The notes beneath the pieces were generated by a model. That model had not been told where the DNA came from, did not search any database, and saw only the letters and a program-made list of their open reading frames with translations. Positions 1 to 64,000 of a stretch of DNA of 64,000 bases are shown here, piece after piece. This DNA is from Eubacteriales bacterium OttesenSCG-928-K08 (lineage in GTDB: Bacteria; Bacillota; Clostridia; Christensenellales; CAG-138). Within the stretch, counting starts at the first letter, position 1; the number at the start of each line of letters is the position of its first letter. Both the position numbers and the translations under genes were made by a program. The stretch covers positions 6,396-70,395 of the forward strand of contig JAJDHH010000002.1 in assembly GCA_030266105.1 (NCBI GenBank). Direction: 5' to 3'.

Positions 1-54
1 GAGCTCAATATCATCTACAACAAGCAGTTTTTTTCTATCATCGTTGACCGGCAT
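1..54 (-). CDS. response regulator receiver domain, N-terminal fragment (gene runs off the window start)
   Basis: The reverse strand has ATG at 54..52 and then reads MPVNDDRKKLLVVDDIEL, a typical CheY-like receiver start. A purine-rich GGAAAGGAA lies just upstream. It sits directly downstream of the hybrid kinase on the same strand. Only 18 codons are visible. Confidence 0.4.
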   Translation of the reverse strand, partial: MPVNDDRKKLLVVDDIEL

Positions 55-139
55 CGGAGTTCCTTTCCATCATGCGTGTTCACGCCCTGTACATTATACA
101 CCATAGTTAAACGCTTTACAAAGGGTTTAATCTGCAGTT

Positions 140-3100
140 TTATCCTAAATATAAGGATAATTTATCCATCAAATCCTCCACATCGATAGGCTTGGCGATG
201 TGGTTATCCATGCCTGCTGCAAGGCAGGCTTCAACATCCTCTTTAAAGGCGTTTGCAGTCATTGCGATTATGGGGATGGTTTTTGCGTTATAAAGCCCTG
301 AATTGCGTATGCCCTTTGTGGCGCCCATGCCATCAAGGTCGGGCATTTGCACATCCATCAAAATGAGGTCGTAGCGGTCGTTGTTGCGCTGATACATATC
401 CACCGCCTGCACGCCATTTTTGGCGCATTCGATTTTAACGCCCGTGTCCTCAAGTATGCTCATGAGAATTTCGCGGTTGATCTCAATATCCTCCGCAAGA
501 AGTATCGTTTTATTCTCCCAGTTGGATACTTCCTGGCCGGAGTTGTAGTTATCGTCCATGCCGGGGTATTCGGTCAACTCAACGATTGTGTTAAACAAAA
601 GCGATGGCTGGATTGGCTTGGCAAGAAAATGCTGCACGCCTGCCTTTAGTGCATCACCCTTTAATTCGGACCAATCCGCAACAGAAATCATAACGATTGT
701 GGTGCTGCCATCCATCATGCGGTTGATTTCCTCAGCAGCCTGTGCGCCTGAAACATTCGGCATGTTCCAGTCGAGGAAAATGAGGTCGTAAGGGCGCCCG
801 CTTTGCAGCGCTGAGACCGCCATGTCGATAGCTTCCTGCCCATCGCTTGCGCAATCGGCATCCATTTTGAAGCCCTGCAGTATGCTCTGGAAGTATAGCA
901 GCACATCCTCATGATCGTCAGCCACCAAAATGCGAAGGTTGCTGCGCGGGCTGCGCGTCGCCGGCTCAAGCGTTTCGTGGCCAAGCTTTATGTCCACCTC
1001 GAAAATAAATGTGGAGCCGTTGCCCTTTGTGCTTTCCACCCAGATATCCCCACCCATAAGGGTTACGATCGTTTTGCAGATTGCAAGGCCAAGCCCTGTG
1101 CCGCCAAAGCGGCGGGTGATGCTGCCATCAGCCTGCTCAAAGGATTGGAAAAGCCGCTCTTTTTGGTCGTCATCAACGCCAATGCCCGTGTCCTGAACCT
1201 CAACGTGGAGTATTGCGCTGTCATCATCCGTTGGGGTTTGGCGCATGCGCAGGTTGATCTCGCCCTCCTCGGGCGTAAACTTAACCGCGTTTGTTAGCAG
1301 GTTAACTATCACCTGTGTGAGCCTAAGCTCATCGGCAATAACATTGCGGCCAAACATATCCTCAAAATCGAATGAGAATTTTTGATTTTTCTCCTCGATT
1401 TTGACGTTTATCACGTTGAAAATATTGCGCATCATTTTGTTGAAGTTAAACTCGCGTGCAACAATTTCAAGCTTGTTTGCCTCTATTTTGGACATATCGA
1501 GTATGTCGTTTATAATGCCCAGCAGCTGCTGCGAGGCGCCATCGATGCGGTTGAGGCTGTATTGAATTTTCTCCATTTCGTCCGATTTGCGGGCGATCGC
1601 CGTCATGCCTATGATTGCGTTCATCGGCGTGCGGATTTCATGGCTCATGTTGGCTAAAAACTGTGTTTTCGCCCTTGCGCTCTTTTGTGCAGCCTCCTTT
1701 GCGGCGATGAGGTTGATTAGCCCCTCGTTGCGCAAAATGGAGGAAACGAATAGCGTTGTGGCGGAGGTGAGTATGCTTTCCTCCGCGCTTGAAAATGGGC
1801 GCTCCTTGCTGCAATCGTCCAAACTGAGGAAACCCCAAAACTCGTTGCTGTGGCGTATGGGTATCATCAGCGTGGAAATCACAGGGTAGGGGGAGAACTT
1901 GTATTTTGCGGCGAGCGTTGTTTGTGGCGGGGTGCTAACGCTGCTGTTTGAAATTAGCGTATCGTGCCACTCGGGCACATTGCTATAAATAAGCAGGCGA
2001 TCTTCCGGTGTTTTTTTGTAGGAAATATCATCTCTGGACCAGCAGAATAGCTGCTGGCTTGCGCTTTGGCCTTCATGCTCGCAGTTTTTCCAGAGCGAAA
2101 CGATATCCACACGCATAGTTTCGCCAAGCAGCTTTAAGCAGCTCCACATTGTGGGGTCAAAATCATCAACATTTGCCTCAAGCAGCGTGGTTGCAACGCC
2201 GTTAACATCGCGCAGCAGTTTGTCCTGCCGCTGAAGCTCGCTTTTTGCCTCCTTGAGCTGCTTAAGGTCAAGCTGATAAACCGCGACAACAAAATCCTCT
2301 TTATAGGGGATTTTTTTCATAACAAAGCGCATGGGTGTTGATTGCCCGTTGAGGTTTAGCTCTGTTTCAAATTCAAGGTAACCTTCCTTGATCGTTTGAG
2401 CAATGCGCTCAGTCAGCGGCACGGAGGGTTTTCCATCCGGCTGATAATCGGGCATGTTTTTATGAATCAACGGCAAAATGCCGGCCAAAAGCTGCTCTTT
2501 GGTTTCAAAACCAAGGTATGCAACAGTCGCCGGGTTACAATCGATCGCGTTAAGGTCTTTATCAAAAAGTATGTTTACGTAGGGGTTGGCATCAAAAACG
2601 GCATGGTTCATCTGGCGGGCTTCATCGAGCTTTTTTACCGTATTTTGAATTTCCAGCTGCAGGCGCACGTTATATTGTTCGTTTTCATGCAGCAGCTCCT
2701 CGAGCTTTTCCTCGGTCAGCTTCATGGCGGTGATATCCAACGATCCGCCTAAAATATGCAAAGGCTCTCCGCGATAATCCCACTCGACAATTCTTCCCGA
2801 ATCGAGGAACCAAATGTATTCGCCATTTTGTTTGCGTATGCGGAACTTGTGTGAGTATTGATCCGATTTGCCGGAAAGATAGTTTTCAAACGCTTCATGC
2901 GCATCGAAATAATCGTCAGGATGAATCCAGCTGCCCCATTCCTGGAGTGTGGCCTGCACCGTGTCGTGGCTAAGGCCAAGCATTTGAATGTATTCCGGGC
3001 TGTATAATATGCGGCTGTTTTTAATGTCGTATTCCCATGTTGCAAGGCCCACCATGTTAGCAATGAAGCTAAGGTGCGCGTTTCTTTGGCTAAGCGCGTC

Positions 3101-3553
3101 CTCGGTTTGGCGAAGGTGAGTGATATCCTGCAGCACGCCCACAAAGCGCACGGGCTTGCCCTCATCGTCCCATTCGGTCACGATGCCCTTATCCTGCGCC
3201 CAGATTATGCTGCCATCCTTGCGGCGCATGCGAAACTCCGCAATGTATGATTGTGTTTCGCCGCGCAAATAACGGTCGATAGCCTCGTTGGCGGAGCCGA
3301 TGTCCTCATCAAGCACCGCGTTTTCCCAGGAGTCGAGCGTTGGCTCAAGCTCGCCTTCATCATAGCCTGCAATGCGCTCCCATTCGCGGCTGTATATTAT
3401 GTGGCCGCTGCGCAAATCCCAATCCCACAGGCCAACGCTTGCTCCGCTTAATATTTCATCGAAGTAATTCGCAAAATGCGCCCTCGCGCTGCTTACGCTC
3501 GGGGCGCTCCCTTTACTTGGGGCGGAGGAATTATCCTTTTTATCGTGATGCAC
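140..3553 (-). CDS. soluble hybrid sensor histidine kinase (multiple PAS, GAF-like, HisKA, HATPase, two receiver domains)
   Basis: 1137-aa ORF with a GGGAGG SD upstream of the ATG. PAS-like repeats are present (LWDWDLRSGHIIYSREWERIAGY; ATWEYDIKNSRILYSPEYIQMLGL). H-box is FLANMSHEIRTPMNAIIGM. ATPase boxes are DTGIGV and GGTGLGLAI. Two REC domains follow (ILVADDHEDV...LDWNMP and ILLAEDIEINREIL...LMDVQMPDLDG). No clear TM segment. Confidence 0.9.
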   Translation of the reverse strand: MHHDKKDNSSAPSKGSAPSVSSARAHFANYFDEILSGASVGLWDWDLRSGHIIYSREWERIAGYDEGELEPTLDSWENAVLDEDIGSANEAIDRYLRGETQSYIAEFRMRRKDGSIIWAQDKGIVTEWDDEGKPVRFVGVLQDITHLRQTEDALSQRNAHLSFIANMVGLATWEYDIKNSRILYSPEYIQMLGLSHDTVQATLQEWGSWIHPDDYFDAHEAFENYLSGKSDQYSHKFRIRKQNGEYIWFLDSGRIVEWDYRGEPLHILGGSLDITAMKLTEEKLEELLHENEQYNVRLQLEIQNTVKKLDEARQMNHAVFDANPYVNILFDKDLNAIDCNPATVAYLGFETKEQLLAGILPLIHKNMPDYQPDGKPSVPLTERIAQTIKEGYLEFETELNLNGQSTPMRFVMKKIPYKEDFVVAVYQLDLKQLKEAKSELQRQDKLLRDVNGVATTLLEANVDDFDPTMWSCLKLLGETMRVDIVSLWKNCEHEGQSASQQLFCWSRDDISYKKTPEDRLLIYSNVPEWHDTLISNSSVSTPPQTTLAAKYKFSPYPVISTLMIPIRHSNEFWGFLSLDDCSKERPFSSAEESILTSATTLFVSSILRNEGLINLIAAKEAAQKSARAKTQFLANMSHEIRTPMNAIIGMTAIARKSDEMEKIQYSLNRIDGASQQLLGIINDILDMSKIEANKLEIVAREFNFNKMMRNIFNVINVKIEEKNQKFSFDFEDMFGRNVIADELRLTQVIVNLLTNAVKFTPEEGEINLRMRQTPTDDDSAILHVEVQDTGIGVDDDQKERLFQSFEQADGSITRRFGGTGLGLAICKTIVTLMGGDIWVESTKGNGSTFIFEVDIKLGHETLEPATRSPRSNLRILVADDHEDVLLYFQSILQGFKMDADCASDGQEAIDMAVSALQSGRPYDLIFLDWNMPNVSGAQAAEEINRMMDGSTTIVMISVADWSELKGDALKAGVQHFLAKPIQPSLLFNTIVELTEYPGMDDNYNSGQEVSNWENKTILLAEDIEINREILMSILEDTGVKIECAKNGVQAVDMYQRNNDRYDLILMDVQMPDLDGMGATKGIRNSGLYNAKTIPIIAMTANAFKEDVEACLAAGMDNHIAKPIDVEDLMDKLSLYLG

Positions 3554-3626
3554 TTTTTACCTCCCGTGCGGCCGGTTTTGCGCACAAACAATAGAGCGGC
3601 ATGCGTTTTGAATGCCGTCTCACTTC

Positions 3627-3655
3627 ATATTACATAGGGCATTTTGAATTGTCAA
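3627..3655 (-). promoter_or_regulatory. sigma-A type promoter for the hybrid kinase
   Basis: Reverse strand reads TTGACA, a 17-nt spacer, then TAATAT, about 75 nt upstream of the kinase ATG. Confidence 0.55.
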
Positions 3656-3752
3656 ACTCTTTTGTGCTTTTCCAAGCAACGCGGGCGCAGGGCAAATAAA
3701 GAGGCGGCGGTTGTAAAGCACACAAAAATGCTGTGACGCATTCATAACCCAC

Positions 3753-4469
3753 CTACTCAAAAAGCGGCGCAGAGCCAAATTCCGCTAAGATTGCCGCCGC
3801 TTTGTGTCTTTCGCTTTCTACTATAACATTGCCCGATGAAGGCGAAACGAGCCTTACGCCGCCCTTATAAACATGCGCCTCGGCTGTGATGCCGGCGCTT
3901 AACAGCGCCTGCTCGATTGCATCGATGGTATCGAGCAAATCGAAGGAGGGCTTGATATCATCCTTAATTCTTTCAAAAAGGCAGTCGTTGTAATTGCTAC
4001 TGATCTTGCCGCCTCTAAGCGCCATCGTTTCTTTGCTGCTCATTTTGCAGGCGATAAAAGGGTGAACGAGCCCATCAAATGAAAAGCCGCTGTGCAGCTG
4101 CACGGGGTCGCTTAAGTTCAGGCCGGTTGCGCAATTGTTATAACCGCGCAAAAAAGCCTCCTTAAGCGCAAAGAGCAGAGCGTTTTGCTTGCAATTGGCG
4201 CAGCGTATGCCGGGCGCGTCGCAAAAATCGCGCTCCTCCAAGGTGTCCGCAGAAATAACGATGTGCTCAACTTGTGCAAGCTGTGCGATGCGCTGCGCAA
4301 GCATAATGCGTGAGGTTGGCGTGCATGTGCCCTTGATTGTGATTGCAATTACGCGTGCCGGGCCAAGCGCTTTGACAGTTTCGCGCAGTAAAACGGCGCT
4401 GTCCGGCCCGCCGGACAGTGCAAACGCAAGCTTATCAAATTGTTTTAAGTAACCTGTAAGCGTAGGCAT
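3753..4469 (-). CDS. PP-loop ATP pyrophosphatase of the LarE / TIGR00268 family (sulfur transferase-like)
   Basis: PP-loop FALSGGPDSAVLL; an RCANCK motif (the family's RCxxCK); C-terminal region ...NDCLFERIK...IDAIEQALLSAGI...VRL resembles the LarE C-terminal domain. It starts 3 nt after the guaB stop, so the two are probably co-transcribed. Confidence 0.65.
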   Translation of the reverse strand: MPTLTGYLKQFDKLAFALSGGPDSAVLLRETVKALGPARVIAITIKGTCTPTSRIMLAQRIAQLAQVEHIVISADTLEERDFCDAPGIRCANCKQNALLFALKEAFLRGYNNCATGLNLSDPVQLHSGFSFDGLVHPFIACKMSSKETMALRGGKISSNYNDCLFERIKDDIKPSFDLLDTIDAIEQALLSAGITAEAHVYKGGVRLVSPSSGNVIVESERHKAAAILAEFGSAPLFE

Positions 4470-4472
4470 ATT

Positions 4473-5990
<1,518 letters not shown>

Positions 5991-6042
5991 CTATAATTGA
6001 AGTCAAGCCCCGCTGCACCAACGATTCAAAATCGGCGAAGCC

Positions 6043-6071
6043 TGTACAATACATTTTACAAATGGTATAAT
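6043..6071 (+). promoter_or_regulatory. candidate promoter of yebC
   Basis: TGTACA, 17-nt spacer, TATAAT, with TGG immediately 5' of the -10 (extended -10). It lies 35 nt upstream of the ATG at 6106. Confidence 0.5.
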
Positions 6072-6105
6072 TTTCGCTAAGTGAACAATCGAGGGAGGGG
6101 CAAGC

Positions 6106-6837
6106 ATGTCCGGACATTCCAAATGGGCTAATATCAAAAACAAAAAAGAAAAAACCGACTCGCAACGCGGCAAGATATTTACTAAAATTGGCCGTGAAAT
6201 CGCAATTGCGGTAAAAGAGGGCGGGGCGGACCCGAATAACAACTCCAAGCTTCGCGATGTAATCGCAAAAGCAAAGGCAAACAACATGCCTAACGACAAC
6301 ATCACCCGCTCAATCAAAAAAGCGTCGGGCGAGCTGGGCAGCGTGAATTATGAGGAATGCACATACGAAGGTTATGGCCCGGGGGGTCTGGCGGTTATCG
6401 TTGAGGTGGTGACGGATAACCGCAACCGCATCGCCGCGGAGATGCGCCACATATTCGACAAAAGCGGCGGCAGCCTTGGAGCTTCCGGTTGCGTGAGCTG
6501 GATGTTCGATAAAAAGGGCGTAATACTTATCGAACGCGATGCGGATATGGATGAGGATGAAATTATGCTGGCTGCGCTTGACGCGGGCGCGGCGGATTTT
6601 GTCCCGCAGGATGATGTTTTTGAAGTGTATACCGAACCGACCGATTTTTCCGCAGTTCGCGAAAAGCTTGAGCAGGCGGGTTTAACTTTCCTTTCAGCGC
6701 AGATAGATATGATTCCGCAAAACAGCGTAACAGTCTCTGACCCTGAGGCGATAAAAAAGGTCGAAAAATTCCTGGATTTGCTCGATGATAACGATGATGT
6801 GCAGGATGTGTTCCACAATGGGGATATTGATGAATAA
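6106..6837 (+). CDS. yebC: YebC/PmpR family DNA-binding transcriptional regulator
   Basis: The N-terminus MSGHSKWANIKNKKEKTDSQRGKIFTK and overall length (243 aa) match the YebC/PmpR family. Confidence 0.9.
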   Translation: MSGHSKWANIKNKKEKTDSQRGKIFTKIGREIAIAVKEGGADPNNNSKLRDVIAKAKANNMPNDNITRSIKKASGELGSVNYEECTYEGYGPGGLAVIVEVVTDNRNRIAAEMRHIFDKSGGSLGASGCVSWMFDKKGVILIERDADMDEDEIMLAALDAGAADFVPQDDVFEVYTEPTDFSAVREKLEQAGLTFLSAQIDMIPQNSVTVSDPEAIKKVEKFLDLLDDNDDVQDVFHNGDIDE

Positions 6838-6880
6838 CAATCGCTCCGGTGGCGCGCAGCCGCAAAACAGGAGGTACTCC

Positions 6881-7696
6881 ATGCGTTTTAAATCAATCGC
6901 CTGTGTGTCGCTTGTGTTTGTGCTGCTGCTTGGCTCAAGCTGCAAAACTCAGGAGGAAATCACACAGCAGCAGAACCAGCAAAACAAAACCACACAGGAA
7001 ATTGTAATCAAGCAGGAGCTTGAGCGCGAGCAGCGCACGATGTCTGTCGTTGGCGTGGGTAAGGTGTATGCCGACCCGGATGTTGCCACAATCAACGTTT
7101 CTGTCGTTAATCAGGCGGAAACCGTTGAGGAAACTCAGCAGCAAAGCGCTTTGCTTATGGAACAGGTGCTTTTAGCAATCCGCGAGCAGGGGATCGCAGA
7201 CTCAAACATCCGCGTGCAGGAGGTGACGGCCCCCGTGCACGATAACTCCAAAAACCCTTCAGAGGTGACGGGATACAGCATCACAAACAACATAACAATT
7301 AAGCTGAGCAATGTGAAAAAGACGGGCGATCTTGTAACATCCATGATACTGACAGGCGCGGAAATTTTGCAGATTGAATATCACCTGCTTGATGAAACCG
7401 TGCATTACCAGCAGGCGCTTGCTTTGGCCGTGGAGGATGCGCAGGATAAGGCGCAGATTATGGCGGCCTCAGCCGGGGTCGATCTGCAGGGCCCTGTGGC
7501 AATGCAGGAGGATATTGAGGTGATGCAGGCAATCACAAAGGTGATCGCCTACGAATCCCCAACCGTATCCGTGCAGGCCACGGAAGATGGGCTTAGCCCG
7601 ACTTCACAAATTCAGCCGAGCCAGATTACGGTTGCTGCTGAAGTATCCATCGATTACATGGTTAAATGGCCCGGTTCGCCTATACCAGCCGCCTGA
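6881..7696 (+). CDS. SIMPL (DUF541) domain secreted/lipoprotein
   Basis: Start trimmed to MRFKSIACVSLVFVLLLGSSC (signal peptide with a lipobox-like LGSSC), with AGGAGG 6 nt upstream. The body (VVGVGKVYADPDVATINVSV...) resembles the SIMPL / 26-kDa periplasmic immunogenic protein family. Confidence 0.75.
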   Translation: MRFKSIACVSLVFVLLLGSSCKTQEEITQQQNQQNKTTQEIVIKQELEREQRTMSVVGVGKVYADPDVATINVSVVNQAETVEETQQQSALLMEQVLLAIREQGIADSNIRVQEVTAPVHDNSKNPSEVTGYSITNNITIKLSNVKKTGDLVTSMILTGAEILQIEYHLLDETVHYQQALALAVEDAQDKAQIMAASAGVDLQGPVAMQEDIEVMQAITKVIAYESPTVSVQATEDGLSPTSQIQPSQITVAAEVSIDYMVKWPGSPIPAA

Positions 7697-7812
7697 TTAA
7701 CCATTTAGCATGCACAAACACCCTACGTAAACGACATTTTTTCCAATTTAGCGCATGAACAGGCATCCCATCCGCATAGGTATTGTATGAGTAAATGCGG
7801 GGAGGCGTGAGT

Positions 7813-8697
7813 ATGCGCGTTTTTGTTCTGACTAAAAAAACGTTGATTATTGCGGGAGTTGCTGCGGTGGTGCTAATCGCAGGATTGGTGCTGGCGCTTG
7901 TGTTGGGCGGCAATGACAAAAGAATTGGGGAGCCAACGGCAGTGGGCGCTATGCCTTACGAAAATTATGAGCTGGAGGTGCTTGCGGGCAAGCACAGGGA
8001 GCTGCCTGTGTATAATGTGCAGCGCGATGATAATAAAATCGCGCTGACGATCGATGCTGCCTGGGAGGACGACAGAACCCCATTTATACTTGATGAGCTG
8101 GATCGCCAGGGCATCAAAGCCACATTTTATTTAACAGGCATTTGGGTGGATGAATACCCTGAGCATGTTAAGGAGATTGCGCTAAGAGGCCACGAGCTTG
8201 GCAACCACACGGATAAGCATCCGCACATGAATCAGCTGGGCGCGGAGGATATTAAAAAGGATGTAAAAACGCTGGATGATAAAATTGAGAAGATCACCGG
8301 CGTTAGAACAAAAACATTCCGTGCGCCCTATGGGGAATATAACGATCTTGTTATAACAACGCTGCGTGCGATGGGTTATGTGCCTGTGCAGTGGAATCTT
8401 GATACTATCGATTGGAAACAGGAGCGCTCCACCGAGCAGATATTAAACTCAGTGGTGCCAAAGCTTTCGTCAGGCTCCATAATCCTAACGCACAATAATG
8501 GCTACAAAATCGAAGAATATTTGCCATTGCTTATCAATGCGGCAAAAGAGCAGGGTTATGAGTTTGTTACGGTTAGCGAGCTTTTGCTCCCGGGCGACAC
8601 CATGATCGATGTAAATGGCGTGCAAAAGCCAGCGAGCCTGCAGCCTGCCTCGGCTGATGAAACATTTAACGAGGAAGGGCTTATAGAGGAAAAATAG
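7813..8697 (+). CDS. polysaccharide deacetylase (NodB homology domain), membrane anchored
   Basis: N-terminal TM anchor. NodB-type motifs are LTIDAAWEDD, RGHELGNHTDKHPHM and FRAPYGEY. GGGAGG SD upstream of the ATG at 7813. Confidence 0.85.
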   Translation: MRVFVLTKKTLIIAGVAAVVLIAGLVLALVLGGNDKRIGEPTAVGAMPYENYELEVLAGKHRELPVYNVQRDDNKIALTIDAAWEDDRTPFILDELDRQGIKATFYLTGIWVDEYPEHVKEIALRGHELGNHTDKHPHMNQLGAEDIKKDVKTLDDKIEKITGVRTKTFRAPYGEYNDLVITTLRAMGYVPVQWNLDTIDWKQERSTEQILNSVVPKLSSGSIILTHNNGYKIEEYLPLLINAAKEQGYEFVTVSELLLPGDTMIDVNGVQKPASLQPASADETFNEEGLIEEK

Positions 8698-8736
8698 ATC
8701 TAAAGAGCTATACTTAATAAGCAAGGCTTTGAGCGC

Positions 8737-8770
8737 GGGGCAAATCAGGCTATGATTTGCTCCGTGTTTT
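8737..8770 (+). terminator. intrinsic terminator of the deacetylase gene
   Basis: GGGGCAAATCA / TGATTTGCTCC stem (one G-T pair) with a 5-nt loop, followed by GTGTTTTT. Confidence 0.7.
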
Positions 8771-8782
8771 TAATGCAAAAAC

Positions 8783-8820
8783 GGGCAAAAAATAACAGGA
8801 GCCGTAAAACGGCTCCTGTT
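8783..8820 (-). terminator. intrinsic terminator (minus strand)
   Basis: Perfect 11-bp stem AACAGGAGCCG / CGGCTCCTGTT. On the minus strand it is followed by ATTTTTTGCCCGTTTTT. Confidence 0.75.
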
Positions 8821-8857
8821 CAATAAATTCCGTCCGGTTATCTGCTGATCCAGCCGG

Positions 8858-8887
8858 TTGCCCTGGCCGCCTGGAGGCAGGTATGAT
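8858..8887 (+). promoter_or_regulatory. weak candidate promoter for the 29-codon ORF
   Basis: TTGCCC, 18-nt spacer, TATGAT, about 45 nt upstream of the small-ORF ATG. Confidence 0.3.
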
Positions 8888-8933
8888 GTACAAAGTAGTT
8901 CGTTAGGTGTCTTGTAAGGAGGAAGAACAGTCA

Positions 8934-9023
8934 ATGAAGAATACTGTTGTTTCCCGGACGGAAAGAAAAATATCCTTTTATTGCTTTTTGTTGACCCTTG
9001 CAATCCTTGCAACATTATTGTAA
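8934..9023 (+). CDS. candidate small hydrophobic peptide (29 aa: MKNTVVSRTERKISFYCFLLTLAILATLL)
   Basis: AAGGAGG at 8916-8922, 11 nt before the ATG. A charged N-terminus is followed by a 17-residue hydrophobic tail. The ATG sits in the loop of the AACAGT/ACTGTT hairpin. Too short for the ORF track. No homology evidence available. Confidence 0.3.
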   Translation: MKNTVVSRTERKISFYCFLLTLAILATLL

Positions 9024-9045
9024 CACCGGGCAATGTGTTTTACAA
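9017..9045 (-). promoter_or_regulatory. candidate sigma-A promoter driving transcription antisense to the small ORF
   Basis: Reverse strand reads TTGTAA, 17-nt spacer, TACAAT, preceded by an A-rich tract. The -10 overlaps the small-ORF stop codon. Confidence 0.45.
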
Positions 9046-9119
9046 GTGCTTTTTTGAAATATTTCTCGCTTTTTTCTGGTTTTCGGGAGAAAAAATTGCA
9101 AACAAATTATGAACGAAAT

Positions 9120-10007
9120 TTAATAATTGTTAATTGGATCGTCATAAAATTGTGGTACGTATGTTTCAGTTGCGCTGGATATGGATTGTATATATACATT
9201 ATTGAACCCCAGTTGTATGCATTCGTCCACAGCGCTTTCGTATTCTCTTTGTGTTAACCTGCGGTTTAGCGGGGGCTCAAGCGTGCTCGATGGTGGGAAA
9301 TACTGCCCCATCAGTGAAACAAACATGCCTTTTGAATATGTTTCAAGAATATATTTGAGCACATCGCGCGTGTTTTTAAGGTTGCCGGGCAAAACGAGGT
9401 GACGTATAAGCATTCCTTTGAGCGCAATGCTGTTTTTATCCAATTTGAGATGGCCGACCTGACGAAACATTTCATTAAGCGCAGCGCTCGCGTGCTCAAA
9501 ATAGTTTGGTGCGGAAGAATAACGCTGGCTTTTTTGCGCGCAAACGTATTTAAGGTCGGGCAGGTAAATATCGATGAGGCCATCGAGGCTTTTAAGCGCA
9601 TCAACACTATCATATCCACCCGTGTTGTATACGGTTGGAATGCTAAGCCCTTCTTCTTTTGCTAAAATAAGCGCTTCACGAATGGTGGATATATGCGGTG
9701 TTGGCGTAACGAGGTTTATATTGTGCGCACCCTGTTCCTCAAGGCGCAGAAAAATTTCGGCAAGAGTGTGCGCGCTCACTTCGGATCCTTTTTGAGCGGC
9801 GCTGATGGAAACATTCTGGCAAAAAACGCAGCTAAGGCAACAGCCCGAAAAAAACACCGTGCCGGAACCGCTTGAGCCGCTTATTGGCGGCTCCTCCCAA
9901 TGGTGCGGCGCAAAACGCGCCACGCGTGGCAAAGCGCCTGCTCCACAATAGCCGGCGCTTATTTTACGATCCACTTTACAATGCCTGGGGCAGCAGTTGC
10001 ACTCCAT
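9120..10007 (-). CDS. radical SAM protein, PflX-like (COG1313-type)
   Basis: N-terminal CNCCPRHCKVDR...GYCG motif; HHWEEPPISGSSGSGTVFFSGCCLSCVFCQN contains the CxxxCxxC radical SAM cluster motif. Confidence 0.85.
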   Translation of the reverse strand: MECNCCPRHCKVDRKISAGYCGAGALPRVARFAPHHWEEPPISGSSGSGTVFFSGCCLSCVFCQNVSISAAQKGSEVSAHTLAEIFLRLEEQGAHNINLVTPTPHISTIREALILAKEEGLSIPTVYNTGGYDSVDALKSLDGLIDIYLPDLKYVCAQKSQRYSSAPNYFEHASAALNEMFRQVGHLKLDKNSIALKGMLIRHLVLPGNLKNTRDVLKYILETYSKGMFVSLMGQYFPPSSTLEPPLNRRLTQREYESAVDECIQLGFNNVYIQSISSATETYVPQFYDDPINNY

Positions 10008-10011
10008 GCGC

Positions 10012-11370
10012 TTAAAAAACTCTTCTTGCGACTACAAAGTTGCGCACATAATAAGGCGTTGTGCAATCGCTTATCACAACCTTGCCGGCGCTTGAGGAGG
10101 CGTGGATAAACTGGCCGCCGCCCAAATATATGCCGGTGTGGTTTACATAGTCCTTTGTGTCGGATTTTAAGAATATCAGGTCACCAGCCCTGCATTCATT
10201 CAGGCTGTAAATTGGGCGCCAGCTTTCAACCTGGCTAAAGCTGATTGCCGTGTAGCGACCCACGCTTACGCCGGACTGGCGCAAGGCGTAATACACCAAA
10301 CCGGAGCAATCGTAATAATCAGGCCCTTCCTCGCCCCAAACATAGGCCTTGCCAAGCTGTGCTTTTGCGGCGGCAATCATCGCGCTAACACCCGTGCCGT
10401 AGCTGCCCGTATCACCACCGGAGGATGATGGGGGCCTTGGCGTGGAGACAGGTTTGGGGTCGGGCTCCGGCGTGCTGTTGCCAATCAGATCGTCAAGCGT
10501 ACCCCAGCCGTTGGGAACGGTTGTTTTTGCCGGTTTAGGCGTTGGGTTTTCCTCAGGAATGATGTATTGCTCAGGAGTAGGGGTTGCCTTGGGTATGGAT
10601 GACGCTTTGGGAGTCGAGCTCGCCTTTGGAGTCGAGCTTGCCTTTGGCGTTGGTGTTGGTTTGGGTGTTGGCGTTGGGTCAATCGCGGGCAGCACCTCGG
10701 GTGAATAGATAAGGTAATGTTGTTCACGATCCACCACGCCGGTAATTTCTAGGCCGTTCTTTAGCTGGAACGCCTGCACGGCGCGTTCGGTAGCCGCGCC
10801 AAAAAAGCCATTGTCCTTTTCATCGTAGTAGCCCAGTTCCTTTAGGCGGCGCTGCAGGTTTTTAACATCGGAGCCGCTATCCTCCAGCTTTATGTGGTAG
10901 GAAACGGGGTTTTCGCTATATAAAAGCTCAAGCGTGGCGCTATCGGCTATGCCGGTCTGCTCAATGCCCTGCGCACGCTGGAAAAGGGAGACGGCGCTTG
11001 CGGTCGTTTCGCTATAATAAGTGGAGGATTCATCGTCCTCCAAAAAGAATAATTCCATGAGGCGGGTGTGCAGCTTTGCAACATCCTCATTGTCGTTTTC
11101 CAGCATGAGCGTTTGGTATAAAGGCTCGTCCGGCTGTTGCGGGATAACCACCGGCGTGGGGCTTGGCGTTGCTGTGAATGTGGGCGTTGGTAAGGGTGCG
11201 GCAAATGCCTCCTCAGTTGGGGGAGGCGAAAAAAGATAACCATTATAAAGCAGCGGCAATAAAACGAAGCCGACCGCTGCCAGCCCGATAATCAGCACAG
11301 CACCCATGCGCGAGCGCTTGGGCAAGCTTTTTATACCGGCAACAATCCATTTTGCAACCCGCTTGGGCAT
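10012..11370 (-). CDS. cell-wall hydrolase: TM anchor, two peptidoglycan-binding repeats, Pro/Thr-rich linkers, C-terminal NlpC/P60 peptidase
   Basis: NlpC/P60 motifs are YVWGEEGPDYYDCSGLVYY and NHTGIYLGGGQFIHAS. PG_binding_1-like segments are present (LQRRLKELGYYDEKDNGFFGAATERAVQAFQLKNGLEITGV). AAAGGAG SD 7 nt upstream. Confidence 0.85.
   Translation of the reverse strand: MPKRVAKWIVAGIKSLPKRSRMGAVLIIGLAAVGFVLLPLLYNGYLFSPPPTEEAFAAPLPTPTFTATPSPTPVVIPQQPDEPLYQTLMLENDNEDVAKLHTRLMELFFLEDDESSTYYSETTASAVSLFQRAQGIEQTGIADSATLELLYSENPVSYHIKLEDSGSDVKNLQRRLKELGYYDEKDNGFFGAATERAVQAFQLKNGLEITGVVDREQHYLIYSPEVLPAIDPTPTPKPTPTPKASSTPKASSTPKASSIPKATPTPEQYIIPEENPTPKPAKTTVPNGWGTLDDLIGNSTPEPDPKPVSTPRPPSSSGGDTGSYGTGVSAMIAAAKAQLGKAYVWGEEGPDYYDCSGLVYYALRQSGVSVGRYTAISFSQVESWRPIYSLNECRAGDLIFLKSDTKDYVNHTGIYLGGGQFIHASSSAGKVVISDCTTPYYVRNFVVARRVF
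10604..10657 (-). repeat. 3 x 18-bp imperfect tandem repeat inside the NlpC/P60 linker (encodes KASSTP repeats)
   Basis: Units are GCTTTGGGAGTCGAGCTC, GCCTTTGGAGTCGAGCTT and GCCTTTGGCGTTGGTGTT. Protein reads PKASSTPKASSTPKASSIPKATPTP. Confidence 0.8.
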
Positions 11371-11583
11371 AGCTGGACTCCTTTCCGAAGATAAGCATTA
11401 ACATATATATAAACCAAAAATGACACAAAGCAACAAGGTAATACAATTATCTTGTATTTGGCGCTCAAAATCAATATTGGCGGGAAATATTCGTCCTTTG
11501 TTAACATATTGGCACGCAATTGGCGGGCGCTTGCGGCAAATGAGGCGAAAGCGCCGAAAAACCCCTTTAGCGCCTGCCCTTTG

Positions 11584-11613
11584 TTGCGTGCGCCCGGGAG
11601 AATATGGTATGAT
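11584..11613 (+). promoter_or_regulatory. candidate proximal promoter of the ABC-F gene
   Basis: TTGCGT, 18-nt spacer, TATGAT, with TGG just 5' of the -10 (extended -10). It lies 35 nt upstream of the ATG at 11649. Confidence 0.45.
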
Positions 11614-11648
11614 ACATCGAATATAAAAGTTAGGAAACGCAGGGAAGC

Positions 11649-13568
11649 ATGGCGCTGTTGTCGGTTCGGAATTTGGGAAAGAGCTTTGGTAGCCGCACCC
11701 TCTTTTCCGAGATTTCCTTTGAGGTTGCGGCTAAGGATCATATTGGGCTTATCGGAGCAAACGGCGCGGGGAAAACCACGCTGTTTCAAATGTTGCTGGG
11801 AAATGTGCAGCCGGATTTAGGCGAAGTCATCCGCACGAAGCTTTTGCGCGTGGGCAGCCTTGAGCAAACCCCGGCTTTGCTGCCGGGGCAAACGCTTTAT
11901 TCTTTAGTGATGCAGGTGTTTGAGCCGCTGATGCAGCTTGAGCTTGAGCTTGAAAAAGTAAACAGGCAGCTTAACCAGGAAAAAGAGCAAACGCGCATCA
12001 ATGAGCTGGTTAAGCGGCAATATGCCTTGCAGGAGCAATATGAAGCGCAGGGTGGCCTGCAATATCAAAGCCGGGCGCGTTCAGCCCTGCTGGGGCTTGG
12101 GTTTTTGGAGGATGAGCTTGAAAAGCCCGCAAGCGTGCTAAGCGGCGGGCAGCTAGGCAAGGCGATGCTTGCGCGCGTGCTTTTGAGCGGAGCGGATTTG
12201 CTGCTGCTAGATGAGCCGACAAACCACCTTGATGTGTGGTCAATGGAGTGGCTGGAAAACTATTTGCGAAGCTATGCGGGCGCATACATCGTGATTTCGC
12301 ACGACAGATATTTTCTCGATAGGGTAACAAACAGAACGCTTGAAATCAGCAACACCAAAATGTTTGCCTCGAAGGGGAATTACACAAGGCATTTGGAATT
12401 GCGCGCTTCCGAGCAGGAAACCTTACGCCGCCAATACTACAACACGCGCAAGGAAATTCGAAGAATCGAAGGCATTGTGGAGCAGCAGCGCCGGTGGAAC
12501 AGGGAGCGCAACATCAAAACGGCGGAATCAAAGCTAAAGCAGATCGCCCGCCTTGAGTCCACGCTTGTTGCGCCCGAAAAGGAAGTCGAAAGCGTGCGCT
12601 TTTCGTTTGACGTGAGGCAGGTGCCGGGAAACGATGTGCTTATTGTGGAGGATGTTCAAAAGTCGTTTGGGGAAAACCGGCTTTTTGAGAATGTATCGCT
12701 GCACATTCGCGCGGGGGAGAGGGTTTGCCTTCTGGGGCCAAACGGCTGCGGAAAAACAACCTTGCTGCATATTTTAATGGGTAAGCTTGCGCCCGATAGC
12801 GGCCTCCATTATTTTGGCGCGAACGTGGAGCCGGGCTATTATGAACAGAACATGCGATCCATGCAGCCTGAAAGAACTGTGCTTGAGGAGGTCTGGAGCG
12901 CATACCCTCGAAGAACACAAACTGAAATGAGAAATGCGCTTGCAGCGTTTTTGTTTCGTGCAGAGCAGGTTGAAAAGAAAATCGAAATGCTTTCCGGCGG
13001 CGAAAAAGCGCGTGTGCAGCTTTTGAAGCTAATGCTGTCAGGTTCAAACCTGCTGCTGCTTGATGAACCAACAAACCATCTTGACATTGCCTCGCGTGAA
13101 ACGCTCGAAAGTGCGCTCGAGGATTATGGCGGCGCGATGCTTATCGTCACGCACGATCGTTACCTTGTTAACCGTATTGCGGATCGCGTGCTGTATCTCG
13201 ACAAAACCGGGCTCACGGAAACAATCGGCGGGTACGATGCTTTTTTAGAGGCCATGCAGCAAATGCAGTCAACACCGCAGGAGACCGCTAAGAAGCCCAA
13301 GAACGAATACCACCTGAAAAAAGAGCGTCAGAGCGCCTATGTAAAAACAAAGGGCGAGTCGCGGCGCCTTGAGCGGGAGATCGAGCAGCTGGAAAGTGAA
13401 AAGCTTGAGCTTGAGCTGACGCTTGCAAAGCCGGAGGTTTCCTGTGATTATCAAAAGGTAGCGGAGCTGTCGAAGAATATTGAAGAGCTGACAAAAGAGC
13501 TGGATGATACCTATAAAGCGTGGGAGCAGGCGCTGCTGCTGGCTGAAGAGTTGGGAGAGGAAACATAA
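11649..13568 (+). CDS. ABC-F family ATPase (translation-factor type, no TM domain)
   Basis: Two cassettes: Walker A GANGAGKTT and GPNGCGKTT; signatures LSGGQ and LSGGEKAR; Walker B LLLLDEPTNHLD twice. The C-terminus is a charged coiled-coil tail. Confidence 0.9.
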   Translation: MALLSVRNLGKSFGSRTLFSEISFEVAAKDHIGLIGANGAGKTTLFQMLLGNVQPDLGEVIRTKLLRVGSLEQTPALLPGQTLYSLVMQVFEPLMQLELELEKVNRQLNQEKEQTRINELVKRQYALQEQYEAQGGLQYQSRARSALLGLGFLEDELEKPASVLSGGQLGKAMLARVLLSGADLLLLDEPTNHLDVWSMEWLENYLRSYAGAYIVISHDRYFLDRVTNRTLEISNTKMFASKGNYTRHLELRASEQETLRRQYYNTRKEIRRIEGIVEQQRRWNRERNIKTAESKLKQIARLESTLVAPEKEVESVRFSFDVRQVPGNDVLIVEDVQKSFGENRLFENVSLHIRAGERVCLLGPNGCGKTTLLHILMGKLAPDSGLHYFGANVEPGYYEQNMRSMQPERTVLEEVWSAYPRRTQTEMRNALAAFLFRAEQVEKKIEMLSGGEKARVQLLKLMLSGSNLLLLDEPTNHLDIASRETLESALEDYGGAMLIVTHDRYLVNRIADRVLYLDKTGLTETIGGYDAFLEAMQQMQSTPQETAKKPKNEYHLKKERQSAYVKTKGESRRLEREIEQLESEKLELELTLAKPEVSCDYQKVAELSKNIEELTKELDDTYKAWEQALLLAEELGEET

Positions 13569-15094
13569 TGGAAGTTTTGCATTTTGCCTTTGGCGTGTGC
13601 TTCGATGTGCCGGATATAAAGGGCGACATTACTCCGCAGCAGTTCTGGGAAGAGATTTTCTCCGTGCTGACCGTGAGCGATGTTAAGGGCCTGCATGTGC
13701 TTGGGGGAATGGTCAGCGCCGCCACATATGCCTCGCAGGATCCCTGCTATATTTGCGCTTTTACAAACGGCAGCCTCAAGCAGATGCGCCGCATATATAA
13801 AAAACTTTCAGCCGATGCAGGTGTGGGCATGTATTTAACAACAACCCGCCCATACCTTGAATCCAACGCGCTGGAAAAAATCGATGGTCTGACCTTTTTT
13901 GGGAAGGTTGAGCGCGATGGAACGCTTTGCGGGGCGCAGGAGGAGCTTTACGGCCTGCGCTTTTCCAAGCGGCGCGGCAAGCGCAGCCACGCGGGCAAGG
14001 GCATCGTTTTTCTGCTTGCGCCCGACTCGGTTGGGGAGTTAATCACAAGCAAGCAGGTTATCCGCAGGCTGACGATTGCAGCGCGCAGGCATTTTTCAGG
14101 CGTAAAGATACAGCCGTTCCCCATAGCCTACGGTGAGGCGGGCACGGTTGATGCGCTTTTGACCGCGGGCTGCGGCACTGAGCGCACAATTCAGGTTAAA
14201 GGGCCCGGAGCAGAAAAAATCGACGCACATTATGCCGTGCTTTATGGCAGCACCGCCGTTGTTGAAATGCCAAAGGAATTTGAGCAGGCAACAGCCCCAT
14301 GCTCCAGCTTTGGGATAGGCGAAATTATTCGCCGCGCGCTGGATGAAGGTTTAAACGAAATAATAATCAGCGATTCAAAAAGTCAGATTGGCGACTATGG
14401 GCTGGGCTGCCTTCGTGCGCTGGGCATCAAACTGCTTGATGAGCAAGGGCAGGAGCTGTCAGGCGGCCGTGAGGATATCGATAGGCTAAGCAGCATCGAC
14501 CTTGAGCTTGTGCACTCGCGCCTGCAGGAGGTTAAGTTTACGCTGATGACAAACGATTTGAATGTGCTTAACCGCAAAAACATAATTTCGCATGCGCTGG
14601 AACTTACGCAGGCTGAAAACAAAAGCAGATCAAAAAATCTCGATTTGTTTTGCGAGCTTGTGCCTGCGCTGTTAAAAACAGTGGGCGATATGCCAGGCTT
14701 GCACACATTGCTTGTGCCTGCTTTAAGGGCCGATTGCCGCCCGAGCGTGGATGCGCTGCTCGATGCAGTGCACTTTGAGAGTTACCTCAAGCGTGCCTCT
14801 CTAGTCATTACGGGTGAGGCGCAAAAGGGAATTTTGACGGATGGCCATCAGGGCCCGGCAATAAAAACTATTGTTGAACGCTGCAAAAACACAAAAACGC
14901 CCTGCATACAGTTTTTTGGCGTTGATGTTGAGCAGGGGCAGGATGAAAAGGTTAAGCGAGAGGCTTACAGCATGCTCACAACACTATACATTGCGGCCAC
15001 AAAAGAAGGAAACCGCGAAAAGGCAATTGCGTTAATCGATAACTTTGCGGACAGGCTTTTCAGGATAATCCGCATAGGCAGGGAGCTAAGCTGA
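13568..15094 (+). CDS. glycerate-kinase-family-like protein with degenerate motifs and an uncharacterised ~165-aa N-terminal extension
   Basis: Residues ~165-508 follow the glycerate kinase (GlxK/GarK) fold order: IVFLLAPDS..., PIAYGEAGTVDALL, AVVEMP, GIGEIIRRALDEGLNEIII, LVITGEA. The usual DGGEGT, GGSATNDGG and GEGxxDxQ motifs are altered. The start overlaps the ABC-F stop (TAATG). Confidence 0.65.
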   Translation: MEVLHFAFGVCFDVPDIKGDITPQQFWEEIFSVLTVSDVKGLHVLGGMVSAATYASQDPCYICAFTNGSLKQMRRIYKKLSADAGVGMYLTTTRPYLESNALEKIDGLTFFGKVERDGTLCGAQEELYGLRFSKRRGKRSHAGKGIVFLLAPDSVGELITSKQVIRRLTIAARRHFSGVKIQPFPIAYGEAGTVDALLTAGCGTERTIQVKGPGAEKIDAHYAVLYGSTAVVEMPKEFEQATAPCSSFGIGEIIRRALDEGLNEIIISDSKSQIGDYGLGCLRALGIKLLDEQGQELSGGREDIDRLSSIDLELVHSRLQEVKFTLMTNDLNVLNRKNIISHALELTQAENKSRSKNLDLFCELVPALLKTVGDMPGLHTLLVPALRADCRPSVDALLDAVHFESYLKRASLVITGEAQKGILTDGHQGPAIKTIVERCKNTKTPCIQFFGVDVEQGQDEKVKREAYSMLTTLYIAATKEGNREKAIALIDNFADRLFRIIRIGRELS

Positions 15095-15556
15095 ATGGAG
15101 CAGAAAAAGCAGCACAGCGTAGCGCGCGAAGCGCTCGACACATACATAAAGCTTAACCAGGCGTATAATTTCTGCGTGCAGCGCACGTTGAGTAAATATG
15201 GCCTTTATGAGGGGCAGCCCGCGCTGCTTTTTGAAATTCAGGCGAGGAGCACACCCACACAAAATGAGCTTGCGCTGGCGCTTGGGGTTTCAAAGGCATC
15301 GGCGGGTGTATCGATCAGGAGGATGGAGAAGGCGGGCTTTCTTAAACGGACGAGGGATGTGGGGGATAGCCGCTGCATTCGGGTTTCGCTCACAAAAAAA
15401 GGTGAAGAGTTTGCCAGATGGTGCGAAATCGACATGGAGATGATTGCAAACACATTGCTTGAGGATTTTGAGGCGGAGGAACGCATTGAGGCGCTTAACG
15501 CGCTTGAGCGGATGTATAAGGGTATGGATGAAATGCGAGAACGAATTAAAGCATAG
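15095..15556 (+). CDS. MarR family transcriptional regulator
   Basis: 153 aa with a winged-HTH core PTQNELALALGVSKASAGVSIRRMEKAGFLKRTRD. The ATG directly follows the upstream TGA. Confidence 0.85.
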   Translation: MEQKKQHSVAREALDTYIKLNQAYNFCVQRTLSKYGLYEGQPALLFEIQARSTPTQNELALALGVSKASAGVSIRRMEKAGFLKRTRDVGDSRCIRVSLTKKGEEFARWCEIDMEMIANTLLEDFEAEERIEALNALERMYKGMDEMRERIKA

Positions 15557-15564
15557 ATGCTTCA

Positions 15565-15835
15565 AAAAACTATTCCTGGGGATTATCAAGGGGTCGCAAC
15601 CCCCTTGATTTTTAATATGCGGGCAAGAGTCGGAGCCAAGCGCTGCCTGTGGCAGATGAAGCGCGGCGAAAGACCAGTGAACAAGCATGTTTTGCAAAAA
15701 CTTGCATTGCGAACTGCGAAGCGTGTACGCCCGCCAGCCCACACCTTGGGCATTTTTATGCCCGCAGCGTAGCTGCAATAAAAATGTGGTTATCTCAAAA
15801 AAGTGATGTGCGGCGTAGCCGCAGCACTTTTTTGA
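15565..15835 (+). repeat. structured intergenic repeat element, copy A (carries a ~93-nt internal insertion)
   Basis: Shares AAAAACTATTC-TGGGGATTATCAAGGGG...CCCCTTGATTTTTAATATG and ...GCGTGTACGCCCGCCAGCCCACACCTTGGGCATTTTTATG-CCGCAGCGTAGCTGCAATAAAAATGTGGTTA-CTCAAAAAAGTGATGTGCGGC-TAGCCGCAGCACTTTTTTGA almost base for base with copy B. The strand given is the orientation of the consensus; the transcribed strand is unknown. Confidence 0.85.
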
Positions 15836-15841
15836 CAGTCT

Positions 15842-15869
15842 AAGCATTCCCATGTGGGAATGCTTTTTT
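15842..15869 (+). terminator. intrinsic terminator (probable original marR terminator)
   Basis: AAGCATTCCC / GGGAATGCTT stem, ATGT loop, then TTTTT. Confidence 0.7.
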
Positions 15870-15907
15870 GTTATCTGCAAATACTGTAATAAACAGGAGG
15901 GATTGTT

Positions 15908-17494
15908 TTGGGTAAGCTTGCTGATTTATTACGTTTTGACCACAATGAGGAGGAATTTGAGCTGCTGGAAACAGAGCAGGGTGAGCCCGGCTTTTTTGGC
16001 GGTTATCCTGAGGAGAAAAAAGCAAAAGCAGCCAAGCCGCCGCCCCCGGCTTCAAGCTCGCTCAAAATAAACGAAAGCAGACTAAAAGCCGACTTTTATG
16101 CGGAAATCAACACGGATGTTCTTTTTCGCCGCTTTTTGCTGGGCGGAAGAATTGAGGCGCTTGTTGTGTGCATAAACGGCATGGCAAGCGGCCAGCAGAT
16201 AAACGACTTTATTTTGAGGCAGGGCATGCGCCCGGGCTGCATGGATGGCGCAAAGGATGAGCTTGCACTATATGCTATCGAGCATGTGTTTGCCCAGCAG
16301 GAGGCAAAGCTTAGCGGCGATTGGGGCGAGATTAAGACAGCCATACTCCAGGGGCAATCAATAGTGATGATTGAAGGCGAAAATCAGGCTGTGATTATGG
16401 ATACGCGCGGTTTTGAGCACCGTGGTGTTGGAACAGCCGAAAACGAAAAGGTTGTGCGTGGCCCGCAGGAGAGCTTTAACGAAAGCATACGCACAAATGT
16501 AACATTGTTAAGGCGCATAATCCAAACTGAGGATTTTGTGTGCGAGTTTCAAAAGGCGGGCGCAAAAAACAACATTTCGCTCGTGGTTGCCTACCGCGCG
16601 GGGATAGTTAACCAATCGCTGCTGGATGAAGTGAAAAAACGGCTTTCCAAGGTGGATACCCGCATGATAATCGGCGAGGGAACAATCGAGCAGCTAACGG
16701 AACGCCACAGCATATTTCCATTGCCACAGGTGCTTTGCACAGAGCGGCCGGATCGCACTGCCGCGCACATTATGCAAGGGCATGTTGCGGTGTTAGTGGA
16801 AGGAAGCCCTGCTGCAAATGTAATGCCCGTTACGCTTTTTACGCTCATGAGCACCTCGGAGGATGCTTACATGCGCCGCCCGCTTGGGATGATTTTGCGT
16901 GTGGTGCGCTACCTTGGCGCGATAATAAGCATTTTGCTTCCGGGCTATTTTCTTGCAACCTGCCTGCATCATCCGGGCATGCTCTCAACGGAGGTACTCA
17001 CAACAATCATCGCATCAAGGCAGATGGTGTTTTTGCCATTTGGCGCGGAGGTGCTTTTTTTGCTGTGGGTTTTCCAACTTTTGCGCGAGGCGGGCATTCG
17101 TGTGCCGGGCAGCGCGGGGCAGGCAATCGGCATTATTGGCGGGCTGATACTTGGGCAGGCGGCAGTTTCAGCCAACATGGTCAGCACGGTTGTGCTGATA
17201 GTGGTGGCATTATCCGGCTTGGGTACGTTCACTATTCCGGATTATTCAACGCAGATTTCAGCGGGCTATTTCAGGCTTGGGCTGGTTTTTGCGGCGTGGC
17301 TTTCCGGACTTTTAGGCTTTGCGCTGGGGGTGCTTATCATCGGCGGCTGGATCGCCTCGCAAAAATCATATGGGGTGCCTTTCCTTGCGCCGGTTTCACC
17401 AAAAACGTATACGGATAGGCCGGGCATATTACGCGGGCGCGTCACAAGCCACTCACGCGCGACGGATTACACAAACACGCGGGAGGATGTATGA
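15908..17494 (+). CDS. spore germination protein, GerA-family A subunit
   Basis: 528 aa. The soluble N-terminal half has GerA-family blocks (VVCINGMASGQQINDFIL, VIMDTRGFEHRGV, ENEKVVRGPQESFNESIRTNVTLLRRI). The C-terminal part is a membrane domain. TTG start 6 nt after AGGAGGG. Confidence 0.9.
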   Translation: MGKLADLLRFDHNEEEFELLETEQGEPGFFGGYPEEKKAKAAKPPPPASSSLKINESRLKADFYAEINTDVLFRRFLLGGRIEALVVCINGMASGQQINDFILRQGMRPGCMDGAKDELALYAIEHVFAQQEAKLSGDWGEIKTAILQGQSIVMIEGENQAVIMDTRGFEHRGVGTAENEKVVRGPQESFNESIRTNVTLLRRIIQTEDFVCEFQKAGAKNNISLVVAYRAGIVNQSLLDEVKKRLSKVDTRMIIGEGTIEQLTERHSIFPLPQVLCTERPDRTAAHIMQGHVAVLVEGSPAANVMPVTLFTLMSTSEDAYMRRPLGMILRVVRYLGAIISILLPGYFLATCLHHPGMLSTEVLTTIIASRQMVFLPFGAEVLFLLWVFQLLREAGIRVPGSAGQAIGIIGGLILGQAAVSANMVSTVVLIVVALSGLGTFTIPDYSTQISAGYFRLGLVFAAWLSGLLGFALGVLIIGGWIASQKSYGVPFLAPVSPKTYTDRPGILRGRVTSHSRATDYTNTREDV

Positions 17495-18636
17495 ATTTAA
17501 AGCAGGGGCGCATAGGCTATCAGGAAGCGTTAAGCGTGGTGACTATCGCATCCGTGGTGAGCGCTGTTTTTACAACCGATAGCGAAAAGCTCTACGCTAA
17601 GGGTAACTCCGCATGGTTATCTATGCTTATCTCCGCTTTTATAGCGCTTATCGTGTTTGAGCTTGTTGTTTATGCCATGCGTGTTTCGAAAACGCAAAGC
17701 CTTTATGCTTTTTTGTGCTATGGCTTAGGCAAGCAGCTTGCGGCTGCTGTTGCGCTGCTTGTTTCGGGCATGCTTTTGTGCTGCGCAGTGTCGCTGCTTG
17801 CGCGCTTTACGCTTATGGTTGGGCGCTTTGTTTTCCCGCAGGCGGGAGAGAAAACCATTCTGCTTTATTTTATGCTTGCGGTGCTGGTGCTCGTGTACCT
17901 GGGCTGGGAGGGTGTGGCGCGAACCGCCAGGCTTTTTTTGTGGCTGCTTGTTGCCGCATTGGTTGGCGCGCTGGCGCTTGCAAGCTATGGTTATGAGCTT
18001 CATAGGCTTGCGCCCTTTCTTGGCGATGGCTTTTCAAGCATGCTTCAAAATGCCGCAAGCGAGGTTTTGCTCTTTTTGCCCGCGATGGTTGGCATGCTTA
18101 TAGTAACGCGCGGCGTGCACGGCATGAAAACGGCGGGGCGCACAGGCTATATGGCAGGCCTGATCGGCGGGATTATTGCGGCGCTTTGCCAGTTTTGTGT
18201 GGGCATGACATATTCATATCAGGATCTTGCGCAGATGCACTCGCCCATGTTCAGGCTGACGATGGGCTTTAAATCCGCAGGGTATTTTCCGCGTCTTGAT
18301 ACGCTGCTGCTTTTTGGCTGGGTAATGTCCGCTGTGCTTGCGGCCTGCTACTATGTTTACACAGCCTCGCTTATGTACGCAAATGTGTTTGCGCAGGAGG
18401 ATATTCGCCCTAACCTTGCGGCGTTTACCGCGCTTGCGGGCGGGCTGGCGCTTTTGTCGCATTCCGGGGTTGCCTGGCTCAAGGCAGCGCTCGATTTTAT
18501 CGGCAGGCAGGGGTATGCGCTGCTTGCTGCGCCGCTTGTTTTGTGCGCGGCGTTGACGATATTTAGGGCGAAAACCGCAGACAAAAATGATAAAAACAAA
18601 AGCGAACCTTCTAAAGAGGAGGAAAAAGAAGCATGA
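17491..18636 (+). CDS. spore germination protein, GerA-family B subunit (APC-like permease fold)
   Basis: Polytopic membrane protein of 381 aa. ATGA overlap with the A subunit. Its position and size match the B gene of gerA-type operons. Confidence 0.8.
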   Translation: MNLKQGRIGYQEALSVVTIASVVSAVFTTDSEKLYAKGNSAWLSMLISAFIALIVFELVVYAMRVSKTQSLYAFLCYGLGKQLAAAVALLVSGMLLCCAVSLLARFTLMVGRFVFPQAGEKTILLYFMLAVLVLVYLGWEGVARTARLFLWLLVAALVGALALASYGYELHRLAPFLGDGFSSMLQNAASEVLLFLPAMVGMLIVTRGVHGMKTAGRTGYMAGLIGGIIAALCQFCVGMTYSYQDLAQMHSPMFRLTMGFKSAGYFPRLDTLLLFGWVMSAVLAACYYVYTASLMYANVFAQEDIRPNLAAFTALAGGLALLSHSGVAWLKAALDFIGRQGYALLAAPLVLCAALTIFRAKTADKNDKNKSEPSKEEEKEA

Positions 18637-19880
18637 GCAAACGTTTTTGGGCGCTGGCGTTTTTTGCGCTGCTTTTGTGCAGCGCGGGCTGCATAGAAAA
18701 CAAAAGCCCCGATGAATATGGCTACGCGCTGGTAATAGGCATTGATGAGGGTGAAGAGAAGCCATATTATATCAGCATGCTGCTGCAGCGGGGCAATGGC
18801 AACACGGAAAACTCGCAGGGTGAGGTGTGCGCCTACGCGGCTGTTGAATGCGCGAACTTTTTTGAGGGGATAGATTTGCTCGAAAGCACACTCCCATATT
18901 CGCTCAACCTTTCACGCGCAACTGCGCTGATTATAAGCGAGCAGGCGGCAAGGGCGGGCTTGCTTGAAGATTTTCTTTCGGTTTCATTGAGCACGCTGCA
19001 AATTCGCTATTATGCTAATTTGGTGGTTGCGCACTCGCGTGCTGATGATTATGTGCGGGGGCTGCAGAGCGAAATGAACCCAAATGTTGCAAAGCTTCAA
19101 TACACATTTGTGGAGTATGGCGAAATAACGGGGCTTGCGCCTTCGGTGACGCTGGCGGAGTTTTATGATCGTGCGTGGTCGGGCGCGGGCTCGGGAGATG
19201 TGATGATGCCGCTTGGCGCTTTCACACCCCAAGATGAGAGCGAGGATGAGCAGCAGCCTACAATCCCAAAAGAAGAAAAGCAAAAGTCACAGCAGCAAGA
19301 GCCTGCTGTGGATATTTTGGGCGACAGCATGTTTTTGCCCGGCAGCATAAATAAAGAGGGCGGCCTTGAATCGGGCATGATGGGCAGCGCAATATTTTAC
19401 GATCGCCATGTTGTTGGGCTTTTAAACGGCCCCCACACATTGCTTGTGATGATGGCAAACGGGCAGTTTGAGCACGGGCGCATACAGCTGGCCATTGGGG
19501 ATGAGCAATCCGTCAGCGTGAGCTTAACTGCACGTAAGGCGCCAAGAGTAAAGCTGGAGCTTGGCGAAAAATCGAGCGCTCATTTTGCAATTTCACTTTC
19601 TGCGCTTGTTGAGCGGCCCGAGGCTGTTGCGCATTTAAGCGAGCAGGAGGTGGAGGATTACATAAGCGCTTATCTGGAGCGTGAGCTTTTGCGGGTGTAT
19701 GAAGCCTGCAAGCAGCAAAAGTCGGATGTTTTTGCGCTGGGCAAGCATGCAGTTGTGCAGTTTGAAAGTGTGGAGCAATGGGAGGCTTATGATTGGAAAA
19801 GCGCATATGAAAACACAAGCGTTAGCTTTAGCGTTGATGTAGCGCTTGAGTATAACCCGACAAGGTCACGTTTGGAATAA
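18633..19880 (+). CDS. spore germination lipoprotein, Ger(x)C family
   Basis: Signal peptide with lipobox LLCSAGC. ATGA overlap with the B subunit. 415 aa, third gene of the A-B-C order. Confidence 0.8.
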   Translation: MSKRFWALAFFALLLCSAGCIENKSPDEYGYALVIGIDEGEEKPYYISMLLQRGNGNTENSQGEVCAYAAVECANFFEGIDLLESTLPYSLNLSRATALIISEQAARAGLLEDFLSVSLSTLQIRYYANLVVAHSRADDYVRGLQSEMNPNVAKLQYTFVEYGEITGLAPSVTLAEFYDRAWSGAGSGDVMMPLGAFTPQDESEDEQQPTIPKEEKQKSQQQEPAVDILGDSMFLPGSINKEGGLESGMMGSAIFYDRHVVGLLNGPHTLLVMMANGQFEHGRIQLAIGDEQSVSVSLTARKAPRVKLELGEKSSAHFAISLSALVERPEAVAHLSEQEVEDYISAYLERELLRVYEACKQQKSDVFALGKHAVVQFESVEQWEAYDWKSAYENTSVSFSVDVALEYNPTRSRLE

Positions 19881-19910
19881 AAATCAAGGACGGATTGAGG
19901 TATTAAAGCT

Positions 19911-20069
19911 ATGGCAGTTATAGCCGCGCAGTTAGGCGCTGCAGCGTTTTTATCGCTATATGTGGCGCATTGCGTAAAAAAGCAACGCTTAAAAAGCGCT
20001 GCGGGAACAATTTTGCTTTGTTTGTGTTGTATTGGGGTTGCGCTGGCGCTATTTATTGGGGTGGCGTGA
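19911..20069 (+). CDS. candidate small two-TM membrane protein (52 aa) trailing the ger operon
   Basis: MAVIAAQLGAAAFLSLYVAHCVKKQRLKSAAGTILLCLCCIGVALALFIGVA: two hydrophobic helices joined by a KKQRLK loop. GAGG lies 10 nt upstream. The ORF begins 30 nt after gerC. Below the ORF-track size cut-off. Confidence 0.35.
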   Translation: MAVIAAQLGAAAFLSLYVAHCVKKQRLKSAAGTILLCLCCIGVALALFIGVA

Positions 20070-20285
20070 GCGTGTTTTTTGGAAAAGGCGGTTAGTTTTT
20101 TCGCGCATGGCGTTTGAGCGCTGAGCGGTGCTTTTAACGTCGGCCACAAATCTGCCGTTGTGGTAGCTAAGCACATCGCCCTCGCGCACATCGCCATCAA
20201 TTTTAGCAAGCGAAAGGTGCATAAATGTGTCCGGGCTCAATTCGCAAACGGCATATTCGCCTTCAAACCGGTCAACAATCAACAC
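20049..20285 (-). CDS. DUF3006 domain protein
   Basis: VLIVDRFEGEYAVCEL....IDGDVREGDVL is the DUF3006 pattern. Start moved to a GTG preceded by GGAGG 10 nt upstream. Confidence 0.6.
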   Translation of the reverse strand: MLIVDRFEGEYAVCELSPDTFMHLSLAKIDGDVREGDVLSYHNGRFVADVKSTAQRSNAMREKTNRLFQKTRSRHPNK

Positions 20286-20479
20286 TCGAAAAAAACCTCC
20301 GCTAAGTTTTGAGTTATTATATATGATTTTTTCATGTTTGTATAGCAAGTGAGCCCTACATATGGCCATGCAATAGTGGTATATTGTCGAAAAAAATCGT
20401 ATATTGTAAACTATTATGCTATAATGGGTACAAAATACACAAATGCTTGTGTTGAGCAGAACAAGGGGAGCGTGTTATA

Positions 20480-20698
20480 ATGAAAACCAAAGTGGAGTAT
20501 GTAAACGGAATGCCTGTTGAGCTGCCCATGTTGGATGAAAATATGGAAACCGAGCGCAGCAAGCTTAACGCGCTTGCCATGCAGGAATATCTGGATACAG
20601 GCACGCTTAATGGCGAAAAGCTGCTCGAAGCCAATTCTACTTTTATTGAAAAAGCAAAGGATCATAACGCCGGGGATACACAATACGGCGAGCAGTGA
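20480..20698 (+). CDS. hypothetical small acidic protein (72 aa)
   Basis: ORF with a GGGGAG SD 9 nt upstream. It lies 30 nt upstream of the PP2C phosphatase gene on the same strand. No recognisable motif. Confidence 0.45.
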   Translation: MKTKVEYVNGMPVELPMLDENMETERSKLNALAMQEYLDTGTLNGEKLLEANSTFIEKAKDHNAGDTQYGEQ

Positions 20699-20728
20699 TG
20701 CTGCGCTTGGGTATGGAGGCAAAAGGGA

Positions 20729-21808
20729 ATGCACAACAAAAGCAACATTGTCCTGCAGGGCGTTCTGGATGCCATGCAGGAGATGCTGCGCGTATTGGAT
20801 CTTTCCAACCGCGTCGTGCTCACCAACAAAAGCTACGACAGCTGCTTTGGCGATCAGCTGGATAAACGCTGCAGCGAAATGTTTGGCAGCGCAAACAGGT
20901 GCAAAACATGTATCTGCCAGGCAGCAATGGAAAAGGGAGTTCCTCAAGAACAAATTAAAAGAAACAACGGACGTGTATACTCCGTAACAGCCTCGCCTTT
21001 GCAAAACCAGGATGGTGTTGCAATTGGCGCTGTTGAGGTTTTTCGAGATATAACTGAGCAGCACAGGCAGCAGTGGCAGCTGCGTGAGCAAAACAAGCGC
21101 CTTTTGAGCGAGGCGAACTTTGCAGCGCGCATGCAGCGCGATCTTTTCCTTGCACAGGGGCGGCCGGATGAGCGGGTGAGCATGGAATCCCGCTATCTCC
21201 CCTCAAGCAGCATAGGTGGGGATATGTTTGGCTGCATCCGCCAAAACGATGGCAGGCTCAGCTTTTATGTGGCGGATGTTTCCGGCCACGGCATTGCCGC
21301 CGCGATGATTACGCTTGTGCTCGCTAATGTTATGCGCGGCGCACAAACAAATTCGGCGGTTGAAATGCTCAATAGCGCGCGCGAAGCGTTTTTATCCATG
21401 ACCTCGGATGATCAACTCTATGTTTCCATGTTTGTTGCAATACTCGATCCTGAAACGGGCGAGCTGACCTGGGCAAACGCGGGGCTTAACGCAGTGCCGC
21501 TTTTAATGTCGCGCGAGGGGCTTGAGCGCCTCTATTCGCCCGCGCTCCCTATTTGCGATTGGGAGGATGAAATTATATATCGCGAGCACAAATGTGTCAT
21601 GCCTCCTGATGGCAGGCTGCTGCTGTACACCGATGGTTTGGTGGATGAAAAATCCAGCAAACTCACCGAGGAGGATTTGGAGCGAGAGTTTTCGCAATAT
21701 GAGGGCGCAACGCTCTTAAAAAGACTTGAACGGCAGGTGCTCCCCAACCATGATGATGATGTTTGCATGCTGCTTATCACACGCAAAGACCTCAAAAACA
21801 CCATGTGA
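20729..21808 (+). CDS. PAS-domain PPM/PP2C (SpoIIE/RsbU-type) serine phosphatase
   Basis: The C-terminal PP2C block has GGDMFG, YVADVSGHGIAAAMIT, LLLYTDGL and DDDVCMLLI. The N-terminal PAS-like domain has a Cys cluster (CSEMFGSANRCKTCIC). Confidence 0.85.
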   Translation: MHNKSNIVLQGVLDAMQEMLRVLDLSNRVVLTNKSYDSCFGDQLDKRCSEMFGSANRCKTCICQAAMEKGVPQEQIKRNNGRVYSVTASPLQNQDGVAIGAVEVFRDITEQHRQQWQLREQNKRLLSEANFAARMQRDLFLAQGRPDERVSMESRYLPSSSIGGDMFGCIRQNDGRLSFYVADVSGHGIAAAMITLVLANVMRGAQTNSAVEMLNSAREAFLSMTSDDQLYVSMFVAILDPETGELTWANAGLNAVPLLMSREGLERLYSPALPICDWEDEIIYREHKCVMPPDGRLLLYTDGLVDEKSSKLTEEDLEREFSQYEGATLLKRLERQVLPNHDDDVCMLLITRKDLKNTM

Positions 21809-21957
21809 ACAAACGGGAAAGTTTAGCATCAGTTTTGCCAATTTTCAAAGGATGGCTTTGCAGCCGGGTTTTGTTGCGGTATAATATGCGCAGGCGCTTT
21901 TGGGGCAGCAAGAGCGCCTGGCTTTTATAGCAAAAACACTTAGCGTAGCAGGGAGTG

Positions 21958-22812
21958 ATGAATGTGTCTTTAAGCGAGATTGTAAACGCCATAACCAGCG
22001 GGTTTGCGCAGTTTTCGTTCGGGGACGCAGTGGACATCATTCTGCTGGCCTATCTCATATACAAGCTGATTATATGGACCAAGGAAACCAGAGCCTATCA
22101 AGTGTTAAAGGGCTTTGCTTTGCTGTTTTTGGTCTACTTTGTGGTTCAGGTTCTGGAAATGAACACGATCAGCTTCTTGATGGGTTCGATCATGCAATCC
22201 GGAATTATCGTTGTGGTGATACTCTTTCAGCCGGAAATACGCCGCGCGTTTGAGCACATTGGCAGGGGCACCCTGTTTGAAAGAGGCATTCTAAACGGCC
22301 TCGAGCAGGAATCGAGCGATGATGTGCGCGAAATTCAAAAAGCCGTGCTTAACATGGCGCGCCGCCATGTTGGGGCCTTGCTTGTGATTGAGCAAAACGT
22401 TGCCCTTGGGGACATAAGCTCCACCGGCACAAGGATAGACGGCAGAATCTCCAGCGCCTTGATCGAAAACATATTTGAGCCCAACACTCCGCTGCACGAT
22501 GGCGCGATGATTATTCGCGGCGATATGATTTTGGCCGCGGGTTGCTTTTTGCCATTGTCGGATGATACGGATATCTCCAGAGAGCTTGGCACAAGGCACA
22601 GGGCGGCGCTTGGAATATCCACAGTATCGGACAGTGTGACGATTGTTGTTTCAGAGGAAACGGGTGTTATATCAAGCGCTAAGGATGGCAAGCTTGTGCG
22701 CTATATGGACGCAAAGGCGCTGAAGGATTTGCTGGATAGTATTTTTGTCAAACAACCCGGCGGCAAAATGTTTACGCGCTTTTTTACCAGGAGGAGCAAA
22801 AATGGAAAATGA
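21958..22812 (+). CDS. cdaA: diadenylate cyclase CdaA (three N-terminal TM helices + DAC domain)
   Basis: DAC motifs are GALLVIE, TPLHDGAMII, FLPLS and LGTRHRAALGIS. The exact start is uncertain (GTG 21955, ATG 21958 or GTG 21964). Confidence 0.9.
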   Translation: MNVSLSEIVNAITSGFAQFSFGDAVDIILLAYLIYKLIIWTKETRAYQVLKGFALLFLVYFVVQVLEMNTISFLMGSIMQSGIIVVVILFQPEIRRAFEHIGRGTLFERGILNGLEQESSDDVREIQKAVLNMARRHVGALLVIEQNVALGDISSTGTRIDGRISSALIENIFEPNTPLHDGAMIIRGDMILAAGCFLPLSDDTDISRELGTRHRAALGISTVSDSVTIVVSEETGVISSAKDGKLVRYMDAKALKDLLDSIFVKQPGGKMFTRFFTRRSKNGK

Positions 22813-24121
22813 ACGCAAAAGGAGCCGGGTAGGCACGTTTTTCAGAAATCTGCTTCTCAATAATCTGGGGCTTAAAATCATGGCTATCTTTTTTGCCATG
22901 GTCGTTTGGGGCGTGGTGCTGACAACGCAGAACCCTTACCGCAACAAAACCATTCAAAATGTGCCGGTGAGCTTTCGCGGCATAAACGATCTTCATGCAA
23001 AGGGCCTTGTTGTCAGGGGCAATCCGCTTGAAGAGCAGGGTGGCGTAAATGTGCGTGTGAGCGTGCCCATAACAAGCTATAAGGATCTTACGGCGGATTA
23101 TCTTACAGCGCTTATCAACCTTGATAACGTCAATTCCGTGGGCAATTATTCTTTAACTGTCAACGCTTCGATTTTAGCGCCCTATAATCAGGATAGCAGG
23201 CTGGATACGACAACGCCTGCGCGTATAGATGTTGAAATAGACAGCTTGATATCAAAATCCGTGCCTGTTGAGGTGCGTTATGAGGGCGTGTTGCCCGAAG
23301 GTTACTGGGCGGATGAGGCGGAGCTTAGCGTCGATTCACAGCCCATAAGCTATGTGCAGATACGCGGGCCAAAGCAGGATGTGCAGCGGGTATCCAAGGC
23401 AATCTGCTATGTTGCGCTGAGCGATCGCACACAAACATACAATGGCGCCGTGGAGCTTATTTTGTGGGATGAAAGCGGCGAGGAAGTTGACGCGCAGCTT
23501 TTCCTGGATGAACTGCCCGCAGTTACCGTTAAAATGCAGGTTCAGCCTAAAAAAACAGTACCCATAGACATAATGGGCTCACTGCTGGGGGTGGACAACC
23601 TGCCCGCCAACTACGAAATTTACGATGCGATTGCAACACCCACCGAGGTCGTTATAATAGGCGAGGCGGATCGCCTTGCGGAGGTCGCTTCGCTTAAGTT
23701 TGAGGGAATAGATGTTTCCGGCCGCCGCGAAGCGATCGATGAAAAGCAGCGCCTGTTGAGCATACCCGAGGGTGTGCGTGTGCTTGGCAACATTGAAGCT
23801 GTTGATGTTTATGTTGATATTCGTGAAAAAACAAGCCGCAAGGAGTTTAAGGCCATCCCGATTACGGTGATGGGGCTTGGCTCCAGGCTTAGCGCGCAGC
23901 TTAGCGCCGAAACTGTGGATGTGGCTGTTGAGGGCAGGGTTTCAATAGTTGATCCGCTTGAGCGTAATGACATTATTGCGTTTGTCGACCTTGAAAATAT
24001 CCGCGAAGGAACATACGAGGATCTGGATGTTACGATCCATGTGTTAAACGATGATGTCACGCTCGAGCTGTTTATCAACCAGACAGTCGCGCAGGTGAAT
24101 GTGAAAGTTACCTCCGGGTAA
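22802..24121 (+). CDS. cdaR: CdaR (YbbR-domain) regulator of CdaA
   Basis: Start trimmed to MENERKRS with AGGAGG upstream, overlapping the cdaA end. It has a single TM anchor followed by repeated YbbR-like beta domains. Position is the canonical one after cdaA. Confidence 0.8.
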   Translation: MENERKRSRVGTFFRNLLLNNLGLKIMAIFFAMVVWGVVLTTQNPYRNKTIQNVPVSFRGINDLHAKGLVVRGNPLEEQGGVNVRVSVPITSYKDLTADYLTALINLDNVNSVGNYSLTVNASILAPYNQDSRLDTTTPARIDVEIDSLISKSVPVEVRYEGVLPEGYWADEAELSVDSQPISYVQIRGPKQDVQRVSKAICYVALSDRTQTYNGAVELILWDESGEEVDAQLFLDELPAVTVKMQVQPKKTVPIDIMGSLLGVDNLPANYEIYDAIATPTEVVIIGEADRLAEVASLKFEGIDVSGRREAIDEKQRLLSIPEGVRVLGNIEAVDVYVDIREKTSRKEFKAIPITVMGLGSRLSAQLSAETVDVAVEGRVSIVDPLERNDIIAFVDLENIREGTYEDLDVTIHVLNDDVTLELFINQTVAQVNVKVTSG

Positions 24122-24146
24122 CGCAAAGGCAAATAGGGTCGTTTAC

Positions 24147-24179
24147 AAAAGGGCGCATATTGTGTAGGGCGCCTTTTTT
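24147..24179 (+). terminator. intrinsic terminator after cdaR
   Basis: AAAAGGGCGC...GGGCGCC hairpin followed by TTTTTT. Confidence 0.55.
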
Positions 24180-24235
24180 GTGGGAACAATCCGGTTAGTG
24201 GGTTTTTATTTTGTTAAGCTCAGATTGGAGGGAAA

Positions 24236-25843
24236 ATGGCGCTATTACTTTCGGATATCCGGTTGCCCTTGGATGCTGATATGAACGATCTGCCGGGCAT
24301 TTTGGAAAAAGCGTTCGGCATTCCAAAAAAATCTGTGCAGGCGATAAGGATCGTTCGCCAATCCTTGGATGCGCGCAAAAAGAACGATATTCACTTTCAA
24401 ATTGGCGTGGTTGCGCAGTTGGAGCGCCGCTTTGAGCAAAGGCTGTTGGAAAGTGATGATAAGCGGGTTGCTTTTTATAAGCCTATGGAGGCGTACGCGC
24501 TCAAAACAGGGGATAAAACACAGCAGGGCCGCATCGTTATTGCAGGCCTGGGGCCTGCGGGGCTTTTTGCGGCGTATTTTCTTGCGCGCGCGGGCTACCG
24601 GCCGCTTTGCGTTGAGCGAGGCCGAGATATTGATAACCGCAAGCGCGATGTCGATCATTTTTGGGCAACAGGCGAGCTTAACAACGAGAGCAATGTTACG
24701 TTTGGCGAGGGTGGGGCAGGCACGTTTTCTGATGGCAAGCTGACTACTCGCAGCAAAAACGAACGCGCGCAGGTTGTGCTTGAAACATTCGCGGAGTTTG
24801 GCGCACCGCCGGATATACTCTATCAGGCTAAACCACACATCGGCACGGATTATTTGCAGAATATTGTTAAAAACATGCGCGAGGCGATCTGCCGAGCAGG
24901 CGGCGAGGTTTGCTTTGAAACCAAGCTTGAAAACATATCGGTTATTGATGGGCGTTTATCCCGTGTTATTCTGAAAAAGGGCGAACGTAAAGAAAAAATC
25001 GAAACAGCAGCGCTGGTGCTTGCAACGGGCCAGGCGGCGAGGGATACATATGAAATGCTCCTGAGTCATCCGGTTATGATGCAGCCCAAGGCGTTTGCCG
25101 TGGGTGTGAGGATTGAGCATCCGCAAGGTTTGATAGATAGTGCGCAGTTTGGGGCGCTTGCGGGGCATCCGCGCCTGGGTGCGGCGGAGTACAGGCTGAC
25201 TGCACGCGGCGGTTCACGCGGAGTATATACATTTTGCATGTGCCCCGGCGGCGAGGTGGTGAATGCCGCATCGGGGCCTGAGCAGGTTGTCGTAAATGGG
25301 ATGAGCCAGCGCGCCCGCAACGGGAAAAATGCAAATTCAGCAATCGTCGTGCAGGTTAGCGAGCAGGATTTTGGGCGCGAACCGCTTAGCGGCCTGCGCT
25401 TCCAGCAGGAGCTTGAAAGGAAGGCATATCTTTGCGGCGGCGGCAATTTTAGCGCGCCCGCGCAAAGGGTGGAGGATTTTATCAGGGGCAGCAAAAGCGC
25501 CCGCTTTCAAAATGTTTTGCCCACCTGCCGCCCGGGGGTAACGCCGCACAGGTTGGACACCATGCTGCCGGATTATATCGCAGGCGGCATACAAAGCGGC
25601 ATAAAGACGTTTTCGCGCCAGCTAAAGGGCTTTGATAATCCGGATGCTGTGCTTAGCGCAGTTGAAAGCCGCACAAGCTCGCCCGTGCGTATAGTCAGAA
25701 ATGAGCTTGGCAACTCCCCCGGCGTTGAGGGTTTATATCCTGTTGGCGAGGGTGCGGGGTACGCGGGCGGTATCGTTAGCGCCGCGATTGACGGCATGAT
25801 GGCTGCGGAGCGTATAGCTTCCATATTTGCGCCCAACAATTAA
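24236..25843 (+). CDS. FAD-dependent oxidoreductase (COG2509-like NAD(FAD)-utilising dehydrogenase)
   Basis: Dinucleotide-binding motif IVIAGLGPAGLFAAYFLARAG; later FCMCPGG and GEGAGYAGGI motifs. GGAGGG SD. Confidence 0.75.
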   Translation: MALLLSDIRLPLDADMNDLPGILEKAFGIPKKSVQAIRIVRQSLDARKKNDIHFQIGVVAQLERRFEQRLLESDDKRVAFYKPMEAYALKTGDKTQQGRIVIAGLGPAGLFAAYFLARAGYRPLCVERGRDIDNRKRDVDHFWATGELNNESNVTFGEGGAGTFSDGKLTTRSKNERAQVVLETFAEFGAPPDILYQAKPHIGTDYLQNIVKNMREAICRAGGEVCFETKLENISVIDGRLSRVILKKGERKEKIETAALVLATGQAARDTYEMLLSHPVMMQPKAFAVGVRIEHPQGLIDSAQFGALAGHPRLGAAEYRLTARGGSRGVYTFCMCPGGEVVNAASGPEQVVVNGMSQRARNGKNANSAIVVQVSEQDFGREPLSGLRFQQELERKAYLCGGGNFSAPAQRVEDFIRGSKSARFQNVLPTCRPGVTPHRLDTMLPDYIAGGIQSGIKTFSRQLKGFDNPDAVLSAVESRTSSPVRIVRNELGNSPGVEGLYPVGEGAGYAGGIVSAAIDGMMAAERIASIFAPNN

Positions 25844-25941
25844 AATGACATTAAAAATATATAATGATTTTATTCCTATACCGATGTGTTTTTCATGTAT
25901 AATGGTAAAGGGTATGTATTGTTATCTGGAGGCAACAGCGA

Positions 25942-26658
25942 ATGAACAAATGTTATGTGCTGATCGGAAACTTCGGAAGCGGAAAATCTGAAATCTCAAT
26001 AAACATTTCAATGCAGGCGGCTAAAAAAGAAAAAGCCGTGCTGGTCGATCTTGACATTGTTAACCCATATTTTCGTTCAGTCGAGCGCAAGGGTGAGCTT
26101 GAGGCTGCGGGCGTGAAGCTATATCATCCCATATTTGCGTTGACCACGGTGGATGTGCCCTCGCTCCCGCCCGACATATACTCAGTGTTTGTTGGGGATT
26201 ATGATACCGTTGTGTTTGATGTTGGCGGCGACCCTGCAGGAGCAACAGCGCTTGGGCAATATCGCGCAAATTTTGCAAAATTGCCCGAGGGTGTGCTTGA
26301 GGTGCTATACGTTATAAACCCGAACAGGCCGCTCTCATCATCACCCGAGCAGGTGCTTGAAATGCTGGAAAAAATCCAGTACCGTTCCCGCCTGCCTGTT
26401 TCGGGCTTTATAAACAACGCCAACCTTGCAGGTGAAACCAGTGCGGACGATTTGCTGCTGGGTTACGACATGCTTAAAATCATAAGCGAAAAAACTGGCA
26501 TCCCCGTTTCATACACCTGCGGCACAAAAACCGTGCTTGAGAATTTTGCGAAAATAGCAAAAGAGCGGGAGCTGAATGATAGATATATAGGCGAGTATAA
26601 GGAAATTCAAATATACATGCACAGGGATTGGGATAGGTTCACAACTCTTGGTGTATAG
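25942..26658 (+). CDS. MinD/ParA/CooC-like P-loop NTPase of unknown role
   Basis: Deviant Walker A LIGNFGSGKSE, then VLVDLDIVNPYF and DTVVFDVGGD (Walker B-like). GGAGG SD. Directly upstream of the 2-oxoacid oxidoreductase operon. Confidence 0.6.
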   Translation: MNKCYVLIGNFGSGKSEISINISMQAAKKEKAVLVDLDIVNPYFRSVERKGELEAAGVKLYHPIFALTTVDVPSLPPDIYSVFVGDYDTVVFDVGGDPAGATALGQYRANFAKLPEGVLEVLYVINPNRPLSSSPEQVLEMLEKIQYRSRLPVSGFINNANLAGETSADDLLLGYDMLKIISEKTGIPVSYTCGTKTVLENFAKIAKERELNDRYIGEYKEIQIYMHRDWDRFTTLGV

Positions 26659-26752
26659 CCGGTTTTCTTCAGGCGCGTGCCTGATAAAATAACACTTGGG
26701 CGTGGATGCGCCCGGCTTTAACCAACAATCAGAAAGCGAGGTAATTCAAGCA

Positions 26753-26959
26753 ATGGCCAAGGTCACCATTATCGAGGAACGTTGCAAGGGTTGCGGACTC
26801 TGCGTGAGGGCTTGTCCGAAAAAGATCATGCAGCTATCCGAAACAAAATTGAATTCAAAAGGGTACCATCCCGCGGAAGTTGTGGAACCGGAAAAATGCA
26901 TCGCGTGCGCCGCGTGTGCGCGTAACTGCCCGGACGCTGTTATCACCGTAGAGAAGTAA
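26753..26959 (+). CDS. 2-oxoacid:ferredoxin oxidoreductase delta subunit (2x[4Fe-4S] ferredoxin)
   Basis: Start trimmed to MAKVTIIEERCKGCGLCVRACP. A second cluster motif is CIACAACARNCP. Confidence 0.85.
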   Translation: MAKVTIIEERCKGCGLCVRACPKKIMQLSETKLNSKGYHPAEVVEPEKCIACAACARNCPDAVITVEK

Positions 26960-26974
26960 GGAGGGAGACATAGC

Positions 26975-28039
26975 ATGGCCAAGAAACTTATGAAGGGCTG
27001 TGAAGCCGTGGCAGAAGCCGCAATCCAGGCAGGTTGCAGGTTTTTCTTTGGCTACCCAATCACACCCCAGAATGATATCCCCGAGTATATGTCGGCGCGT
27101 ATGCCCAAGGTGGGCGGCTGCTTCTTGCAGGCCGAAAGTGAAGTTGCCGCGATAAACATGGTTTATGGTGCGGCGGGTGCCGGCGCTCGCGTAATGACAT
27201 CCTCGTCAAGCCCAGGCATCAGCCTCAAAATGGAAGGTATCTCCTACATTGCGGCGGCTGAGCTTCCCTGCGTGATTGTTAACATGATGCGCGGCGGCCC
27301 GGGCCTTGGCTCCATCCAGGCCTCGCAGGGCGACTATTTCCAGGCAACAAAGGGCGGCGGGCATGGCGATTACCGCATGATCGTGTATGCGCCCGCATCC
27401 GTGCAGGAAATGATAGATATGATGCAGCACGCTTTTGATGTTGCCGATAAGTTCCGCACACCGGTTATGGTGCTGGCGGATGGTATTATCGGGCAGATGA
27501 TGGAGCCTGTTGAAATCACCGAAGGCGGAAACGTCGTGCTGCCCAAAAAGGATTGGGCAACAACAGGTTATAAAACTGGCGAACGTCCGCGCAGCATCGT
27601 CAACTCACTCTACATTGAAGTTGAAGAGCTTGAAGAACTGACAAATCGCCTCCAGGCACGCTATCGTGAAATCGAAGAGACCGAAACAAAGGTTGAGGTT
27701 TACAATACCGAGGGTGCGGAGTTCGTGCTTTGCGCTTATGGTACTGTTGCGCGTATTTGTAAAACAGCCATCATGCAGCTGCAAAAGCAGGGCGTGAAGG
27801 TTGGCCTTGTGCGCCCGATTACGCTGTGGCCTTTCCCGAGCACTGCTGTGCATGATGCGATTGTGGCGGATAGCGTTAAAAAGGCGCTGTGCGTGGAGAT
27901 GAGCGCGGGGCAGATGGTGGAAGACGTAAGGCTTGCTGTTGATGGCAAAAAGGAAGTTGCGTTCTTTGGCTATTCCGGCAGCCGTGTTCCTACAGCGGAA
28001 GAGATCGCACAAAGAATCTTGGAAATGAGGGGGGCTTGA
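26975..28039 (+). CDS. 2-oxoacid:ferredoxin oxidoreductase alpha subunit (KOR/VOR type)
   Basis: MKGCEAVAEAAIQAGCRFFFGYPITPQNDI... is typical of KorA/VorB alpha subunits. 354 aa. Confidence 0.9.
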   Translation: MAKKLMKGCEAVAEAAIQAGCRFFFGYPITPQNDIPEYMSARMPKVGGCFLQAESEVAAINMVYGAAGAGARVMTSSSSPGISLKMEGISYIAAAELPCVIVNMMRGGPGLGSIQASQGDYFQATKGGGHGDYRMIVYAPASVQEMIDMMQHAFDVADKFRTPVMVLADGIIGQMMEPVEITEGGNVVLPKKDWATTGYKTGERPRSIVNSLYIEVEELEELTNRLQARYREIEETETKVEVYNTEGAEFVLCAYGTVARICKTAIMQLQKQGVKVGLVRPITLWPFPSTAVHDAIVADSVKKALCVEMSAGQMVEDVRLAVDGKKEVAFFGYSGSRVPTAEEIAQRILEMRGA

Positions 28040-28042
28040 CCT

Positions 28043-28780
28043 ATGGCAATCGTATTTGAGAAGACCTCTGTTTTAACGGATACAGTAATGCACTATTGCC
28101 CCGGCTGTGGGCATGGCATAGCTCACAGGCTGGTGGGCGAAGTAATTCAGGAAATGGGCCTGCAGGAAAAGACAGTCGGCGTCGCGCCGGTTGGCTGCGC
28201 CGTGTTTGCATACCGCTATTTTAATGTGGATATGCAGGAGGCCGCGCATGGCCGTGCGCCCGCTGTTGCAACGGGCATAAAGCGCGTGCTGGGGCCTGAA
28301 AGCTGCGTTTTCACCTACCAGGGCGATGGCGACCTTGCCTCCATTGGCACGGCGGAAATCGTTCAGGCGGCGCACCGCGGCGAAAAGATCACAACGGTGT
28401 TTATTAACAACGCGATATATGGCATGACCGGCGGCCAAATGGCCCCCACTACGCTTGTTGGCCAGAAAACAACAACCTCGCCCTACGGGCGCGATAAGGA
28501 TCATTGCGGCAATCCCATAAGGATATCCGAAATGCTGGCAACAATCGATGGCGCGGCCTATATTGAGCGCGTTGCGGTTAACAACACAGCAAACATCATC
28601 AAAGCCAAAAAGGCAATCCGCAAGGCCTTTGAAGCGCAGATGGCGGGCAAGGGCTTCTCGCTGGTTGAGGTGCTTTCCACCTGCCCGACCAACTGGGGCA
28701 AATCCGCAGTTGAGTCGATGGAATGGCTCGAAGAAGAGATGATCCCATACTATCCCTTGGGCGTATATAAGGAGGTTTGA
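28043..28780 (+). CDS. 2-oxoacid:ferredoxin oxidoreductase beta subunit (TPP-binding)
   Basis: HYCPGCGHG Cys motif and TPP motif GDGDLASIG...NNAIYGMTGGQ. Confidence 0.9.
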   Translation: MAIVFEKTSVLTDTVMHYCPGCGHGIAHRLVGEVIQEMGLQEKTVGVAPVGCAVFAYRYFNVDMQEAAHGRAPAVATGIKRVLGPESCVFTYQGDGDLASIGTAEIVQAAHRGEKITTVFINNAIYGMTGGQMAPTTLVGQKTTTSPYGRDKDHCGNPIRISEMLATIDGAAYIERVAVNNTANIIKAKKAIRKAFEAQMAGKGFSLVEVLSTCPTNWGKSAVESMEWLEEEMIPYYPLGVYKEV

Positions 28781-29322
28781 GCATGTTAGAGCAAAACTTG
28801 TTTGCGGGCTTTGGTGGGCAGGGTGTGCTGCTCATGGGGCAGCTGCTGGCTTACGCGGGCATGCTGGAGGATAAATATGTTTCATGGCTGCCGGCCTACG
28901 GGCCTGAAATGCGCGGCGGCACAGCTAACTGCAGCGTGAACATTTCGGATGAACCGATTGGTTCGCCGGTGGTTAGCAAGGCAACAACCGTTGTTGCAAT
29001 GAACCGCCCCTCGCTCGATAAATTTGAGCCGACCGTGCAGCCTGATGGTTATCTGTTTATCAACAGCTCCATTATCGACCGTAAGGCCGAGAGGGACGAT
29101 GTTAAGGTGTATTATGTGCCATGCAATGAGCTCGCTGAGGAGCTTGGCAACGCTAAGGTTGCCAACATGGTGATGCTGGGCGCATACATTGAAAAGACCA
29201 AGTGCGTGGATATTGAAAACGTGCTTGAGGCGCTGCGTTATAAACTGGGCGAAAAGAAGGAGCACCTCATCCCCGTTAACCGCGATGCGCTTTTGAAGGG
29301 CGCTGCGGCAGTTAAGGACTAA
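28777..29322 (+). CDS. 2-oxoacid:ferredoxin oxidoreductase gamma subunit
   Basis: [20 protein letters not shown] and [14 protein letters not shown] match the gamma family. Overlaps the beta stop. Confidence 0.9.
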
Positions 29323-29329
29323 GCCTCAC

Positions 29330-29363
29330 AAAAGTGATATGCGGCAAAACCGCAACACTTTTT
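29330..29363 (+). terminator. terminator hairpin of the AAAAGTG...CACTTTTT family (solo copy)
   Basis: ACAAAAGTGATATGCGGCAAAACCGCAACACTTTTTCG closely resembles the 3' hairpin of repeat copies A and B (AAAAAAGTGATGTGCGGC-TAGCCGCAGCACTTTTTT). Confidence 0.6.
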
Positions 29364-29366
29364 CGA

Positions 29367-29403
29367 CACACAAAAAGGACGGTGAAACCGTCCTTTTTGT
29401 GTG
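29367..29403. terminator. bidirectional terminator between the oxidoreductase operon and mltG
   Basis: Perfect 16-bp stem CACACAAAAAGGACGG / CCGTCCTTTTTGTGTG with a TGAAA loop. A/T tracts are built into both arms. Confidence 0.7.
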
Positions 29404-29426
29404 CTATGACTTTATTATATCGTATG

Positions 29427-30572
29427 TTAGCTCCAATACTTGCTGTACTTTTCAATGTTCTTTTTATGCTCTTCATATGTTTTGGCAAATATCAATGCCT
29501 CGTTTTCAGGCAGATCCATGTTGCAGAAGTAACGATAGTCCTTTTCGATATATGTTTCATTGGGGTATAGCGCCGCTTCAATGGCCATTTTGCCGGGGTT
29601 TGAAATCGGGCCAATGGGCAAGCCCGGGTTTTTATAGGTGTTGTAAGGCGAAACGGTCGCAAGCTCCTCGTCGGTATATATATATTTGTTCACTTTCAAA
29701 ACGTACTGCATAGTCGCACAGGATTCGAGATTTTGACCTGCGCGCAGCCGGTTATGGAAAGCTGCAGAAACCTTTTTAAAATCATCCTCCAGCTTTGCTT
29801 CGCGTTCAATTATCGATGCAAGGGTAACAATTTCGTCAATCGTCATGCCCAGCTCCTGCGCGCGTGCAATGTAGGTGTCGGTGAATATCTCGTTAAAGCG
29901 CACAAGCATCTTGTTGATTATTGTTTCAGGCAAGGCATCGACGTAAATTTCGTATGTGTCGGGGAACAGATAGCCTTCCAGCAGATAATCCCGCTTGGAT
30001 ACATCTTCTTCCTCCAGCACAAGGCTGATAAAATCATATTTTGAGAAGGCATCCGCATTGTTGCACATTTCGAGGAATGCGTTTTCATCAACCACCATTT
30101 CAGCACGCTCAAGGGATTGCAAAATACCCTTTATTGTGTACCCTTCCTGCACGGTAAACATAAGCGTTTGTTTAGGCGGATTGCCCTCACAGATGATATC
30201 CACAATCTGCGTAATATCCATATTACGCGACAAAATGTAGGTTCCTACTTTAAGCTTATCCGCTTTGCCAACAAAATCGACATACACCTTAAACACCGTG
30301 GGGTTTGATATCAGCCCCCGCTCCTCACCGCCCGCGTTTGCCAGGCGTGTTGCAACCGAGCTTGCAGAATCGTTATTATTCACAACAAATTCAATAGGGG
30401 TGGCATCGTTGACATCCACAGGGTTGATGTAACGGTTCAGCACATAATCATAGGCGGTCGCAAACACAATGTAAGTCAGGCCGGCGCTAATCGCAAGCAC
30501 CACAAGCGGGCGCACAATGCGCCACAACTTAACAACTTTAGGCGAAAGCCACGAAGGCTTTTTTTCGAACAT
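29427..30572 (-). CDS. mltG: endolytic murein transglycosylase MltG (YceG-like)
   Basis: N-terminal TM anchor, then the YceG domain with conserved ...ASIIEREAK...AAFHNRL...LESCATMQY...SPYNTY...PGLPIGPISNPG. Confidence 0.85.
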   Translation of the reverse strand: MFEKKPSWLSPKVVKLWRIVRPLVVLAISAGLTYIVFATAYDYVLNRYINPVDVNDATPIEFVVNNNDSASSVATRLANAGGEERGLISNPTVFKVYVDFVGKADKLKVGTYILSRNMDITQIVDIICEGNPPKQTLMFTVQEGYTIKGILQSLERAEMVVDENAFLEMCNNADAFSKYDFISLVLEEEDVSKRDYLLEGYLFPDTYEIYVDALPETIINKMLVRFNEIFTDTYIARAQELGMTIDEIVTLASIIEREAKLEDDFKKVSAAFHNRLRAGQNLESCATMQYVLKVNKYIYTDEELATVSPYNTYKNPGLPIGPISNPGKMAIEAALYPNETYIEKDYRYFCNMDLPENEALIFAKTYEEHKKNIEKYSKYWS

Positions 30573-30672
30573 AGTGTTTCCTCCAAGGGTAATTGGCTAT
30601 ATGGCCGCATACTTTTTTATTATAGCAAGTCTTGTAAAAGTATGCAAACCGGCCTGCGCGCTTGGTATTTCG

Positions 30673-31383
30673 CTAGCTCTGTGAGCTAATCAAGGTTCCA
30701 ATCTTTTCGCCTGAAACAACGCGCACAATGTTTTCCGGATTGTTTAACCCAAACACCAAAATCGGAATGTTTTGCTCCTTGCACAATGTGATGGCGGTTA
30801 AATCGGTCGCTTTTAAATCCTGGTCGATCACCTGCTGGAATGTAAGCTGCGGATAAAGCACGGGCGCTTGAGTAAGATTTGGGTCGTTAGGGTCTGCTGA
30901 GTAAACGCCATCCACATGCTTGGCAAGCAAGAGTGCATCCGCCTCAATTTCAGCAGCACGAAGCGCAGCCGCAGTGTCCGTTGTAAAATACGGGTGCCCG
31001 CTTCCGCAGGCAAAAATCAGAATATGGCCTTCTTTGAGCAGCTTTTGAGCGCCGCGCGATGTGTATGTATCGCAAAAGCGCGGCATTTCCACAGCGGAAA
31101 GCACGGTGCATTTTGCGCCCATATTCAAAAGAACATCCGAAAGTGCGATTGAGTTGATCGCTGTTGCCAGCATCCCCATGTGATCGGCGCGGGATTTATC
31201 CATTTCATTTGTTTTTCTGCCACGCCAAATGTTGCCGCCGCCCAGCACAACCCCCACTTCAACTTCAAGCTTTGATAAGCGGATAAGCTGCTCCGCAATC
31301 ACCTTGAGCATATCTATATCCAGCACATCCTGTTCGGATTTTAACGCTTCGCCGCTTAGCTTAAGCAATACTCTTTTGTACAT
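30673..31383 (-). CDS. pyrH: UMP kinase
   Basis: Start trimmed to MYKRVLLKLSGEAL (GGAGGGG SD). GGGNIWRG and downstream UMP kinase blocks are present. Confidence 0.95.
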   Translation of the reverse strand: MYKRVLLKLSGEALKSEQDVLDIDMLKVIAEQLIRLSKLEVEVGVVLGGGNIWRGRKTNEMDKSRADHMGMLATAINSIALSDVLLNMGAKCTVLSAVEMPRFCDTYTSRGAQKLLKEGHILIFACGSGHPYFTTDTAAALRAAEIEADALLLAKHVDGVYSADPNDPNLTQAPVLYPQLTFQQVIDQDLKATDLTAITLCKEQNIPILVFGLNNPENIVRVVSGEKIGTLISSQS

Positions 31384-31529
31384 GCGCTTCCCCTCCAACA
31401 AAAAAATGTCACCTTTATTATAGAACCTACAAACATCGTTTACAACCCGGAGCATAATCCGGCCGCTATCATCTTGGGTAAGCTCCCGTAATATTTCAAA
31501 AATGGGGCATTAGCAAGATGCTGGAAACC

Positions 31530-31558
31530 TTGACAAGCAGGTACACTACTTCTATAAT
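31530..31558 (+). promoter_or_regulatory. consensus sigma-A promoter upstream of greA
   Basis: TTGACA, 17-nt spacer, TATAAT: perfect consensus hexamers. About 145 nt upstream of the greA ATG. Confidence 0.7.
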
Positions 31559-31702
31559 TGTTTAGATTGATTTAAAATTTACAGAAGTTTTGCTCACCAA
31601 AACATAATTATATTCAGACACGTACTATTTTGGAATATAGCGCAAATATAATTGGAACGAAAGACTCGGCAAAATAGCCGGAACGAAACAGGAGGAAGCG
31701 AC

Positions 31703-32173
31703 ATGGCAGAAGTACGGCTTACACAAGAAGGCGTCACAAAATATGAGGATCAACTTGAGTACCTGAAAACCACTCGCCGAATGGAAATTGCGGAGCAAAT
31801 CAAAATTGCCCGCTCATTTGGCGATTTGAGCGAAAACGCAGAATATGATGCCGCAAAAAATGAGCAGGCAAAAAATGAATACGACATTGTGCAGATCGAA
31901 AACATGCTGCGCAATGCAGTCATCATCGATGAGGACGCGTTGGATACAGAAACGGTGAACGTTGGCTCCACCGTAAAGCTATATAATCCGGCTGCGGATA
32001 TTGAAATGAAATATCAAATCGTAGGTTCTGCGGAAGCTGACCCCATGCAGGGGCGCATCTCCAACGAATCGCCAGTTGGCGGCGCCATTTTAGGGCACCG
32101 TGTTGGCGAGGATGTGGATGTGCAAACGCCCGGCGGCACTGTAAGCATGCGCATACTCGAAATCGCCAAGTAA
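31703..32173 (+). CDS. greA: transcription elongation factor GreA
   Basis: Start trimmed to [10 protein letters not shown] (GGAGGAAG SD). [29 protein letters not shown] is the GreA coiled-coil signature. Confidence 0.95.
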
Positions 32174-32202
32174 AAAATCGAAAATTAGCGGGGAATATTA
32201 TA

Positions 32203-33717
32203 ATGGATGAAAACCAACAGCTCCCTTGCGAACCGCAGGAGGAAATAACCCAACAGGAGCTTAGTGAGCTGCTGCAGATAAGGCGGGACAAGCTGACCGC
32301 ACTACAGGAGGCAGGCAACGATCCTTTTGAGGTGCTGCGTTACGATCAAACCCACCACAGCGAAGATATACTCTCCAACTTTGAAACGCTGGAAGGGCAA
32401 ACCGTGCGTATTGCAGGGCGCATGCTCTCAAGGCGCATCATGGGCAAGGCGAGCTTTGCTCATATTCTGGACGCCAAAGGTTCCATACAAGCCTATGTCC
32501 GAAAGGATGATGTTGGCGAGGAAAGCTACGCCGCCTTTAAATCCATGGATATTGGCGATATTCTTGGCATTGAAGGCACCGTGTTTCGAACCCGCATGGG
32601 TGAAATTTCTGTGCATGCGACAAATGTGCTGCTTTTAAGTAAATCGCTTCGGCCCTTGCCGGAAAAATTCCACGGGTTGCGCGATTCAGAGCTAAAATAC
32701 CGCCAGCGTTACCTTGACCTGATTATGAACCAATCCTCAAGGGAAACGTTTATTAAGCGCAGCCACATCGTTTCGCAAATACGCCGCAGGCTTGATGAGC
32801 AGGGTTTCATCGAGGTGGAAACGCCTGTGCTCAACACCATACCCGGCGGAGCAAACGCACGCCCGTTTACCACACACCACAACACTTTGGATATCGACCT
32901 GTATCTTCGCATCGCAACTGAGCTGCCGCTAAAGATGTGCATTGTTGGCGGGCTAGAGCGTGTTTATGAGATCGGCCGTATTTTCCGAAACGAGGGTATG
33001 GATACCCGGCATAACCCGGAATTTACCACGCTGGAGCTTTATCAGGCATACACCGATTACAACGGTATGATGGATTTGGTCGAGGATCTTATTTTCCACT
33101 GCGCAAACACAGTGCTTGGTACTGCAAAAATCGCTTACCAGGGCACGGATATAGACCTCACACCGCCATTTGCCAGGATCACAATGTTTGATGCCGTTAA
33201 GCAATACACCGGCAAGGATTTTTTTGCATGCCAAACGGATGAACAGGCGCGTGAGCTTGCAAAAGAACTCGGCTTGACATTTGAGGACAAAACCATTACC
33301 CGCGGCAAGATCGTTAATGAAGTGTTTGAGGCTTTTGTTGAAAAAAACCTCATTCAACCCACTTTTATTCTGGATTACCCTGTGGAGGTTTCGCCGCTTA
33401 CAAAACGTAAACCCGGCCAAGCCGATGTAACAGAACGTTTTGAATTGTTTATAAACGCCTGCGAATACGCCAACGCTTACTCGGAGTTAAACGACCCAAT
33501 CGATCAACGCGGCCGCTTTGAGCAGCAGCTGCTCGAACGCGAAAAGGGTGATGATGAAGCCATGATGATCGATGAGGACTTCTGCCTGTCGCTCGAATAT
33601 GGCATGCCCCCCACCGGCGGAATTGGTTTGGGGATTGACAGGCTCGTTATGCTGCTGACTGATTCAGCTTCCATACGCGATGTGCTGCTCTTCCCAACGA
33701 TGAAGCCTCGAAAGTAA
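32203..33717 (+). CDS. lysS: lysine--tRNA ligase (class II)
   Basis: Class II LysRS blocks are [33 protein letters not shown] and [14 protein letters not shown]. The greA-lysS pairing is common in Firmicutes. Confidence 0.95.
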
Positions 33718-33828
33718 GCTATGCCCCGCGTAACCTGTTTACAGATATTTAACTTGAAATCCATGCCTTTTGCGGTATGATAGTGTATGAATGTGAGTTT
33801 ACCACGAAACAGGATTGAAGGAGTCTAT

Positions 33829-34770
33829 ATGAAAAAATTTACAGCGATGCTGCTGGTTGTTCTTATGTTGCTGTTTGCCGTTGCATGCGGCCGCCCGGTT
33901 GAAAGCGACGACCTTACTTTGCCTCCTGATGATAACAATACTCCTGACACAGGGGATGCGGTGACACCCACGCCGGAAGTTACGCCCACGGCGATTGTAA
34001 CCGCTACGCCGGATCAGGTGGACCCAACAACAACACCAACCACCATACCGGACGATCAGGCGATGACCCCGCCGCCGGTTAGCAGCCCAACGTCTAAACC
34101 CGCAAACTCAACGCCTACGCCAACACCTGCCGCAACAACCGATGCAGGCGTTAAAAAGACACCTACCGACCTTTCTTCGGCGTTTAAGCTCAATGATGAT
34201 ACCGTGGGCTGGATTAAGATTAGCAATACTAACATAAACTACCCCATTGTGTATGACGATGGCCACACAAAATCCGGCGGCAGCTGGTATTATGCGGACC
34301 ACAACTTTTATAAAGAAAAAGACAATGCGGGCGCCGTGCACTCCTATTACGACAGGCTGACACGAAACAATGTAATCACAGCGCACAACATGCGTAAATC
34401 CGGCACGATGTTCCACGACCTTCATAAGGTGCAGGAAAGCTTCGACCTTACCAAATCATCAAACCGCACAATCACTGTGGATTGGTATGGTTACACCAAG
34501 TGGGAGATTTTTGCCGTATACGAAACGAAGGATGATGAACCCGCCAGCACACTTAAATACAACACACAGCATTTGGCTAAGGCAAGCGAAAGCACAATTA
34601 AGGAATGGATCAACTACCAGATTTCCCGTTCCGAAAAGAACCTTGGTGTGTCGGTATCCTCAAATGATATTTTAATGACGCTGGTTACCTGCGGAGATGA
34701 GCACGATTACCCCACCGCACAATCAAGGCTCTATATCTTCCTTAAAACAACTGCAAAAAGCAACAAATAG
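33829..34770 (+). CDS. class B sortase-like transpeptidase with N-terminal anchor and Pro/Thr-rich linker
   Basis: Start trimmed to MKKFTAMLLVVLMLLFAVAC (GAAGGAG SD). SrtB-like blocks are DTVGWIKISNTNINYPIV, ITAHNMRKSGTMFHDL, catalytic MTLVTCGDE and a downstream Arg (QSRLYIFLK). Confidence 0.75.
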   Translation: MKKFTAMLLVVLMLLFAVACGRPVESDDLTLPPDDNNTPDTGDAVTPTPEVTPTAIVTATPDQVDPTTTPTTIPDDQAMTPPPVSSPTSKPANSTPTPTPAATTDAGVKKTPTDLSSAFKLNDDTVGWIKISNTNINYPIVYDDGHTKSGGSWYYADHNFYKEKDNAGAVHSYYDRLTRNNVITAHNMRKSGTMFHDLHKVQESFDLTKSSNRTITVDWYGYTKWEIFAVYETKDDEPASTLKYNTQHLAKASESTIKEWINYQISRSEKNLGVSVSSNDILMTLVTCGDEHDYPTAQSRLYIFLKTTAKSNK

Positions 34771-34825
34771 CAAATAGTAAAATTAAGGCTCTATATAAAT
34801 GTTTTGTAGAGCGAAACTAAAAAAT

Positions 34826-34849
34826 AGGGCGGGTGCGAATGCACCCGCC
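34826..34849. repeat. left copy of a perfect 24-nt direct repeat flanking repeat copy B
   Basis: AGGGCGGGTGCGAATGCACCCGCC is identical to 35048..35071. It is itself a hairpin (GGCGGGTGC GAAT GCACCCGCC). Confidence 0.9.
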
Positions 34850-34858
34850 TTCAGGCTG

Positions 34859-35040
34859 TAAAAACTATTCTTGGGGATTATCAAGGGGCCGCGGCCCCTT
34901 GATTTTTAATATGTGGGCAAGGGCGGCGTGTACGCCCGCCAGCCCACACCTTGGGCATTTTTATGGCCGCAGCGTAGCTGCAATAAAAATGTGGTTAACT
35001 CAAAAAAGTGATGTGCGGCATAGCCGCAGCACTTTTTTGA
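34859..35040 (+). repeat. structured intergenic repeat element, copy B (compact reference copy)
   Basis: GGGGATTATCAAGGGGCCGCGGCCCCTTGATTTTTAATATGTGGGCAAGGGCGGCGTGTACGCCCGCCAGCCCACACCTTGGGCATTTTTATGGCCGCAGCGTAGCTGCAATAAAAATGTGGTTAACTCAAAAAAGTGATGTGCGGCATAGCCGCAGCACTTTTTTGA. Homologous to copies A, C and D. Confidence 0.9.
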
Positions 35041-35043
35041 CAA

Positions 35044-35077
35044 GTTAAGGGCGGGTGCGAATGCACCCGCCCTTAAC
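35044..35077. terminator. bidirectional terminator hairpin between sortase and transketolase genes (contains the right 24-nt repeat)
   Basis: Perfect 15-bp stem GTTAAGGGCGGGTGC / GCACCCGCCCTTAAC with a GAAT loop. CTCTTTT follows on the plus strand. Confidence 0.65.
35048..35071. repeat. right copy of the 24-nt direct repeat
   Basis: AGGGCGGGTGCGAATGCACCCGCC is identical to 34826..34849. Confidence 0.9.
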
Positions 35078-35095
35078 TCTTTTATAAGGATTGTT

Positions 35096-36055
35096 TTATT
35101 TGCGCTCGAGAACCTTCTTCACCTTTTTATAGATATTTTTTGCTGTCAAACCAAAGCGCTCCTGCAAATAGGGCTGTGTGCCAACCTCGCCAAAGCTATC
35201 TTCCACTGCGACATATTCAATGGGTACGGGGCAGCTTAAAGCGAGCGCTTCGCTCACTGCGCTGAACAGCCCGCCAAACTTATTGTGGTTTTCGGCTGTA
35301 ACAACAGCGCCGGTGGTTTTTGCGTATTGCTTAACGGTTTTTTCATCGAGCGGCTTAACGGTGAAGCAATCAACAACTGCAACATCCACGCCCTCCTGCG
35401 CCAGTTCTTTTGCGGCCTGCATTGCCTCATGCACCATGATGCCGCAGGCGAATATGACCGCATCCTTACCGTTTCTAAGCGGGATTGCCTGGCCAATTTC
35501 GAACTCTGAGCCCGATTTATACACCTTTGCAGCCGTTTTGCGGGGAACACGAATGTATTTTACGCCGGGGCGGTCGCTGATCTGGCGCAAAATGTTATCG
35601 AGCATGGCTGGGTCCGTGATGTCGAGCACTGTGGAGCCCGGCAGTGCGCGGTAGAGCGCCATATCCTCAAAGGGCATGTGCGTGCCGCCGTTGTATGCGG
35701 CTGTCACGCCCGGGTCGCTGCCGATGAGCGTGATTGGGTTTTGACCATAACCCGCCGACAAAAACGCCTGATCGTAAACGCGGCGTGATGCGAAAATGCC
35801 AAACGAATGCGCAATGGGCTTAAAGCCCGCAAGCGCAAGCCCTGCGGCCACGCCAACCATGTTGGCCTCGGCAATGCCACAGTTGATTGCACGATCAGGA
35901 TGGGCCATGCCGTATTTATACATGCCGATGCAGCTCATTAGATCCGCATCAAGATAAATGATATCCGGGTTGTTTTCGAGCAATTCAGGTATGGTGGTGC
36001 TAAGAATATCTTTAAACAAAACGGTATCCATGCTGCCGTCATACACGATTTTCAT
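35096..36055 (-). CDS. transketolase, C-terminal (pyrimidine-binding) subunit
   Basis: Start trimmed to MKIVYDG (GGAAAGGTGGG SD). Motifs INCGIAEANMVGVAAGLA and GGTHMPFEDMA are typical of the split-transketolase B subunit. Confidence 0.9.
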   Translation of the reverse strand: MKIVYDGSMDTVLFKDILSTTIPELLENNPDIIYLDADLMSCIGMYKYGMAHPDRAINCGIAEANMVGVAAGLALAGFKPIAHSFGIFASRRVYDQAFLSAGYGQNPITLIGSDPGVTAAYNGGTHMPFEDMALYRALPGSTVLDITDPAMLDNILRQISDRPGVKYIRVPRKTAAKVYKSGSEFEIGQAIPLRNGKDAVIFACGIMVHEAMQAAKELAQEGVDVAVVDCFTVKPLDEKTVKQYAKTTGAVVTAENHNKFGGLFSAVSEALALSCPVPIEYVAVEDSFGEVGTQPYLQERFGLTAKNIYKKVKKVLERK

Positions 36056-36072
36056 ATTATATCCCACCTTTC

Positions 36073-36918
36073 CTACAGCGCCTTAAAGGCCGCATAATCA
36101 GAGTTAAGCGCTTCGAGCCAGCCATCGTAAACCTCCGCCTTGGCGGTGATGCTGTGGTTGTCGAAGGTTTCTTCAATGGCCTTTACACCGGAGCCCTTGA
36201 CCGTATCGAGTATTATGGCGTGCGGTTTGCCGGCAACATTTGATGCAGCCTCAATCGCTTCATAAATCGCTTCGATATCGTTGCCGGGAATGGTTTGTGC
36301 GTGGAAACCAAAAGCGCTGAATTTTGCGCCGATATCCCCAAGCGGCATAATTTCGTCAACTAATCCATCAAGCTGCTTTTTGTTGTTATCCACAAACCAG
36401 ATCAGGTTATCAACCTTGCGCGCGCTTGCGAGCATGGCGGTTTCCCATATCTGGCCTTCGTTAAGCTCGCCATCACCCGTCATTAAAAACACACGGTTTT
36501 TGCGGCCTTTAAGCGCATCGCCGATCGCCAGCCCCAGCGCCTGGCTTGCCCCCTGGCCAAGGGAGCCCGTTGTGGCGTCGATACCGGGGGTTTTTGATTT
36601 ATCGCAATGGCTTGGAAGGTTTGTGCCGCCCTTGTTAAGCGTTGTGAGCCAATCCATTGGAAAGTATCCCTTTAGGGCAAGTGTGGCGTACACTGCCGGG
36701 CCTGCGTGGCCTTTTGAGCAAACGAATTTGTCGCGCTCGGGCCAGCCGGGGTTTTTAGGGTCTATTTTCATGGTGGAGCCATACAGCACCGCCAGGGTAT
36801 CCACAATGCTTAACGATCCGCCAATGTGGCCAAAACCAAGCGCTTTAAATTCCTCTACGCACGCGATGCGTATACGGAACGCAAAGTCCTGCAGCTCGCG
36901 CTTTAATTGTGCATCCAT
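36073..36918 (-). CDS. transketolase, N-terminal (TPP-binding) subunit
   Basis: GHIGGSLS, SKGHAGPAVY and the TPP motif GDGELNEGQIWE. Adjacent to the C-terminal subunit gene. Confidence 0.9.
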   Translation of the reverse strand: MDAQLKRELQDFAFRIRIACVEEFKALGFGHIGGSLSIVDTLAVLYGSTMKIDPKNPGWPERDKFVCSKGHAGPAVYATLALKGYFPMDWLTTLNKGGTNLPSHCDKSKTPGIDATTGSLGQGASQALGLAIGDALKGRKNRVFLMTGDGELNEGQIWETAMLASARKVDNLIWFVDNNKKQLDGLVDEIMPLGDIGAKFSAFGFHAQTIPGNDIEAIYEAIEAASNVAGKPHAIILDTVKGSGVKAIEETFDNHSITAKAEVYDGWLEALNSDYAAFKAL

Positions 36919-37154
36919 GCAACAGATACCTCCTGCGTTAAAAAATTATTTACTTTAGCATAGCAGACTGCGCAAGCGCTTGCAAGGCGCACAGATGCGG
37001 GTTTTTGCGATATGCTTATAATAATTTTGTAGAGATAAGACATTCGTATGCTGTTTTTTTAATAAGGCGATCAATTGTGCGCCATATTACAAAAAAGTAA
37101 ATGTAAGTACAAATATAGGCCTACATACAAGTTTTTGCGGACGTGGGTGTTTTC

Positions 37155-37183
37155 TTGATGTTATAAAATCAATTTGGTATAAT
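37155..37183 (+). promoter_or_regulatory. sigma-A promoter with extended -10 upstream of the GNAT-like gene
   Basis: TTGATG, 17-nt spacer, TATAAT, with TGG immediately upstream of the -10. Confidence 0.65.
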
Positions 37184-37264
37184 CAATGCGCGTTGGCTGC
37201 AAAAGTGGCTTTGCCACAAAACCATCGCAAACTTAAATACTAGGATGTTGGGGGAGTGGGACTA

Positions 37265-38392
37265 ATGGTTACCATAACCGAAGCAATAACAAAAAAAGAC
37301 CTGAAGCGCTTTATTAAGTTTGCCAATGAGCTTTACGAGGGCAATCCATATTATGTGCCGGATATGCTCGATAGCCAGGTGAACGATTTTGTGCGGGATA
37401 AAAACCCGGCATATGAGTATTGTGATACGAAGTGCTTTTTAGCATGGCGGCAGGAAAAAATCGTGGGGCGTATTGCCGCCATTCATAACAGGACGGCAAA
37501 CGAAAAATATCAGCGTAACCAGATGCGCTTCTGGCACATGGATTTTATCGATGATGTTGAGGTTGTGGATGCGCTTTTTGGCGCGGTTGAAGCCTGGGCA
37601 AAGGAGCTGGGCTGCGAATCCGTGCATGGCCCGCTTGGCTTTTCGGATATGGATCGTGAGGGTATGCTCATTGAGGGTTTTGACCAGCTTTCTATGTTTA
37701 TCACATACTACAACCATCCGTATTATAAAGAGCACATGGAGCGCATGGGCTACCGCAAGGAGACCGATTGGCTTGAGTTTAAAATTGAGGTTGGTAAGGA
37801 TGATAAGCAGGGCCGAGAAAGATTGGACCGTTTGGCGACCGCTGTTGAAAGGCGATCCAAGCTACAAATCGTGCCGCTAAAAAACAAAAAGGAAATTCGC
37901 CCGCATGTGGAGGATGTTTTTGAGCTATATAACGAAGTGTATAACCTTTTTGGGATGATTCCGCTTACACCAAGCCAGGTGGAACGCTATGTTAACGAGT
38001 TCCTTCCGTTGATTGATGAGCGCACAACCACCATACTCAAGGATCAAGATGGCAAGGTCGTGGCCTTTGGTGTTGTTGCGCCTACGATCAGCCACGCCAT
38101 GCAAAAATGTAAGGGTAATATGCTCCCGTTTGGATGGTATCACATGCTCAAGGCGTTAAAGGGCAAAAACGATACTTTGGATATGTTCCTCATTGCCGTT
38201 CATCCGGATTGGCAGGGTAAGGGTGTAACCACAATCATGATAAACCGCATCGTAAAATTTGCTATGGAAAACGGCATCAGGTTCGCCGAAACCGGCCCTG
38301 AGCTTGAGAGCAACACAAATGTGCATGCGCAATGGAGGTTTTTTAATTACAAACAGCATAAGCGCAGGCGTTGCTATATTAAAGAGATTTAG
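37265..38392 (+). CDS. GNAT-fold N-acetyltransferase-like protein (~375 aa, uncharacterised family)
   Basis: ATG at 37265 lies 9 nt after GGGGAG. The C-terminal half has an acetyl-CoA-site-like segment AVHPDWQGKGVTTIMINRIV. The N-terminal KKDLKRFIKFANELYEGNPYYVP is typical of this family as I remember it. Confidence 0.65.
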   Translation: MVTITEAITKKDLKRFIKFANELYEGNPYYVPDMLDSQVNDFVRDKNPAYEYCDTKCFLAWRQEKIVGRIAAIHNRTANEKYQRNQMRFWHMDFIDDVEVVDALFGAVEAWAKELGCESVHGPLGFSDMDREGMLIEGFDQLSMFITYYNHPYYKEHMERMGYRKETDWLEFKIEVGKDDKQGRERLDRLATAVERRSKLQIVPLKNKKEIRPHVEDVFELYNEVYNLFGMIPLTPSQVERYVNEFLPLIDERTTTILKDQDGKVVAFGVVAPTISHAMQKCKGNMLPFGWYHMLKALKGKNDTLDMFLIAVHPDWQGKGVTTIMINRIVKFAMENGIRFAETGPELESNTNVHAQWRFFNYKQHKRRRCYIKEI

Positions 38393-38453
38393 TGCAACTC
38401 TCAACTTGTGCGGTGCTGTGGCCGCATAATTAATGCTTTGCAGGGGTGGTCAA

Positions 38454-38705
38454 ATGAGTGAGCTGTCGTCATTGCCAAACGTTGGCAAGGTGTTGGAAAA
38501 GAACCTTATAGCAGCAGGCATCACCACGGTGAGCGAGCTAAGGGAAATTGGAACAAAAGAGGCGTTCATCCGCATCCGGGCGATAGATAGCGGCGCATGT
38601 GTTCAAATGCTTTATGGCCTGCACGGCGCGGTTATTGGCGTGAATGATAAGGAGCTTCCCAAACAAATGAAGGAAGAGTTAAAACAGTTTTTTAAAAGCC
38701 TGTGA
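38454..38705 (+). CDS. TfoX C-terminal domain protein
   Basis: Start trimmed to MSELSSLPNVGKVLEKNLIAAGITTVSELREIG (helix-hairpin-helix-like TfoX_C pattern). Confidence 0.65.
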   Translation: MSELSSLPNVGKVLEKNLIAAGITTVSELREIGTKEAFIRIRAIDSGACVQMLYGLHGAVIGVNDKELPKQMKEELKQFFKSL

Positions 38706-38737
38706 ATATTTAAGGCGCATATCTTTTTTGAAACTTA

Positions 38738-38766
38738 GCAAGGCCGTATATACGGCCTTGCTTTTG
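38738..38766 (+). terminator. intrinsic terminator
   Basis: GCAAGGCCGTA / TACGGCCTTGC stem followed by TTTTG. Confidence 0.7.
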
Positions 38767-38799
38767 CAAAAGTATTTATCGAAAAACAATAAATTAATA

Positions 38800-38828
38800 T
38801 TGAAATTCAATATATATTGTGCTACAAT
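38800..38828 (+). promoter_or_regulatory. sigma-A promoter of the DUF2975-HTH-DUF4153 operon
   Basis: TTGAAA, 17-nt spacer, TACAAT, with TGC just upstream of the -10 (extended -10). Confidence 0.65.
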
Positions 38829-38860
38829 GAGAAAAACAATCAATTCAAGGAGCACTAATA

Positions 38861-39313
38861 ATGAAGCTGTCAGTTATCGATCGAATAACAGCAATTTTGC
38901 TCTGCATCACTTTTGTTGCAGGCTTCGCCTTCCTGTTTTTTATTCCACGGATCATTCCCATGATGTTTACGCCAAAGCCGATTCCGGCGCAGGGTTTTGC
39001 GCGCGCACTTTTCCTTGGCTGCTGGTATGTTGGCGTGCTTTGTGGGCTGAGCATAATTGTGGTGCTGCTAAAAATGATTAACAGCATAAAGGGGGATCCA
39101 TTTATTAAAGCAAACGTAAGGCGCCTGTGGTTGCTTGGGGTGCTTGCCCTTGTGATTGTTTTTGCCACAGGCTTTGCGTATTTTCTGAGCTTTAGGGTTT
39201 TGCTGCTGCTGTTAACCGTTGCCGAGCTTCTTTGCGCATTGTTTGCGTTTGTGTTGTGCGCAGTTTTTAAGCGGGCTGTGGAATACCGCGATGAAAATGC
39301 GCTTGTGATATAG
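38861..39313 (+). CDS. DUF2975-like four-TM membrane protein
   Basis: 150-aa polytopic protein with an AAGGAG SD. It immediately precedes a YozG-like HTH gene, the usual DUF2975 context. Confidence 0.65.
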   Translation: MKLSVIDRITAILLCITFVAGFAFLFFIPRIIPMMFTPKPIPAQGFARALFLGCWYVGVLCGLSIIVVLLKMINSIKGDPFIKANVRRLWLLGVLALVIVFATGFAYFLSFRVLLLLLTVAELLCALFAFVLCAVFKRAVEYRDENALVI

Positions 39314-39323
39314 GAGGGGCCTT

Positions 39324-39542
39324 GTGATTAAAGTAAACCTTGATATTATGATGGCCCGGAGAAAGATTGGCCTTTTGGAGCTGGCGCAGCTTATGGATAT
39401 TACGCCTGCCAACCTTTCAATACTAAAAAACAACAAGGGAAAGGCGATCCGCTTTTCCACGCTTGATGCTGCCTGCAAGGCGCTAAATTGCCAGCCGGGC
39501 GACCTGCTGGAATACACCGAGGAGGAAGATGGGCATGAGTGA
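39324..39542 (+). CDS. XRE/Cro-type HTH transcriptional regulator (YozG-like)
   Basis: IKVNLDIMMARRKIGLLELAQLMDITPANLSILKNNKGKAIRFSTLDAACKALNCQPGDLLEY is the YozG-family pattern. GTG start after TAGGAGGGG. Confidence 0.85.
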   Translation: MIKVNLDIMMARRKIGLLELAQLMDITPANLSILKNNKGKAIRFSTLDAACKALNCQPGDLLEYTEEEDGHE

Positions 39543-40836
39543 CCAAACAAACCTTTATCAAAACGAAGAAACATTAAATAAAATCATGGGGCAGCCAAAA
39601 GAGCTGCCCCATGTGTCAACACCCCAAAAGTGGCTGCTGCTGGGCGCGGCTTTGATTGGCATCGCCGTGCAAAACATGTTTATGCCGCCACAAAAAGCAG
39701 ATGCTGCGCAGTGGCTTTTCTGGTGCTATGCGGGAATTTGGCTGTGTTACCTTATTGTGCTGCATGTTTTTATAATCCGTGATGGCCGCTGGAAAATATA
39801 CGAGTGGGCGCTTGCAGGCTGCGCCGCGATTTTGTGCGTGATGATGGGCCTGCAGGCCGGAGGTTATAGCGACGATACGCTTGCTTTTTTGAACATAATC
39901 GCCATCCCTGCGATTTTAATGATGCACGCGCAGCTGATTGGCCGCCAGCCGCCAACGCAAAAGGAAAGCGCCTTGGTGCCGTGGTTTTTTTACGGCTTTA
40001 TTGTTCAGCCTTTTGTTAACATAGGCAAATTCTTTCGGGCAGCCGGTCAGCTGTTTCCTAAGGCAGCGGGTGATAAAAACAGGCGCCGCCTTGTGGTGGT
40101 TGGCATTGCAATTGCAATACCGTTGGTGGTAGCCGTGCTGGTTTTGCTTTTGCAGGCGGATGCAGTGATGCGCTTGTTTGCGCAGGAGCTGTTTGAACCT
40201 CTCGCTTGGCCAAAACTGTTTAGCCGGATTATTATAGCGCTGATTGCCGCGATGCTCTTTTACAGCTTTTTGCATGAGGTTCTCTGGCCAAAACCCAAAG
40301 ATTCCGGCGCGCAGCTGTTGGCAAAGGAGGCCGTATTTGAGCCGCTGGCGGCGTACATTGTGATCATCGCGCTGCTTGTTGTTTATGTGCTGTTTACGGT
40401 GATACAGTTTGTGTATTTGTTTGGCGGGCATGGTTTGCCCGAAGGGCTGACCTATTCCGAATACGCGGTGGATGGCTTTAGCCAGCTTATCTGGGTGGCG
40501 GCGATCAATCTGAGCGTGTTTGCGTTTTGCCTGAGCAAGGTTAAGCCGGGCAAGGCTTTAAGAATATTGCTGATCTGCCTGCTTGCGGCAACGGCAGTGA
40601 TACTAGCGTCGGCATTCACAAGGCTGTGCATGTATATTGGGGCATATAACCTTACGTTTAGGCGGGTTCAGGCATTTTGGTTTTTGTGCTACCTTAGCGC
40701 AACAATCGTGCTTTGCTGCGTGCGGCTTTTTAAGCAGAGGCTGCCGCTGCTGCGGGTGTGCGCGCTTGCGCTTGTGGGTTGGTACGTGGTGCTGAACATT
40801 GTTGATCTTAATGTGCTTTACACTTATGCATTTTAG
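39535..40836 (+). CDS. DUF4153/DUF4173-like polytopic membrane protein
   Basis: About 430 aa with many TM helices. Start set at the second ATG, 9 nt after GGAGG, overlapping the HTH gene end. Confidence 0.6.
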   Translation: MSDQTNLYQNEETLNKIMGQPKELPHVSTPQKWLLLGAALIGIAVQNMFMPPQKADAAQWLFWCYAGIWLCYLIVLHVFIIRDGRWKIYEWALAGCAAILCVMMGLQAGGYSDDTLAFLNIIAIPAILMMHAQLIGRQPPTQKESALVPWFFYGFIVQPFVNIGKFFRAAGQLFPKAAGDKNRRRLVVVGIAIAIPLVVAVLVLLLQADAVMRLFAQELFEPLAWPKLFSRIIIALIAAMLFYSFLHEVLWPKPKDSGAQLLAKEAVFEPLAAYIVIIALLVVYVLFTVIQFVYLFGGHGLPEGLTYSEYAVDGFSQLIWVAAINLSVFAFCLSKVKPGKALRILLICLLAATAVILASAFTRLCMYIGAYNLTFRRVQAFWFLCYLSATIVLCCVRLFKQRLPLLRVCALALVGWYVVLNIVDLNVLYTYAF

Positions 40837-40879
40837 TGTTGATAGCGGGTCTGGTGTTAACAAAAAAAATATGGTAACA

Positions 40880-40910
40880 TTCAAAAAAGTGGCTATGCCA
40901 CTTTTTTGAA
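40880..40910. terminator. bidirectional terminator hairpin, solo copy of the TCAAAAAAGTG...CACTTTTTTGA module
   Basis: TTCAAAAAAGTGGC TAT GCCACTTTTTTGAA is a perfect 14-bp palindrome. Its base is identical to the 3' hairpin base of the repeat elements. Confidence 0.65.
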
Positions 40911-40938
40911 TGCTAATGCACTAATTGGGGGAAGAATT

Positions 40939-41439
40939 ATGAAAACGAGGCAAATCGCGCAAAGCGCTGTGATTGCGGCTATTTATGTGCTGCTGACATG
41001 GGCAACGCTGCCGATTGGCTCAGGTCTCATTCAATGCAGGGTTGCTGAGGCTTTATGTGTGTTGCCCTGCTTTACGCCTGCGGCGATCCCCGGCCTTTTT
41101 GTGGGATGCCTCATTTCAAACATACTTTCCGGCGCGGTGCTTTATGATGTGCTGTTTGGCAGCCTGGCGACACTTGCTGCCGCGCTGCTTGCAAGATTGG
41201 TTGCAAAAAAGCTCAGCCCCAAGCTTTCGCTCTGGCTGGCCCCCCTTCCCGCAGTGCTTATTAACGCGCTGGTGGTGGGTATGGTTCTAGCCTACGCTTA
41301 TGGGTTGGCGCAGGAGGGTACGGCTGCTTATGTTTGCATATTGTCCGTGGGTGCGGGGCAGGTCGTTGCGTGCTATGGTTTAGGGGTTCCGCTGACGCTC
41401 CTTTTAAACCGTTATGGAAATAGCATCTTTCATTCATGA
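40939..41439 (+). CDS. queT: queuosine precursor transporter QueT (ECF S-component-like)
   Basis: Start trimmed to MKTRQIAQSAVIAAIYVLLTWATLPIGSGLIQCRVAEALCVLPCF, the QueT family pattern. 166 aa, 5-6 TM segments. Confidence 0.8.
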   Translation: MKTRQIAQSAVIAAIYVLLTWATLPIGSGLIQCRVAEALCVLPCFTPAAIPGLFVGCLISNILSGAVLYDVLFGSLATLAAALLARLVAKKLSPKLSLWLAPLPAVLINALVVGMVLAYAYGLAQEGTAAYVCILSVGAGQVVACYGLGVPLTLLLNRYGNSIFHS

Positions 41440-41477
41440 TAGTTATAGCTGGAGAGCTGAAGAATGAGGGGCATTCC

Positions 41478-41506
41478 TTGACACCCGGCTGGTGCGCAAC
41501 TATAAT
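41478..41506 (+). promoter_or_regulatory. consensus sigma-A promoter of the PFOR gene
   Basis: TTGACA, 17-nt spacer, TATAAT: perfect hexamers. The ~105-nt leader contains a TATGAAGGA/TCCTTCATA hairpin. Confidence 0.7.
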
Positions 41507-41589
41507 AAATATGGTTAAATTTTCGCATTTTTTGTTCCTATGAAGGAAATCCTGCATGGAAATCCTTCATAAAATATCCCAAAAAATAA

Positions 41590-45132
<3,543 letters not shown>

Positions 45133-45185
45133 TTGATTTTGCCAAAAATCGTTATATTTCAACCAAATTAAGCACAAAATTGCAA

Positions 45186-45215
45186 AAGAGGGCTGTCCAA
45201 AGCGGCAGCCCTCTT
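45186..45215 (+). terminator. possible terminator after nifJ
   Basis: AAGAGGGCTG / CAGCCCTCTT 10-bp stem. The downstream T-tract is poor (GTATACT). Confidence 0.4.
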
Positions 45216-45256
45216 GTATACTAGAGCAAGCAGCGAAACTCAAAGTGGGGGGTATT

Positions 45257-45961
45257 ATGGGTAACGTATTGATAGTTGTGGATATGCAGAACGATTTTAT
45301 GCTGGGCCCGCTCAGTACAAAAGAGGCGAGAAAAATTGTCCCTAACGTGGTGCGCAAGATTAAGGAGTTTGAGGGCAATATCATTTGCACAAAGGATACG
45401 CACCATGAAAACTACCTGCAAACGCAGGAGGGGAAGCTGCTGCCTGTGGAGCATTGCATCATTGGCACTGTGGGTCATGATCTTTGCGATGATCTAATAG
45501 AGCTTGAGCAATTGCAGCAGGCGCCTGTCTACATAAAAGAGACGTTTGCCTGTTTGGAGCTTGCGCAAATGCTTGCAAGCTACCTTGAGCCGGTGGATGA
45601 AGTTGAGCTGATTGGCGTATGCACGGATATTTGTGTGATCTCAAACGCGCTGCTGCTTAAGGCGATGCTCCCGGAAACGAAAATTGTTGTGGATGCATCG
45701 TGCTGCACGGGCGCAACGCCGGAGCTTCACCGGGCCGCGCTCGATGTTATGAAAAGCTGCCAGATAATAATACGCAATGATGAAGAAGAAGCGGACGAGC
45801 CCGCAGAGGATGTTAAAGAAGACGAAATTATAAACGATAGCGAATTTGTAATTAACGACAGGTTTTTAGGCGAAAAGGAGAATGCAAGCGACAGCCTGTA
45901 TTCAAGCAGTGAATTTTTAGGCGGAAACGAGCCTGAAAATGATGATGAGGATGCGGTTTAA
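45257..45961 (+). CDS. isochorismatase-family cysteine hydrolase (nicotinamidase-like) with acidic C-terminal tail
   Basis: ATG at 45257 after a G-rich SD. VVDMQNDF, the catalytic-Cys motif IGVCTDICV, and a ~75-aa Asp/Glu-rich tail. Confidence 0.8.
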   Translation: MGNVLIVVDMQNDFMLGPLSTKEARKIVPNVVRKIKEFEGNIICTKDTHHENYLQTQEGKLLPVEHCIIGTVGHDLCDDLIELEQLQQAPVYIKETFACLELAQMLASYLEPVDEVELIGVCTDICVISNALLLKAMLPETKIVVDASCCTGATPELHRAALDVMKSCQIIIRNDEEEADEPAEDVKEDEIINDSEFVINDRFLGEKENASDSLYSSSEFLGGNEPENDDEDAV

Positions 45962-46224
45962 TTAAGCATCTGTGCCTAAACAGTGCATCATTATTGCTCC
46001 TGCATATAAAAGTGAGAAACCATGCGGTGCAGAGTTTCGCGGCGTAAAAGAAAAAGCGCAGAAATAGCAGCGCTATTTTAAGATGTGAGAAACACAGTAA
46101 GGCGCGAAGGAACGTGCGGCAAATTTCTTAGTGTTAGGCGCGGGGGTAGTAACATAAAATAGGCAATAGTATTTGTTTGCCCGCCGGGTGTCGTTGCTGA
46201 ACAATCCGGTGGTTAGGAGCGCCG

Positions 46225-47376
46225 ATGGAAGTTAAAAAAAGGCATGAACCGATTTATCGTTTTTTTAGGGGCTTACTTAGTCCGCTTTTTAAACGCCTTT
46301 TGCGCTACTATGAATACGATGTGGTGGAGCCTACGCAAAACCCGACGATCATTTTGGCAAACCATGTCACCGATTTTGATCCGATGCTCATGAGCGTAAG
46401 CTTTCCTCAGCAGATGTATTTTGTAGCCAGCGAGCATATTTTGCGGCTGGGTTTAGTTTCGCGCATAATAAAATATCTCGCTGCGCCGATAGGCAGAACA
46501 AAGGGCAGGCGGGATGCTGTAACGGTTATGGAAGTGTTCCGCACGCTAAAAAAGGGCAAAAACGTGTGCGTTTTTGCTGAAGGCAACAGGACATTCACGG
46601 GCAAAACCTGTGAAGTTTTAGCGTCTACCGGGAAAATGGTGCGTGTGAGCGGAGCGGATTTAGTTACGTATAAGCTGACGGGCGGATATTTTAGCTCGCC
46701 CCGCTGGTCAAGATCGCTTAGAAAGGGTGCGATGACAGGACGGCTGATTGGCCGCTACACAGCAGCGCAGCTGCAGCTAATGAGCGCGCAAGAGGTAAAC
46801 GCGCTTATAGAAAAGGATCTTTATGAGGACGCCTACGCCCGCCAGGAAGAAGAACACATTGCCTTTAAGGGCAAAGACCTTGCGGAAAATATGGAGATCG
46901 CGCTATATATCTGCCCCAAATGTGAGCAGGTTAAAACGATGAAAAGCAAAGGGAACTTTTTTTCCTGCACCTGCGGTTACACTGTGGAGTATACGCAGTT
47001 TGGCGAGCTTGTTGGTGAAAATGTTATATTTAACTCAACAACGGACTGGGATGAATGGCAGCTAAAAAAACTGCCGGCCTTAATTGAAGAAGCGGGTGAA
47101 AAGCCCATTTGCTCCGACCAAAACCAGAGGATATATAAGGTGCAGCCTGCAAGCCGCAGCCAGCTTATTGAAGAAGGCGAGCTAAAAATATATCGTGATC
47201 GCCTTTGTTGCGGCAACAGCTCATTTTTAATTTCGGATATATCTGACATGGCGATATATGGAAGGATGACGCTTGCGTTTTCAACACTCGATGGCAACCA
47301 ATACGAAATCAAGTCCCCATTTCCACGCAGTGCGTGCATATATTTTGAGCTTTTTCAAATTTTAAAGAAGGGGTAA
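46225..47376 (+). CDS. PlsC-family lysophospholipid acyltransferase with C-terminal Cys4 ribbon-containing domain
   Basis: HxxxxD motif ANHVTDFDP and VFAEGNRT. The C-terminal half has CPKCEQ...CTCGY. Confidence 0.75.
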   Translation: MEVKKRHEPIYRFFRGLLSPLFKRLLRYYEYDVVEPTQNPTIILANHVTDFDPMLMSVSFPQQMYFVASEHILRLGLVSRIIKYLAAPIGRTKGRRDAVTVMEVFRTLKKGKNVCVFAEGNRTFTGKTCEVLASTGKMVRVSGADLVTYKLTGGYFSSPRWSRSLRKGAMTGRLIGRYTAAQLQLMSAQEVNALIEKDLYEDAYARQEEEHIAFKGKDLAENMEIALYICPKCEQVKTMKSKGNFFSCTCGYTVEYTQFGELVGENVIFNSTTDWDEWQLKKLPALIEEAGEKPICSDQNQRIYKVQPASRSQLIEEGELKIYRDRLCCGNSSFLISDISDMAIYGRMTLAFSTLDGNQYEIKSPFPRSACIYFELFQILKKG

Positions 47377-47380
47377 ATAA

Positions 47381-48772
47381 ATGGATTTTTCAAGCGCAAA
47401 CACCGCCCTTTGGGGCGTTGTAATTCAATTTGGTATTATTGCAGCAATTATTCTTTTAGCTAATCTTTTGCGCCGCAAAATCAAGGTTATCAAAAAAAGC
47501 CTCATGCCAACGGCTGTGTTGGGCGGTTTTTTGCTGCTGCTGCTGCGCACATCGGGCATAGTAAAGGTTGACCTTGAAATTTTGGAGATGATCACCTATC
47601 ATGGCATAGCGCTTGGGTTTATCGCAATGTCATTGCAGGTGCCCGATAAAAGCAAAAAATCGGGGTCGGATCGTTTGGCCGCGCCTAAAAGCGGAGCGCT
47701 TATTGTGAGCACATATCTTGTGCAGGGTATAATTGGCCTTATCATTTCGCTGCTGCTTGTTTATACGATTATGCCGGAATTTTTTGCCGCTGCAGGCGTG
47801 CTGCTGCCCATGGGTTATGGGCAGGGGCCCGGGCAGGCCAACAACGTTGGCTCCACATACGAAAGCCTGGGCTTTATGGGCGGAAGGTCGTTTGCGCTGT
47901 CTATCGCGGCGGCGGGTTACCTTAGCGCGTGCATAGTTGGCGTAATTTATATATTTGTGATGAATAAGCGGGGTAAAATTGTCGTAAAGGACCAGGGCGA
48001 TATTTCAGGCTCAGTCACTGTGGATACTTTTCAGGATAAGGACGAAATTCCGATTTCTGAATCGATCGATAAGCTATCCATGCAGGTGGCGCTTGTTGTA
48101 ATCGTATATTTCCTCACGTATCTTGTTACAAGAGGCTTAAGCGGCCTTGCAGGCGCCTTGGGCGAGGGATTATCCGTAACGGTGTCCTCGTTGCTGTGGG
48201 GCTTTAACTTTATAATTGGTTCGGTAATCGCCATTTTGGCGCGCACCGGCTTAAAGGGCCTTCGAAAGGCTAAGCTGATGACAAGGCAATACCAAAACAA
48301 TTATCTCCTGAGCAGAATATCGGGGCTGGCATTCGATTTGATGATTGTTGCCGGTGTAGCTTCGATCGAAATTTCGGATCTAAGCGGGCTGTGGCTGCCA
48401 TTTGTGCTGATGTCTGTTGCAGGCGCGATCATTACGCTGATCTATCTGGAATGGATTTGCAAAAGAATATATTCAGGCTACTATTACGAGGGGATGCTTT
48501 CCATGTATGGCATGATGACCGGCACAATCAGCTCCGGCGTGCTGCTGCTGCGTGAGATTGACCCCATGTTTGAGAGCCCTGCGGCGAACAATCTGATAAT
48601 TGGCAGCAGCATGGCTGTTGTGTTTGGCGTGCCAATGCTGCTTTTGATTGGCGTTGCGCCTGAGCAGCCGTTGCTCACACTCATTCTGATGGTTATATAT
48701 CTGGCGCTGCTGCTGTTGTTTATGCTAAAATTTCAAGGCAGAAAAACCAAAACCAGCAAAAGACTAAAATAG
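47381..48772 (+). CDS. sodium/glutamate symporter (GltS/ESS family)-like transporter
   Basis: 463-aa polytopic protein. The N-terminal pattern ...LLANLLRRKIKVIKKSLMPTAVLGGFLLLLL resembles the GltS family. Confidence 0.65.
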   Translation: MDFSSANTALWGVVIQFGIIAAIILLANLLRRKIKVIKKSLMPTAVLGGFLLLLLRTSGIVKVDLEILEMITYHGIALGFIAMSLQVPDKSKKSGSDRLAAPKSGALIVSTYLVQGIIGLIISLLLVYTIMPEFFAAAGVLLPMGYGQGPGQANNVGSTYESLGFMGGRSFALSIAAAGYLSACIVGVIYIFVMNKRGKIVVKDQGDISGSVTVDTFQDKDEIPISESIDKLSMQVALVVIVYFLTYLVTRGLSGLAGALGEGLSVTVSSLLWGFNFIIGSVIAILARTGLKGLRKAKLMTRQYQNNYLLSRISGLAFDLMIVAGVASIEISDLSGLWLPFVLMSVAGAIITLIYLEWICKRIYSGYYYEGMLSMYGMMTGTISSGVLLLREIDPMFESPAANNLIIGSSMAVVFGVPMLLLIGVAPEQPLLTLILMVIYLALLLLFMLKFQGRKTKTSKRLK

Positions 48773-48788
48773 AAAATGTTGTTTGCCT

Positions 48789-48820
48789 AAAAGTGCCGCG
48801 GCTTCAGCCGCGGCACTTTT
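48789..48820 (+). terminator. intrinsic terminator
   Basis: AAAAGTGCCGCGGC / GCCGCGGCACTTTT stem with a TTCA loop. Confidence 0.7.
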
Positions 48821-48906
48821 CAGATTCTACTTCACTGTTCACATTCCTAATGTTTGTGTTATAATACGCAGGCACGCCTTTTAGAGGCGGACAGGAGGCA
48901 ACTTTT

Positions 48907-50283
48907 TTGCGGAAAATATCACGGCAGGGTTTGGCGTTTTGGAGCGAATTTTTCAGGATGACCATTCCAATAATACTAACTCAGCTGCTAACCTCAACGC
49001 TGCACATTGTTGATAATATAATGGTTGGCAGGTTGGGCGACACTGCGCTTGCAAGCGTTGCGCAGGCCAACCAGCTGATATTTCTTCTGCGCCTTGCGCT
49101 TTTTGGCATTGCCAGCGGCTGCTCTATTTTTGCATCGCAGCATTGGGGCGTAAAGGATATTCCGGGTATCAGGCGCGCAGTCGGCACATCCATGATCGCA
49201 ACGCTGATTGTTTCTGTGGCGGCGACGGTTGCGGCCATATTTTTCCCCGAGCAGGTTATGCGCATATATACAAAAGACCCCGAGGTCATTTTGCTGGGCG
49301 CGCAATATTTACGCATTGTCGGCATAGGCTACATTCCCGTCGGCTTGTCGCTCACATATAATGCGGCGAACCGTTCCACAGAGCGGGTGAAGATTAACCT
49401 TGTCGCATCAGCTGCGGCAATTCTGTGCAATGTGTTTTTTAACTGGTGCTTTATATTCGGGAATCTTGGCTTTCCGAGGCTTGAGGTGCGCGGCGCGGCA
49501 ATCGCAACTACGATTGCCTCCATGCTGGAGGCTGTCGTGCTTATCGGCTGGACATACTATAAAAAATACCCTGCGGCAGGCACGATAAGTCAAATGAAAC
49601 CACAATCGCTTGCGCAGGTCAAGCGCTTTTATAAGGTTGCATTTCCCGTAATCGCAAACGAGTGCATCTGGGCCACAGGCACAAGCGCCTACTACGCTGT
49701 GTATGGCAGGATGTCCACTCAGATTGTTGCCGCAATGAATGTTTTTAGCACTGTTGAGCAGGTGTTAATGGCATTCACATTTGGCATTATGAATGCAGCC
49801 AGCGTTATTGTCGGCAAGCGCATTGGCGCGGGGCTGGAGGATGAGGCCGTTTCCTGCGGCAAACGCATGATGTGGGTGACGGCGGGGCTGTCCTTGCCTA
49901 TGGGGGCGCTGCTACTGCTTAGCCGAAGCTCGATACTGAGCCTTTTTAACTTGTCGGAGGCCGCAAACAGCGCGGCATATGCGGTTATGGGGGTTGCGGC
50001 GTTTACATTTACGCTGCGCTCGGTAAACACCGTGAGCGTTGTTGGCATTGTGCGCTCAGGCGGTGATGCGATATTTTCCATGATTGTGGATGGCGGAAGT
50101 ATTTGGGCGATTGGCGTCCCGCTTGCGATATTGGGCGGGCTGGTGTTTAAGTGGCATATTGCGTATGTGTATTTGCTTATTCAATCGGAGGAGCTTGTAA
50201 AGGGTATAGTCTGCCTGTTAAGGTTCAAATCACGCAAGTGGATGCACAATCTTGTTGAAACAGAAAAAACCGGCGCAACTTAA
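48907..50283 (+). CDS. MATE family efflux transporter
   Basis: 458 aa, 12 TM segments. The N-terminal ...IPIILTQLLTSTLHIVDNIMVGRLGDTALASV is typical of MATE proteins. TTG start 8 nt after AGGAGG. Confidence 0.85.
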   Translation: MRKISRQGLAFWSEFFRMTIPIILTQLLTSTLHIVDNIMVGRLGDTALASVAQANQLIFLLRLALFGIASGCSIFASQHWGVKDIPGIRRAVGTSMIATLIVSVAATVAAIFFPEQVMRIYTKDPEVILLGAQYLRIVGIGYIPVGLSLTYNAANRSTERVKINLVASAAAILCNVFFNWCFIFGNLGFPRLEVRGAAIATTIASMLEAVVLIGWTYYKKYPAAGTISQMKPQSLAQVKRFYKVAFPVIANECIWATGTSAYYAVYGRMSTQIVAAMNVFSTVEQVLMAFTFGIMNAASVIVGKRIGAGLEDEAVSCGKRMMWVTAGLSLPMGALLLLSRSSILSLFNLSEAANSAAYAVMGVAAFTFTLRSVNTVSVVGIVRSGGDAIFSMIVDGGSIWAIGVPLAILGGLVFKWHIAYVYLLIQSEELVKGIVCLLRFKSRKWMHNLVETEKTGAT

Positions 50284-50298
50284 TTGCGCCGGTTTTTT
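50264..50298. terminator. bidirectional terminator overlapping the MATE stop codon
   Basis: AAAAAACCGGCGCAA / TTGCGCCGGTTTTTT perfect 15-bp stem. Confidence 0.7.
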
Positions 50299-50362
50299 AA
50301 AGCATTGATATGCGCAATTTAAGATTTCAAGTAAGGCAAAATGCTTTCAAATCTTTTGAAGT

Positions 50363-51862
50363 TTATTTGTGGTAAAGCTTATCGGTTGAGTATTCCGGTT
50401 CGCAGGTGATGCACACGCCCAGCTTGCGCAAGGTCGATTTATCCACATCGGAAAGCATAACGCTTGCGTGTGCATCGCTGCCGCGAAGCTTTGAAAGCTG
50501 AGCTAAAGCATGACCGGCTGTGGGGTTCGTTGCGGCGCAGATTGCAAGCGCAACGAGTATCTCATCCGTGTGCAAACAGGGGTTTTGGTTGCCCAGATGT
50601 TGCGTTTTTAAGCTTTGGATAGGCTCAATTACGATGGGGGACAGCAGCAGCATGTCCTCATGAATGCCGCCGAGCGCCTTAAGCGCGTTTAACAGCATGG
50701 CGGCGGTCGCGCCAATCAACGATGAGGTTTTGCCGGTGATAATCCGCCCGTCAGGGAGCTCGATGGCGCTCGCGGGCGCGTTTGTCAGCGCGGCCTTTTT
50801 AAGCGCCGCGCCTATTACGGGGCGCTCGTCCGCAGAAATGTTGGATTGGTTAAGCAGCAGCTCAAGCTTATACACCGGCGCGCTATCTGTAAGGCCGACC
50901 TTATAATCGCAGGCGGCGGCATAATGCCTGCGCAAAATTTCCTGGCGGGATGCGCGGCTGACAACATCGTCATCCACGATGCAATGGCCCACCATATTTA
51001 CACCCATGTCTGTCGGCGAAAAATAGGGGGAGCTGCCTTCAATGCGCTCAAACATCGCGTGCAGCACGGGGAAAACCTCAACATCGCGGTTGTAATTAAC
51101 TGCGGTTATGCCGTACTTTTCAAGGTGATAAGGGTCGATCATGTTCACATCGTTAAGGTCCGCAGTTGCGGCCTCATAAGCAAGGTTGACAGGATGCTTT
51201 AACGGGAGATTCCATATTGGGAAGGTTTCAAATTTTGCATAGCCGGATTTTATGCCCCGCTTCGAATCGTGATAAAGCTGCGAGAGGCAGGTGGCCATTT
51301 TCCCACTGCCGGGGCCCGGCGCTGTTACAACAACAAGGCTGCGCTCGGTTTTGATATATTCATTCTTGCCGTAGCCCTCATCGCTTACTATCAATGGAAT
51401 GTTAGAAGGATAGCCGGGAATGGGGTAGTGCATATATACACGAACGCCCAGCTGCTCCAGCCGGTTTTTGAAATGATCCGCTGCTTTCTGGCCGCTGTAT
51501 TGCGCTATTACAACGCTGCCGACATAAAGGCTTATATCCCTAAAAGCGTCGATAAGGCGCAAAACGTCCATATCGTATGTTATGCCAAGGTCGCCCCTGC
51601 GTTTGTTTTTTTCGATATCCGCCGCGTTTATTACGATCACAATTTCGGCCTGCTCGCGTAATTGCAAAAGCATGTTGACCTTACTATCAGGCCTGAAGCC
51701 GGGCAAAACGCGGGATGCGTGAAAATCGTCGAATAATTTGCCGCCAAATTCAAGATACAGCTTGCCCCCAAAGCGATCAAGTCGTTCCCTGATGTGCTGG
51801 GATTGCAGCTGTATGTATTTTTCGTTATCGAATCCTATGCAGGCGGCGGTGGATGGAGCCAT
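50363..51862 (-). CDS. DUF1846 (UPF0371) family protein
   Basis: Start trimmed to MAPSTAACIGFDNEKYIQLQSQHIRERL...GGKLYLEFGGKLFDDFHASRVLPGF, the UPF0371 N-terminal signature. GGGAGG SD 9 nt upstream. Confidence 0.85.
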   Translation of the reverse strand: MAPSTAACIGFDNEKYIQLQSQHIRERLDRFGGKLYLEFGGKLFDDFHASRVLPGFRPDSKVNMLLQLREQAEIVIVINAADIEKNKRRGDLGITYDMDVLRLIDAFRDISLYVGSVVIAQYSGQKAADHFKNRLEQLGVRVYMHYPIPGYPSNIPLIVSDEGYGKNEYIKTERSLVVVTAPGPGSGKMATCLSQLYHDSKRGIKSGYAKFETFPIWNLPLKHPVNLAYEAATADLNDVNMIDPYHLEKYGITAVNYNRDVEVFPVLHAMFERIEGSSPYFSPTDMGVNMVGHCIVDDDVVSRASRQEILRRHYAAACDYKVGLTDSAPVYKLELLLNQSNISADERPVIGAALKKAALTNAPASAIELPDGRIITGKTSSLIGATAAMLLNALKALGGIHEDMLLLSPIVIEPIQSLKTQHLGNQNPCLHTDEILVALAICAATNPTAGHALAQLSKLRGSDAHASVMLSDVDKSTLRKLGVCITCEPEYSTDKLYHK

Positions 51863-51963
51863 AAAAGAAAACCTCCCACTCATAAGTTAGTGAACACTCA
51901 TACCTGTCCTATCATAATGGTTTTGGGGGAGATTAGCAATCGAGATTTTGTCATATTCACTTT

Positions 51964-53079
51964 TTAGAGCGGAAGTTCATGCGCAAACGGTGAGTGCACA
52001 TCGTTTGTGCTCAAGCGCAGGCGCCATTCAATTTCGCTTTCGGGTCTGGATAGGTCGATGGGCATGCACGAGCTTCGTTTGGTGAGCGTTGGCGTAAGAA
52101 CGCGGTGCGAATAGGCTTCAAAATCATTTTGAATTTTGCCTACAAGTATGTTGACGGCAACATCCGCCATGGCAGCTTTAGGCTGCTCAATTGTGGTCAG
52201 GTTAATTTTAGGCAGCTGCGCGTATCGGATATTATCAAAGCCCAATAGAGAAATATCTTCAGGTATGCGGATGCCATATTCATCGGCCGCCTGCAGCACG
52301 CCCAGCGCAAATGTGTCGGTGCTGGCCTGTATTGCAGTAAAATCCTGCCGCTCGCGGAAAAGCTGGCGCGCCATTTCGTAGCCGTTGGTAATCGTTGTTG
52401 CGTCGGTATAACTATCAAAAAACATGGGTTCAACGCCATGCTGCAGGCAAGCATCCTGGTAGCCCATTGCGCGCAGGGTGTGGGTCGCGGTGGTAGAGCG
52501 CCGCCCAAAATAGAGTATGCGCTTGTGGCCGAGCGCCATTAAATACTCAGCGCCAATAAACGTGCCCCTGTAATTATCAACAGTCACATAGCTTTCGGGC
52601 GCTTCCATCAGGTTTTCGTTCACAAACACGGTTGGAACCTTATTGAGATATTTTTTCAGGTTCGGGTAACTATCCCTTGCGGTGGGGATTATTATGATGC
52701 CATCCACCTGCCGGCCAAGAACCAGGTTGATTGCTTTTTCCTCTTCCTTAAGGTCGTAGGATGAGCTGCACAGCATTATGCTATAGTCAAGCGAGCGGGC
52801 AATGCACTCGATATGGTATGCCATTTCGGACATAAACGGATTATCTATGCTTGGCAGCACAAGCCCAAGCAAGCGTGTTTCGCGCATTACCATCGAGCGG
52901 GCAACGTAATTGGTTGTGTAGCCCAAACGATCGCACACCTCAAGCACACGCTGGCGGGTATCCTCACGGATGGAGCTGCCGGGCGAAAGCGCGCGCGAAA
53001 CCGTTGCGTAGGAAACATTCGCCTCACGCGCAACGTCTTTTATGGTGACGGTTTTTTTTGTTTGGTTGGATGCGCTCAT
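51964..53079 (-). CDS. LacI family transcriptional regulator
   Basis: N-terminal HTH VTIKDVAREANVSYATVSRAL plus a periplasmic-binding-protein-like effector domain. Divergent from uxaE. Confidence 0.9.
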   Translation of the reverse strand: MSASNQTKKTVTIKDVAREANVSYATVSRALSPGSSIREDTRQRVLEVCDRLGYTTNYVARSMVMRETRLLGLVLPSIDNPFMSEMAYHIECIARSLDYSIMLCSSSYDLKEEEKAINLVLGRQVDGIIIIPTARDSYPNLKKYLNKVPTVFVNENLMEAPESYVTVDNYRGTFIGAEYLMALGHKRILYFGRRSTTATHTLRAMGYQDACLQHGVEPMFFDSYTDATTITNGYEMARQLFRERQDFTAIQASTDTFALGVLQAADEYGIRIPEDISLLGFDNIRYAQLPKINLTTIEQPKAAMADVAVNILVGKIQNDFEAYSHRVLTPTLTKRSSCMPIDLSRPESEIEWRLRLSTNDVHSPFAHELPL

Positions 53080-53097
53080 AAATAATACCCTTCAAAA

Positions 53098-53111
53098 TGA
53101 AAACGTTTACA
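53098..53111. promoter_or_regulatory. LacI-family/cre-like operator O1
   Basis: TGAAAACGTTTACA is a 14-bp near-palindrome with a perfect AAACGTTT core. It lies 19 nt upstream of the LacI start codon. Confidence 0.55.
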
Positions 53112-53257
53112 ATTAAGCATATTCATTGTTGATTTATTTTATACTACTATAGGTTTTATATGTTTGTCAAACCCCACAAACGAAAAATATGGAGCAATTT
53201 TGCTGAAAAACCGACTCTCGTATGAAAAAGATCGAAATTTATCATATAAAAACAAGC

Positions 53258-53286
53258 TTGACACTCTAATTTGCAGCTTGTATAAT
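53258..53286 (+). promoter_or_regulatory. consensus sigma-A promoter of the uxaE-iol cluster
   Basis: TTGACA, 17-nt spacer, TATAAT: perfect hexamers. Confidence 0.75.
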
Positions 53287-53294
53287 GTAGTTGT

Positions 53295-53308
53295 TGCAAA
53301 CGTTTACA
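53295..53308. promoter_or_regulatory. LacI-family/cre-like operator O2
   Basis: TGCAAACGTTTACA begins 9 nt downstream of the -10 (roadblock position). Confidence 0.55.
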
Positions 53309-53311
53309 AAT

Positions 53312-53325
53312 TGAAAATGTTTACA
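53312..53325. promoter_or_regulatory. LacI-family/cre-like operator O3 (one core mismatch)
   Basis: TGAAAATGTTTACA lies 3 nt after O2. Confidence 0.45.
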
Positions 53326-53411
53326 GTGCTTTCTCTGGATTACAGTTGTTTTTTCTTAACATAAATATCTTGCTGCGATGCGGTTAAAAATATTCTCGGA
53401 GGATTTTTTGC

Positions 53412-54956
53412 ATGTGTAAGCTGAAGCATTTTGATCCACAGGCCAATCAGGACCCACAGTCTTTTGGAGTATACCCCAAATCCATCCATAAAACCGCAGA
53501 CGGCGCTTATGTTTACATGGCTAAGCAGGAAAATGGAAGGGATACGCTTGTCACATCCGATCCAAGCCTTTTTTCACAAAGCGAAACTTTTGAAAACGAT
53601 AATAAAACATATGCCTGCGCCCCGCTTTCGCATGAAAACGCGGCTGCGCTTCGCAAGCTGTTTCCGTTTACCGCGCCATCCCCCGTGCTCCGTAACGAGC
53701 GCAGCGTTGGCGTGGGGGATCGCCTTGGCATTGCATGTCCCGGGCATATCCGCGTGTTTGAAAAGTACGATGCGTTTCCTGTGTTTGCTCAGCAATCCAT
53801 ACGCGAGCTTACCCTTACAGGCCGCACATATGACAATGTGCTCGATTGCGTGACATTTTCAGTGTTCCGCGAGAATTTCACAAAGGGCTTTGGCGCGGAT
53901 GGCGACCATCTTAAAACGGCCGAAGAGCTGGAATATGCGCTTGGCTGTGGCTATACGATGATTACGCTCGATTGTAGCGAGCATATCCGAAACGATATCG
54001 GCGCAATGAGCGATGAACAGGTAAACGCCGAATACAAACACAATGCAGAACTCGAAAAAGAATACATGAACCAGTGCTTCCTCTTTGAGGGGCTTGCGCT
54101 GGTGTTTGATGAATTCAGCTTTAAGCGCATGACGCTCATCTATAACGATGCGATCGACTTTGCCGCGAGCATTTATGAGCGTTTCATCAAAGGCCGCGAT
54201 GATGTGGACTTTGAAATCTCAATTGATGAAACAGCCACACCCACAACACCCCTGCAGCATTTTTATGTGGTGAGTGAACTTATCAAGCGCGGTGTAAAAT
54301 TCCAAACCGTTGCTCCACGTTTTTGCGGTGAGTTCCAAAAGGGCGTGGATTACATCGGCGATATCGAGCAGTTCCGCCGCGAATTTGAAGAGCACGCGCT
54401 TATTGCCAAGCATTTTAATTACAAAATCAGCGTGCACTCCGGCTCCGATAAATTTATGGTTTTCCCCATCGTGGGCGAGCTCACAAACGGCCGCTTCCAC
54501 TTAAAAACAGCAGGAACCAACTGGCTTGAGGCCATGAAGCTCGTGGCGATGAAGGATGCGTCGCTCTACCGCGAGGTTCACGCATTTGCGCTTAGCGTAT
54601 TTGAGCAGGCAAAAAAATACTACCATGTCACAACCGATCTTTCGCGCATACCTGCGCTTGATACGCTCACCGATGCGCAGCTTCCCGGCCTGTTTGATCA
54701 AAATGATGCAAGGCAGCTTATCCACATCACATATGGAATTATCCTTACGGAAAAGAATGCGGATGGCTCGCTCCGTTTCCACGACAGATTATACGATCTG
54801 TGGAATAAATACGCCGATGATTATGCCGCTCTTTTAGAGGCGCACATTGGCAGACATCTGGAGCTTTTGTATAGCGGTTTCCATCACCATGGCGGCGATT
54901 GCTGCGGCCAGCACGAGCATAACCACGGCGGCTGCTGCGGCCACCACAAACATTAA
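53412..54956 (+). CDS. uxaE: tagaturonate/fructuronate epimerase UxaE with His/Cys-rich C-terminal extension
   Basis: Long collinear similarity to the Thermotoga UxaE sequence as I recall it: GDRLGI..PGHIR...FPVFAQQSIRE...TGRT..NVLD, GFGADGDHLK, DFEISIDETATPTTPLQHF, ISVHSGSDKF, HLKTAGTNWLEA, ARQLIHITYG. Ends with HHHGGDCCGQHEHNHGGCCGHHKH. Confidence 0.85.
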   Translation: MCKLKHFDPQANQDPQSFGVYPKSIHKTADGAYVYMAKQENGRDTLVTSDPSLFSQSETFENDNKTYACAPLSHENAAALRKLFPFTAPSPVLRNERSVGVGDRLGIACPGHIRVFEKYDAFPVFAQQSIRELTLTGRTYDNVLDCVTFSVFRENFTKGFGADGDHLKTAEELEYALGCGYTMITLDCSEHIRNDIGAMSDEQVNAEYKHNAELEKEYMNQCFLFEGLALVFDEFSFKRMTLIYNDAIDFAASIYERFIKGRDDVDFEISIDETATPTTPLQHFYVVSELIKRGVKFQTVAPRFCGEFQKGVDYIGDIEQFRREFEEHALIAKHFNYKISVHSGSDKFMVFPIVGELTNGRFHLKTAGTNWLEAMKLVAMKDASLYREVHAFALSVFEQAKKYYHVTTDLSRIPALDTLTDAQLPGLFDQNDARQLIHITYGIILTEKNADGSLRFHDRLYDLWNKYADDYAALLEAHIGRHLELLYSGFHHHGGDCCGQHEHNHGGCCGHHKH

Positions 54957-55023
54957 GACCCTTATGGGTGCGGCCCAATTAAATGGCCGATCCAAAAAAA
55001 TATTATCAAAGAGGTGCAAAACA

Positions 55024-56223
55024 ATGGCAAAAATGAGAGGCGTTACTCTGGATGCAACATGGGCGCCCAAGCCGGAATTTAAGCTTGGCGCAAAGGACAT
55101 CGAAGGCGTACAAACATACCTGGGCAGCCTTGTTTGGAAGGATCCCAGCATCAGCATCAAAGAATACGATATTCCCGAGCCTGGCCCGGGTGAGGTTCTC
55201 ATTAAGCTTAAGGCCTGCGGCATTTGCGGAAGCGACGTTCACATGGCGCAAGCTAAGGAAGATGGCTACATCTTCTACCCCGGCCTGACCGGCTTCCCCT
55301 GCATTCTTGGCCATGAGCTTTCGGGCGTTGTTGTTAAAGGCGGCCCCGGCGCGAAGGATAAGGCAACAAACAAGCCCTTCGTAGGCGGCGAACTGGTTTG
55401 CGCAGAAGAAATGCTCTGGTGCGGTTCCTGCAAGCCCTGTGCTGATGGCTGGCCCAACCACTGCGAGCGTCTGGATGAGATCGGCTTTAACGTAAACGGC
55501 GCGTTCTGCGATTACATCGTGCTGCCCGACCGTTGCCTGTGGAGCCTTGAGCCCCTTCGCGCAACATTTAAGGATGAGAAGGATATCTTCCTCGCCGGTT
55601 CCCTGGTTGAACCCTGCTGCGTAGCCTACAACGCTGTTATCGAGCGTGGCGGCGGCATCCGCCCTGGCGACAATGTCGTCATCTGCGGCGCCGGCCCTGT
55701 TGGCCTGGCTGCATGCGCAATCCTCAAGCGTCAGGGTGCTGCAAAGGTCATCCTGAGCGAACCCCAGAAGGAACGTGCGGATTTGGCCCTCCAGATGGGC
55801 GCCGATGTTGTTATCGATCCCACGAAGGTTGACTTTGCACAGGAAGTTTTGCGCTTGACAGATGGCATGGGCGCAGCGCTCTACCTCGAAGCAACAGGTC
55901 TGCCCACAGTTGTGTATCCGGGCATTGAGCAGGCGATCTGGGAAGGCCGCACGCTTAACTCCACAATCGTTGTTGTTGCCCGTGCAGAAGCCAAAATGCC
56001 TGTCACAGGCGAAGTGCTCCAGGTTCGCCGCGCGAACATCGTGGGCGCACAGGGCCACTCCGGCCACGGCACATTCCCGCGCGTTATCGAGAGCATGGCT
56101 TCCGGCATGAACATGCTGCCCATGATCACAAAGCGCATCACTCTGGACGAAGTGCCCGAGAACGTCATCGCCCTGCAAACGGATCGTAAGAACTGCAAGA
56201 TCACCTGCGTGATGGACGACTAA
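55024..56223 (+). CDS. iolM: Zn-dependent medium-chain dehydrogenase, candidate scyllo-inosose 3-dehydrogenase (IolM-like)
   Basis: Start trimmed to MAKMRGVTLD (AGAGGTG SD). MDR motifs are CGICGSDVH, GHELSGVV, a structural Zn site CGSCKPCADGWPNHC, and the Rossmann motif ICGAGPVGLAA. The functional call rests on context with iolG, iolN-like, iolO-like and uxaE. Confidence 0.6.
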   Translation: MAKMRGVTLDATWAPKPEFKLGAKDIEGVQTYLGSLVWKDPSISIKEYDIPEPGPGEVLIKLKACGICGSDVHMAQAKEDGYIFYPGLTGFPCILGHELSGVVVKGGPGAKDKATNKPFVGGELVCAEEMLWCGSCKPCADGWPNHCERLDEIGFNVNGAFCDYIVLPDRCLWSLEPLRATFKDEKDIFLAGSLVEPCCVAYNAVIERGGGIRPGDNVVICGAGPVGLAACAILKRQGAAKVILSEPQKERADLALQMGADVVIDPTKVDFAQEVLRLTDGMGAALYLEATGLPTVVYPGIEQAIWEGRTLNSTIVVVARAEAKMPVTGEVLQVRRANIVGAQGHSGHGTFPRVIESMASGMNMLPMITKRITLDEVPENVIALQTDRKNCKITCVMDD

Positions 56224-56251
56224 GCGATTAGAGAAGATTAGGAGAAAAATT

Positions 56252-57370
56252 ATGGCTAAGCAAAAAATCGATTGGTTAATGACCGATATGCCCGGCATCA
56301 TGTTTGAGGATACCACGGTTGGCCGCCTCAAAAAGGAAGTCTGGGATATGAGCGAAGAGCAGCTTGACGCTGTGCTTATGGAATACGGCATCCCCTCCGA
56401 GCCGGAGCTTGGTAAGGCCGGCTGCTACATTCAGAACACCCCACGCTGCAAGGTAATCGAAAAGCGCCGCAAGAACGACATCGTGTTTGTTCCCATCGGC
56501 TGCACGGAAAACCACGGCCTGCATGCGAATACAGGGCTCGACACATTTATGTGCACACAGATACTCGAAGGCGTGCGCCGCTACACTGCCAAGCAGGGCT
56601 GCGAAGTCAACCTCGCTTTCCCGCCGCTCAACTATGGCGGTCACCCCTACCACCACATCGGCATGCCCGGCACGATCAACATGCCGCACGAAGTGGTTGT
56701 AGAAACCCTCATCTACTGCATGCTCGGTCTGTGGAACGATGGCTTCCGCAAGATCATCCTCATCAACAACCACGGTCACCTGTGGATGCTCGAAGCCGCC
56801 ATTCAGGAGTTCTGCAAGCGCTTCCAGCTGCCCGGCCTCTTCCGCACACTGGAATGGCACCGCGCAGTTCGCGAGTTCTTCATCCCCAACAACAAGCCGG
56901 ATAGCCTTGACACCACATTCATCCATGCCGACGAGTGCGAAACCTCCGTTGCGCTGCTGATGTTTAAGGACATGGTTGACATGAGCGTTGCCGAGGATAA
57001 GTGGGGCGAAGCATACCTGCCCGATGGCCACTTCGACAAATCCATCGAGCCGCTGCGCCGCCCGCACCGCTGGAGCGAGGGCGAGGGCCATGCTTCAATC
57101 GAAATGGCGACAAACCGCGAAGGCGTTGTTGGCACACCCACAATCGCCGAAGCCCGCAAGGCAAAGCGCCCGATCGTTGCCATCCTCAAGTATTTAACAC
57201 TGCTTAACGAGCAGATCCTCGAAGCCTTCCCCGCGGGCACAGTGCCGCCGGTTGAAAAGACCACACTGCGCACCGAAGAAGAAATGGCCCCATACCTCAA
57301 GGAGCCTTTCTCCGAGGGCTGGAAGTCCGTGTACGAAATTCCGATGCGCGGCGTATTCACAAAACTATAA
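56252..57370 (+). CDS. iolN: creatininase-family hydrolase, candidate 3-dehydro-scyllo-inosose hydrolase (IolN-like)
   Basis: The creatininase-type metal-binding pattern is present (VFVPIGCTENHGLH, HADECETS). AGGAG SD. Functional call by context. Confidence 0.6.
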   Translation: MAKQKIDWLMTDMPGIMFEDTTVGRLKKEVWDMSEEQLDAVLMEYGIPSEPELGKAGCYIQNTPRCKVIEKRRKNDIVFVPIGCTENHGLHANTGLDTFMCTQILEGVRRYTAKQGCEVNLAFPPLNYGGHPYHHIGMPGTINMPHEVVVETLIYCMLGLWNDGFRKIILINNHGHLWMLEAAIQEFCKRFQLPGLFRTLEWHRAVREFFIPNNKPDSLDTTFIHADECETSVALLMFKDMVDMSVAEDKWGEAYLPDGHFDKSIEPLRRPHRWSEGEGHASIEMATNREGVVGTPTIAEARKAKRPIVAILKYLTLLNEQILEAFPAGTVPPVEKTTLRTEEEMAPYLKEPFSEGWKSVYEIPMRGVFTKL

Positions 57371-57377
57371 GGAACTT

Positions 57378-57534
57378 TCAAAAAAATGGCGGCACCATTT
57401 TTTTGAGGGAACCACGTTTTCCTGTTTGCTGTGGCAAACGGCCGGAAAACGTTTTAAGGAGTGGGCTGCGGCCGTACACGCCGCCCTTGCCCACATATTA
57501 AAAATCAAGGGACTGCGGCCCCTTGATAATCCCC
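57378..57534 (-). repeat. structured intergenic repeat element, copy C (inverted orientation)
   Basis: The reverse complement reads GGGGATTATCAAGGGGCCGCAGTCCCTTGATTTTTAATATGTGGGCAAGGGCGGCGTGTACGGCCGCAGCCCACTCCTTAAAACGTTTTCCGGCCGTTTGCCACAGCAAACAGGAAAACGTGGTTCCCTCAAAAAAATGGTGCCGCCATTTTTTTGA. The 5' half is nearly identical to copy B. The third stem has a different sequence but the same architecture. Confidence 0.85.
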
Positions 57535-57557
57535 TGGAGGGGTCTTGCATTGACCGA

Positions 57558-57591
57558 ATGGCCGCCGCAACTGCGGCGGCCATGCTTTTTT
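57558..57591 (+). terminator. intrinsic terminator between iolN-like and iolO-like genes
   Basis: ATGGCCGCCGCA / TGCGGCGGCCAT stem followed by GCTTTTTT. Confidence 0.7.
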
Positions 57592-57629
57592 ACACTGGGA
57601 TTCAAGTTTTCAACTAAGATAAATAAGAA

Positions 57630-58457
57630 ATGGATCGGATCATGAATAAAATATCACAAACCGTTCCCATGCAATATGACACCATATTTTCTCCATTTAA
57701 GGCGGACGAGTTTGATCATGCCTTGAGTTTTTTGGAGGAAAAAGGCTTTAGCGGCGTGGAGCTTGCGGTCGCTTACCCCAAAAAGGTAAACACGAGCGAG
57801 CTTAACAAAAAGCTCAACGCACATAATCTTGCCGCCACTACGCTTTCCACCGGCCAGATTTATGGGCTGGAGGGTTTGTTCCTCTCATCCTTTGATGATA
57901 ATGTGCGCAAAAACACGATTGATATCGTAAAAGGCCACATCGAATTATCGGCCGAGATTGGCTTGCCCGTGGTGACAATCGGCCTGCTGCGTGGTAAACT
58001 GGAGCAGGGTGAAATATCCGATTTGTTGGATAATTTTAAGCGCGGCTTAATGCCCTGCGTGGAGTATGCCTTTAAGCTTGGCGTAAAGCTGCAGGTGGAG
58101 CCGATCAACAAGCAGGAAACCGTGCTCATAAACAGCGTTAAGCAGTGCCTTGATTTTTTGCGTGAGTTGGGCGATCCTGAAAATGTCGGCATTCTCTATG
58201 ATGCGTATCACTCCGACCTTGAGGATGGGGACATGCTTGCGGCAATTAAGGCTGCTGCCGGGCGCATATTTAACGTGCACCTTGCGGATTCTCACCGGGG
58301 CCTGCCGGGTTATGGCGATATCGATTTCCCCGCAATGTACAAGGCAATACAGGCAACCGGTTACACAGGCGCTTATGCGCTGGAAACGCTTGTTATTCCA
58401 TCCGTAGAGTTTGTGAATGAGCATTGTTATCAAAGCGTTGTGGATATCATGAAATAA
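57630..58457 (+). CDS. iolO: xylose-isomerase-like TIM-barrel sugar epimerase, candidate 5-dehydro-L-gluconate epimerase (IolO-like)
   Basis: 275 aa with an AP-endonuclease-2/sugar isomerase TIM-barrel pattern (GFSGVELA..., LQVEPINKQET, HLADSHRGLPGYGDIDF). No clear SD; the alternative ATG at 57642 is equally possible. Functional call by context. Confidence 0.6.
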   Translation: MDRIMNKISQTVPMQYDTIFSPFKADEFDHALSFLEEKGFSGVELAVAYPKKVNTSELNKKLNAHNLAATTLSTGQIYGLEGLFLSSFDDNVRKNTIDIVKGHIELSAEIGLPVVTIGLLRGKLEQGEISDLLDNFKRGLMPCVEYAFKLGVKLQVEPINKQETVLINSVKQCLDFLRELGDPENVGILYDAYHSDLEDGDMLAAIKAAAGRIFNVHLADSHRGLPGYGDIDFPAMYKAIQATGYTGAYALETLVIPSVEFVNEHCYQSVVDIMK

Positions 58458-58488
58458 TTACCTACATAAAAAATAAGGAGAATTTAGC

Positions 58489-59502
58489 ATGATTAACATC
58501 GGAATCATTGGCGCTGGGCGAATTGGGCAGGTGCACGCAAAAAGCATACTGACCGGCGTGCCGGAAGCTAAAATTAAGGCGATTGCCGACCCGTTTATGA
58601 CGGAACAAACCGAGCAATGGGCAAAGAGCGTAGGCATTAACAACGTTTACCTCGATCATAAAAAAATAATCGACGATCCTGAAATTGATGCGGTGCTCAT
58701 CTGCTCATCAACAGATACGCATTGCCCAATTTCGCTTGAGGCGATCGCTGCGGGCAAGCATGTTTTCTGCGAAAAGCCGATCGATCATGATCTTGAGAAA
58801 ATCAAAAGCGTCATAAGCGCTCTTGAGGGGAAAAACATAAAATATCAGGTCGGTTTTAATCGCCGCTTTGATCACAACTTCCGCGCGGTGCGCGATGCCG
58901 TTGTCAAAGGCTCGGTTGGCGACATTCAGGTGATCAAAATCAGCTCGCGCGATCCCGCGCCGCCACCGATTGCCTATGTTAAGATTTCCGGCGGCATATA
59001 TCTGGACATGATGATTCACGATTTTGATATGGTGCGCTTCCTTTCCGGCAGCGAGGTAGATGAGGTCACGGCCTATGGCGCCGCGCTTGTTGATCCCGCT
59101 ATTGGCGAGGCCGGTGATGTTGACACCGCAATCGTTACGATGAAGCTTAAAAACGGCGCTTTGGCCGTGATCGATAATTCCCGCCAGGCCGTTTATGGTT
59201 ATGATCAGCGTGCCGAGGTGTTTGGCTCCAAGGGCTGTGTTGAATGCGGGAATGATCGTGCGTCAACCGCGGTAATCAGCACGGTGGATGGCGTAAACTC
59301 CGAAAAGCCGCTCTGGTTCTTCCTCGAGCGCTACATGGCGGCATATCAGCTGGAAATCCGCTCCTTTATCGATGCAATCGTAAACGATACGCCCACCGAG
59401 GTTGGCGTGGATGATGGCCTGCAGCCCGTGCTTATCGGCCTTGCGGCGAAAAAATCCATGGAAGAGGGCCGCCCGGTTAAAATTTCAGAAATCAGCATTT
59501 AA
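58489..59502 (+). CDS. iolG: myo-inositol 2-dehydrogenase (Gfo/Idh/MocA family)
   Basis: Rossmann IGIIGAGRIGQVHA, FCEKP and VGFNRRFDHNF are characteristic of IolG-type enzymes. AAGGAG SD. Confidence 0.75.
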   Translation: MINIGIIGAGRIGQVHAKSILTGVPEAKIKAIADPFMTEQTEQWAKSVGINNVYLDHKKIIDDPEIDAVLICSSTDTHCPISLEAIAAGKHVFCEKPIDHDLEKIKSVISALEGKNIKYQVGFNRRFDHNFRAVRDAVVKGSVGDIQVIKISSRDPAPPPIAYVKISGGIYLDMMIHDFDMVRFLSGSEVDEVTAYGAALVDPAIGEAGDVDTAIVTMKLKNGALAVIDNSRQAVYGYDQRAEVFGSKGCVECGNDRASTAVISTVDGVNSEKPLWFFLERYMAAYQLEIRSFIDAIVNDTPTEVGVDDGLQPVLIGLAAKKSMEEGRPVKISEISI

Positions 59503-59535
59503 ACATCAAATTCACTTAAAAGGAGCGTTGTGCAC

Positions 59536-60810
59536 ATGAGCATTTTTTTGAAGGATATGAGCGGCAGCGGGCTTACAAACGAGCAGATTCTTGGGGCGCT
59601 TAAAGACTCCATTAAGGGCAAAACCCTGCGCCGCGTGCTTATTATTCCGCCGGATTACACGCGCTTTCATTCAAACGCCGGCTTTATAACAAACGCGTAT
59701 TATCACATGCTTTGTGATATGGGCTGCGAGGTGGATATTTTGCCCGCGCTTGGCACGCATGAGCCGGTTTCAAAAGAGGAATGCGAGCTGATGTTTGGGG
59801 ATATCCCATACGAAAAGTTCATTGTGCACAACTGGCGCACGGATGTTATCCGCATAGGCGAAGTGCCGGGGGAATACCTTAGCGAAATTACGGACGGCCT
59901 GTGGGTTGACCCAATCAGCGTGGAGGTCAACAGGCTTGTGATGGATGAGCGTTATGATCTAATAATCTCGCCAGGCCAGGTTGTGCCGCATGAGGTTATC
60001 GGCATGGCCAACCACAGCAAAAACCTTTTTGTGGGCGTGGGCGGAAGCGAGATGATAAACAAATCGCACATGGTTGGCGCTGTGTATGGCATGGAGCGAA
60101 TGATGGGCAAGGATTTTACGCCCGTGCGCAAAATGTTTGATTATTCGCTCGAAAAATTCCTGAAGGATCGCCCCATACTTTTTGCGCTGACGGTTACAAC
60201 AGCGCCCGGCGGCAACATACACACGCACGGCCTGTTTATCGGTGAAAAGCGGGATGTGCTGGAGGCAGCCGTTGAGCTTGCGCAGCAAAAAAATATCGAT
60301 TTTGTGGAGCGCGGCATCAAAAAGTGCGTGGTGTATCTTGATCCTAAGGAGTTTAAGAGCACTTGGCTTGGCAACAAATCCATTTATCGCACGCGTATGG
60401 CCGTGGCGGATGGCGGCGAGCTAATCGTGCTCGCACCAGGCGTAACAAAGTTTGGTGAGGATGCGCAGGTGGATAAGCTCATCCGTAAATACGGTTATTG
60501 CGGCAGGCTTAATGTGCTGGAGCTGTTTAACAACCCGGAAAATGAGGATATCCGGCAGAACATGGGCGCAGCGGCGCATTTGATTCATGGCTCGTCCGAT
60601 GGACGCTTCAAAATCACTTATGCCGTTAAGCAAATCACAAAAGAGGAAATCGCCCAGGTGAAGTTCGAGCCTGCCGACTATGATGAGATGGCAGCGCGCT
60701 ATAATCCGGAAACGCTCGATTACGGCTGGAACACCTTGCCGGATGGTGAGGAGATTTACTTCATCCCCAACCCTGCACTGGGATTGTGGATTGATAAAAC
60801 CAGGTTTTAG
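59536..60810 (+). CDS. LarA-like (lactate racemase N-terminal domain / DUF2088) putative nickel-pincer-dependent racemase/epimerase
   Basis: The order IIPPDYTRFH, LPALGTHEP, DLIISPGQVVPHEVIGMANHSKNLFVGVGG, INKSH parallels LarA blocks SDHTRP, ATGFHRP, SHFFAGFSGGRKS and MANH as I recall them. ATG at 59536 lies 10 nt after GGAG. Confidence 0.7.
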   Translation: MSIFLKDMSGSGLTNEQILGALKDSIKGKTLRRVLIIPPDYTRFHSNAGFITNAYYHMLCDMGCEVDILPALGTHEPVSKEECELMFGDIPYEKFIVHNWRTDVIRIGEVPGEYLSEITDGLWVDPISVEVNRLVMDERYDLIISPGQVVPHEVIGMANHSKNLFVGVGGSEMINKSHMVGAVYGMERMMGKDFTPVRKMFDYSLEKFLKDRPILFALTVTTAPGGNIHTHGLFIGEKRDVLEAAVELAQQKNIDFVERGIKKCVVYLDPKEFKSTWLGNKSIYRTRMAVADGGELIVLAPGVTKFGEDAQVDKLIRKYGYCGRLNVLELFNNPENEDIRQNMGAAAHLIHGSSDGRFKITYAVKQITKEEIAQVKFEPADYDEMAARYNPETLDYGWNTLPDGEEIYFIPNPALGLWIDKTRF

Positions 60811-60813
60811 GTT

Positions 60814-60984
60814 TCAAAAAAGTGCGGCGGCTTTGCCGCACCTCACTTTTTTGAGAAACACCACATTTGCTTGTTCGGCTACGCCTCACGGACAGCAAAT
60901 GCTCTAAGGAGTGGGCTGCGCACGCGCATGTCGCGCTTGCCCACAGATTAAACATTAAGGGGCTGTGACCCCTTAATAATCCCC
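60814..60984 (-). repeat. structured intergenic repeat element, copy D (inverted, most diverged)
   Basis: The reverse complement reads GGGGATTATTAAGGGGTCACAGCCCCTTAATGTTTAATCTGTGGGCAAGCGCGACATGCGCGTGCGCAGCCCACTCCTTAGAGCATTTGCTGTCCGTGAGGCGTAGCCGAACAAGCAAATGTGGTGTTTCTCAAAAAAGTGAGGTGCGGCAAAGCCGCCGCACTTTTTTGA. Confidence 0.85.
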
Positions 60985-61009
60985 TAAGATAGAGACCCTT
61001 AACAGCCTT

Positions 61010-61036
61010 AAACCGCGGCAGAGCCGCGGTTTTTTT
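61010..61036 (+). terminator. intrinsic terminator (probable original terminator of the larA-like gene)
   Basis: AAACCGCGGC / GCCGCGGTTT stem followed by TTTT. Confidence 0.7.
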
Positions 61037-61043
61037 GTGCGCA

Positions 61044-61074
61044 AAATATATATTGCCTGTCCCAATATATATTT
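61044..61074. promoter_or_regulatory. 12-bp perfect inverted repeat upstream of the padR promoter (candidate operator)
   Basis: AAATATATATTG, 7-nt spacer, CAATATATATTT. It ends 12 nt before the -35 hexamer. Confidence 0.35.
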
Positions 61075-61086
61075 TTAAAATATACC

Positions 61087-61115
61087 TTGACAGGCGAGGT
61101 AACGTGAATTACAAT
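61087..61115 (+). promoter_or_regulatory. sigma-A promoter of the padR operon
   Basis: TTGACA, 17-nt spacer, TACAAT. Confidence 0.65.
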
Positions 61116-61161
61116 ATAACCGAACTCATGAGATAAGTAATGTTGGAAAGGAGGAGTTGCA

Positions 61162-61503
61162 GTGTCCATCACAGCAGACCTTATAAGAGGACATACAGAA
61201 ACAATAATTCTGGCGCAGCTTTTAGAACAGGACAGTTATGGCTACAAAATAAACAAAGCCATACAAGCCAAGACGGATCATAAATACGAGCTGAAGGAAG
61301 CAACGCTCTACACCGCGTTTAAGCGGCTGGAAGAATCCGGATGCATATCATCCTACTGGGGGGATGAAAACAGCGGCGCACGCAGGCGCTACTATGCGAT
61401 TACCCCGCACGGGCGAAGAGAATATCTTATCCGCAGCGAGGAATGGAACACGGCAAAGGTTTTGATCGACAGACTAATTACCGATGGAGGTAGTCAGATA
61501 TGA
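61162..61503 (+). CDS. PadR family transcriptional regulator
   Basis: 113 aa with the PadR winged-helix pattern (HTETIILAQLLEQDSYGYKINKAI...EATLYTAFKRLEESGCISSYW...RRRYYAITPHG). GTG start after AGGAGG. Confidence 0.9.
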   Translation: MSITADLIRGHTETIILAQLLEQDSYGYKINKAIQAKTDHKYELKEATLYTAFKRLEESGCISSYWGDENSGARRRYYAITPHGRREYLIRSEEWNTAKVLIDRLITDGGSQI

Positions 61504-62159
61504 ATGAAAAGTTGCGCGAGCACATCGATATGCTTTTTGAAGAAGCCCCTTTGACCAGAAAAACAGTGGAAATAAAAGAAGAAATTCTGCAAAACCTAAT
61601 CGAAAAATATGAGGATCTTTTGGCGCAGGGCAAAACGCCCGAGGCCGCATACAATATCGCCGCGGCAAGCGTGGGGGATATCAGCGAATTGGTGGATGAG
61701 CTAAAGCGCTCAGGTGCGCATGATGGGTATAGCGAAAGCCTGTATCAAAAGCGCCAGCACACATCGCTGCTTCGCTCCATCGCGGTCGCGATGTATATCT
61801 GCTGCATAGTGCCGACAATTGTGTTCGATGGCCGCTTGGGCGCCGCGCTCATGTTTATTATGATTGCGGCGGCAACCGGGCTTATGATTTACTCCCGCCA
61901 GAATGGTTCGGGCGGAAAAAGGGCGGATACAGGTGTTATGGTTGATGATTTTAAGCAGTGGCGTTCGCAAAACAACGACCGCATGCAGCTGCTTAAATCG
62001 ATCAAAACAGCCGTGTGGACGCTGACTGTGGTGCTTTACATAATGATCTCATTTTGGACATCGGCATGGGGAATTACTTGGGTCATATTCCTCATAGCTG
62101 TGGCGGCGACCAACATTATTGAGGCTGTTTTTGACTACAAAAAGGAGGAAGGCCAATGA
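61500..62159 (+). CDS. PadR-associated membrane protein (DUF1700 / permease-prefix-like N-terminal domain + TM helices)
   Basis: ATGA overlap with padR. A soluble helical N-terminus (HIDMLFEEAPLTRKTVEIKEEILQNLIEKYEDLLAQGKTPEAAYNIAAASVGDISELVDEL) is followed by hydrophobic helices. Confidence 0.7.
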   Translation: MNEKLREHIDMLFEEAPLTRKTVEIKEEILQNLIEKYEDLLAQGKTPEAAYNIAAASVGDISELVDELKRSGAHDGYSESLYQKRQHTSLLRSIAVAMYICCIVPTIVFDGRLGAALMFIMIAAATGLMIYSRQNGSGGKRADTGVMVDDFKQWRSQNNDRMQLLKSIKTAVWTLTVVLYIMISFWTSAWGITWVIFLIAVAATNIIEAVFDYKKEEGQ

Positions 62160-63121
62160 AATCCAACAAATCTGTAATTGCCCGCATAATCATATGGTCG
62201 CTTGTGGCGCTGATGCTTGTGGGCATAATGGTGGTGGCGATTTCCGGCGGTTTTAACAACATCGCAAGGCCTTGGCGCAACATTAACTGGGGCGGGCTTG
62301 AAGAGGCGATTGTTGGCGATTATTACTCAGACTCCGAAAAATATGTTGTGGGCGGCGCAAACATAGCGGCGGGCAACATAAAAAAGGTTGAGGTTTTCTG
62401 GATCTCCGGGGATGTGAATGTATCCGTTGGTGACACAAGCACAATCGACTTTAGCGAAAGCTATAGCCGAACATTGGATCCCGATTATCAGATGCGCTAC
62501 TACGTAAATGGCGATACGCTGATTATACAATACTGCAAATCCAAAATAACATTTAAGGGCATCAGCCGCGGGTTTGGGAAAAACCTCACGCTTACCCTGC
62601 CTGAGGGGATCGATCTGGAGCGGCTGACGGTGGAGTCAATATCCGGCACCGTGCGCGTAGCCGATGTGAACGCAAAAAGCGAAGTGGATATAAGCTCTGT
62701 GTCCGGCGGCATGAATATCGATAATGTATCCACGGGCTCAATAGATATCGAAAGCGTTTCCGGCTCAATCAAAATGGATGGCATTTACGCCAACTATCTC
62801 GATCTTGAGAATGTGAGCGGAAATGTGGAAATTACAAACAGCGAGTTAAGCAATGTTGATGTCGAAAGCATTTCAGGCACGGTGCGCGTGGCGCCCGGCG
62901 CGGATGTGCGTGATCTATCTGTGGAAAATGTAAGCGGCTCCATTTATGTCTCATTGCCGGAAAACGATGGCTTTACCGCCTACTACTCCAACGCAAGCGG
63001 AAGCTTCAAATGTGATTTTGCCGTTGAAATGCCTGGAAAAAAGGTAGCGAGGTATAAAAATGGCGCAGCGCAGCTTGACCTTAGCAGCGCAAGCGGGGGG
63101 ATATACATATTTAAGGAATAG
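62156..63121 (+). CDS. DUF4097 (LiaG-like) beta-strand-repeat protein with N-terminal TM anchor
   Basis: ATGA overlap with the upstream gene. Periodic repeats are ESISGTVRVA, SSVSGGMNID, ESVSGSIKMD, ENVSGNVEIT, ESISGTVRVA, ENVSGSIYVS and SSASGGIYIF. Confidence 0.8.
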   Translation: MKSNKSVIARIIIWSLVALMLVGIMVVAISGGFNNIARPWRNINWGGLEEAIVGDYYSDSEKYVVGGANIAAGNIKKVEVFWISGDVNVSVGDTSTIDFSESYSRTLDPDYQMRYYVNGDTLIIQYCKSKITFKGISRGFGKNLTLTLPEGIDLERLTVESISGTVRVADVNAKSEVDISSVSGGMNIDNVSTGSIDIESVSGSIKMDGIYANYLDLENVSGNVEITNSELSNVDVESISGTVRVAPGADVRDLSVENVSGSIYVSLPENDGFTAYYSNASGSFKCDFAVEMPGKKVARYKNGAAQLDLSSASGGIYIFKE

Positions 63122-63169
63122 CTGCAAATGCGGTTTGCAAAAAAAGGAGCAATAGGTTAAAGTAAGGGC

Positions 63170-64000
63170 ATGTGTTCAAAAAACATATGCCCTTTGCCCA
63201 TGTCCATAAAAGAGCTTGAGTTAAAAGGTATTGAACAACCGGATTTTGTGCTGGTCACAGGTGATGCTTATGTGGATCACCCCACGTTTGGCGCAGCAGT
63301 AATAGGCAGGGTTTTGCAAGCGGCGGGTTATAGCGTTGGCATTATCGCCCAGCCGGATTGGAAAAGTGCGGAGGCTTTTCGTGCGCTTGGCAGGCCCCGG
63401 CTTGCTTTTCTTGTTACATCAGGCAATCTTGATTCTATGGTTAACCACTTTTCCTCCTCGCGCCACAGGCGCAAGGAGGATGTTTATTCGCCATCCGGCA
63501 AGGCGGGCCTCAGGCCGGATCGTGCGGCAATCGTTTACTCGAACCGCTGCAAGGAGGCATTTCGTGGCCTGCCGGTGGTGCTTGGCGGGCTTGAGGCAAG
63601 CCTTCGCCGTTTTGCGCATTATGACTATTGGGATGATGCCGTGCGCCATTCCATTCTGGTCGATTCGGGGGCGGACATTTTAGTTTATGGAATGGGCGAA
63701 AACCCCATCGTGGAGGTGGCGGATGCACTTTCATCCGGCCTGCCTGCTTCGCAGATCACATATGTTGCTGGCACGGCTTATCATACATCCACGCTCGAGC
63801 AGGTGTATGAATACAGTCTAATCCCCTCATACACCGAGGTCGCTAACGATAAGCGCATTTACGCACAGGCGTTTTTAGAGCAATATCAGGAGCAGGATGC
63901 TATCAGGGGCAAGCGCCTTGTTCAGCCGCATGAAAAGGGTTATGTTGTTGTTAATCCGCCTGCATCGCCACTTTCACAAAAAAAGCTTGATGAGGTGTAT
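63170..64000 (+). CDS. ygiQ: YgiQ family (UPF0313) radical SAM protein, N-terminal part (continues past the window end)
   Basis: An open frame not in the ORF track because it has no stop in the window. It reads MCSKNICPLPMSIKELELKGIEQPDFVLVTGDAYVDHPTFGAAVIGRVLQAAGYSVGIIAQPDW...LGGLEASLRRFAHYDYWDD, which matches the YgiQ N-terminal domain. Confidence 0.85.
   Translation, partial: MCSKNICPLPMSIKELELKGIEQPDFVLVTGDAYVDHPTFGAAVIGRVLQAAGYSVGIIAQPDWKSAEAFRALGRPRLAFLVTSGNLDSMVNHFSSSRHRRKEDVYSPSGKAGLRPDRAAIVYSNRCKEAFRGLPVVLGGLEASLRRFAHYDYWDDAVRHSILVDSGADILVYGMGENPIVEVADALSSGLPASQITYVAGTAYHTSTLEQVYEYSLIPSYTEVANDKRIYAQAFLEQYQEQDAIRGKRLVQPHEKGYVVVNPPASPLSQKKLDEVY

Follow-up and report, generated by a model that had tools for sequence, protein, structure and literature searches.

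The intergenic element that recurs four times in the 64-kb stretch of Eubacteriales DNA analysed here (the window) probably represents a new MITE family that is highly structured, has IS1182-type ends and targets terminator hairpins. It had initially been described as a structured repeat whose fold is under selection in RNA or single-stranded DNA. The selected fold stands, whereas that description had missed a mobile DNA element delimited by TIRs and, in some copies, flanked by duplicated hairpins.

Copies in the window and their architecture

All four copies were recovered where the initial annotation had placed them (nhmmer E = 1e−52 to 1e−63), and the element proved to be wider than described there, reaching 22−25 nt upstream of GGGGATTAT and ~7 nt beyond its last hairpin, P4. 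Copies are about 200 bp long (range 175−290 bp), which is within the small size of MITEs. The reference copy, B, occupies positions 34850−35047 on the plus strand, with boundaries set by a flanking 24-nt direct repeat, and is matched by the covariance model R1, built from window-type copies, at 34873−35047(+) with 197 bits. It consists of the left end (TTCAGGCTGTAAAAACTATTCTT), GGGGATTAT, P1, P2, ACCTTG, P3, P4 and the right end (TTTTTTGACAAGTTA), in this order. Copy A (15554−15842, plus strand, delimited by alignment and R1) is matched at 15578−15842(+), its insertion splitting the match into two parts of 95 and 46 bits. Copies C (57371−57559) and D (60807−61009), both on the minus strand and delimited by sequence and R1, are matched at 57371−57534(−) with 150 bits and at 60807−60984(−) with 159 bits, respectively.

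Each window copy is placed between a stop codon on one side and an intrinsic-terminator hairpin on the other, with one end directly at the hairpin foot. The left end of copy A overlaps the TAG stop of a MarR gene (15554−15556), and its right terminus ACTTTTTTGACAGTCTA (reverse complement TAGACTGTCAAAAAAGT) adjoins a terminator hairpin at 15843−15866. The right end of copy C adjoins the TAA stop of a creatininase-family gene (57368−57370), and its degenerate left end a terminator hairpin at 57560−57581. Similarly, the right end of copy D overlaps the TAG stop of a LarA-like gene (60808−60810), and its left end AAGGCTGTTAAGGGTCTCTATCTTA adjoins a terminator hairpin at 61010−61036. Copy B is surrounded by a perfect 24-nt repeat, AGGGCGGGTGCGAATGCACCCGCC, which is the terminator hairpin common to two convergent genes. 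Both hairpin copies, 100 percent identical, were found by the repeat search and by the terminator scan. The left one (34826−34849) is followed by a T-run when read on the minus strand, so that it is predicted to be able to serve as the terminator of the transketolase gene (35096−36067). The right one (35048−35071) sits inside a longer stem (35043−35078) and is the predicted plus-strand terminator of the sortase-domain gene (33787−34770). The genes flanking the four copies (MarR and GerA for A, sortase and transketolase for B, creatininase-family and AP-endonuclease-2 for C, LarA-like and PadR for D) are functionally unrelated to one another.

The layout agrees with that given initially: GGGGATTAT, P1, P2 around a GC hairpin, (A/T)CCTT, P3, GTGGT and P4. 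P3 carries a G(N)CCG bulge (G(G/C/T)CCG in the window copies) and an inner hairpin, and P4 is a long A-tract/T-tract hairpin. The P3 arms that had been quoted are also correct (CATTTTTAT/ATAAAAATG in A and B, CGTTTTCC/GGAAAACG in C and CATTTGCT/AGCAAATG in D), as is the swap of a C−G for a T−A pair in P1 of copy D. Both strands of copy B fold far better than shuffled sequences (z = −5.5 and −7.2), thus each hairpin is a DNA palindrome. A scan with the intrinsic-terminator consensus flags P1 at 34880−34903(+) and the core of P4 at 35014−35028 on both strands; judged by stem and T-run, P1 and P4 appear to be terminator-like.

The loop of P2 in copy A hosts a nested insertion of ~90 nt (15629−15719, plus strand), defined by alignment of the copies. 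Its relatives were found by blastn in other Clostridia MAGs (L097:438−493, 87.5 percent; L040:2860−2891, 90.6 percent), in one case apparently upstream of a gene, and the same motif, compared by eye, is present in the nested insert of L053 (4540−4700). The insert is a separate small structured module with the core ..GGAGCC..GCGC TGCC TGT GGCA GATGAAGCGCGGCGAAAGACCAGTGAAC... A hammerhead reading was rejected because the insert does not retain the core U4 and Rfam gave no match for it. A different mini-element of ~47 nt (..CCCCAGGG..CTCTCTTGCCGCYTTGCGGCAATTCACCTT..) is present twice in one host copy from the Oscillospiraceae MAG CAYPKG (L054:3100−3300 and L100:4490−4521), with one insertion in the P2 loop and the other in the P3 loop, and other small hairpin inserts occupy the same P2-loop position (..CATGTAC|..) in JAEXEN and JAEWZS. 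The element's own hairpin loops are hot spots for insertion.

The window also contains two solo hairpins close to P4 in sequence (TCAAAAAAGTG..CACTTTTTTGA). One, at 29324−29370 on the plus strand (nhmmer E = 2.6e−7), bears the right-end TIR motif (CACTTTTTCGACAC) and directly follows the stop codon of the POR gamma gene. The other, TTCAAAAAAGTGGCTATGCCACTTTTTTGAA, found in the R1 search, is intergenic (40869−40909, plus strand). These may be deletion derivatives, produced by recombination between the left TIR and the 5′ arm of P4, or minimal ends-only elements that act as terminators.

The absence of a convincing ORF noted initially was confirmed: none is conserved between the copies, and a conserved small ORF, the sole candidate, was rejected because indels between copies break its frame. 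Two mechanically called ORFs, 15290−15880(−) of 196 aa and 57252−57617(+) of 121 aa, overlap copies A and C; being copy-specific, they are probably spurious and could mislead automatic annotation.

Occurrence of the family, its ends and its insertion sites

A scan of the genome collection with the P1 pattern returned at least 106 loci, ~70 of which are from Clostridia MAGs (rumen, gut, termite, digester) and keep the order of hairpins even where the sequence has diverged. R1 produced at least 80 matches (23−151 bits) in 73 Clostridia loci, among the matches listed. The family is present in at least 38 species-representative Clostridia genomes, one of them that of the cultured Christensenella intestinihominis AF73-05CM02, with two copies in a span of 8 kb. 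Of 15 loci from a metagenome scan for the window subtype, only L109 and L116 were new and relevant. Viral contigs contained only one full-length copy, and blastn of the element against the plasmid collection returned no match. As had been noted before, the element belongs to no named ncRNA family: neither the window nor 18 related loci matched Rfam 15 at gathering thresholds, E-value mode gave only terminator-like noise for copies A and B, ARAGORN made no tRNA- or tmRNA-like call, and a literature search with the exact P1 sequence retrieved no published description.

Sequences sharing the P1 motif were also observed outside the family. In Parachlamydiales/Chlamydiae MAGs (L010, L017, L019, L034, L042, L052, L093, L105) a GGGGATTATTAAGGGGG..CCCCCTTAAT hairpin, with a second one (CCAGAGGGTC..GACCCTCTGG) ahead of it, adjoins the 3′ ends of different tRNA genes; these repeats share P1 with the element and nothing else. 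Similar lineage-specific repeats are found in Alteromonadales, Methylophilaceae, Planctomycetota and an unclassified MAG (CAVPKK). In addition, a long near-perfect palindrome with the P1 motif (AAAGGGCTGTAAAACAGGCCGAATAGGGGATTATCAAGGGGAAATTTCCCCTTGATAATCCCCTATTCGGCC..; L030:~7751, L032:~6747, L060:42−79) has nearly the same sequence in Sodaliphilus, a Prevotellaceae MAG and Faecousia, which suggests a horizontally transferred element end.

The ends of the element form imperfect TIRs with the consensus (C/G)AG(G/A)CTGTCGAAAAAGT. In the main subfamily and in window copies A, B and D, the left TIR reads ..AG(G/A)CTGTCGAAAAAGT and the right end ACTTTTTCGACAG(C/T)CT... The right repeat is the 3′ arm of P4, and the stretch from the duplication to GGGG repeats the last bases of the element in inverted form. 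The TIRs are degenerate in copy C and some subfamilies, and some subfamilies have no recognisable TIRs or duplications. Strict conservation does not extend to the outermost 2−4 nt, an unusual situation for DDE transposons.

Among the matches listed, exact flanking repeats of at least 13 nt accompany 13 of 99 copies compared with 0 of 300 mismatched controls, and repeats scoring at least 14 with mismatches allowed accompany 10 of 69 copies compared with 0 of 593 controls. In eight of these ten duplications, the left repeat ends 21−25 nt before GGGG and the right one starts at most 2 nt from the end of the model; a further duplication, of 31 nt, was found in L043. The duplications are of unusual length (14−41 bp), and most correspond to a whole terminator-type target hairpin. 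A clear duplication is kept in only ~15% of copies, window copy B included. Remnants beside copies A and D that resemble a collapsed hairpin were considered as decayed duplications and dropped, ATGCTT of copy A being more likely part of its left TIR.

TIRs and target duplications also bear on a second kind of mobility, in which a REP/BIME-like or IS200/IS605-PATE-like element would be moved as folded single-stranded DNA by a Y1 HUH transposase (RAYT or TnpA) recognising the P1 hairpin and the conserved 5′ GGGGATTAT. RAYTs recognise GTAG together with the REP hairpin, and the element has an invariant 9-mer at the 5′ foot of P1; of three further copies that the covariance model found without the P1 search pattern, two have nearly kept this 9-mer. 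Conserved, strand-biased structure, mosaic and nested organisation and intergenic location resembling those of BIMEs, and the recurrence of GGGGATTATYAAGGGG hairpins as repeats in unrelated phyla would fit as well. However, HUH-mobilised elements have neither TIRs nor target duplications, both of which are present here, no conserved target tetranucleotide was seen at the junctions, and the element comprises four distinct hairpins, not one or two REP units. We therefore consider this mode of mobility improbable. For the same reason, IS200/IS605, the IS family that the initial annotation proposed to follow up, is not the appropriate one, and the ends resemble those of the IS1182 family instead.

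Insertion sites of the putative MITE are preferentially at gene ends. Among the matches listed, 49 of the 53 copies with both flanks called are at a gene 3′ end, and ~77% of copies run antisense to the preceding gene. It is the P4 end that points towards the 3′ end of a convergent gene in 48 cases versus 14, often a few bases from the stop codon. Perfect hairpins of at least 8 bp are found in 26% of left and 14% of right flanks compared with 3% of random windows. Gene-end position, together with the match of P1 and P4 to the intrinsic-terminator consensus and the solo P4-like hairpins at terminator positions, might point to an immobile module of host 3′ ends (a compound terminator, for instance, or an element for mRNA stability) whose spread would have been due to duplication or to recombination between terminators, and whose flanking repeats would be by-products of replication slippage at palindromes. 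Such a module is very improbable given the unrelated neighbouring genes, both orientations, different flanks, precise boundaries that are the same across genomes, and ends like those of known IS. Furthermore, no copy was found in the 17.6 kb examined of the nearest available relative, whose orthologous transketolase gene is followed by a single terminator. The transketolase subunit encoded in the window is 100% identical to the NCBI protein of Eubacteriales bacterium OttesenSCG-928-K08, and the next relatives are 76−77% identical.

Some insertions appear to be shared between species. Subfamily ii copies occupy an apparently orthologous site in L024, L027, L035, L040, L062 (minus-strand copy), L083 and L094. 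In L094, which was examined in detail, the site is the ybaB−recR spacer of a dnaX−ybaB−recR cluster; the copy there lies in antisense orientation to the operon, with its left end overlapping the ribosome-binding site of recR. The downstream coding sequence of L094 is shared by the other loci. This suggests either ancient insertion with long retention or repeated use of one terminator.

IS1272 and TnSha1, members of the IS1182 family, insert at the base of terminator hairpins in both orientations and without primary-sequence specificity, and their insertion deletes part of the target hairpin (PMC4923244; PMC5678879). Attack at the 5′ feet, which would duplicate the whole stem-loop, has been put forward as a model only (Fig. 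13, pathway b, in PMC5678879). An excess of convergent-gene context has also been described (PMC9208149). We compared the element with four IS1182-family elements from plasmids (IS1272 and those of E. faecium, L. plantarum and Kurthia), the ends of which read GAGTCTGGGACATAAA, GAGGCTGGGACA(A/T)AA, GAGGCTGTGACATAAGT and GGGACTGTGACATAAGT. Their TIR consensus, GAG(G/T)CTG(G/T)GACATAAGT, agrees with (C/G)AGGCTGTCGAAAAAGT of the element at ~12 of 17 positions, as counted on the two consensus sequences, and each of the four has a terminator-like hairpin just inside each end. Individual termini of the element are also similar to IS1182 ends (CAGGCTGTCAAAAAAGC, GAGACTGTCGCAAAAGT, GAGGCTGTCGAAAAGC and TAGACTGTCAAAAAAGT at the right end of copy A). 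With a PWM built from seven IS1182 TIRs, 12% of left and 4% of right ends score above the 99th percentile of random windows, and 22% and 14%, respectively, above the 95th. The top-scoring matches lie at the termini set by the duplications, and the right end of copy A is the best match among all right ends. Thus, the TIRs are similar in sequence to those of IS1182-family elements of Firmicutes, although the similarity is partial and absent in several subfamilies.

The four IS1182-family transposases had no tblastn match in the window or any of the fetched loci, so that the transposase partner is one that we infer; a motif scan of the same sequences revealed no longer element with the same ends. 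A covariance-model search of the four IS1182 elements for the P1−P3 core gave hairpin-level noise and no counterpart. As a separate observation, the flanks of the L. plantarum IS1182-family copy (L134:523−540, 2375−2390; L122) are inverted repeats of each other (GGAATCATAAGAAA / TTTCTTATTATTTC), as though a hairpin had been split by the IS. In this copy and in IS1272 the transposase ORF extends through the right TIR, a feature already reported for IS1272.

Judging from its ends and insertion sites, the element would be a gene-less non-autonomous DNA transposon of ~200 bp with imperfect TIRs, the left one located 22−25 nt upstream of GGGGATTAT. It probably borrows its transposase in trans from an IS1182-type IS. 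This enzyme would direct insertion to the foot of DNA able to form hairpins (cruciforms), which in practice means intrinsic terminators downstream of genes. Attack on both strands at the 5′ feet of the palindrome, followed by repair, would duplicate the whole hairpin of 14−41 bp, and other events or later decay would leave a single hairpin beside the element. Because terminator-like P1 and P4 lie just inside the ends, as in IS1182 elements, insertion between a stop codon and its terminator would be tolerated.

Covariation and strand bias

In an alignment of 80 sequences, which was fitted to the covariance model and therefore leans towards structure, standard pairs make up 92.8% of cells compared with 69.9% after shuffling, and cells with both sides changed number 612 compared with 192 expected. 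The covariation score is 0.337 versus 0.103; none of 500 shuffles reaches 0.337, and controls with slid partners stay at or below 0.076. Two checks that depend less on the model agree with this result. In the raw P1 pattern matches listed, the free P1 pair is C−G in 57 cases, T−A in 47, T−G in 7 and C−A in 1. RNAalifold, applied to a MAFFT alignment of 14 members of another subfamily, found compensatory changes in 21 of 57 pairs. The proposal that a selected fold rather than plain duplication explains the repeats is thus not only upheld but strengthened. The RNAalifold analysis of that subfamily further suggests that the 5′ GGGG may pair with the conserved CCUU of the junction.

The other proposal, that P3 has three unrelated sequences with the same pairing, holds for the arms themselves. 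Copies B and C are 94% identical over P1−P2 and different throughout P3−P4. Accordingly, the P3 variety within one genome more likely reflects co-resident sublineages or mosaics than compensatory mutation in place.

Wobble pairs are biased towards the element's own strand: G·T and T·G total 101 compared with 42 for A·C and C·A. The bias amounts to 34 versus 6 in P4 and 12 versus 3 in P1, where the alignment is unambiguous, whereas the CM-fitted alignment and RNA scoring may inflate G·U counts in P2 and P3. This bias implies selection on a single-stranded form of the top strand, either RNA or ssDNA. In addition, unpaired nucleotides are conserved in the P2 loop (CRTGYRCG), the CCTTG junction and the internal loop of P3 (G(N)CCG...CA), and subfamily ii has GNRA-type loops.

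Alternatively, the element could primarily be a gene for a structured small RNA of ~175 nt, its copies having spread secondarily. Such an RNA would start at or near GGGG, contain a multi-helix core (GGGG−CCUU, P1, P2 and P3) and end at the terminator P4, and might act, for example, in protein sequestration, as an antisense to the 3′ end of the neighbouring gene or as a recombinase guide. Very strong covariation in every helix, the conserved unpaired nucleotides and GNRA-type loops, the own-strand wobble bias, clearest in P4 and P1, the canonical stem and U-tract of P4 and the orthologous positions of copies across species are all consistent with this possibility. On the other hand, no conserved promoter was found upstream of the element, the flank being different at every site, and there is no gene association or Rfam relative. 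Since the ~77% of copies are antisense to the gene they follow, read-through cannot make the top-strand RNA, and together with the lack of a conserved promoter before GGGG this does not favour a free-standing sRNA gene. The possible inflation of G·U counts weakens the case in P2/P3, and TIRs, defined termini and target duplications call for DNA-level mobility regardless. We regard a primary sRNA gene as unlikely. Two related candidates were rejected. A sigma-70 promoter using GATTAT or TATTNN upstream of GGGG has no −35 element at the right spacing, and a start there would destroy P1. An IS110-style bridge RNA was dismissed because no recombinase is present and the likeness of P2 to the target of copy B is not repeated in A, C and D.

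Returning to the structured MITE, its strand-specific features do present a difficulty, because covariation in P2/P3, conserved loop and bulge nucleotides and wobble bias are not required by double-stranded cut-and-paste. They point to an extra single-strand constraint, on RNA or ssDNA. Strand-biased wobble could have been inherited from a parental IS where, on the top strand in both cases, incoming transcription would be stopped at P1 and the transposase transcript would be terminated at P4. Candidate explanations for the conservation of P2−P3 are transposase binding on folded DNA and an RNA function. As the MITE model does not itself account for P2−P3 conservation and wobble bias, an added RNA-level role is possible. 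An outside chance is that the P0−P3 core, made from one strand, is a functional RNA or ssDNA in the element's own mobility, recruiting or guiding the transposase to extruded terminator hairpins. If so, the element would be a structure-guided, RNA-assisted DDE transposon, and the whole-hairpin duplications would be the footprint of cruciform transposition.

Implications and comparison with known systems

We know of no earlier MITE family tied to IS1182-type ends, and if our interpretation is correct, this would be, to our knowledge, the first. It would also provide about a dozen natural cases in which an entire terminator hairpin has been duplicated at the insertion site, an outcome predicted, but not documented, for hairpin-targeting IS1272-like elements. 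Such whole-hairpin duplications argue for the base of an extruded cruciform as the site of strand transfer. Uncultured Clostridia of the gut and rumen commonly carry the element, and its presence in cultured Christensenella makes experiments possible. A covariance model would prevent its loci from being mistaken for novel sRNAs or riboswitches and would flag a repeat that inserts between genes and terminators and may break MAG assemblies. P2−P3 conservation and strand-biased wobble make the element a reasonable candidate for a transposon-encoded structured RNA.

Small, gene-less, multi-copy, hairpin-rich intergenic repeats are well known, including Correia/NEMIS, ERIC, RUP, BOX, bcr1 of Bacillus cereus and BIMEs of E. 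coli, and the element resembles them in all these respects. Structured MITEs and mosaic repeats are often co-transcribed with their neighbours, modular and sometimes nested; they produce short fixed duplications (often TA or 2−9 bp) or none and are not known to target terminators by structure. Compared from general knowledge, the element shares no sequence with these families and, unlike them, keeps, in many genera, a four-hairpin architecture in which compensatory change is extensive.

Class C group II introns home just downstream of the stem-loops of intrinsic terminators and are strongly structured, strand-specific RNAs, so that terminator-linked sites and strong structure are common to both. 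However, these introns are at least 400−600 nt long, have a conserved six-domain fold, possess no TIRs, duplicate no target and take a single orientation with respect to the terminator, none of which applies here; the intron models of Rfam had no match to the element in the window and 18 loci.

A close parallel is with IS1272 and TnSha1, with which the element shares hairpin targeting, insertion in either orientation, location at gene 3′ ends and a terminator-like hairpin inside each end. IS1182 elements are 1.5−2 kb long, whereas this element is ~200 bp and has no transposase gene. Finally, while IS1272 deletes part of the hairpin and makes no duplication, ~15% of the copies of this element are flanked by a whole duplicated hairpin.

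Follow-up and report, generated by a model that had tools for sequence, protein, structure and literature searches.

The spacer between iolN and the iolO-like gene of a Thermotoga-type inositol cluster is best explained by a native terminator and a later insertion of one copy of a stem-loop repeat, here called copy C. The repeat resembles REP, BIME and MITE elements and would occupy a tolerated 3′ niche between the iolN stop codon and the terminator, with the downstream genes expressed by read-through. We give this reading a probability of about 0.7. The window, that is, the whole stretch of DNA analysed, comprises 64,000 nt of Eubacteriales bacterium OttesenSCG-928-K08. The features of the cluster are as follows.

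51964-53079, - strand: divergent gene for a LacI-family regulator, at the head of the cluster
53258-53286, + strand: sigma-70 promoter, TTGACA-17-TATAAT (12/12), likely the cluster promoter, upstream of uxaE at 53412
56252-57370, + strand: iolN, 3-dehydro-scyllo-inosose hydrolase (NCBIfam NF041098, 298 bits against a cut-off of 245; Pfam Creatininase)
57642-58457, + strand: iolO-like gene (ORF opens at 57630, likely start at 57642), no Shine-Dalgarno (SD) sequence
58489-59502, + strand: iolG, with an SD (NCBIfam 480 against a cut-off of 355)
59530-60810, + strand: larA-like gene for a LarA-family nickel-dependent hexonate epimerase, with an SD (above the NCBIfam cut-off)

After the regulator on the - strand, the + strand encodes UxaE, IolM, IolN, the IolO-like protein, IolG and the LarA-family epimerase in this order. 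UxaE has a Pfam match of 3.6e-186 and IolM scores 511 against an NCBIfam cut-off of 450. The set that marks a Thermotoga-type inositol cluster at the equivalog level (IolG, IolM, IolN, IolO and UxaE) was thus found, with IolO below cut-off: IolO is the best match of the IolO-like protein, at 185.6 against 300. In the Thermotoga-type inositol route, IolG catalyzes the first step. The window IolN matches MDL2257679.1 (Eubacteriales bacterium OttesenSCG-928-K08) at 100% identity, and its next relatives stand at ~92%. The IolO-like protein is the fastest-evolving member of the cluster in all comparisons, with 60–66% identity where IolN has 88–92%. A GGAG-type SD precedes uxaE, iolN, iolG, the larA-like gene, padR and the DUF4097 gene, and none precedes iolO.

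The first-pass annotation had described the spacer as a single repeat copy followed by a strong intrinsic terminator, and this description is borne out. The + strand folds into five hairpins, namely HP1 to HP4 of copy C and the canonical terminator, and the spacer folds much more stably than its shuffles do, with z = -5.9 for the + strand and z = -6.3 for the - strand.

About 57376-57549, + strand: repeat copy C, four hairpins and a tail, found by nhmmer and covariance-model matches and absent from seven syntenic clusters
57375-57409, + strand: HP1, an A7-stem-U7 hairpin of -16.1 kcal/mol in the minimum-free-energy fold, followed by seven U residues
57414-57452, + strand: HP2, a variable hairpin whose sequences in copies A/B, C and D are unlike one another, yet all pair
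57453-57502, + strand: HP3, a GTGGGC...GCCCAC stem around an inner hairpin, with a GTACA loop and a conserved AAGG in front
57504-57534, + strand: HP4 (ATCAAGGG-loop-CCCTTGAT, the hairpin itself at 57504-57527 in the fold) and the conserved AATCCCC tail
57558-57591, + strand: intrinsic terminator or attenuator, apparently native, of -24.6 kcal/mol with a U6 tract, orthologous to a hairpin in the repeat-free cluster L138

The TAA stop codon of iolN occupies 57368-57370, the end of the ORF, and copy C starts 6 nt after it, with boundaries uncertain by ~7 nt at the 5′ end and ~10 nt at the 3′ end. The A-run of HP1 starts at 57380. An A/T-flanked hairpin therefore does follow the iolN stop, as first annotated, but at an offset of 4–9 nt rather than exactly 7. 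A similar adjustment applies to the other side of the spacer. The iolO ORF does open with the ATG at 57630, yet the ATG at 57642 is the likely start and makes the spacer 271 nt instead of the 259 nt given before; the window protein reads MNKISQT, and relatives begin IolO with MNKISQT or MENKLSQT. The absence of an SD and of a promoter at iolO, also noted at first, was reproduced: no SD was found, and the stretch from 57592 to the start codon has no sigma-70-like site. Searches with the spacer gave no BLAST match to plasmids and phages, and the best Rfam hit at the E-value level was rli56, at 23 bits against a cut-off of 47.

The terminator annotated at 57558-57591 takes the top rank in the terminator scan, with its stem at 57558-57583 and the U-tract reaching 57591. 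The stem has 11 pairs, of which 9 are G-C, and a loop of 4 nt, is followed by GCTTTTTT and folds at the -24.6 kcal/mol given above. A G+C-rich stem-loop with a U-tract on the transcribed strand, the structure that defines an intrinsic terminator, is thus present in full at 57558-57583. HP1 shares this structure only in part, with an A-U rich stem and 2 G-C core pairs, and is not listed by the terminator scan; from its modelled fold, it looks like a bidirectional terminator. In its inner stem, HP1 of copy C departs from the HP1 of the other copies and resembles the adjacent native terminator. HP4 is terminator-like on the - strand (ATCAAGGGG..CCCTTGAT TTTTAAT), and on that opposite strand TTTTTAAT comes after the hairpin. 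In this genome, the predicted folds of the outer hairpins HP1 and HP4 make the first hairpin met from either side look terminator-like.

The age of the terminator relative to the repeat can be judged from syntenic clusters that lack the element. Seven such relatives, with IolN 88–92% identical to that of the window, were compared, and none has the repeat in its gap. They represent about five lineages, since L003, L126/L127 and L128 are mutually close. The gap from iolN to the next gene is 13–157 nt overall, and 13–93 nt in the six where iolO follows (L003, L004/L005, L126/L127, L128, L138 and L140).

L004/L005: IolN identity 88%, gap 13 nt, nothing notable
L140: IolN identity 89%, gap 65 nt, hairpin without a U-tract
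L126/L127 and L128: IolN identity 92%, gaps 71 and 69 nt, hairpin, UCUUUUU and the SD GGAGGAG
L003: IolN identity 91%, gap 82 nt, hairpin with a U-rich tail (UCUCCUUUU) and the SD GGAGGGG
L138: IolN identity 91%, gap 93 nt, terminator with the core of the window terminator
L139: IolN identity 90%, no iolO, 157 nt from iolN to iolG, related hairpin after iolN

The best syntenic match is L138, which keeps the window order of lacI, uxaE, iolM, iolN, iolO, iolG and larA. The core of the window terminator, GGCCGCCGCAAC[A/T]GCGGCGG (20 nt, 57560-57579), occurs once in the window, its palindrome aside, and once among 140 fetched loci, in the iolN-iolO gap of L138. The two variants read GGCCGCCGCAACAGCGGCGG in the L138 gap and GGCCGCCGCAACTGCGGCGG at window 57560-57579, and the L138 terminator as a whole reads TCAGGCCGCCGCAACAGCGGCGGTCTGA-TTTTCTTTT. 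L139 carries after iolN a hairpin related to the window terminator, GGCCGTCGCATTGCTGCGGCGGCC. The gap hairpins with a U-tract in L003, L126 and L128 (-28 to -31 kcal/mol) are unlike it. Judged by these comparisons, the terminator at 57558-57591 appears native, conserved and older than copy C, and copy C appears to be a lineage-specific insertion of ~165–175 bp. Copy C would then have gone in downstream of the iolN stop codon and upstream of the terminator. The mobility is deduced from presence and absence between species ~92% identical in IolN and not from strain polymorphism. L138 has CTTTCAA at the left junction, at the point where copy C opens with TTTCAAAAAA; this may reflect 6–7 nt of microhomology.

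That the terminator is itself a component of the repeat was considered, as suggested by ACAGCCTGAA just before the terminator in copies B and D and in L126. For copy C this is ruled out, as L138 has the same terminator without the repeat. Elsewhere in L138, the iolG-larA spacer (L138:7059-7325) is 265 nt long compared with 27 nt in the window, with a called 59-aa ORF inside. It holds an HP4-like hairpin (AATCAAGGGGCA..TGCCCCTTAT) adjoining GTACAC and gives no match to the repeat model R1; its content may be a different or decayed repeat.

These comparisons bear directly on the cause of the split. The repeat insertion had been credited with dividing the cluster, and this is not supported: because repeat-free L138 has the same terminator core at the same place, the split or attenuation predates the repeat. 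The common ancestor of this and the related clusters would already have had an intrinsic terminator or attenuator between iolN and iolO. Copy C, a member of a modular multi-copy stem-loop family, would then have landed between the iolN stop codon and the native terminator, an interval in which insertions seem to be tolerated. Transcription started at the uxaE promoter would pass the terminator in part and so reach iolO, iolG and larA, as must also happen in L138. The effect of the insertion on them is probably little change, because transcripts from the uxaE promoter already had to pass the native terminator. HP1 may add some termination and some 3′-end protection to the uxaE-iolM-iolN message, and copy C would be a near-neutral passenger. 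We infer the termination efficiency and read-through at the spacer from its sequence. The comparisons favor read-through, whether leaky or regulated: the cluster would have an internal terminator, conserved among relatives, that lets part of the transcripts pass. The window hairpin resembles intra-operon intrinsic terminators and attenuators in its G+C-rich 11-bp stem, 4-nt loop and U6 tract, in sitting amid genes of one pathway, and in a position and sequence conserved in L138. No antiterminator alternative structure was identified for 57558-57591.

Alternatively, the insertion may be polar, with the repeat and the terminator blocking transcription, so that the pathway would be crippled by poor expression of iolO, iolG and the larA-like gene. 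This option, put forward at first, is weakened by the age of the split and is now unlikely. Two terminator-like hairpins in series (-16.1 and -24.6 kcal/mol) would suit such a block, but the strong one seems to predate the insertion, since clusters that lack the repeat have it too. The lack of a promoter-like site in the 50 nt ahead of iolO, and iolO as the only gene without an SD, point to poor expression as well; nevertheless iolO, iolG and the larA-like gene are intact, and IolG and the LarA-family protein pass their NCBIfam equivalog cut-offs. A silenced IolG, the enzyme of the first step, would also render the upstream genes useless. The divergence of IolO matches its generally fast rate in relatives. 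The expression of iolO itself could still be poor here, because it has no SD, whereas the L003/L126/L128 clade has GGAGGAG (GGAGGGG in L003).

Copy C belongs to a multi-copy family. The repeat unit is ~165 nt long with four hairpins, and the window contains four full copies and one solo first hairpin. Besides copy C, these are as follows.

15570-15837, - strand: copy A, located between the stop codon and the terminator of marR, antisense to the genes on either side (marR and gerA)
34865-35042, - strand: copy B, between the convergent transketolase and sortase genes
60812-60992, + strand: copy D, 2 nt past the larA-like stop, with a terminator following at 61010-61039
29324-29367, - strand: solo HP1-type hairpin, between the convergent POR-gamma and yceG genes

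Copy C is inverted relative to copies A and B, as had been stated, since it lies on the + strand and they lie on the - strand. All four copies are positioned in the interval from a stop codon to a terminator. HP2 has three unrelated sequences (A/B, C and D), each hairpin-forming, and HP1 and HP4 carry compensatory changes. Copy A holds a unique insertion of 95–98 nt in the GTACA loop (15625-15722). The possibility that this 95-nt insertion is a second repeat was rejected, as it is unique among all sequences compared. A terminator hairpin, GGCGGGTGCATTCGCACCCGCCC, stands on both sides of copy B as an exact 23-nt direct repeat (34827-34849 and 35049-35071) and is found nowhere else in the window. 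HP1-type hairpins with AAAAGTG...CACTTTT number 6 in the window against 0.03 expected, and three of them are solo. Two of the solo AAAAGTG..CACTTTT hairpins lie at 40885-40905 and 48789-48820, one before queT and one after an ORF ending at 48772; from their folds, they are plausible bidirectional terminators.

The family extends beyond the window into gut, rumen and bioreactor metagenomes. A metagenome scan with HP4 and AATCCCC matched at least 120 contigs, compared with an estimated ~4 expected by chance, although the pattern biased the recovery of members and many of these contigs share the hairpin only. A covariance model built from the four window copies found full-length members in contigs from several projects, including Ga0123353 contigs (the closest among the matches listed), a camel co-assembly and one viral contig. 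Family members are also present in L126 and L128, two relatives of the window organism, where they were found by sequence-profile search and inspection. In each of these two (L126:300-500 and L128:400-610, - strand), a diverged member precedes a peptidase M23 gene at the same position. L128 has kept an intact HP1, whereas that of L126 has decayed, and related terminator-like direct repeats flank both members. The viral contig (L135) has a 45-nt insertion in its family member at the same loop position (GTACA) as copy A. Rfam at the gathering level recognized nothing in the window or at the repeat sites of 20 related loci, whose sole matches were tRNA and SRP RNA genes. Used as a query against species-representative genomes, the HP3-HP4 linker core gave two chance matches only, inside coding regions, and literature string searches for the motif or the strain name yielded nothing relevant.

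The secondary structure of the family is well supported by covariation. Among 24 aligned members, 94% of cells are standard pairs and 32 of the 39 pairs have changed on both sides, in an alignment that was fitted to the model's own structure. Changes on both sides amount to 144 cells, compared with 36 in shuffles, and none of 500 shuffles reaches the observed values; controls with slid partners pair at 38–54%. Unpaired motifs also recur in distant members: GAGG..AAC after HP1, CAAGG after HP2, the GTACA loop, GGATT before HP4, AATCCCC after HP4 and a GGGG..TTCATGCGTTTGCC tail. On the sequences compared, this conservation of unpaired motifs appears to exceed the needs of a purely selfish hairpin array.

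The structure may serve at the level of DNA or of RNA, and the former fits better. Of the pairs, 91% are Watson-Crick, with G-U at 3% and A-C at 2%. Sense and antisense folding energies of 26 members do not differ (Wilcoxon p = 0.23), and G-U pairs number 74 versus 71. GC skew is positive throughout the window, with two copies on each strand of one replichore, and no replication-strand bias is present. No conserved promoter or ORF was found in the repeat, and no protein recurs near the motif in an all-against-all comparison of ORFs within 3 kb (~120 loci among the matches listed), which gave only syntenic groups and generic ABC ATPases. Since the pairs are Watson-Crick, both orientations occur, and strand signal, linked protein, promoter and ORF are all lacking, a DNA-level stem-loop element is a better fit than a strand-specific regulatory RNA. 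A small conserved ORF within the repeat was a separate candidate, rejected for a 1-nt indel between copies in its sole candidate frame. An sRNA gene with its own promoter was likewise rejected, as there are no conserved hexamers and copies C and D begin 2–6 nt after stop codons.

It has to be weighed nonetheless whether the repeat is a functional structured RNA, either a cis attenuator that controls read-through into iolO or an sRNA or 3′-UTR element, possibly acting in trans. The conserved junction motifs keep an RNA reading alive, at a low probability; we regard it as improbable. The strong hairpin covariation in distant members would be expected of such an RNA, yet G-U usage and folding energy carry no strand signal and no Rfam match exists at either the gathering or the E-value threshold. 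Many members follow a co-oriented gene, 2–30 nt from its stop codon (same orientation in 16 and opposite in 8, by crude ORF calls). Copy A, however, is antisense to both neighbors, and the arrangement of a cis-regulatory leader, upstream of and co-oriented with a gene, is not shared by the family, as A and B have no co-oriented downstream gene. In several subfamilies, the 3′ tail is also complementary to the 5′ arm of HP1, which offers alternative pairings. HP1, however, would stop transcripts ahead of the repeat body, and the close spacing of C and D to the stop codons comes without a conserved promoter. Extrapolation of the window density of 4.5 intergenic copies per 64 kb to a 3-Mb genome would give 150 or more copies, many above what is expected of a regulator.

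Very improbable is an arrangement of two transcription units, also raised before, in which a promoter for an alternative sigma factor, or a weak sigma-A one, within 57592-57641 drives iolO-iolG-larA: the canonical terminator directly upstream and weak hexamers (TTTACA, then TAAGAT 20 nt later) would allow it, but the space is only 50 nt, no site in it passes the promoter scan, no conserved promoter-like block follows the terminator when the window, L138 and L139 are compared, and a single LacI-family regulator and a single perfect promoter stand at the cluster head.

Returning to the reading of an inserted passenger, the repeat is best classed as a REP/BIME/MITE-like intergenic stem-loop repeat. 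REP and BIME sequences of enterobacteria are likewise multi-copy hairpin repeats in intergenic 3′ regions and inside operons, form modular mosaics, and occupy intervals from a stop codon to a terminator or those separating convergent genes, with an expected influence on mRNA 3′-end stability and termination. Copies of the window repeat are likewise intergenic and dispersed, but its repeated unit is a four-hairpin composite of ~165 nt, with four different hairpins in fixed order, whereas REP is a palindrome of 35 nt that carries a GTAG head; the two are unrelated in sequence. Cozzuto et al. 2008 (PMC2267715) reported 92 families of stem-loop-containing repeats, and many such families are undescribed and species-restricted. 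The window repeat shares with the stem-loop and MITE-like families (Correia, BOX, RUP and ERIC; PMC2267715) the intergenic location, the common predicted secondary structure and a presence or absence that varies between related genomes. It differs from them in lacking terminal inverted repeats and a short regular target duplication, in the variable flanking direct repeats of 12–45 nt that some members carry, and in a core common to many metagenomes and not to one species.

The flanks were analyzed member by member. A comparison of the first 45 nt with the reverse complement of the last 45 in copies A–D detected no terminal inverted repeats (p = 0.12–0.91 against shuffles), and the short target-site duplication of fixed length that is typical of MITEs is not seen. 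Flanking direct repeats are significant in 5 of the 12 members tested, with lengths of ~38 nt in L126, 12 nt in L128, 9 nt in L122 and ~38 nt in L119, the last including the end of the upstream ORF. The exact 23-nt repeat of copy B extends to ~45 nt including the AATCC-tail-terminator unit, and copies A, C and D have no significant flanking direct repeat. Pfam searches of ~37 window ORFs (roughly 13.5–17.5, 29–36 and 37–63 kb) revealed no transposase.

The repeat may also resemble substrates of HUH transposases, such as IS200/IS605-derived PATEs and REP-RAYT. These too combine a hairpin with a conserved single-stranded tail (HP4 and AATCCCC in the window repeat, containing TTGAT) and have perfect Watson-Crick stems without inverted terminal repeats. 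The window repeat differs in having neither a replication-strand bias nor a transposase nearby.

A bolder proposal, which we put forward only tentatively, is that the repeats make up a class of mobile structured element that has not been described before and is shared by anaerobes of gut, rumen and bioreactors, marked by four traits. These would be a four-hairpin core with fixed junction motifs (CAAGG, the GTACA loop, GGATT and AATCCCC), insertion specific to the interval from stop codon to terminator, tolerance of cargo insertions in the GTACA loop, and variable flanking duplications of 12–45 nt that may include the terminator itself. Such a class, if real, would imply an unusual insertion mechanism, either structure-targeted or via a single-stranded intermediate, or alternatively a host function as a portable bidirectional terminator cassette. 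The terminator-containing flanking duplications are of interest for mobile-element biology.

For the inositol cluster, the internal terminator after iolN would be a conserved design feature and not insertion damage. Because of this, uxaE-iolM-iolN and iolO-iolG-larA should be handled, both in annotation and in models of expression, as two halves of a single operon that are differentially expressed. The repeat family is dense in the window, occurs widely in metagenomes, has no Rfam entry and probably causes breaks in assemblies, and a model of it would mask many spurious calls of novel ncRNAs or small ORFs.

Two further hairpin groups were encountered in the metagenome contigs. The hairpin ATCAAGGGGCT(A)GCGCCCCTTAATAATCCCC occurs in viral-type contigs of ~6.4–6.6 kb (L035, L049, L081, L086, L098, L104, L130, L132 and L133); any relation to the window repeat may reflect the search pattern. 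Its C/A mismatch would be a G-U pair on the opposite strand only. In L035 and L086 it adjoins ORFs resembling, by eye, the inovirus Zot/pI assembly ATPase and a pIV-type secretin. The second group consists of high-copy repeats of ATAAAGGGGAGNNCCCCTTTATAATCCCCC, seen at L029:3159-3430 and in many Ga0209508, UPSB01 and Ga0134101 contigs, many of which end at the motif. A second hairpin often precedes these repeats, ending ..ATAACCCC, and L029 contains three copies 122 nt apart. Judging from the motif, the ATAAAGGGGAGNNCCCCTTTATAATCCCCC repeats look like a separate family sharing the design of a hairpin followed by AA(T/C)CCCC.

Follow-up and report, generated by a model that had tools for sequence, protein, structure and literature searches.

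A group-18 LarA homologue at the end of an inositol and hexuronate gene cluster in a Clostridia genome, predicted to act as a nickel-pincer hexonate 2-epimerase

The inositol/hexuronate gene cluster of Eubacteriales bacterium OttesenSCG-928-K08 closes with a gene for a LarA homologue (larAH18), and the question raised by the locus is which reaction such a protein would catalyze in a sugar-acid pathway. A first-pass annotation of the window (the whole 64-kb stretch of DNA analyzed here) proposed a LarA-like nickel-pincer epimerase acting at C2 of sugar acids, for example in the gluconate/mannonate series. That proposal is supported by family, residues, fold, phylogeny and approximately 90 related loci. 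We conclude that larAH18 is a group-18 LarA homologue that probably depends on the nickel-pincer cofactor (NPN), with D-mannonate/D-gluconate as its most likely substrate pair (probability about 0.68). The features of the cluster, with the profile scores on which the gene names rest, are as follows.

51964-53079, minus strand: LacI-family regulator, divergently transcribed (profile search)
53258-53286, plus strand: predicted sigma-70-type promoter, TTGACA-17-TATAAT, 5' of uxaE, agreeing with the consensus at 12/12 positions
53295-53325, no strand assigned: a pair of neighboring palindromic operator-like sites of the LacI type, TGCAAACGTTTACA and TGAAAATGTTTACA, just 3' of the -10 box
53412-54956, plus strand: uxaE, tagaturonate/fructuronate epimerase (Pfam UxaE, 620 bits)
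55024-56223, plus strand: iolM, scyllo-inosose 3-dehydrogenase (NF041097, 511 bits, cutoff 450)
56252-57370, plus strand: iolN, 3-dehydro-scyllo-inosose hydrolase (NF041098, 298 bits, cutoff 245)
57630-58457, plus strand: iolO-like gene, xylose-isomerase-type TIM-barrel epimerase (NCBIfam profiles)
58489-59502, plus strand: iolG, inositol 2-dehydrogenase (TIGR04380, 480 bits, cutoff 355)
59520-59525, plus strand: ribosome-binding site AAGGAG, 10 nt 5' of the larAH18 ATG
59536-60810, plus strand: larAH18, LarA homologue of 424 aa in group 18 (NF052594), predicted to be an NPN-dependent D-mannonate/D-gluconate 2-epimerase
60822-60852, plus strand: intrinsic-terminator-like hairpin and T-run, with an 8 bp stem containing 6 GC pairs, beginning 12 nt past the larAH18 stop
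Key residues of larAH18: D40, R43, H75, H152, E153, V154, K162, H178, W277, L278, N280, K281, A346, A347, H348, L349, I350, H351 and S353

The open reading frame of larAH18 had been located correctly, but its product is 424 aa rather than the 425 aa first given. An alternative GTG start at 59530 would add two residues; the ATG at 59536 was chosen because the spacing of the AAGGAG suits it and the homologues are 424 aa long. This ATG lies 33 bp 3' of the iolG stop with no terminator in the gap, and the shortness of the gap leads us to read iolG and larAH18 as co-transcribed. The gene was also rightly described as the last of its cluster, being followed by the GC-rich hairpin and T-run, a candidate terminator that marks the predicted end of the operon.

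Upstream, the IolG, IolM and IolN equivalogs and UxaE all fall in one cluster within the window. The start of iolM was set at the ATG at 55024 (399 aa, as in relatives), not at that of the longest open reading frame, which begins at 54847. The best NCBIfam match of the iolO-like protein is 5-keto-L-gluconate epimerase IolO (NF041099), at 185.6 bits and under the cutoff of 300; its orthologues (69-72% identity) hold the same operon position in relatives. A third operator-like site lies at 53098-53111, beside the regulator gene, and across both strands of the 64-kb window there are six matches to such sites where 0.84 would be expected by chance. Together these features suggest one transcript for uxaE-iolM-iolN-iolO-iolG and larAH18, controlled by a LacI-type repressor.

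The N-terminal LarA domain noted from the sequence pattern was recovered as Pfam Lar_N (PF09861 / COG3875) at 47.3 bits (cutoff 23.3, E=1.8e-12). The first-pass annotation had also picked out four LarA-like motifs and proposed an alignment to LarA for the residues within them. HMMER and MAFFT alignments demonstrated that all four are real and equivalent: H75 of LGTHEP corresponds to LarA H108, H152 of VPHEV to H174, K162 of HSK to K184, and H178 of NKSH to H200. D40 and R43 likewise correspond to LarA D72 and R75, and K281 to LarA K298. The catalytic residues (H75, H152, D40 and K281) and the NPN-binding residues (K162, the tethering Lys; H178, the Ni-binding His; and R43) are invariant in 37 homologues. 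Against the columns invariant across 36 homologues larAH18 shows one departure, the conservative L339I, and we therefore see no sign of decay or of a change in specificity. An AF2 model of the protein (pLDDT 85.6, pTM 0.86) has the two-domain LarA fold, and all 16 Foldseek matches in the PDB at E<=0.001 are LarA-family structures. The best of these is 4NAR, GntE2 of Thermotoga maritima (TM 0.81, E=3.5e-26), which is also the best solved relative by sequence (E=1e-32). Judged from its sequence and predicted fold, larAH18 is a genuine LarA-family member and not a chance match.

The family is not uncharted. On profile search larAH18 scores 628 bits (E=6e-189, model positions 4-410 of 411) on NCBIfam NF052594, well above the equivalog cutoff of 500, and no more than 45 bits on other LarA-family NCBIfam models. 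NF052594 (NPN_18_hexonate, "nickel-dependent putative hexonate epimerase") represents group 18 of Desguin et al. 2020 (Sci Rep 10:18123). The signature of larAH18, D R H H E V K H. W L N K G A A L I H S, agrees with the 20-position pattern published for that group, D R H H E V K H V W L N K S/G A A L I H S (Desguin 2020 Table S3), with the I220-equivalent position left out of the mapping. Identity to group-18 members is 42-58%, compared with 26-27% to GntE1/GntE2 and 19% to LarA. Placement in a LarA phylogeny, suggested at the outset as a check, gave the same result: in a simple NJ tree (BLOSUM62 distances, 14 sequences with groups 1, 19 and 20 included, no bootstrap) larAH18 branches inside group 18, with the Clostridium stercorarium and Treponema primitia members as its neighbors.

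The pocket of larAH18 carries the marks of the GntE enzymes, namely E153-V154 after the second His (H152) and A347-H348 in helix 14, where its AAAH motif aligns with VAAH of GntE2. The signature described for the GntE pocket is E, V, A and H at the sites matching LarA F175, F176, W358 and T359 (JBC 2024), and larAH18 has it. R287 and K318 are basic and invariant in group 18 and are replaced by E/Q and D/E/A in GntE1/GntE2. GntE2 (TM0442) is a demonstrated D-gluconate 2-epimerase of LarAH group 20 (PMC7583248), and conversion of D-mannonate to D-gluconate with NPN has been shown for both GntE1 and GntE2. NPN-dependent interconversion of the two acids has been measured for these two enzymes and LarAH15 of Phytophthora nicotianae only (for LarAH15, D-mannonate Km 9.4 mM, kcat 111/s; Urdiain-Arraiza et al. 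2024, JBC 301:108069). The LarAH15 cloning primer specifies MATLLFAEG, a match to MTLLFAEGSK of the group-18 entry PITG_09435 from P. infestans; because of this match LarAH15 is probably in group 18, so that a member of the group would already have been assayed. The window protein shares approximately 48% identity with a diatom member. Assays of bacterial group-18 enzymes were not found in the literature searched, and the NCBIfam name still reads 'putative'.

Gene context was counted in 80 species loci, with the loci having enough flank as denominators. These loci share a module consisting of a PfkB kinase (52/56 loci), 6-phosphogluconate dehydrogenase (gnd, 5' of larAH18 in 62/66), an optional HAD protein, an optional D-mannonate oxidoreductase of the SDR type (41/69), LarAH18 and an optional UxaC (uxaC directly 3' of larAH18 in 25/67). 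The HAD protein is a putative phosphatase. The closest relatives (79-81% identity) have the nine-gene order uxaE-iolM-iolN-iolO-iolG-pfkB-gnd-SDR-larAH18, and the operon of the window is this one minus kinase, gnd and SDR. The short form, uxaE-iolMNOG-larAH18, occurs in two different MAGs, those of the window and of locus L091 (78% identity). In the relatives the dehydrogenase scores 768 bits on the gnd profile, and the SDR 431-439 bits on NF006132 'D-mannonate oxidoreductase' (cutoff 281). The partner SDR was also considered as a gluconate 5-dehydrogenase and rejected at 145-152 bits (cutoff 279). Profile scans detected no mannonate oxidoreductase, PfkB kinase or gnd in the cluster or elsewhere in the 64-kb window; the GntE-type clustering with reductase, hexonate kinase and gnd is thus seen in the relatives and not in the window.

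Read across the relatives, the cluster suggests a continuous route. Myo-inositol would be converted to scyllo-inosose by IolG, to 3-dehydro-scyllo-inosose by IolM, to 5-keto-L-gluconate by IolN and to D-tagaturonate by the IolO-like epimerase. UxaE would then give D-fructuronate and the SDR mannonate oxidoreductase D-mannonate, which larAH18 would epimerize to D-gluconate. A PfkB-type kinase would produce 6-phosphogluconate and Gnd ribulose-5-P and CO2, so that mannonate derived from inositol or hexuronates would enter the pentose phosphate pathway by way of 6-phosphogluconate. Within larAH18, NPN would be tethered to K162, with the nickel also held by H178. Inversion at C2 may proceed in two steps, with hydride passing from C2 to the cofactor and back onto the opposite face of a 2-keto intermediate, and H75 and H152 may serve as the acid/base pair.

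For the window this reading places the reductase, kinase and Gnd, as well as LarB, LarC and LarE, presumably elsewhere in the genome, where the latter three would load the cofactor. Pfam scans and tblastn detected no larB, larC or larE in the 64-kb window, and tblastn (E<=0.01) none within 10 kb on either side of the gene at 91 related loci (1.38 Mb), with LarB, LarC and LarE from the Lacticaseibacillus paracasei plasmid lar operon as queries. Three genes 3' of larAH18 at locus L008 match larB, larE and larC in size (239, 269 and 416 aa) and proved to be ABC-transporter components instead. In most cases the lar biosynthesis genes lie apart from group-18 genes, complete genomes included (Desguin 2020 Table S1).

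This last point bears on whether larAH18 works at all. It could be an inactive apo-form or a relic, in a genome that is unable to make NPN and from which kinase, gnd and SDR have been deleted; the missing lar genes in the window and near every related locus examined would agree with this, as would the three partner genes absent from the cluster. The common separation of lar and group-18 genes weakens the first argument, however, and the intact reading frame with its good ribosome-binding site and terminator, together with the full set of catalytic and cofactor residues and L339I as the sole deviation in an invariant column, makes a relic very improbable. A lactate racemase is more improbable still, to the point of being almost certainly wrong. 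The identical NCBI protein is named 'lactate racemase domain-containing protein' and Lar_N matches, but the protein scores only 25.5 bits on the NCBIfam LarA model (cutoff 460), is 19% identical to LarA, has E-V in the substrate loop rather than the F-F typical of lactate racemases, and sits in a context of sugar-acid catabolism. Score on the NCBIfam model, pocket residues and gene context were the grounds for rejecting this identity.

The remaining alternatives accept an active hexonate-type epimerase and change its substrate. In the short operon, which lacks SDR, kinase and gnd in both MAGs, the enzyme might act on a keto-acid of the inositol route (e.g., D-fructuronate to and from 5-dehydro-D-gluconate, with a reductase then giving gluconate) or on another hexonate or uronate such as altronate, tagaturonate or 5-keto-L-gluconate. 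All intermediates past ring opening are 2-hydroxy acids, and Desguin 2020 suspected a native substrate other than mannonate for group 19. We give this little credence: specificity signature and invariant columns are identical in short-form and long-form proteins, so the same substrate is expected for both, and the long-form SDR is by score a D-mannonate oxidoreductase and not a gluconate 5-dehydrogenase. Unlikely, though less so, is a reversed order in which a PfkB mannonate kinase acts first and LarAH18 is a 6-phospho-D-mannonate/6-phospho-D-gluconate 2-epimerase feeding Gnd directly. Extracts of Lactobacillus suebicus provide the precedent, with activities of a mannonate kinase and of a 6-phosphomannonate 2-epimerase and no epimerization of free mannonate; the proteome contained a TM0442 homologue (Valk 2020, PMC6978723). 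Kinase, gnd and LarAH18 form the invariant core of the module, and the PfkB kinase of the relatives has no match to gluconokinase models and resembles KDG and IolC kinases, enzymes that phosphorylate hexonate-like acids at C6. The extra invariant basic residues R287 and K318 of group 18 would also be consistent with a phosphorylated substrate, and the Km of the characterized GntEs for free D-mannonate is high (9-120 mM) and would allow for another native substrate. Nevertheless, LarAH15 and GntE2 turn over free D-mannonate at 111-197/s, and an FGGY kinase is paired both with GntE in T. maritima, where it is a gluconate kinase, and with LarAH18 at locus L058. We therefore favor epimerization of free D-mannonate to D-gluconate.

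By itself larAH18 adds little, because the enzyme class, the mechanism and group 18 have already been described and a curated NCBIfam model exists; it is an ordinary enzyme of a catalogued LarA branch. What the comparison adds is that many gut Clostridia have a conserved module in which the group-18 epimerase comes last, after kinase and gnd and, optionally, a phosphatase and a mannonate oxidoreductase, and that in the closest relatives this module is fused to Thermotoga-type inositol genes and uxaE. The prediction is that nine genes carry myo-inositol all the way to ribulose-5-phosphate, by a route that would depend on the nickel-pincer cofactor. No description of a group-18 larA fused to an inositol-breakdown operon, or of the nine-gene route, was found in the literature searched. 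If the route is real, group 18 would gain a physiological role, and the use of inositol and glucuronides by gut anaerobes would be tied to the supply of nickel and NPN. It would then also provide a good bacterial candidate for deciding between free and phosphorylated hexonate as the true substrate. Should it be the latter, these loci would supply the genes for the mannonate kinase/6-phosphomannonate 2-epimerase route of L. suebicus, and theirs would be the first nickel-pincer enzyme with a known phosphorylated sugar-acid substrate.

Compared with LarA of Lactiplantibacillus plantarum (5HUQ), larAH18 is of the same superfamily and two-domain fold at 19% identity, but its pocket has E/V in place of F175/F176 and W/L/N in place of Y294/Q295/V297, no larBCDE operon lies beside it, and the predicted substrate is a hexonate and not lactate. 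With GntE2 it shares the fold, the catalytic and NPN residues and a similar substrate loop (E-V here, E-S in GntE2), and the operons follow one logic (gnd, uxaE, SDR reductase, LarA homologue and kinase). The two differ in phylogenetic group (27% identity), in the kinase partner, which is FGGY and not PfkB for GntE2, in N280 of group 18 where GntE2 has Gly, and in R287 and K318. The E, V, A, H signature is common to larAH18 and LarAH15, the latter being eukaryotic. The neighbors published for group 18 (SDR, 6PGD, ribokinase-family kinase and UxaC; Desguin 2020) are those in the loci of the relatives, whereas the window gene is joined to iolG/M/N/O and uxaE without SDR, kinase or 6PGD neighbors, an inositol context absent from the group-18 entries of Table S1. 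The L. suebicus route has the same net outcome, from mannonate to 6-phosphogluconate and then 6PGD, but there the kinase step comes first.

The Thermotoga systems are the closest parallel to the cluster as a whole. A UxaE hexuronate network of Thermotoga was reportedly described by Rodionova in 2012. The first-pass annotation had held that a C2 epimerization would lie outside the Thermotoga route; this does not hold, since gntE of T. maritima sits in a gnd-uxaRED-gntEK hexuronate operon (PMC3750489) and GntE2 catalyzes that reaction. The myo-inositol pathway of Thermotoga runs through IolG, IolM, IolN and IolO to D-tagaturonate (Rodionova 2013). IolG, IolM and IolN are above their equivalog cutoffs in the window, and UxaE and an IolO-like epimerase are present, the latter under the IolO cutoff. 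Whereas Thermotoga keeps its inositol and uxa/gnt loci in separate regulons, here the iol genes, uxaE and the LarA homologue share one operon, and in the close relatives the predicted exit is via gluconate and 6-phosphogluconate, not KDG.

The product of larAH18, the last gene of the inositol/hexuronate cluster, contains a Lar_N domain (Pfam, E=1.8e-12) and matches NCBIfam model NF052594 over its whole length at 628 bits (cutoff 500). NF052594 is an equivalog model that takes its name from group 18 in the scheme by which Desguin et al. 2020 (PMC7583248) divided the LarA homologues. The solved structure nearest in sequence (E=1e-32) is 4NAR, Thermotoga maritima TM0442/GntE2, which was shown to be a nickel-pincer nucleotide (NPN)-dependent D-gluconate 2-epimerase (PMC7583248). 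An AlphaFold model of the window protein (pLDDT 85.6, pTM 0.86) matched 4NAR with a TM of 0.81 in Foldseek, and all 16 significant Foldseek matches were LarA-family structures.

Alignment with lactate racemase LarA, GntE1, GntE2 and group-18 members, using the sequences and residue calls of the Desguin 2020 dataset, demonstrated that D40, R43, H75 (LGTHEP), H152 (VPHEV), K162 (HSK), H178 (NKSH) and K281 align to LarA D72, R75, H108, H174, the tethering K184, the Ni ligand H200 and K298, respectively. Across 37 aligned homologues, none of the seven residues varies. The catalytic and cofactor residues are equivalent to those of LarA, and the four assigned in the first-pass annotation (H75, H152, K162 and H178) were correctly placed. 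At the substrate-pocket positions, the window protein carries E-V after the second His, W-L-x-N before K281 and G-A-A-A-H-L-I-H-G-S in helix 14, which is the published group-18 pattern; the E, V, A and H marks given for GntEs (Urdiain-Arraiza 2024) are also present. A neighbour-joining tree places the protein inside group 18, beside Clostridium stercorarium and Treponema primitia members to which it is 57-58% identical; identity is 26-27% to GntE1 and GntE2, and 19% to LarA.

The cluster and its signals in the window are as follows.

51964-53079, divergent from the uxaE operon: LacI-family regulator gene
53098, 53295 and 53312, regulator-uxaE intergenic region: three LacI-type palindromes, TG(C/A)AAA(C/T)GTTTACA
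53258-53286, same intergenic region: predicted promoter, consensus match at 12/12 positions
53412-54956, + strand: uxaE (Pfam UxaE, 620 bits)
55024-56223, + strand: iolM (NF041097, 511 bits, cutoff 450)
56252-57370, + strand: iolN (NF041098, 298 bits, cutoff 245)
57630-58457, + strand: iolO-like TIM-barrel epimerase gene (NF041099, 186 bits, below the cutoff of 300)
58489-59502, + strand: iolG (TIGR04380, 480 bits, cutoff 355)
59520-59525, + strand: larAH18 ribosome-binding site AAGGAG, 10 nt before the ATG
59536 (ATG) to 60808-60810 (stop), + strand: larAH18, an ORF of 424 aa
60822-60852, + strand: GC-rich hairpin and T-run, beginning 12 nt past the larAH18 stop

A GTG 6 bases 5' of ATG 59536 is a possible alternative start, and the ATG is preferred because of the AAGGAG spacing and the homologue length of 424 aa; the 425 aa annotated at first pass counts the stop codon. 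The gap of 33 bp between the iolG stop and the larAH18 ATG, together with the downstream hairpin and T-run, makes larAH18 the last gene of the transcription unit, as had been proposed.

With a model score below cutoff and the lowest conservation in the cluster (identity to relatives is 69-72%, compared with 85-90% for IolN), the IolO-like protein can be assigned its reaction less confidently than the remaining Iol enzymes. The iolN-iolO gap, which spans 260 bp here and only 106-143 bp in relatives, contains at 57558-57583 a strong terminator-like hairpin whose 11 bp stem includes 9 GC pairs, followed by a T-run; no promoter was predicted after it. This hairpin could act in attenuation, in partial termination or in stabilising the mRNA, and would divide the unit into two parts, uxaE-iolM-iolN and iolO-iolG-larAH18. 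A 506-aa DUF1846 protein (50363-51883, - strand; PRK13663 "hypothetical protein", 818 bits) is encoded immediately 3' of the LacI regulator gene, in the same orientation, and may be co-transcribed with it. Elsewhere in the window, a 508-aa glycerate-kinase-family protein (13568-15094, + strand) begins its Gly_kinase domain only at residue 148, and the roughly 147 aa that precede it match no Pfam family. ORFs 47381-48772 (+, 463 aa), 3753-4469 (-, 238 aa), 25942-26658 (+, 238 aa) and 61500-62159 (+, 219 aa) match no Pfam family at E<=1e-5.

An identical protein is present in NCBI among at least 8000 homologues, the best 120 of which are gut-Clostridia proteins with 74-81% identity. Gene context was sampled in 80 species loci from genome contigs and in further loci found by exact-protein match. 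In these loci larAH18 nearly always ends a module of PfkB kinase, gnd, optional HAD-IIB phosphatase and optional SDR, often with the glucuronate isomerase gene uxaC next. Counting only loci with enough flank, gnd is upstream in 62/66, the PfkB kinase gene in 52/56, an SDR gene in 41/69 and a HAD gene in 30/69, and uxaC is immediately 3' in 25/67. The dehydrogenase is Gnd (768 bits). For the SDR, model NF006132 ("D-mannonate oxidoreductase", cutoff 281) gives 431-439 bits; gluconate 5-dehydrogenase was rejected for it at only 145-152 bits (cutoff 279). The PfkB-family kinase, always paired with gnd and LarAH18 (e.g., L001:5695-6774 and L008:6196-7275 in two related loci), reaches no equivalog cutoff, its most similar models being the KDG and IolC kinases; it is a candidate for a new kinase acting on gluconate or mannonate. 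The HAD protein is a Cof-type HAD-IIB sugar phosphatase encoded between gnd and the mannonate oxidoreductase gene of a catabolic operon (L001:8237-9070 and equivalents). In one exceptional locus (L058:10001-16431), the gene for a 74%-identical LarAH18 precedes those for a LacI regulator, KDPG aldolase, FGGY kinase, D-2-hydroxyacid dehydrogenase and SDR; this is again sugar-acid catabolism, and the route looks Entner-Doudoroff-like rather than via gnd.

The closest relatives among the matches listed, P0002, P0003 and L008 (81%, 80% and 79% identity), share the nine-gene array uxaE-iolM-iolN-iolO-iolG-pfkB-gnd-SDR-larAH18, and the window has this array minus pfkB-gnd-SDR. The short form uxaE-iolMNOG-larAH18 is real and recurrent, since a second MAG of the same project, Christensenellaceae bacterium OttesenSCG-928-L17 (GCA_030265845.1, JAJDGU010000055.1, 1-6363; LarAH18 78% identical), carries it, but it is rare, with iolG upstream of larAH18 in only 2/49 species loci. 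The second MAG has a 122 bp spacer and a terminator-like hairpin 5' of larAH18, a junction unlike that of the window, which suggests independent or remodelled loss of pfkB-gnd-SDR.

A Pfam scan of about 50 ORFs, essentially all plausible genes, and tblastn agreed in finding no LarB, LarC or LarE, and no short-chain dehydrogenase, PfkB kinase or 6-phosphogluconate dehydrogenase, in the 64 kb window. The NPN biosynthesis genes larB, larC and larE are likewise absent from the ±10 kb flanks of 91/91 related loci (1.38 Mb), in agreement with Table S1 of Desguin, where group 18 is without lar linkage (PMC7583248); for this genome, the absence concerns the 64 kb window only. About 14 kb upstream of larAH18 is an isochorismatase/nicotinamidase-like gene (45245-45961, + strand). 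LarAH group 19 has nicotinamidase-related amidases among its listed neighbours, and a nicotinic acid nucleotide is the precursor of NPN; the proximity of the gene here is probably coincidence.

By homology, NPN would be bound via K162 and H178, and C2 of a 2-hydroxy acid would be inverted through proton-coupled hydride transfer, a mechanism proven for LarA and taken to hold for every LarA homologue that retains these residues. Conversion of D-mannonate to D-gluconate is the parsimonious reaction because the partners in relatives are a D-fructuronate supplier (UxaC, UxaE, or Iol enzymes with UxaE), D-mannonate oxidoreductase, a C6-type hexonate kinase and Gnd. D-gluconate 2-epimerase activity was measured for GntE2 (PMC7583248), and Phytophthora nicotianae LarAH15 has a Km of 9.4 mM and a kcat of 111/s in the epimerisation of D-mannonate. 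The LarAH15 forward primer encodes MATLLFAEG, matching MTLLFAEGSK inside P. infestans PITG_09435, which is listed as group 18, so a group-18 member itself has probably already been assayed.

The enzyme might instead act after the kinase, as a 6-phosphomannonate 2-epimerase. In Lactobacillus suebicus extracts, where the activities are known without assigned genes, free mannonate was not epimerised but was phosphorylated first, and 6-phosphomannonate was then epimerised to 6-phosphogluconate (PMC6978723). The near-invariant core of kinase, gnd and LarAH18, a kinase not recognisable as a gluconokinase, the millimolar Km of known GntEs on free mannonate, and R287 and K318, invariant basic residues in group 18 whose counterparts in GntE1 and GntE2 are acidic or neutral, all allow for such a substrate. 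We nevertheless consider it unlikely because GntE2 and LarAH15 turn over free mannonate rapidly. That the short-form enzyme acts on a keto-acid such as D-fructuronate is quite improbable, as short- and long-form proteins have identical specificity residues and the partner SDR is assigned as D-mannonate oxidoreductase. The sole departure of the window protein from columns otherwise invariant in 36 homologues is the conservative L339I, and nothing in its sequence points to relaxed selection or to a change of specificity; an inactive relic is very improbable. The lactate racemase, malate racemase and LarAH10 models score only 23-45 bits, and a lactate racemase can be virtually dismissed.

With LarAH18 taken as a D-mannonate/D-gluconate epimerase, the window route would run from myo-inositol through scyllo-inosose, 3-dehydro-scyllo-inosose, 5-keto-L-gluconate and D-tagaturonate to D-fructuronate, five steps that correspond to the Thermotoga scheme reflected in NCBIfam model names, and onward through D-mannonate, D-gluconate and 6-phosphogluconate to ribulose-5-P; the genes for the reductase, kinase and Gnd would lie in another part of the genome. 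The first-pass annotation of a LarA-like nickel-pincer enzyme that may epimerise C2 of a sugar acid, for example in the gluconate/mannonate series, was essentially right, with support from family, residues, fold, tree and relatives' gene context. The family is already described and curated, and its likely reaction already proposed and measured in sister groups. The LarAH18 module of relatives follows the same logic as the T. maritima gnd-uxaRED-gntEK operon (PMC3750489). The new element is the context, in which a Thermotoga-type inositol operon incorporates a nickel-pincer epimerase; in the closest relatives this operon forms a complete predicted inositol-to-pentose-phosphate route, and in the window and one other MAG it is truncated.
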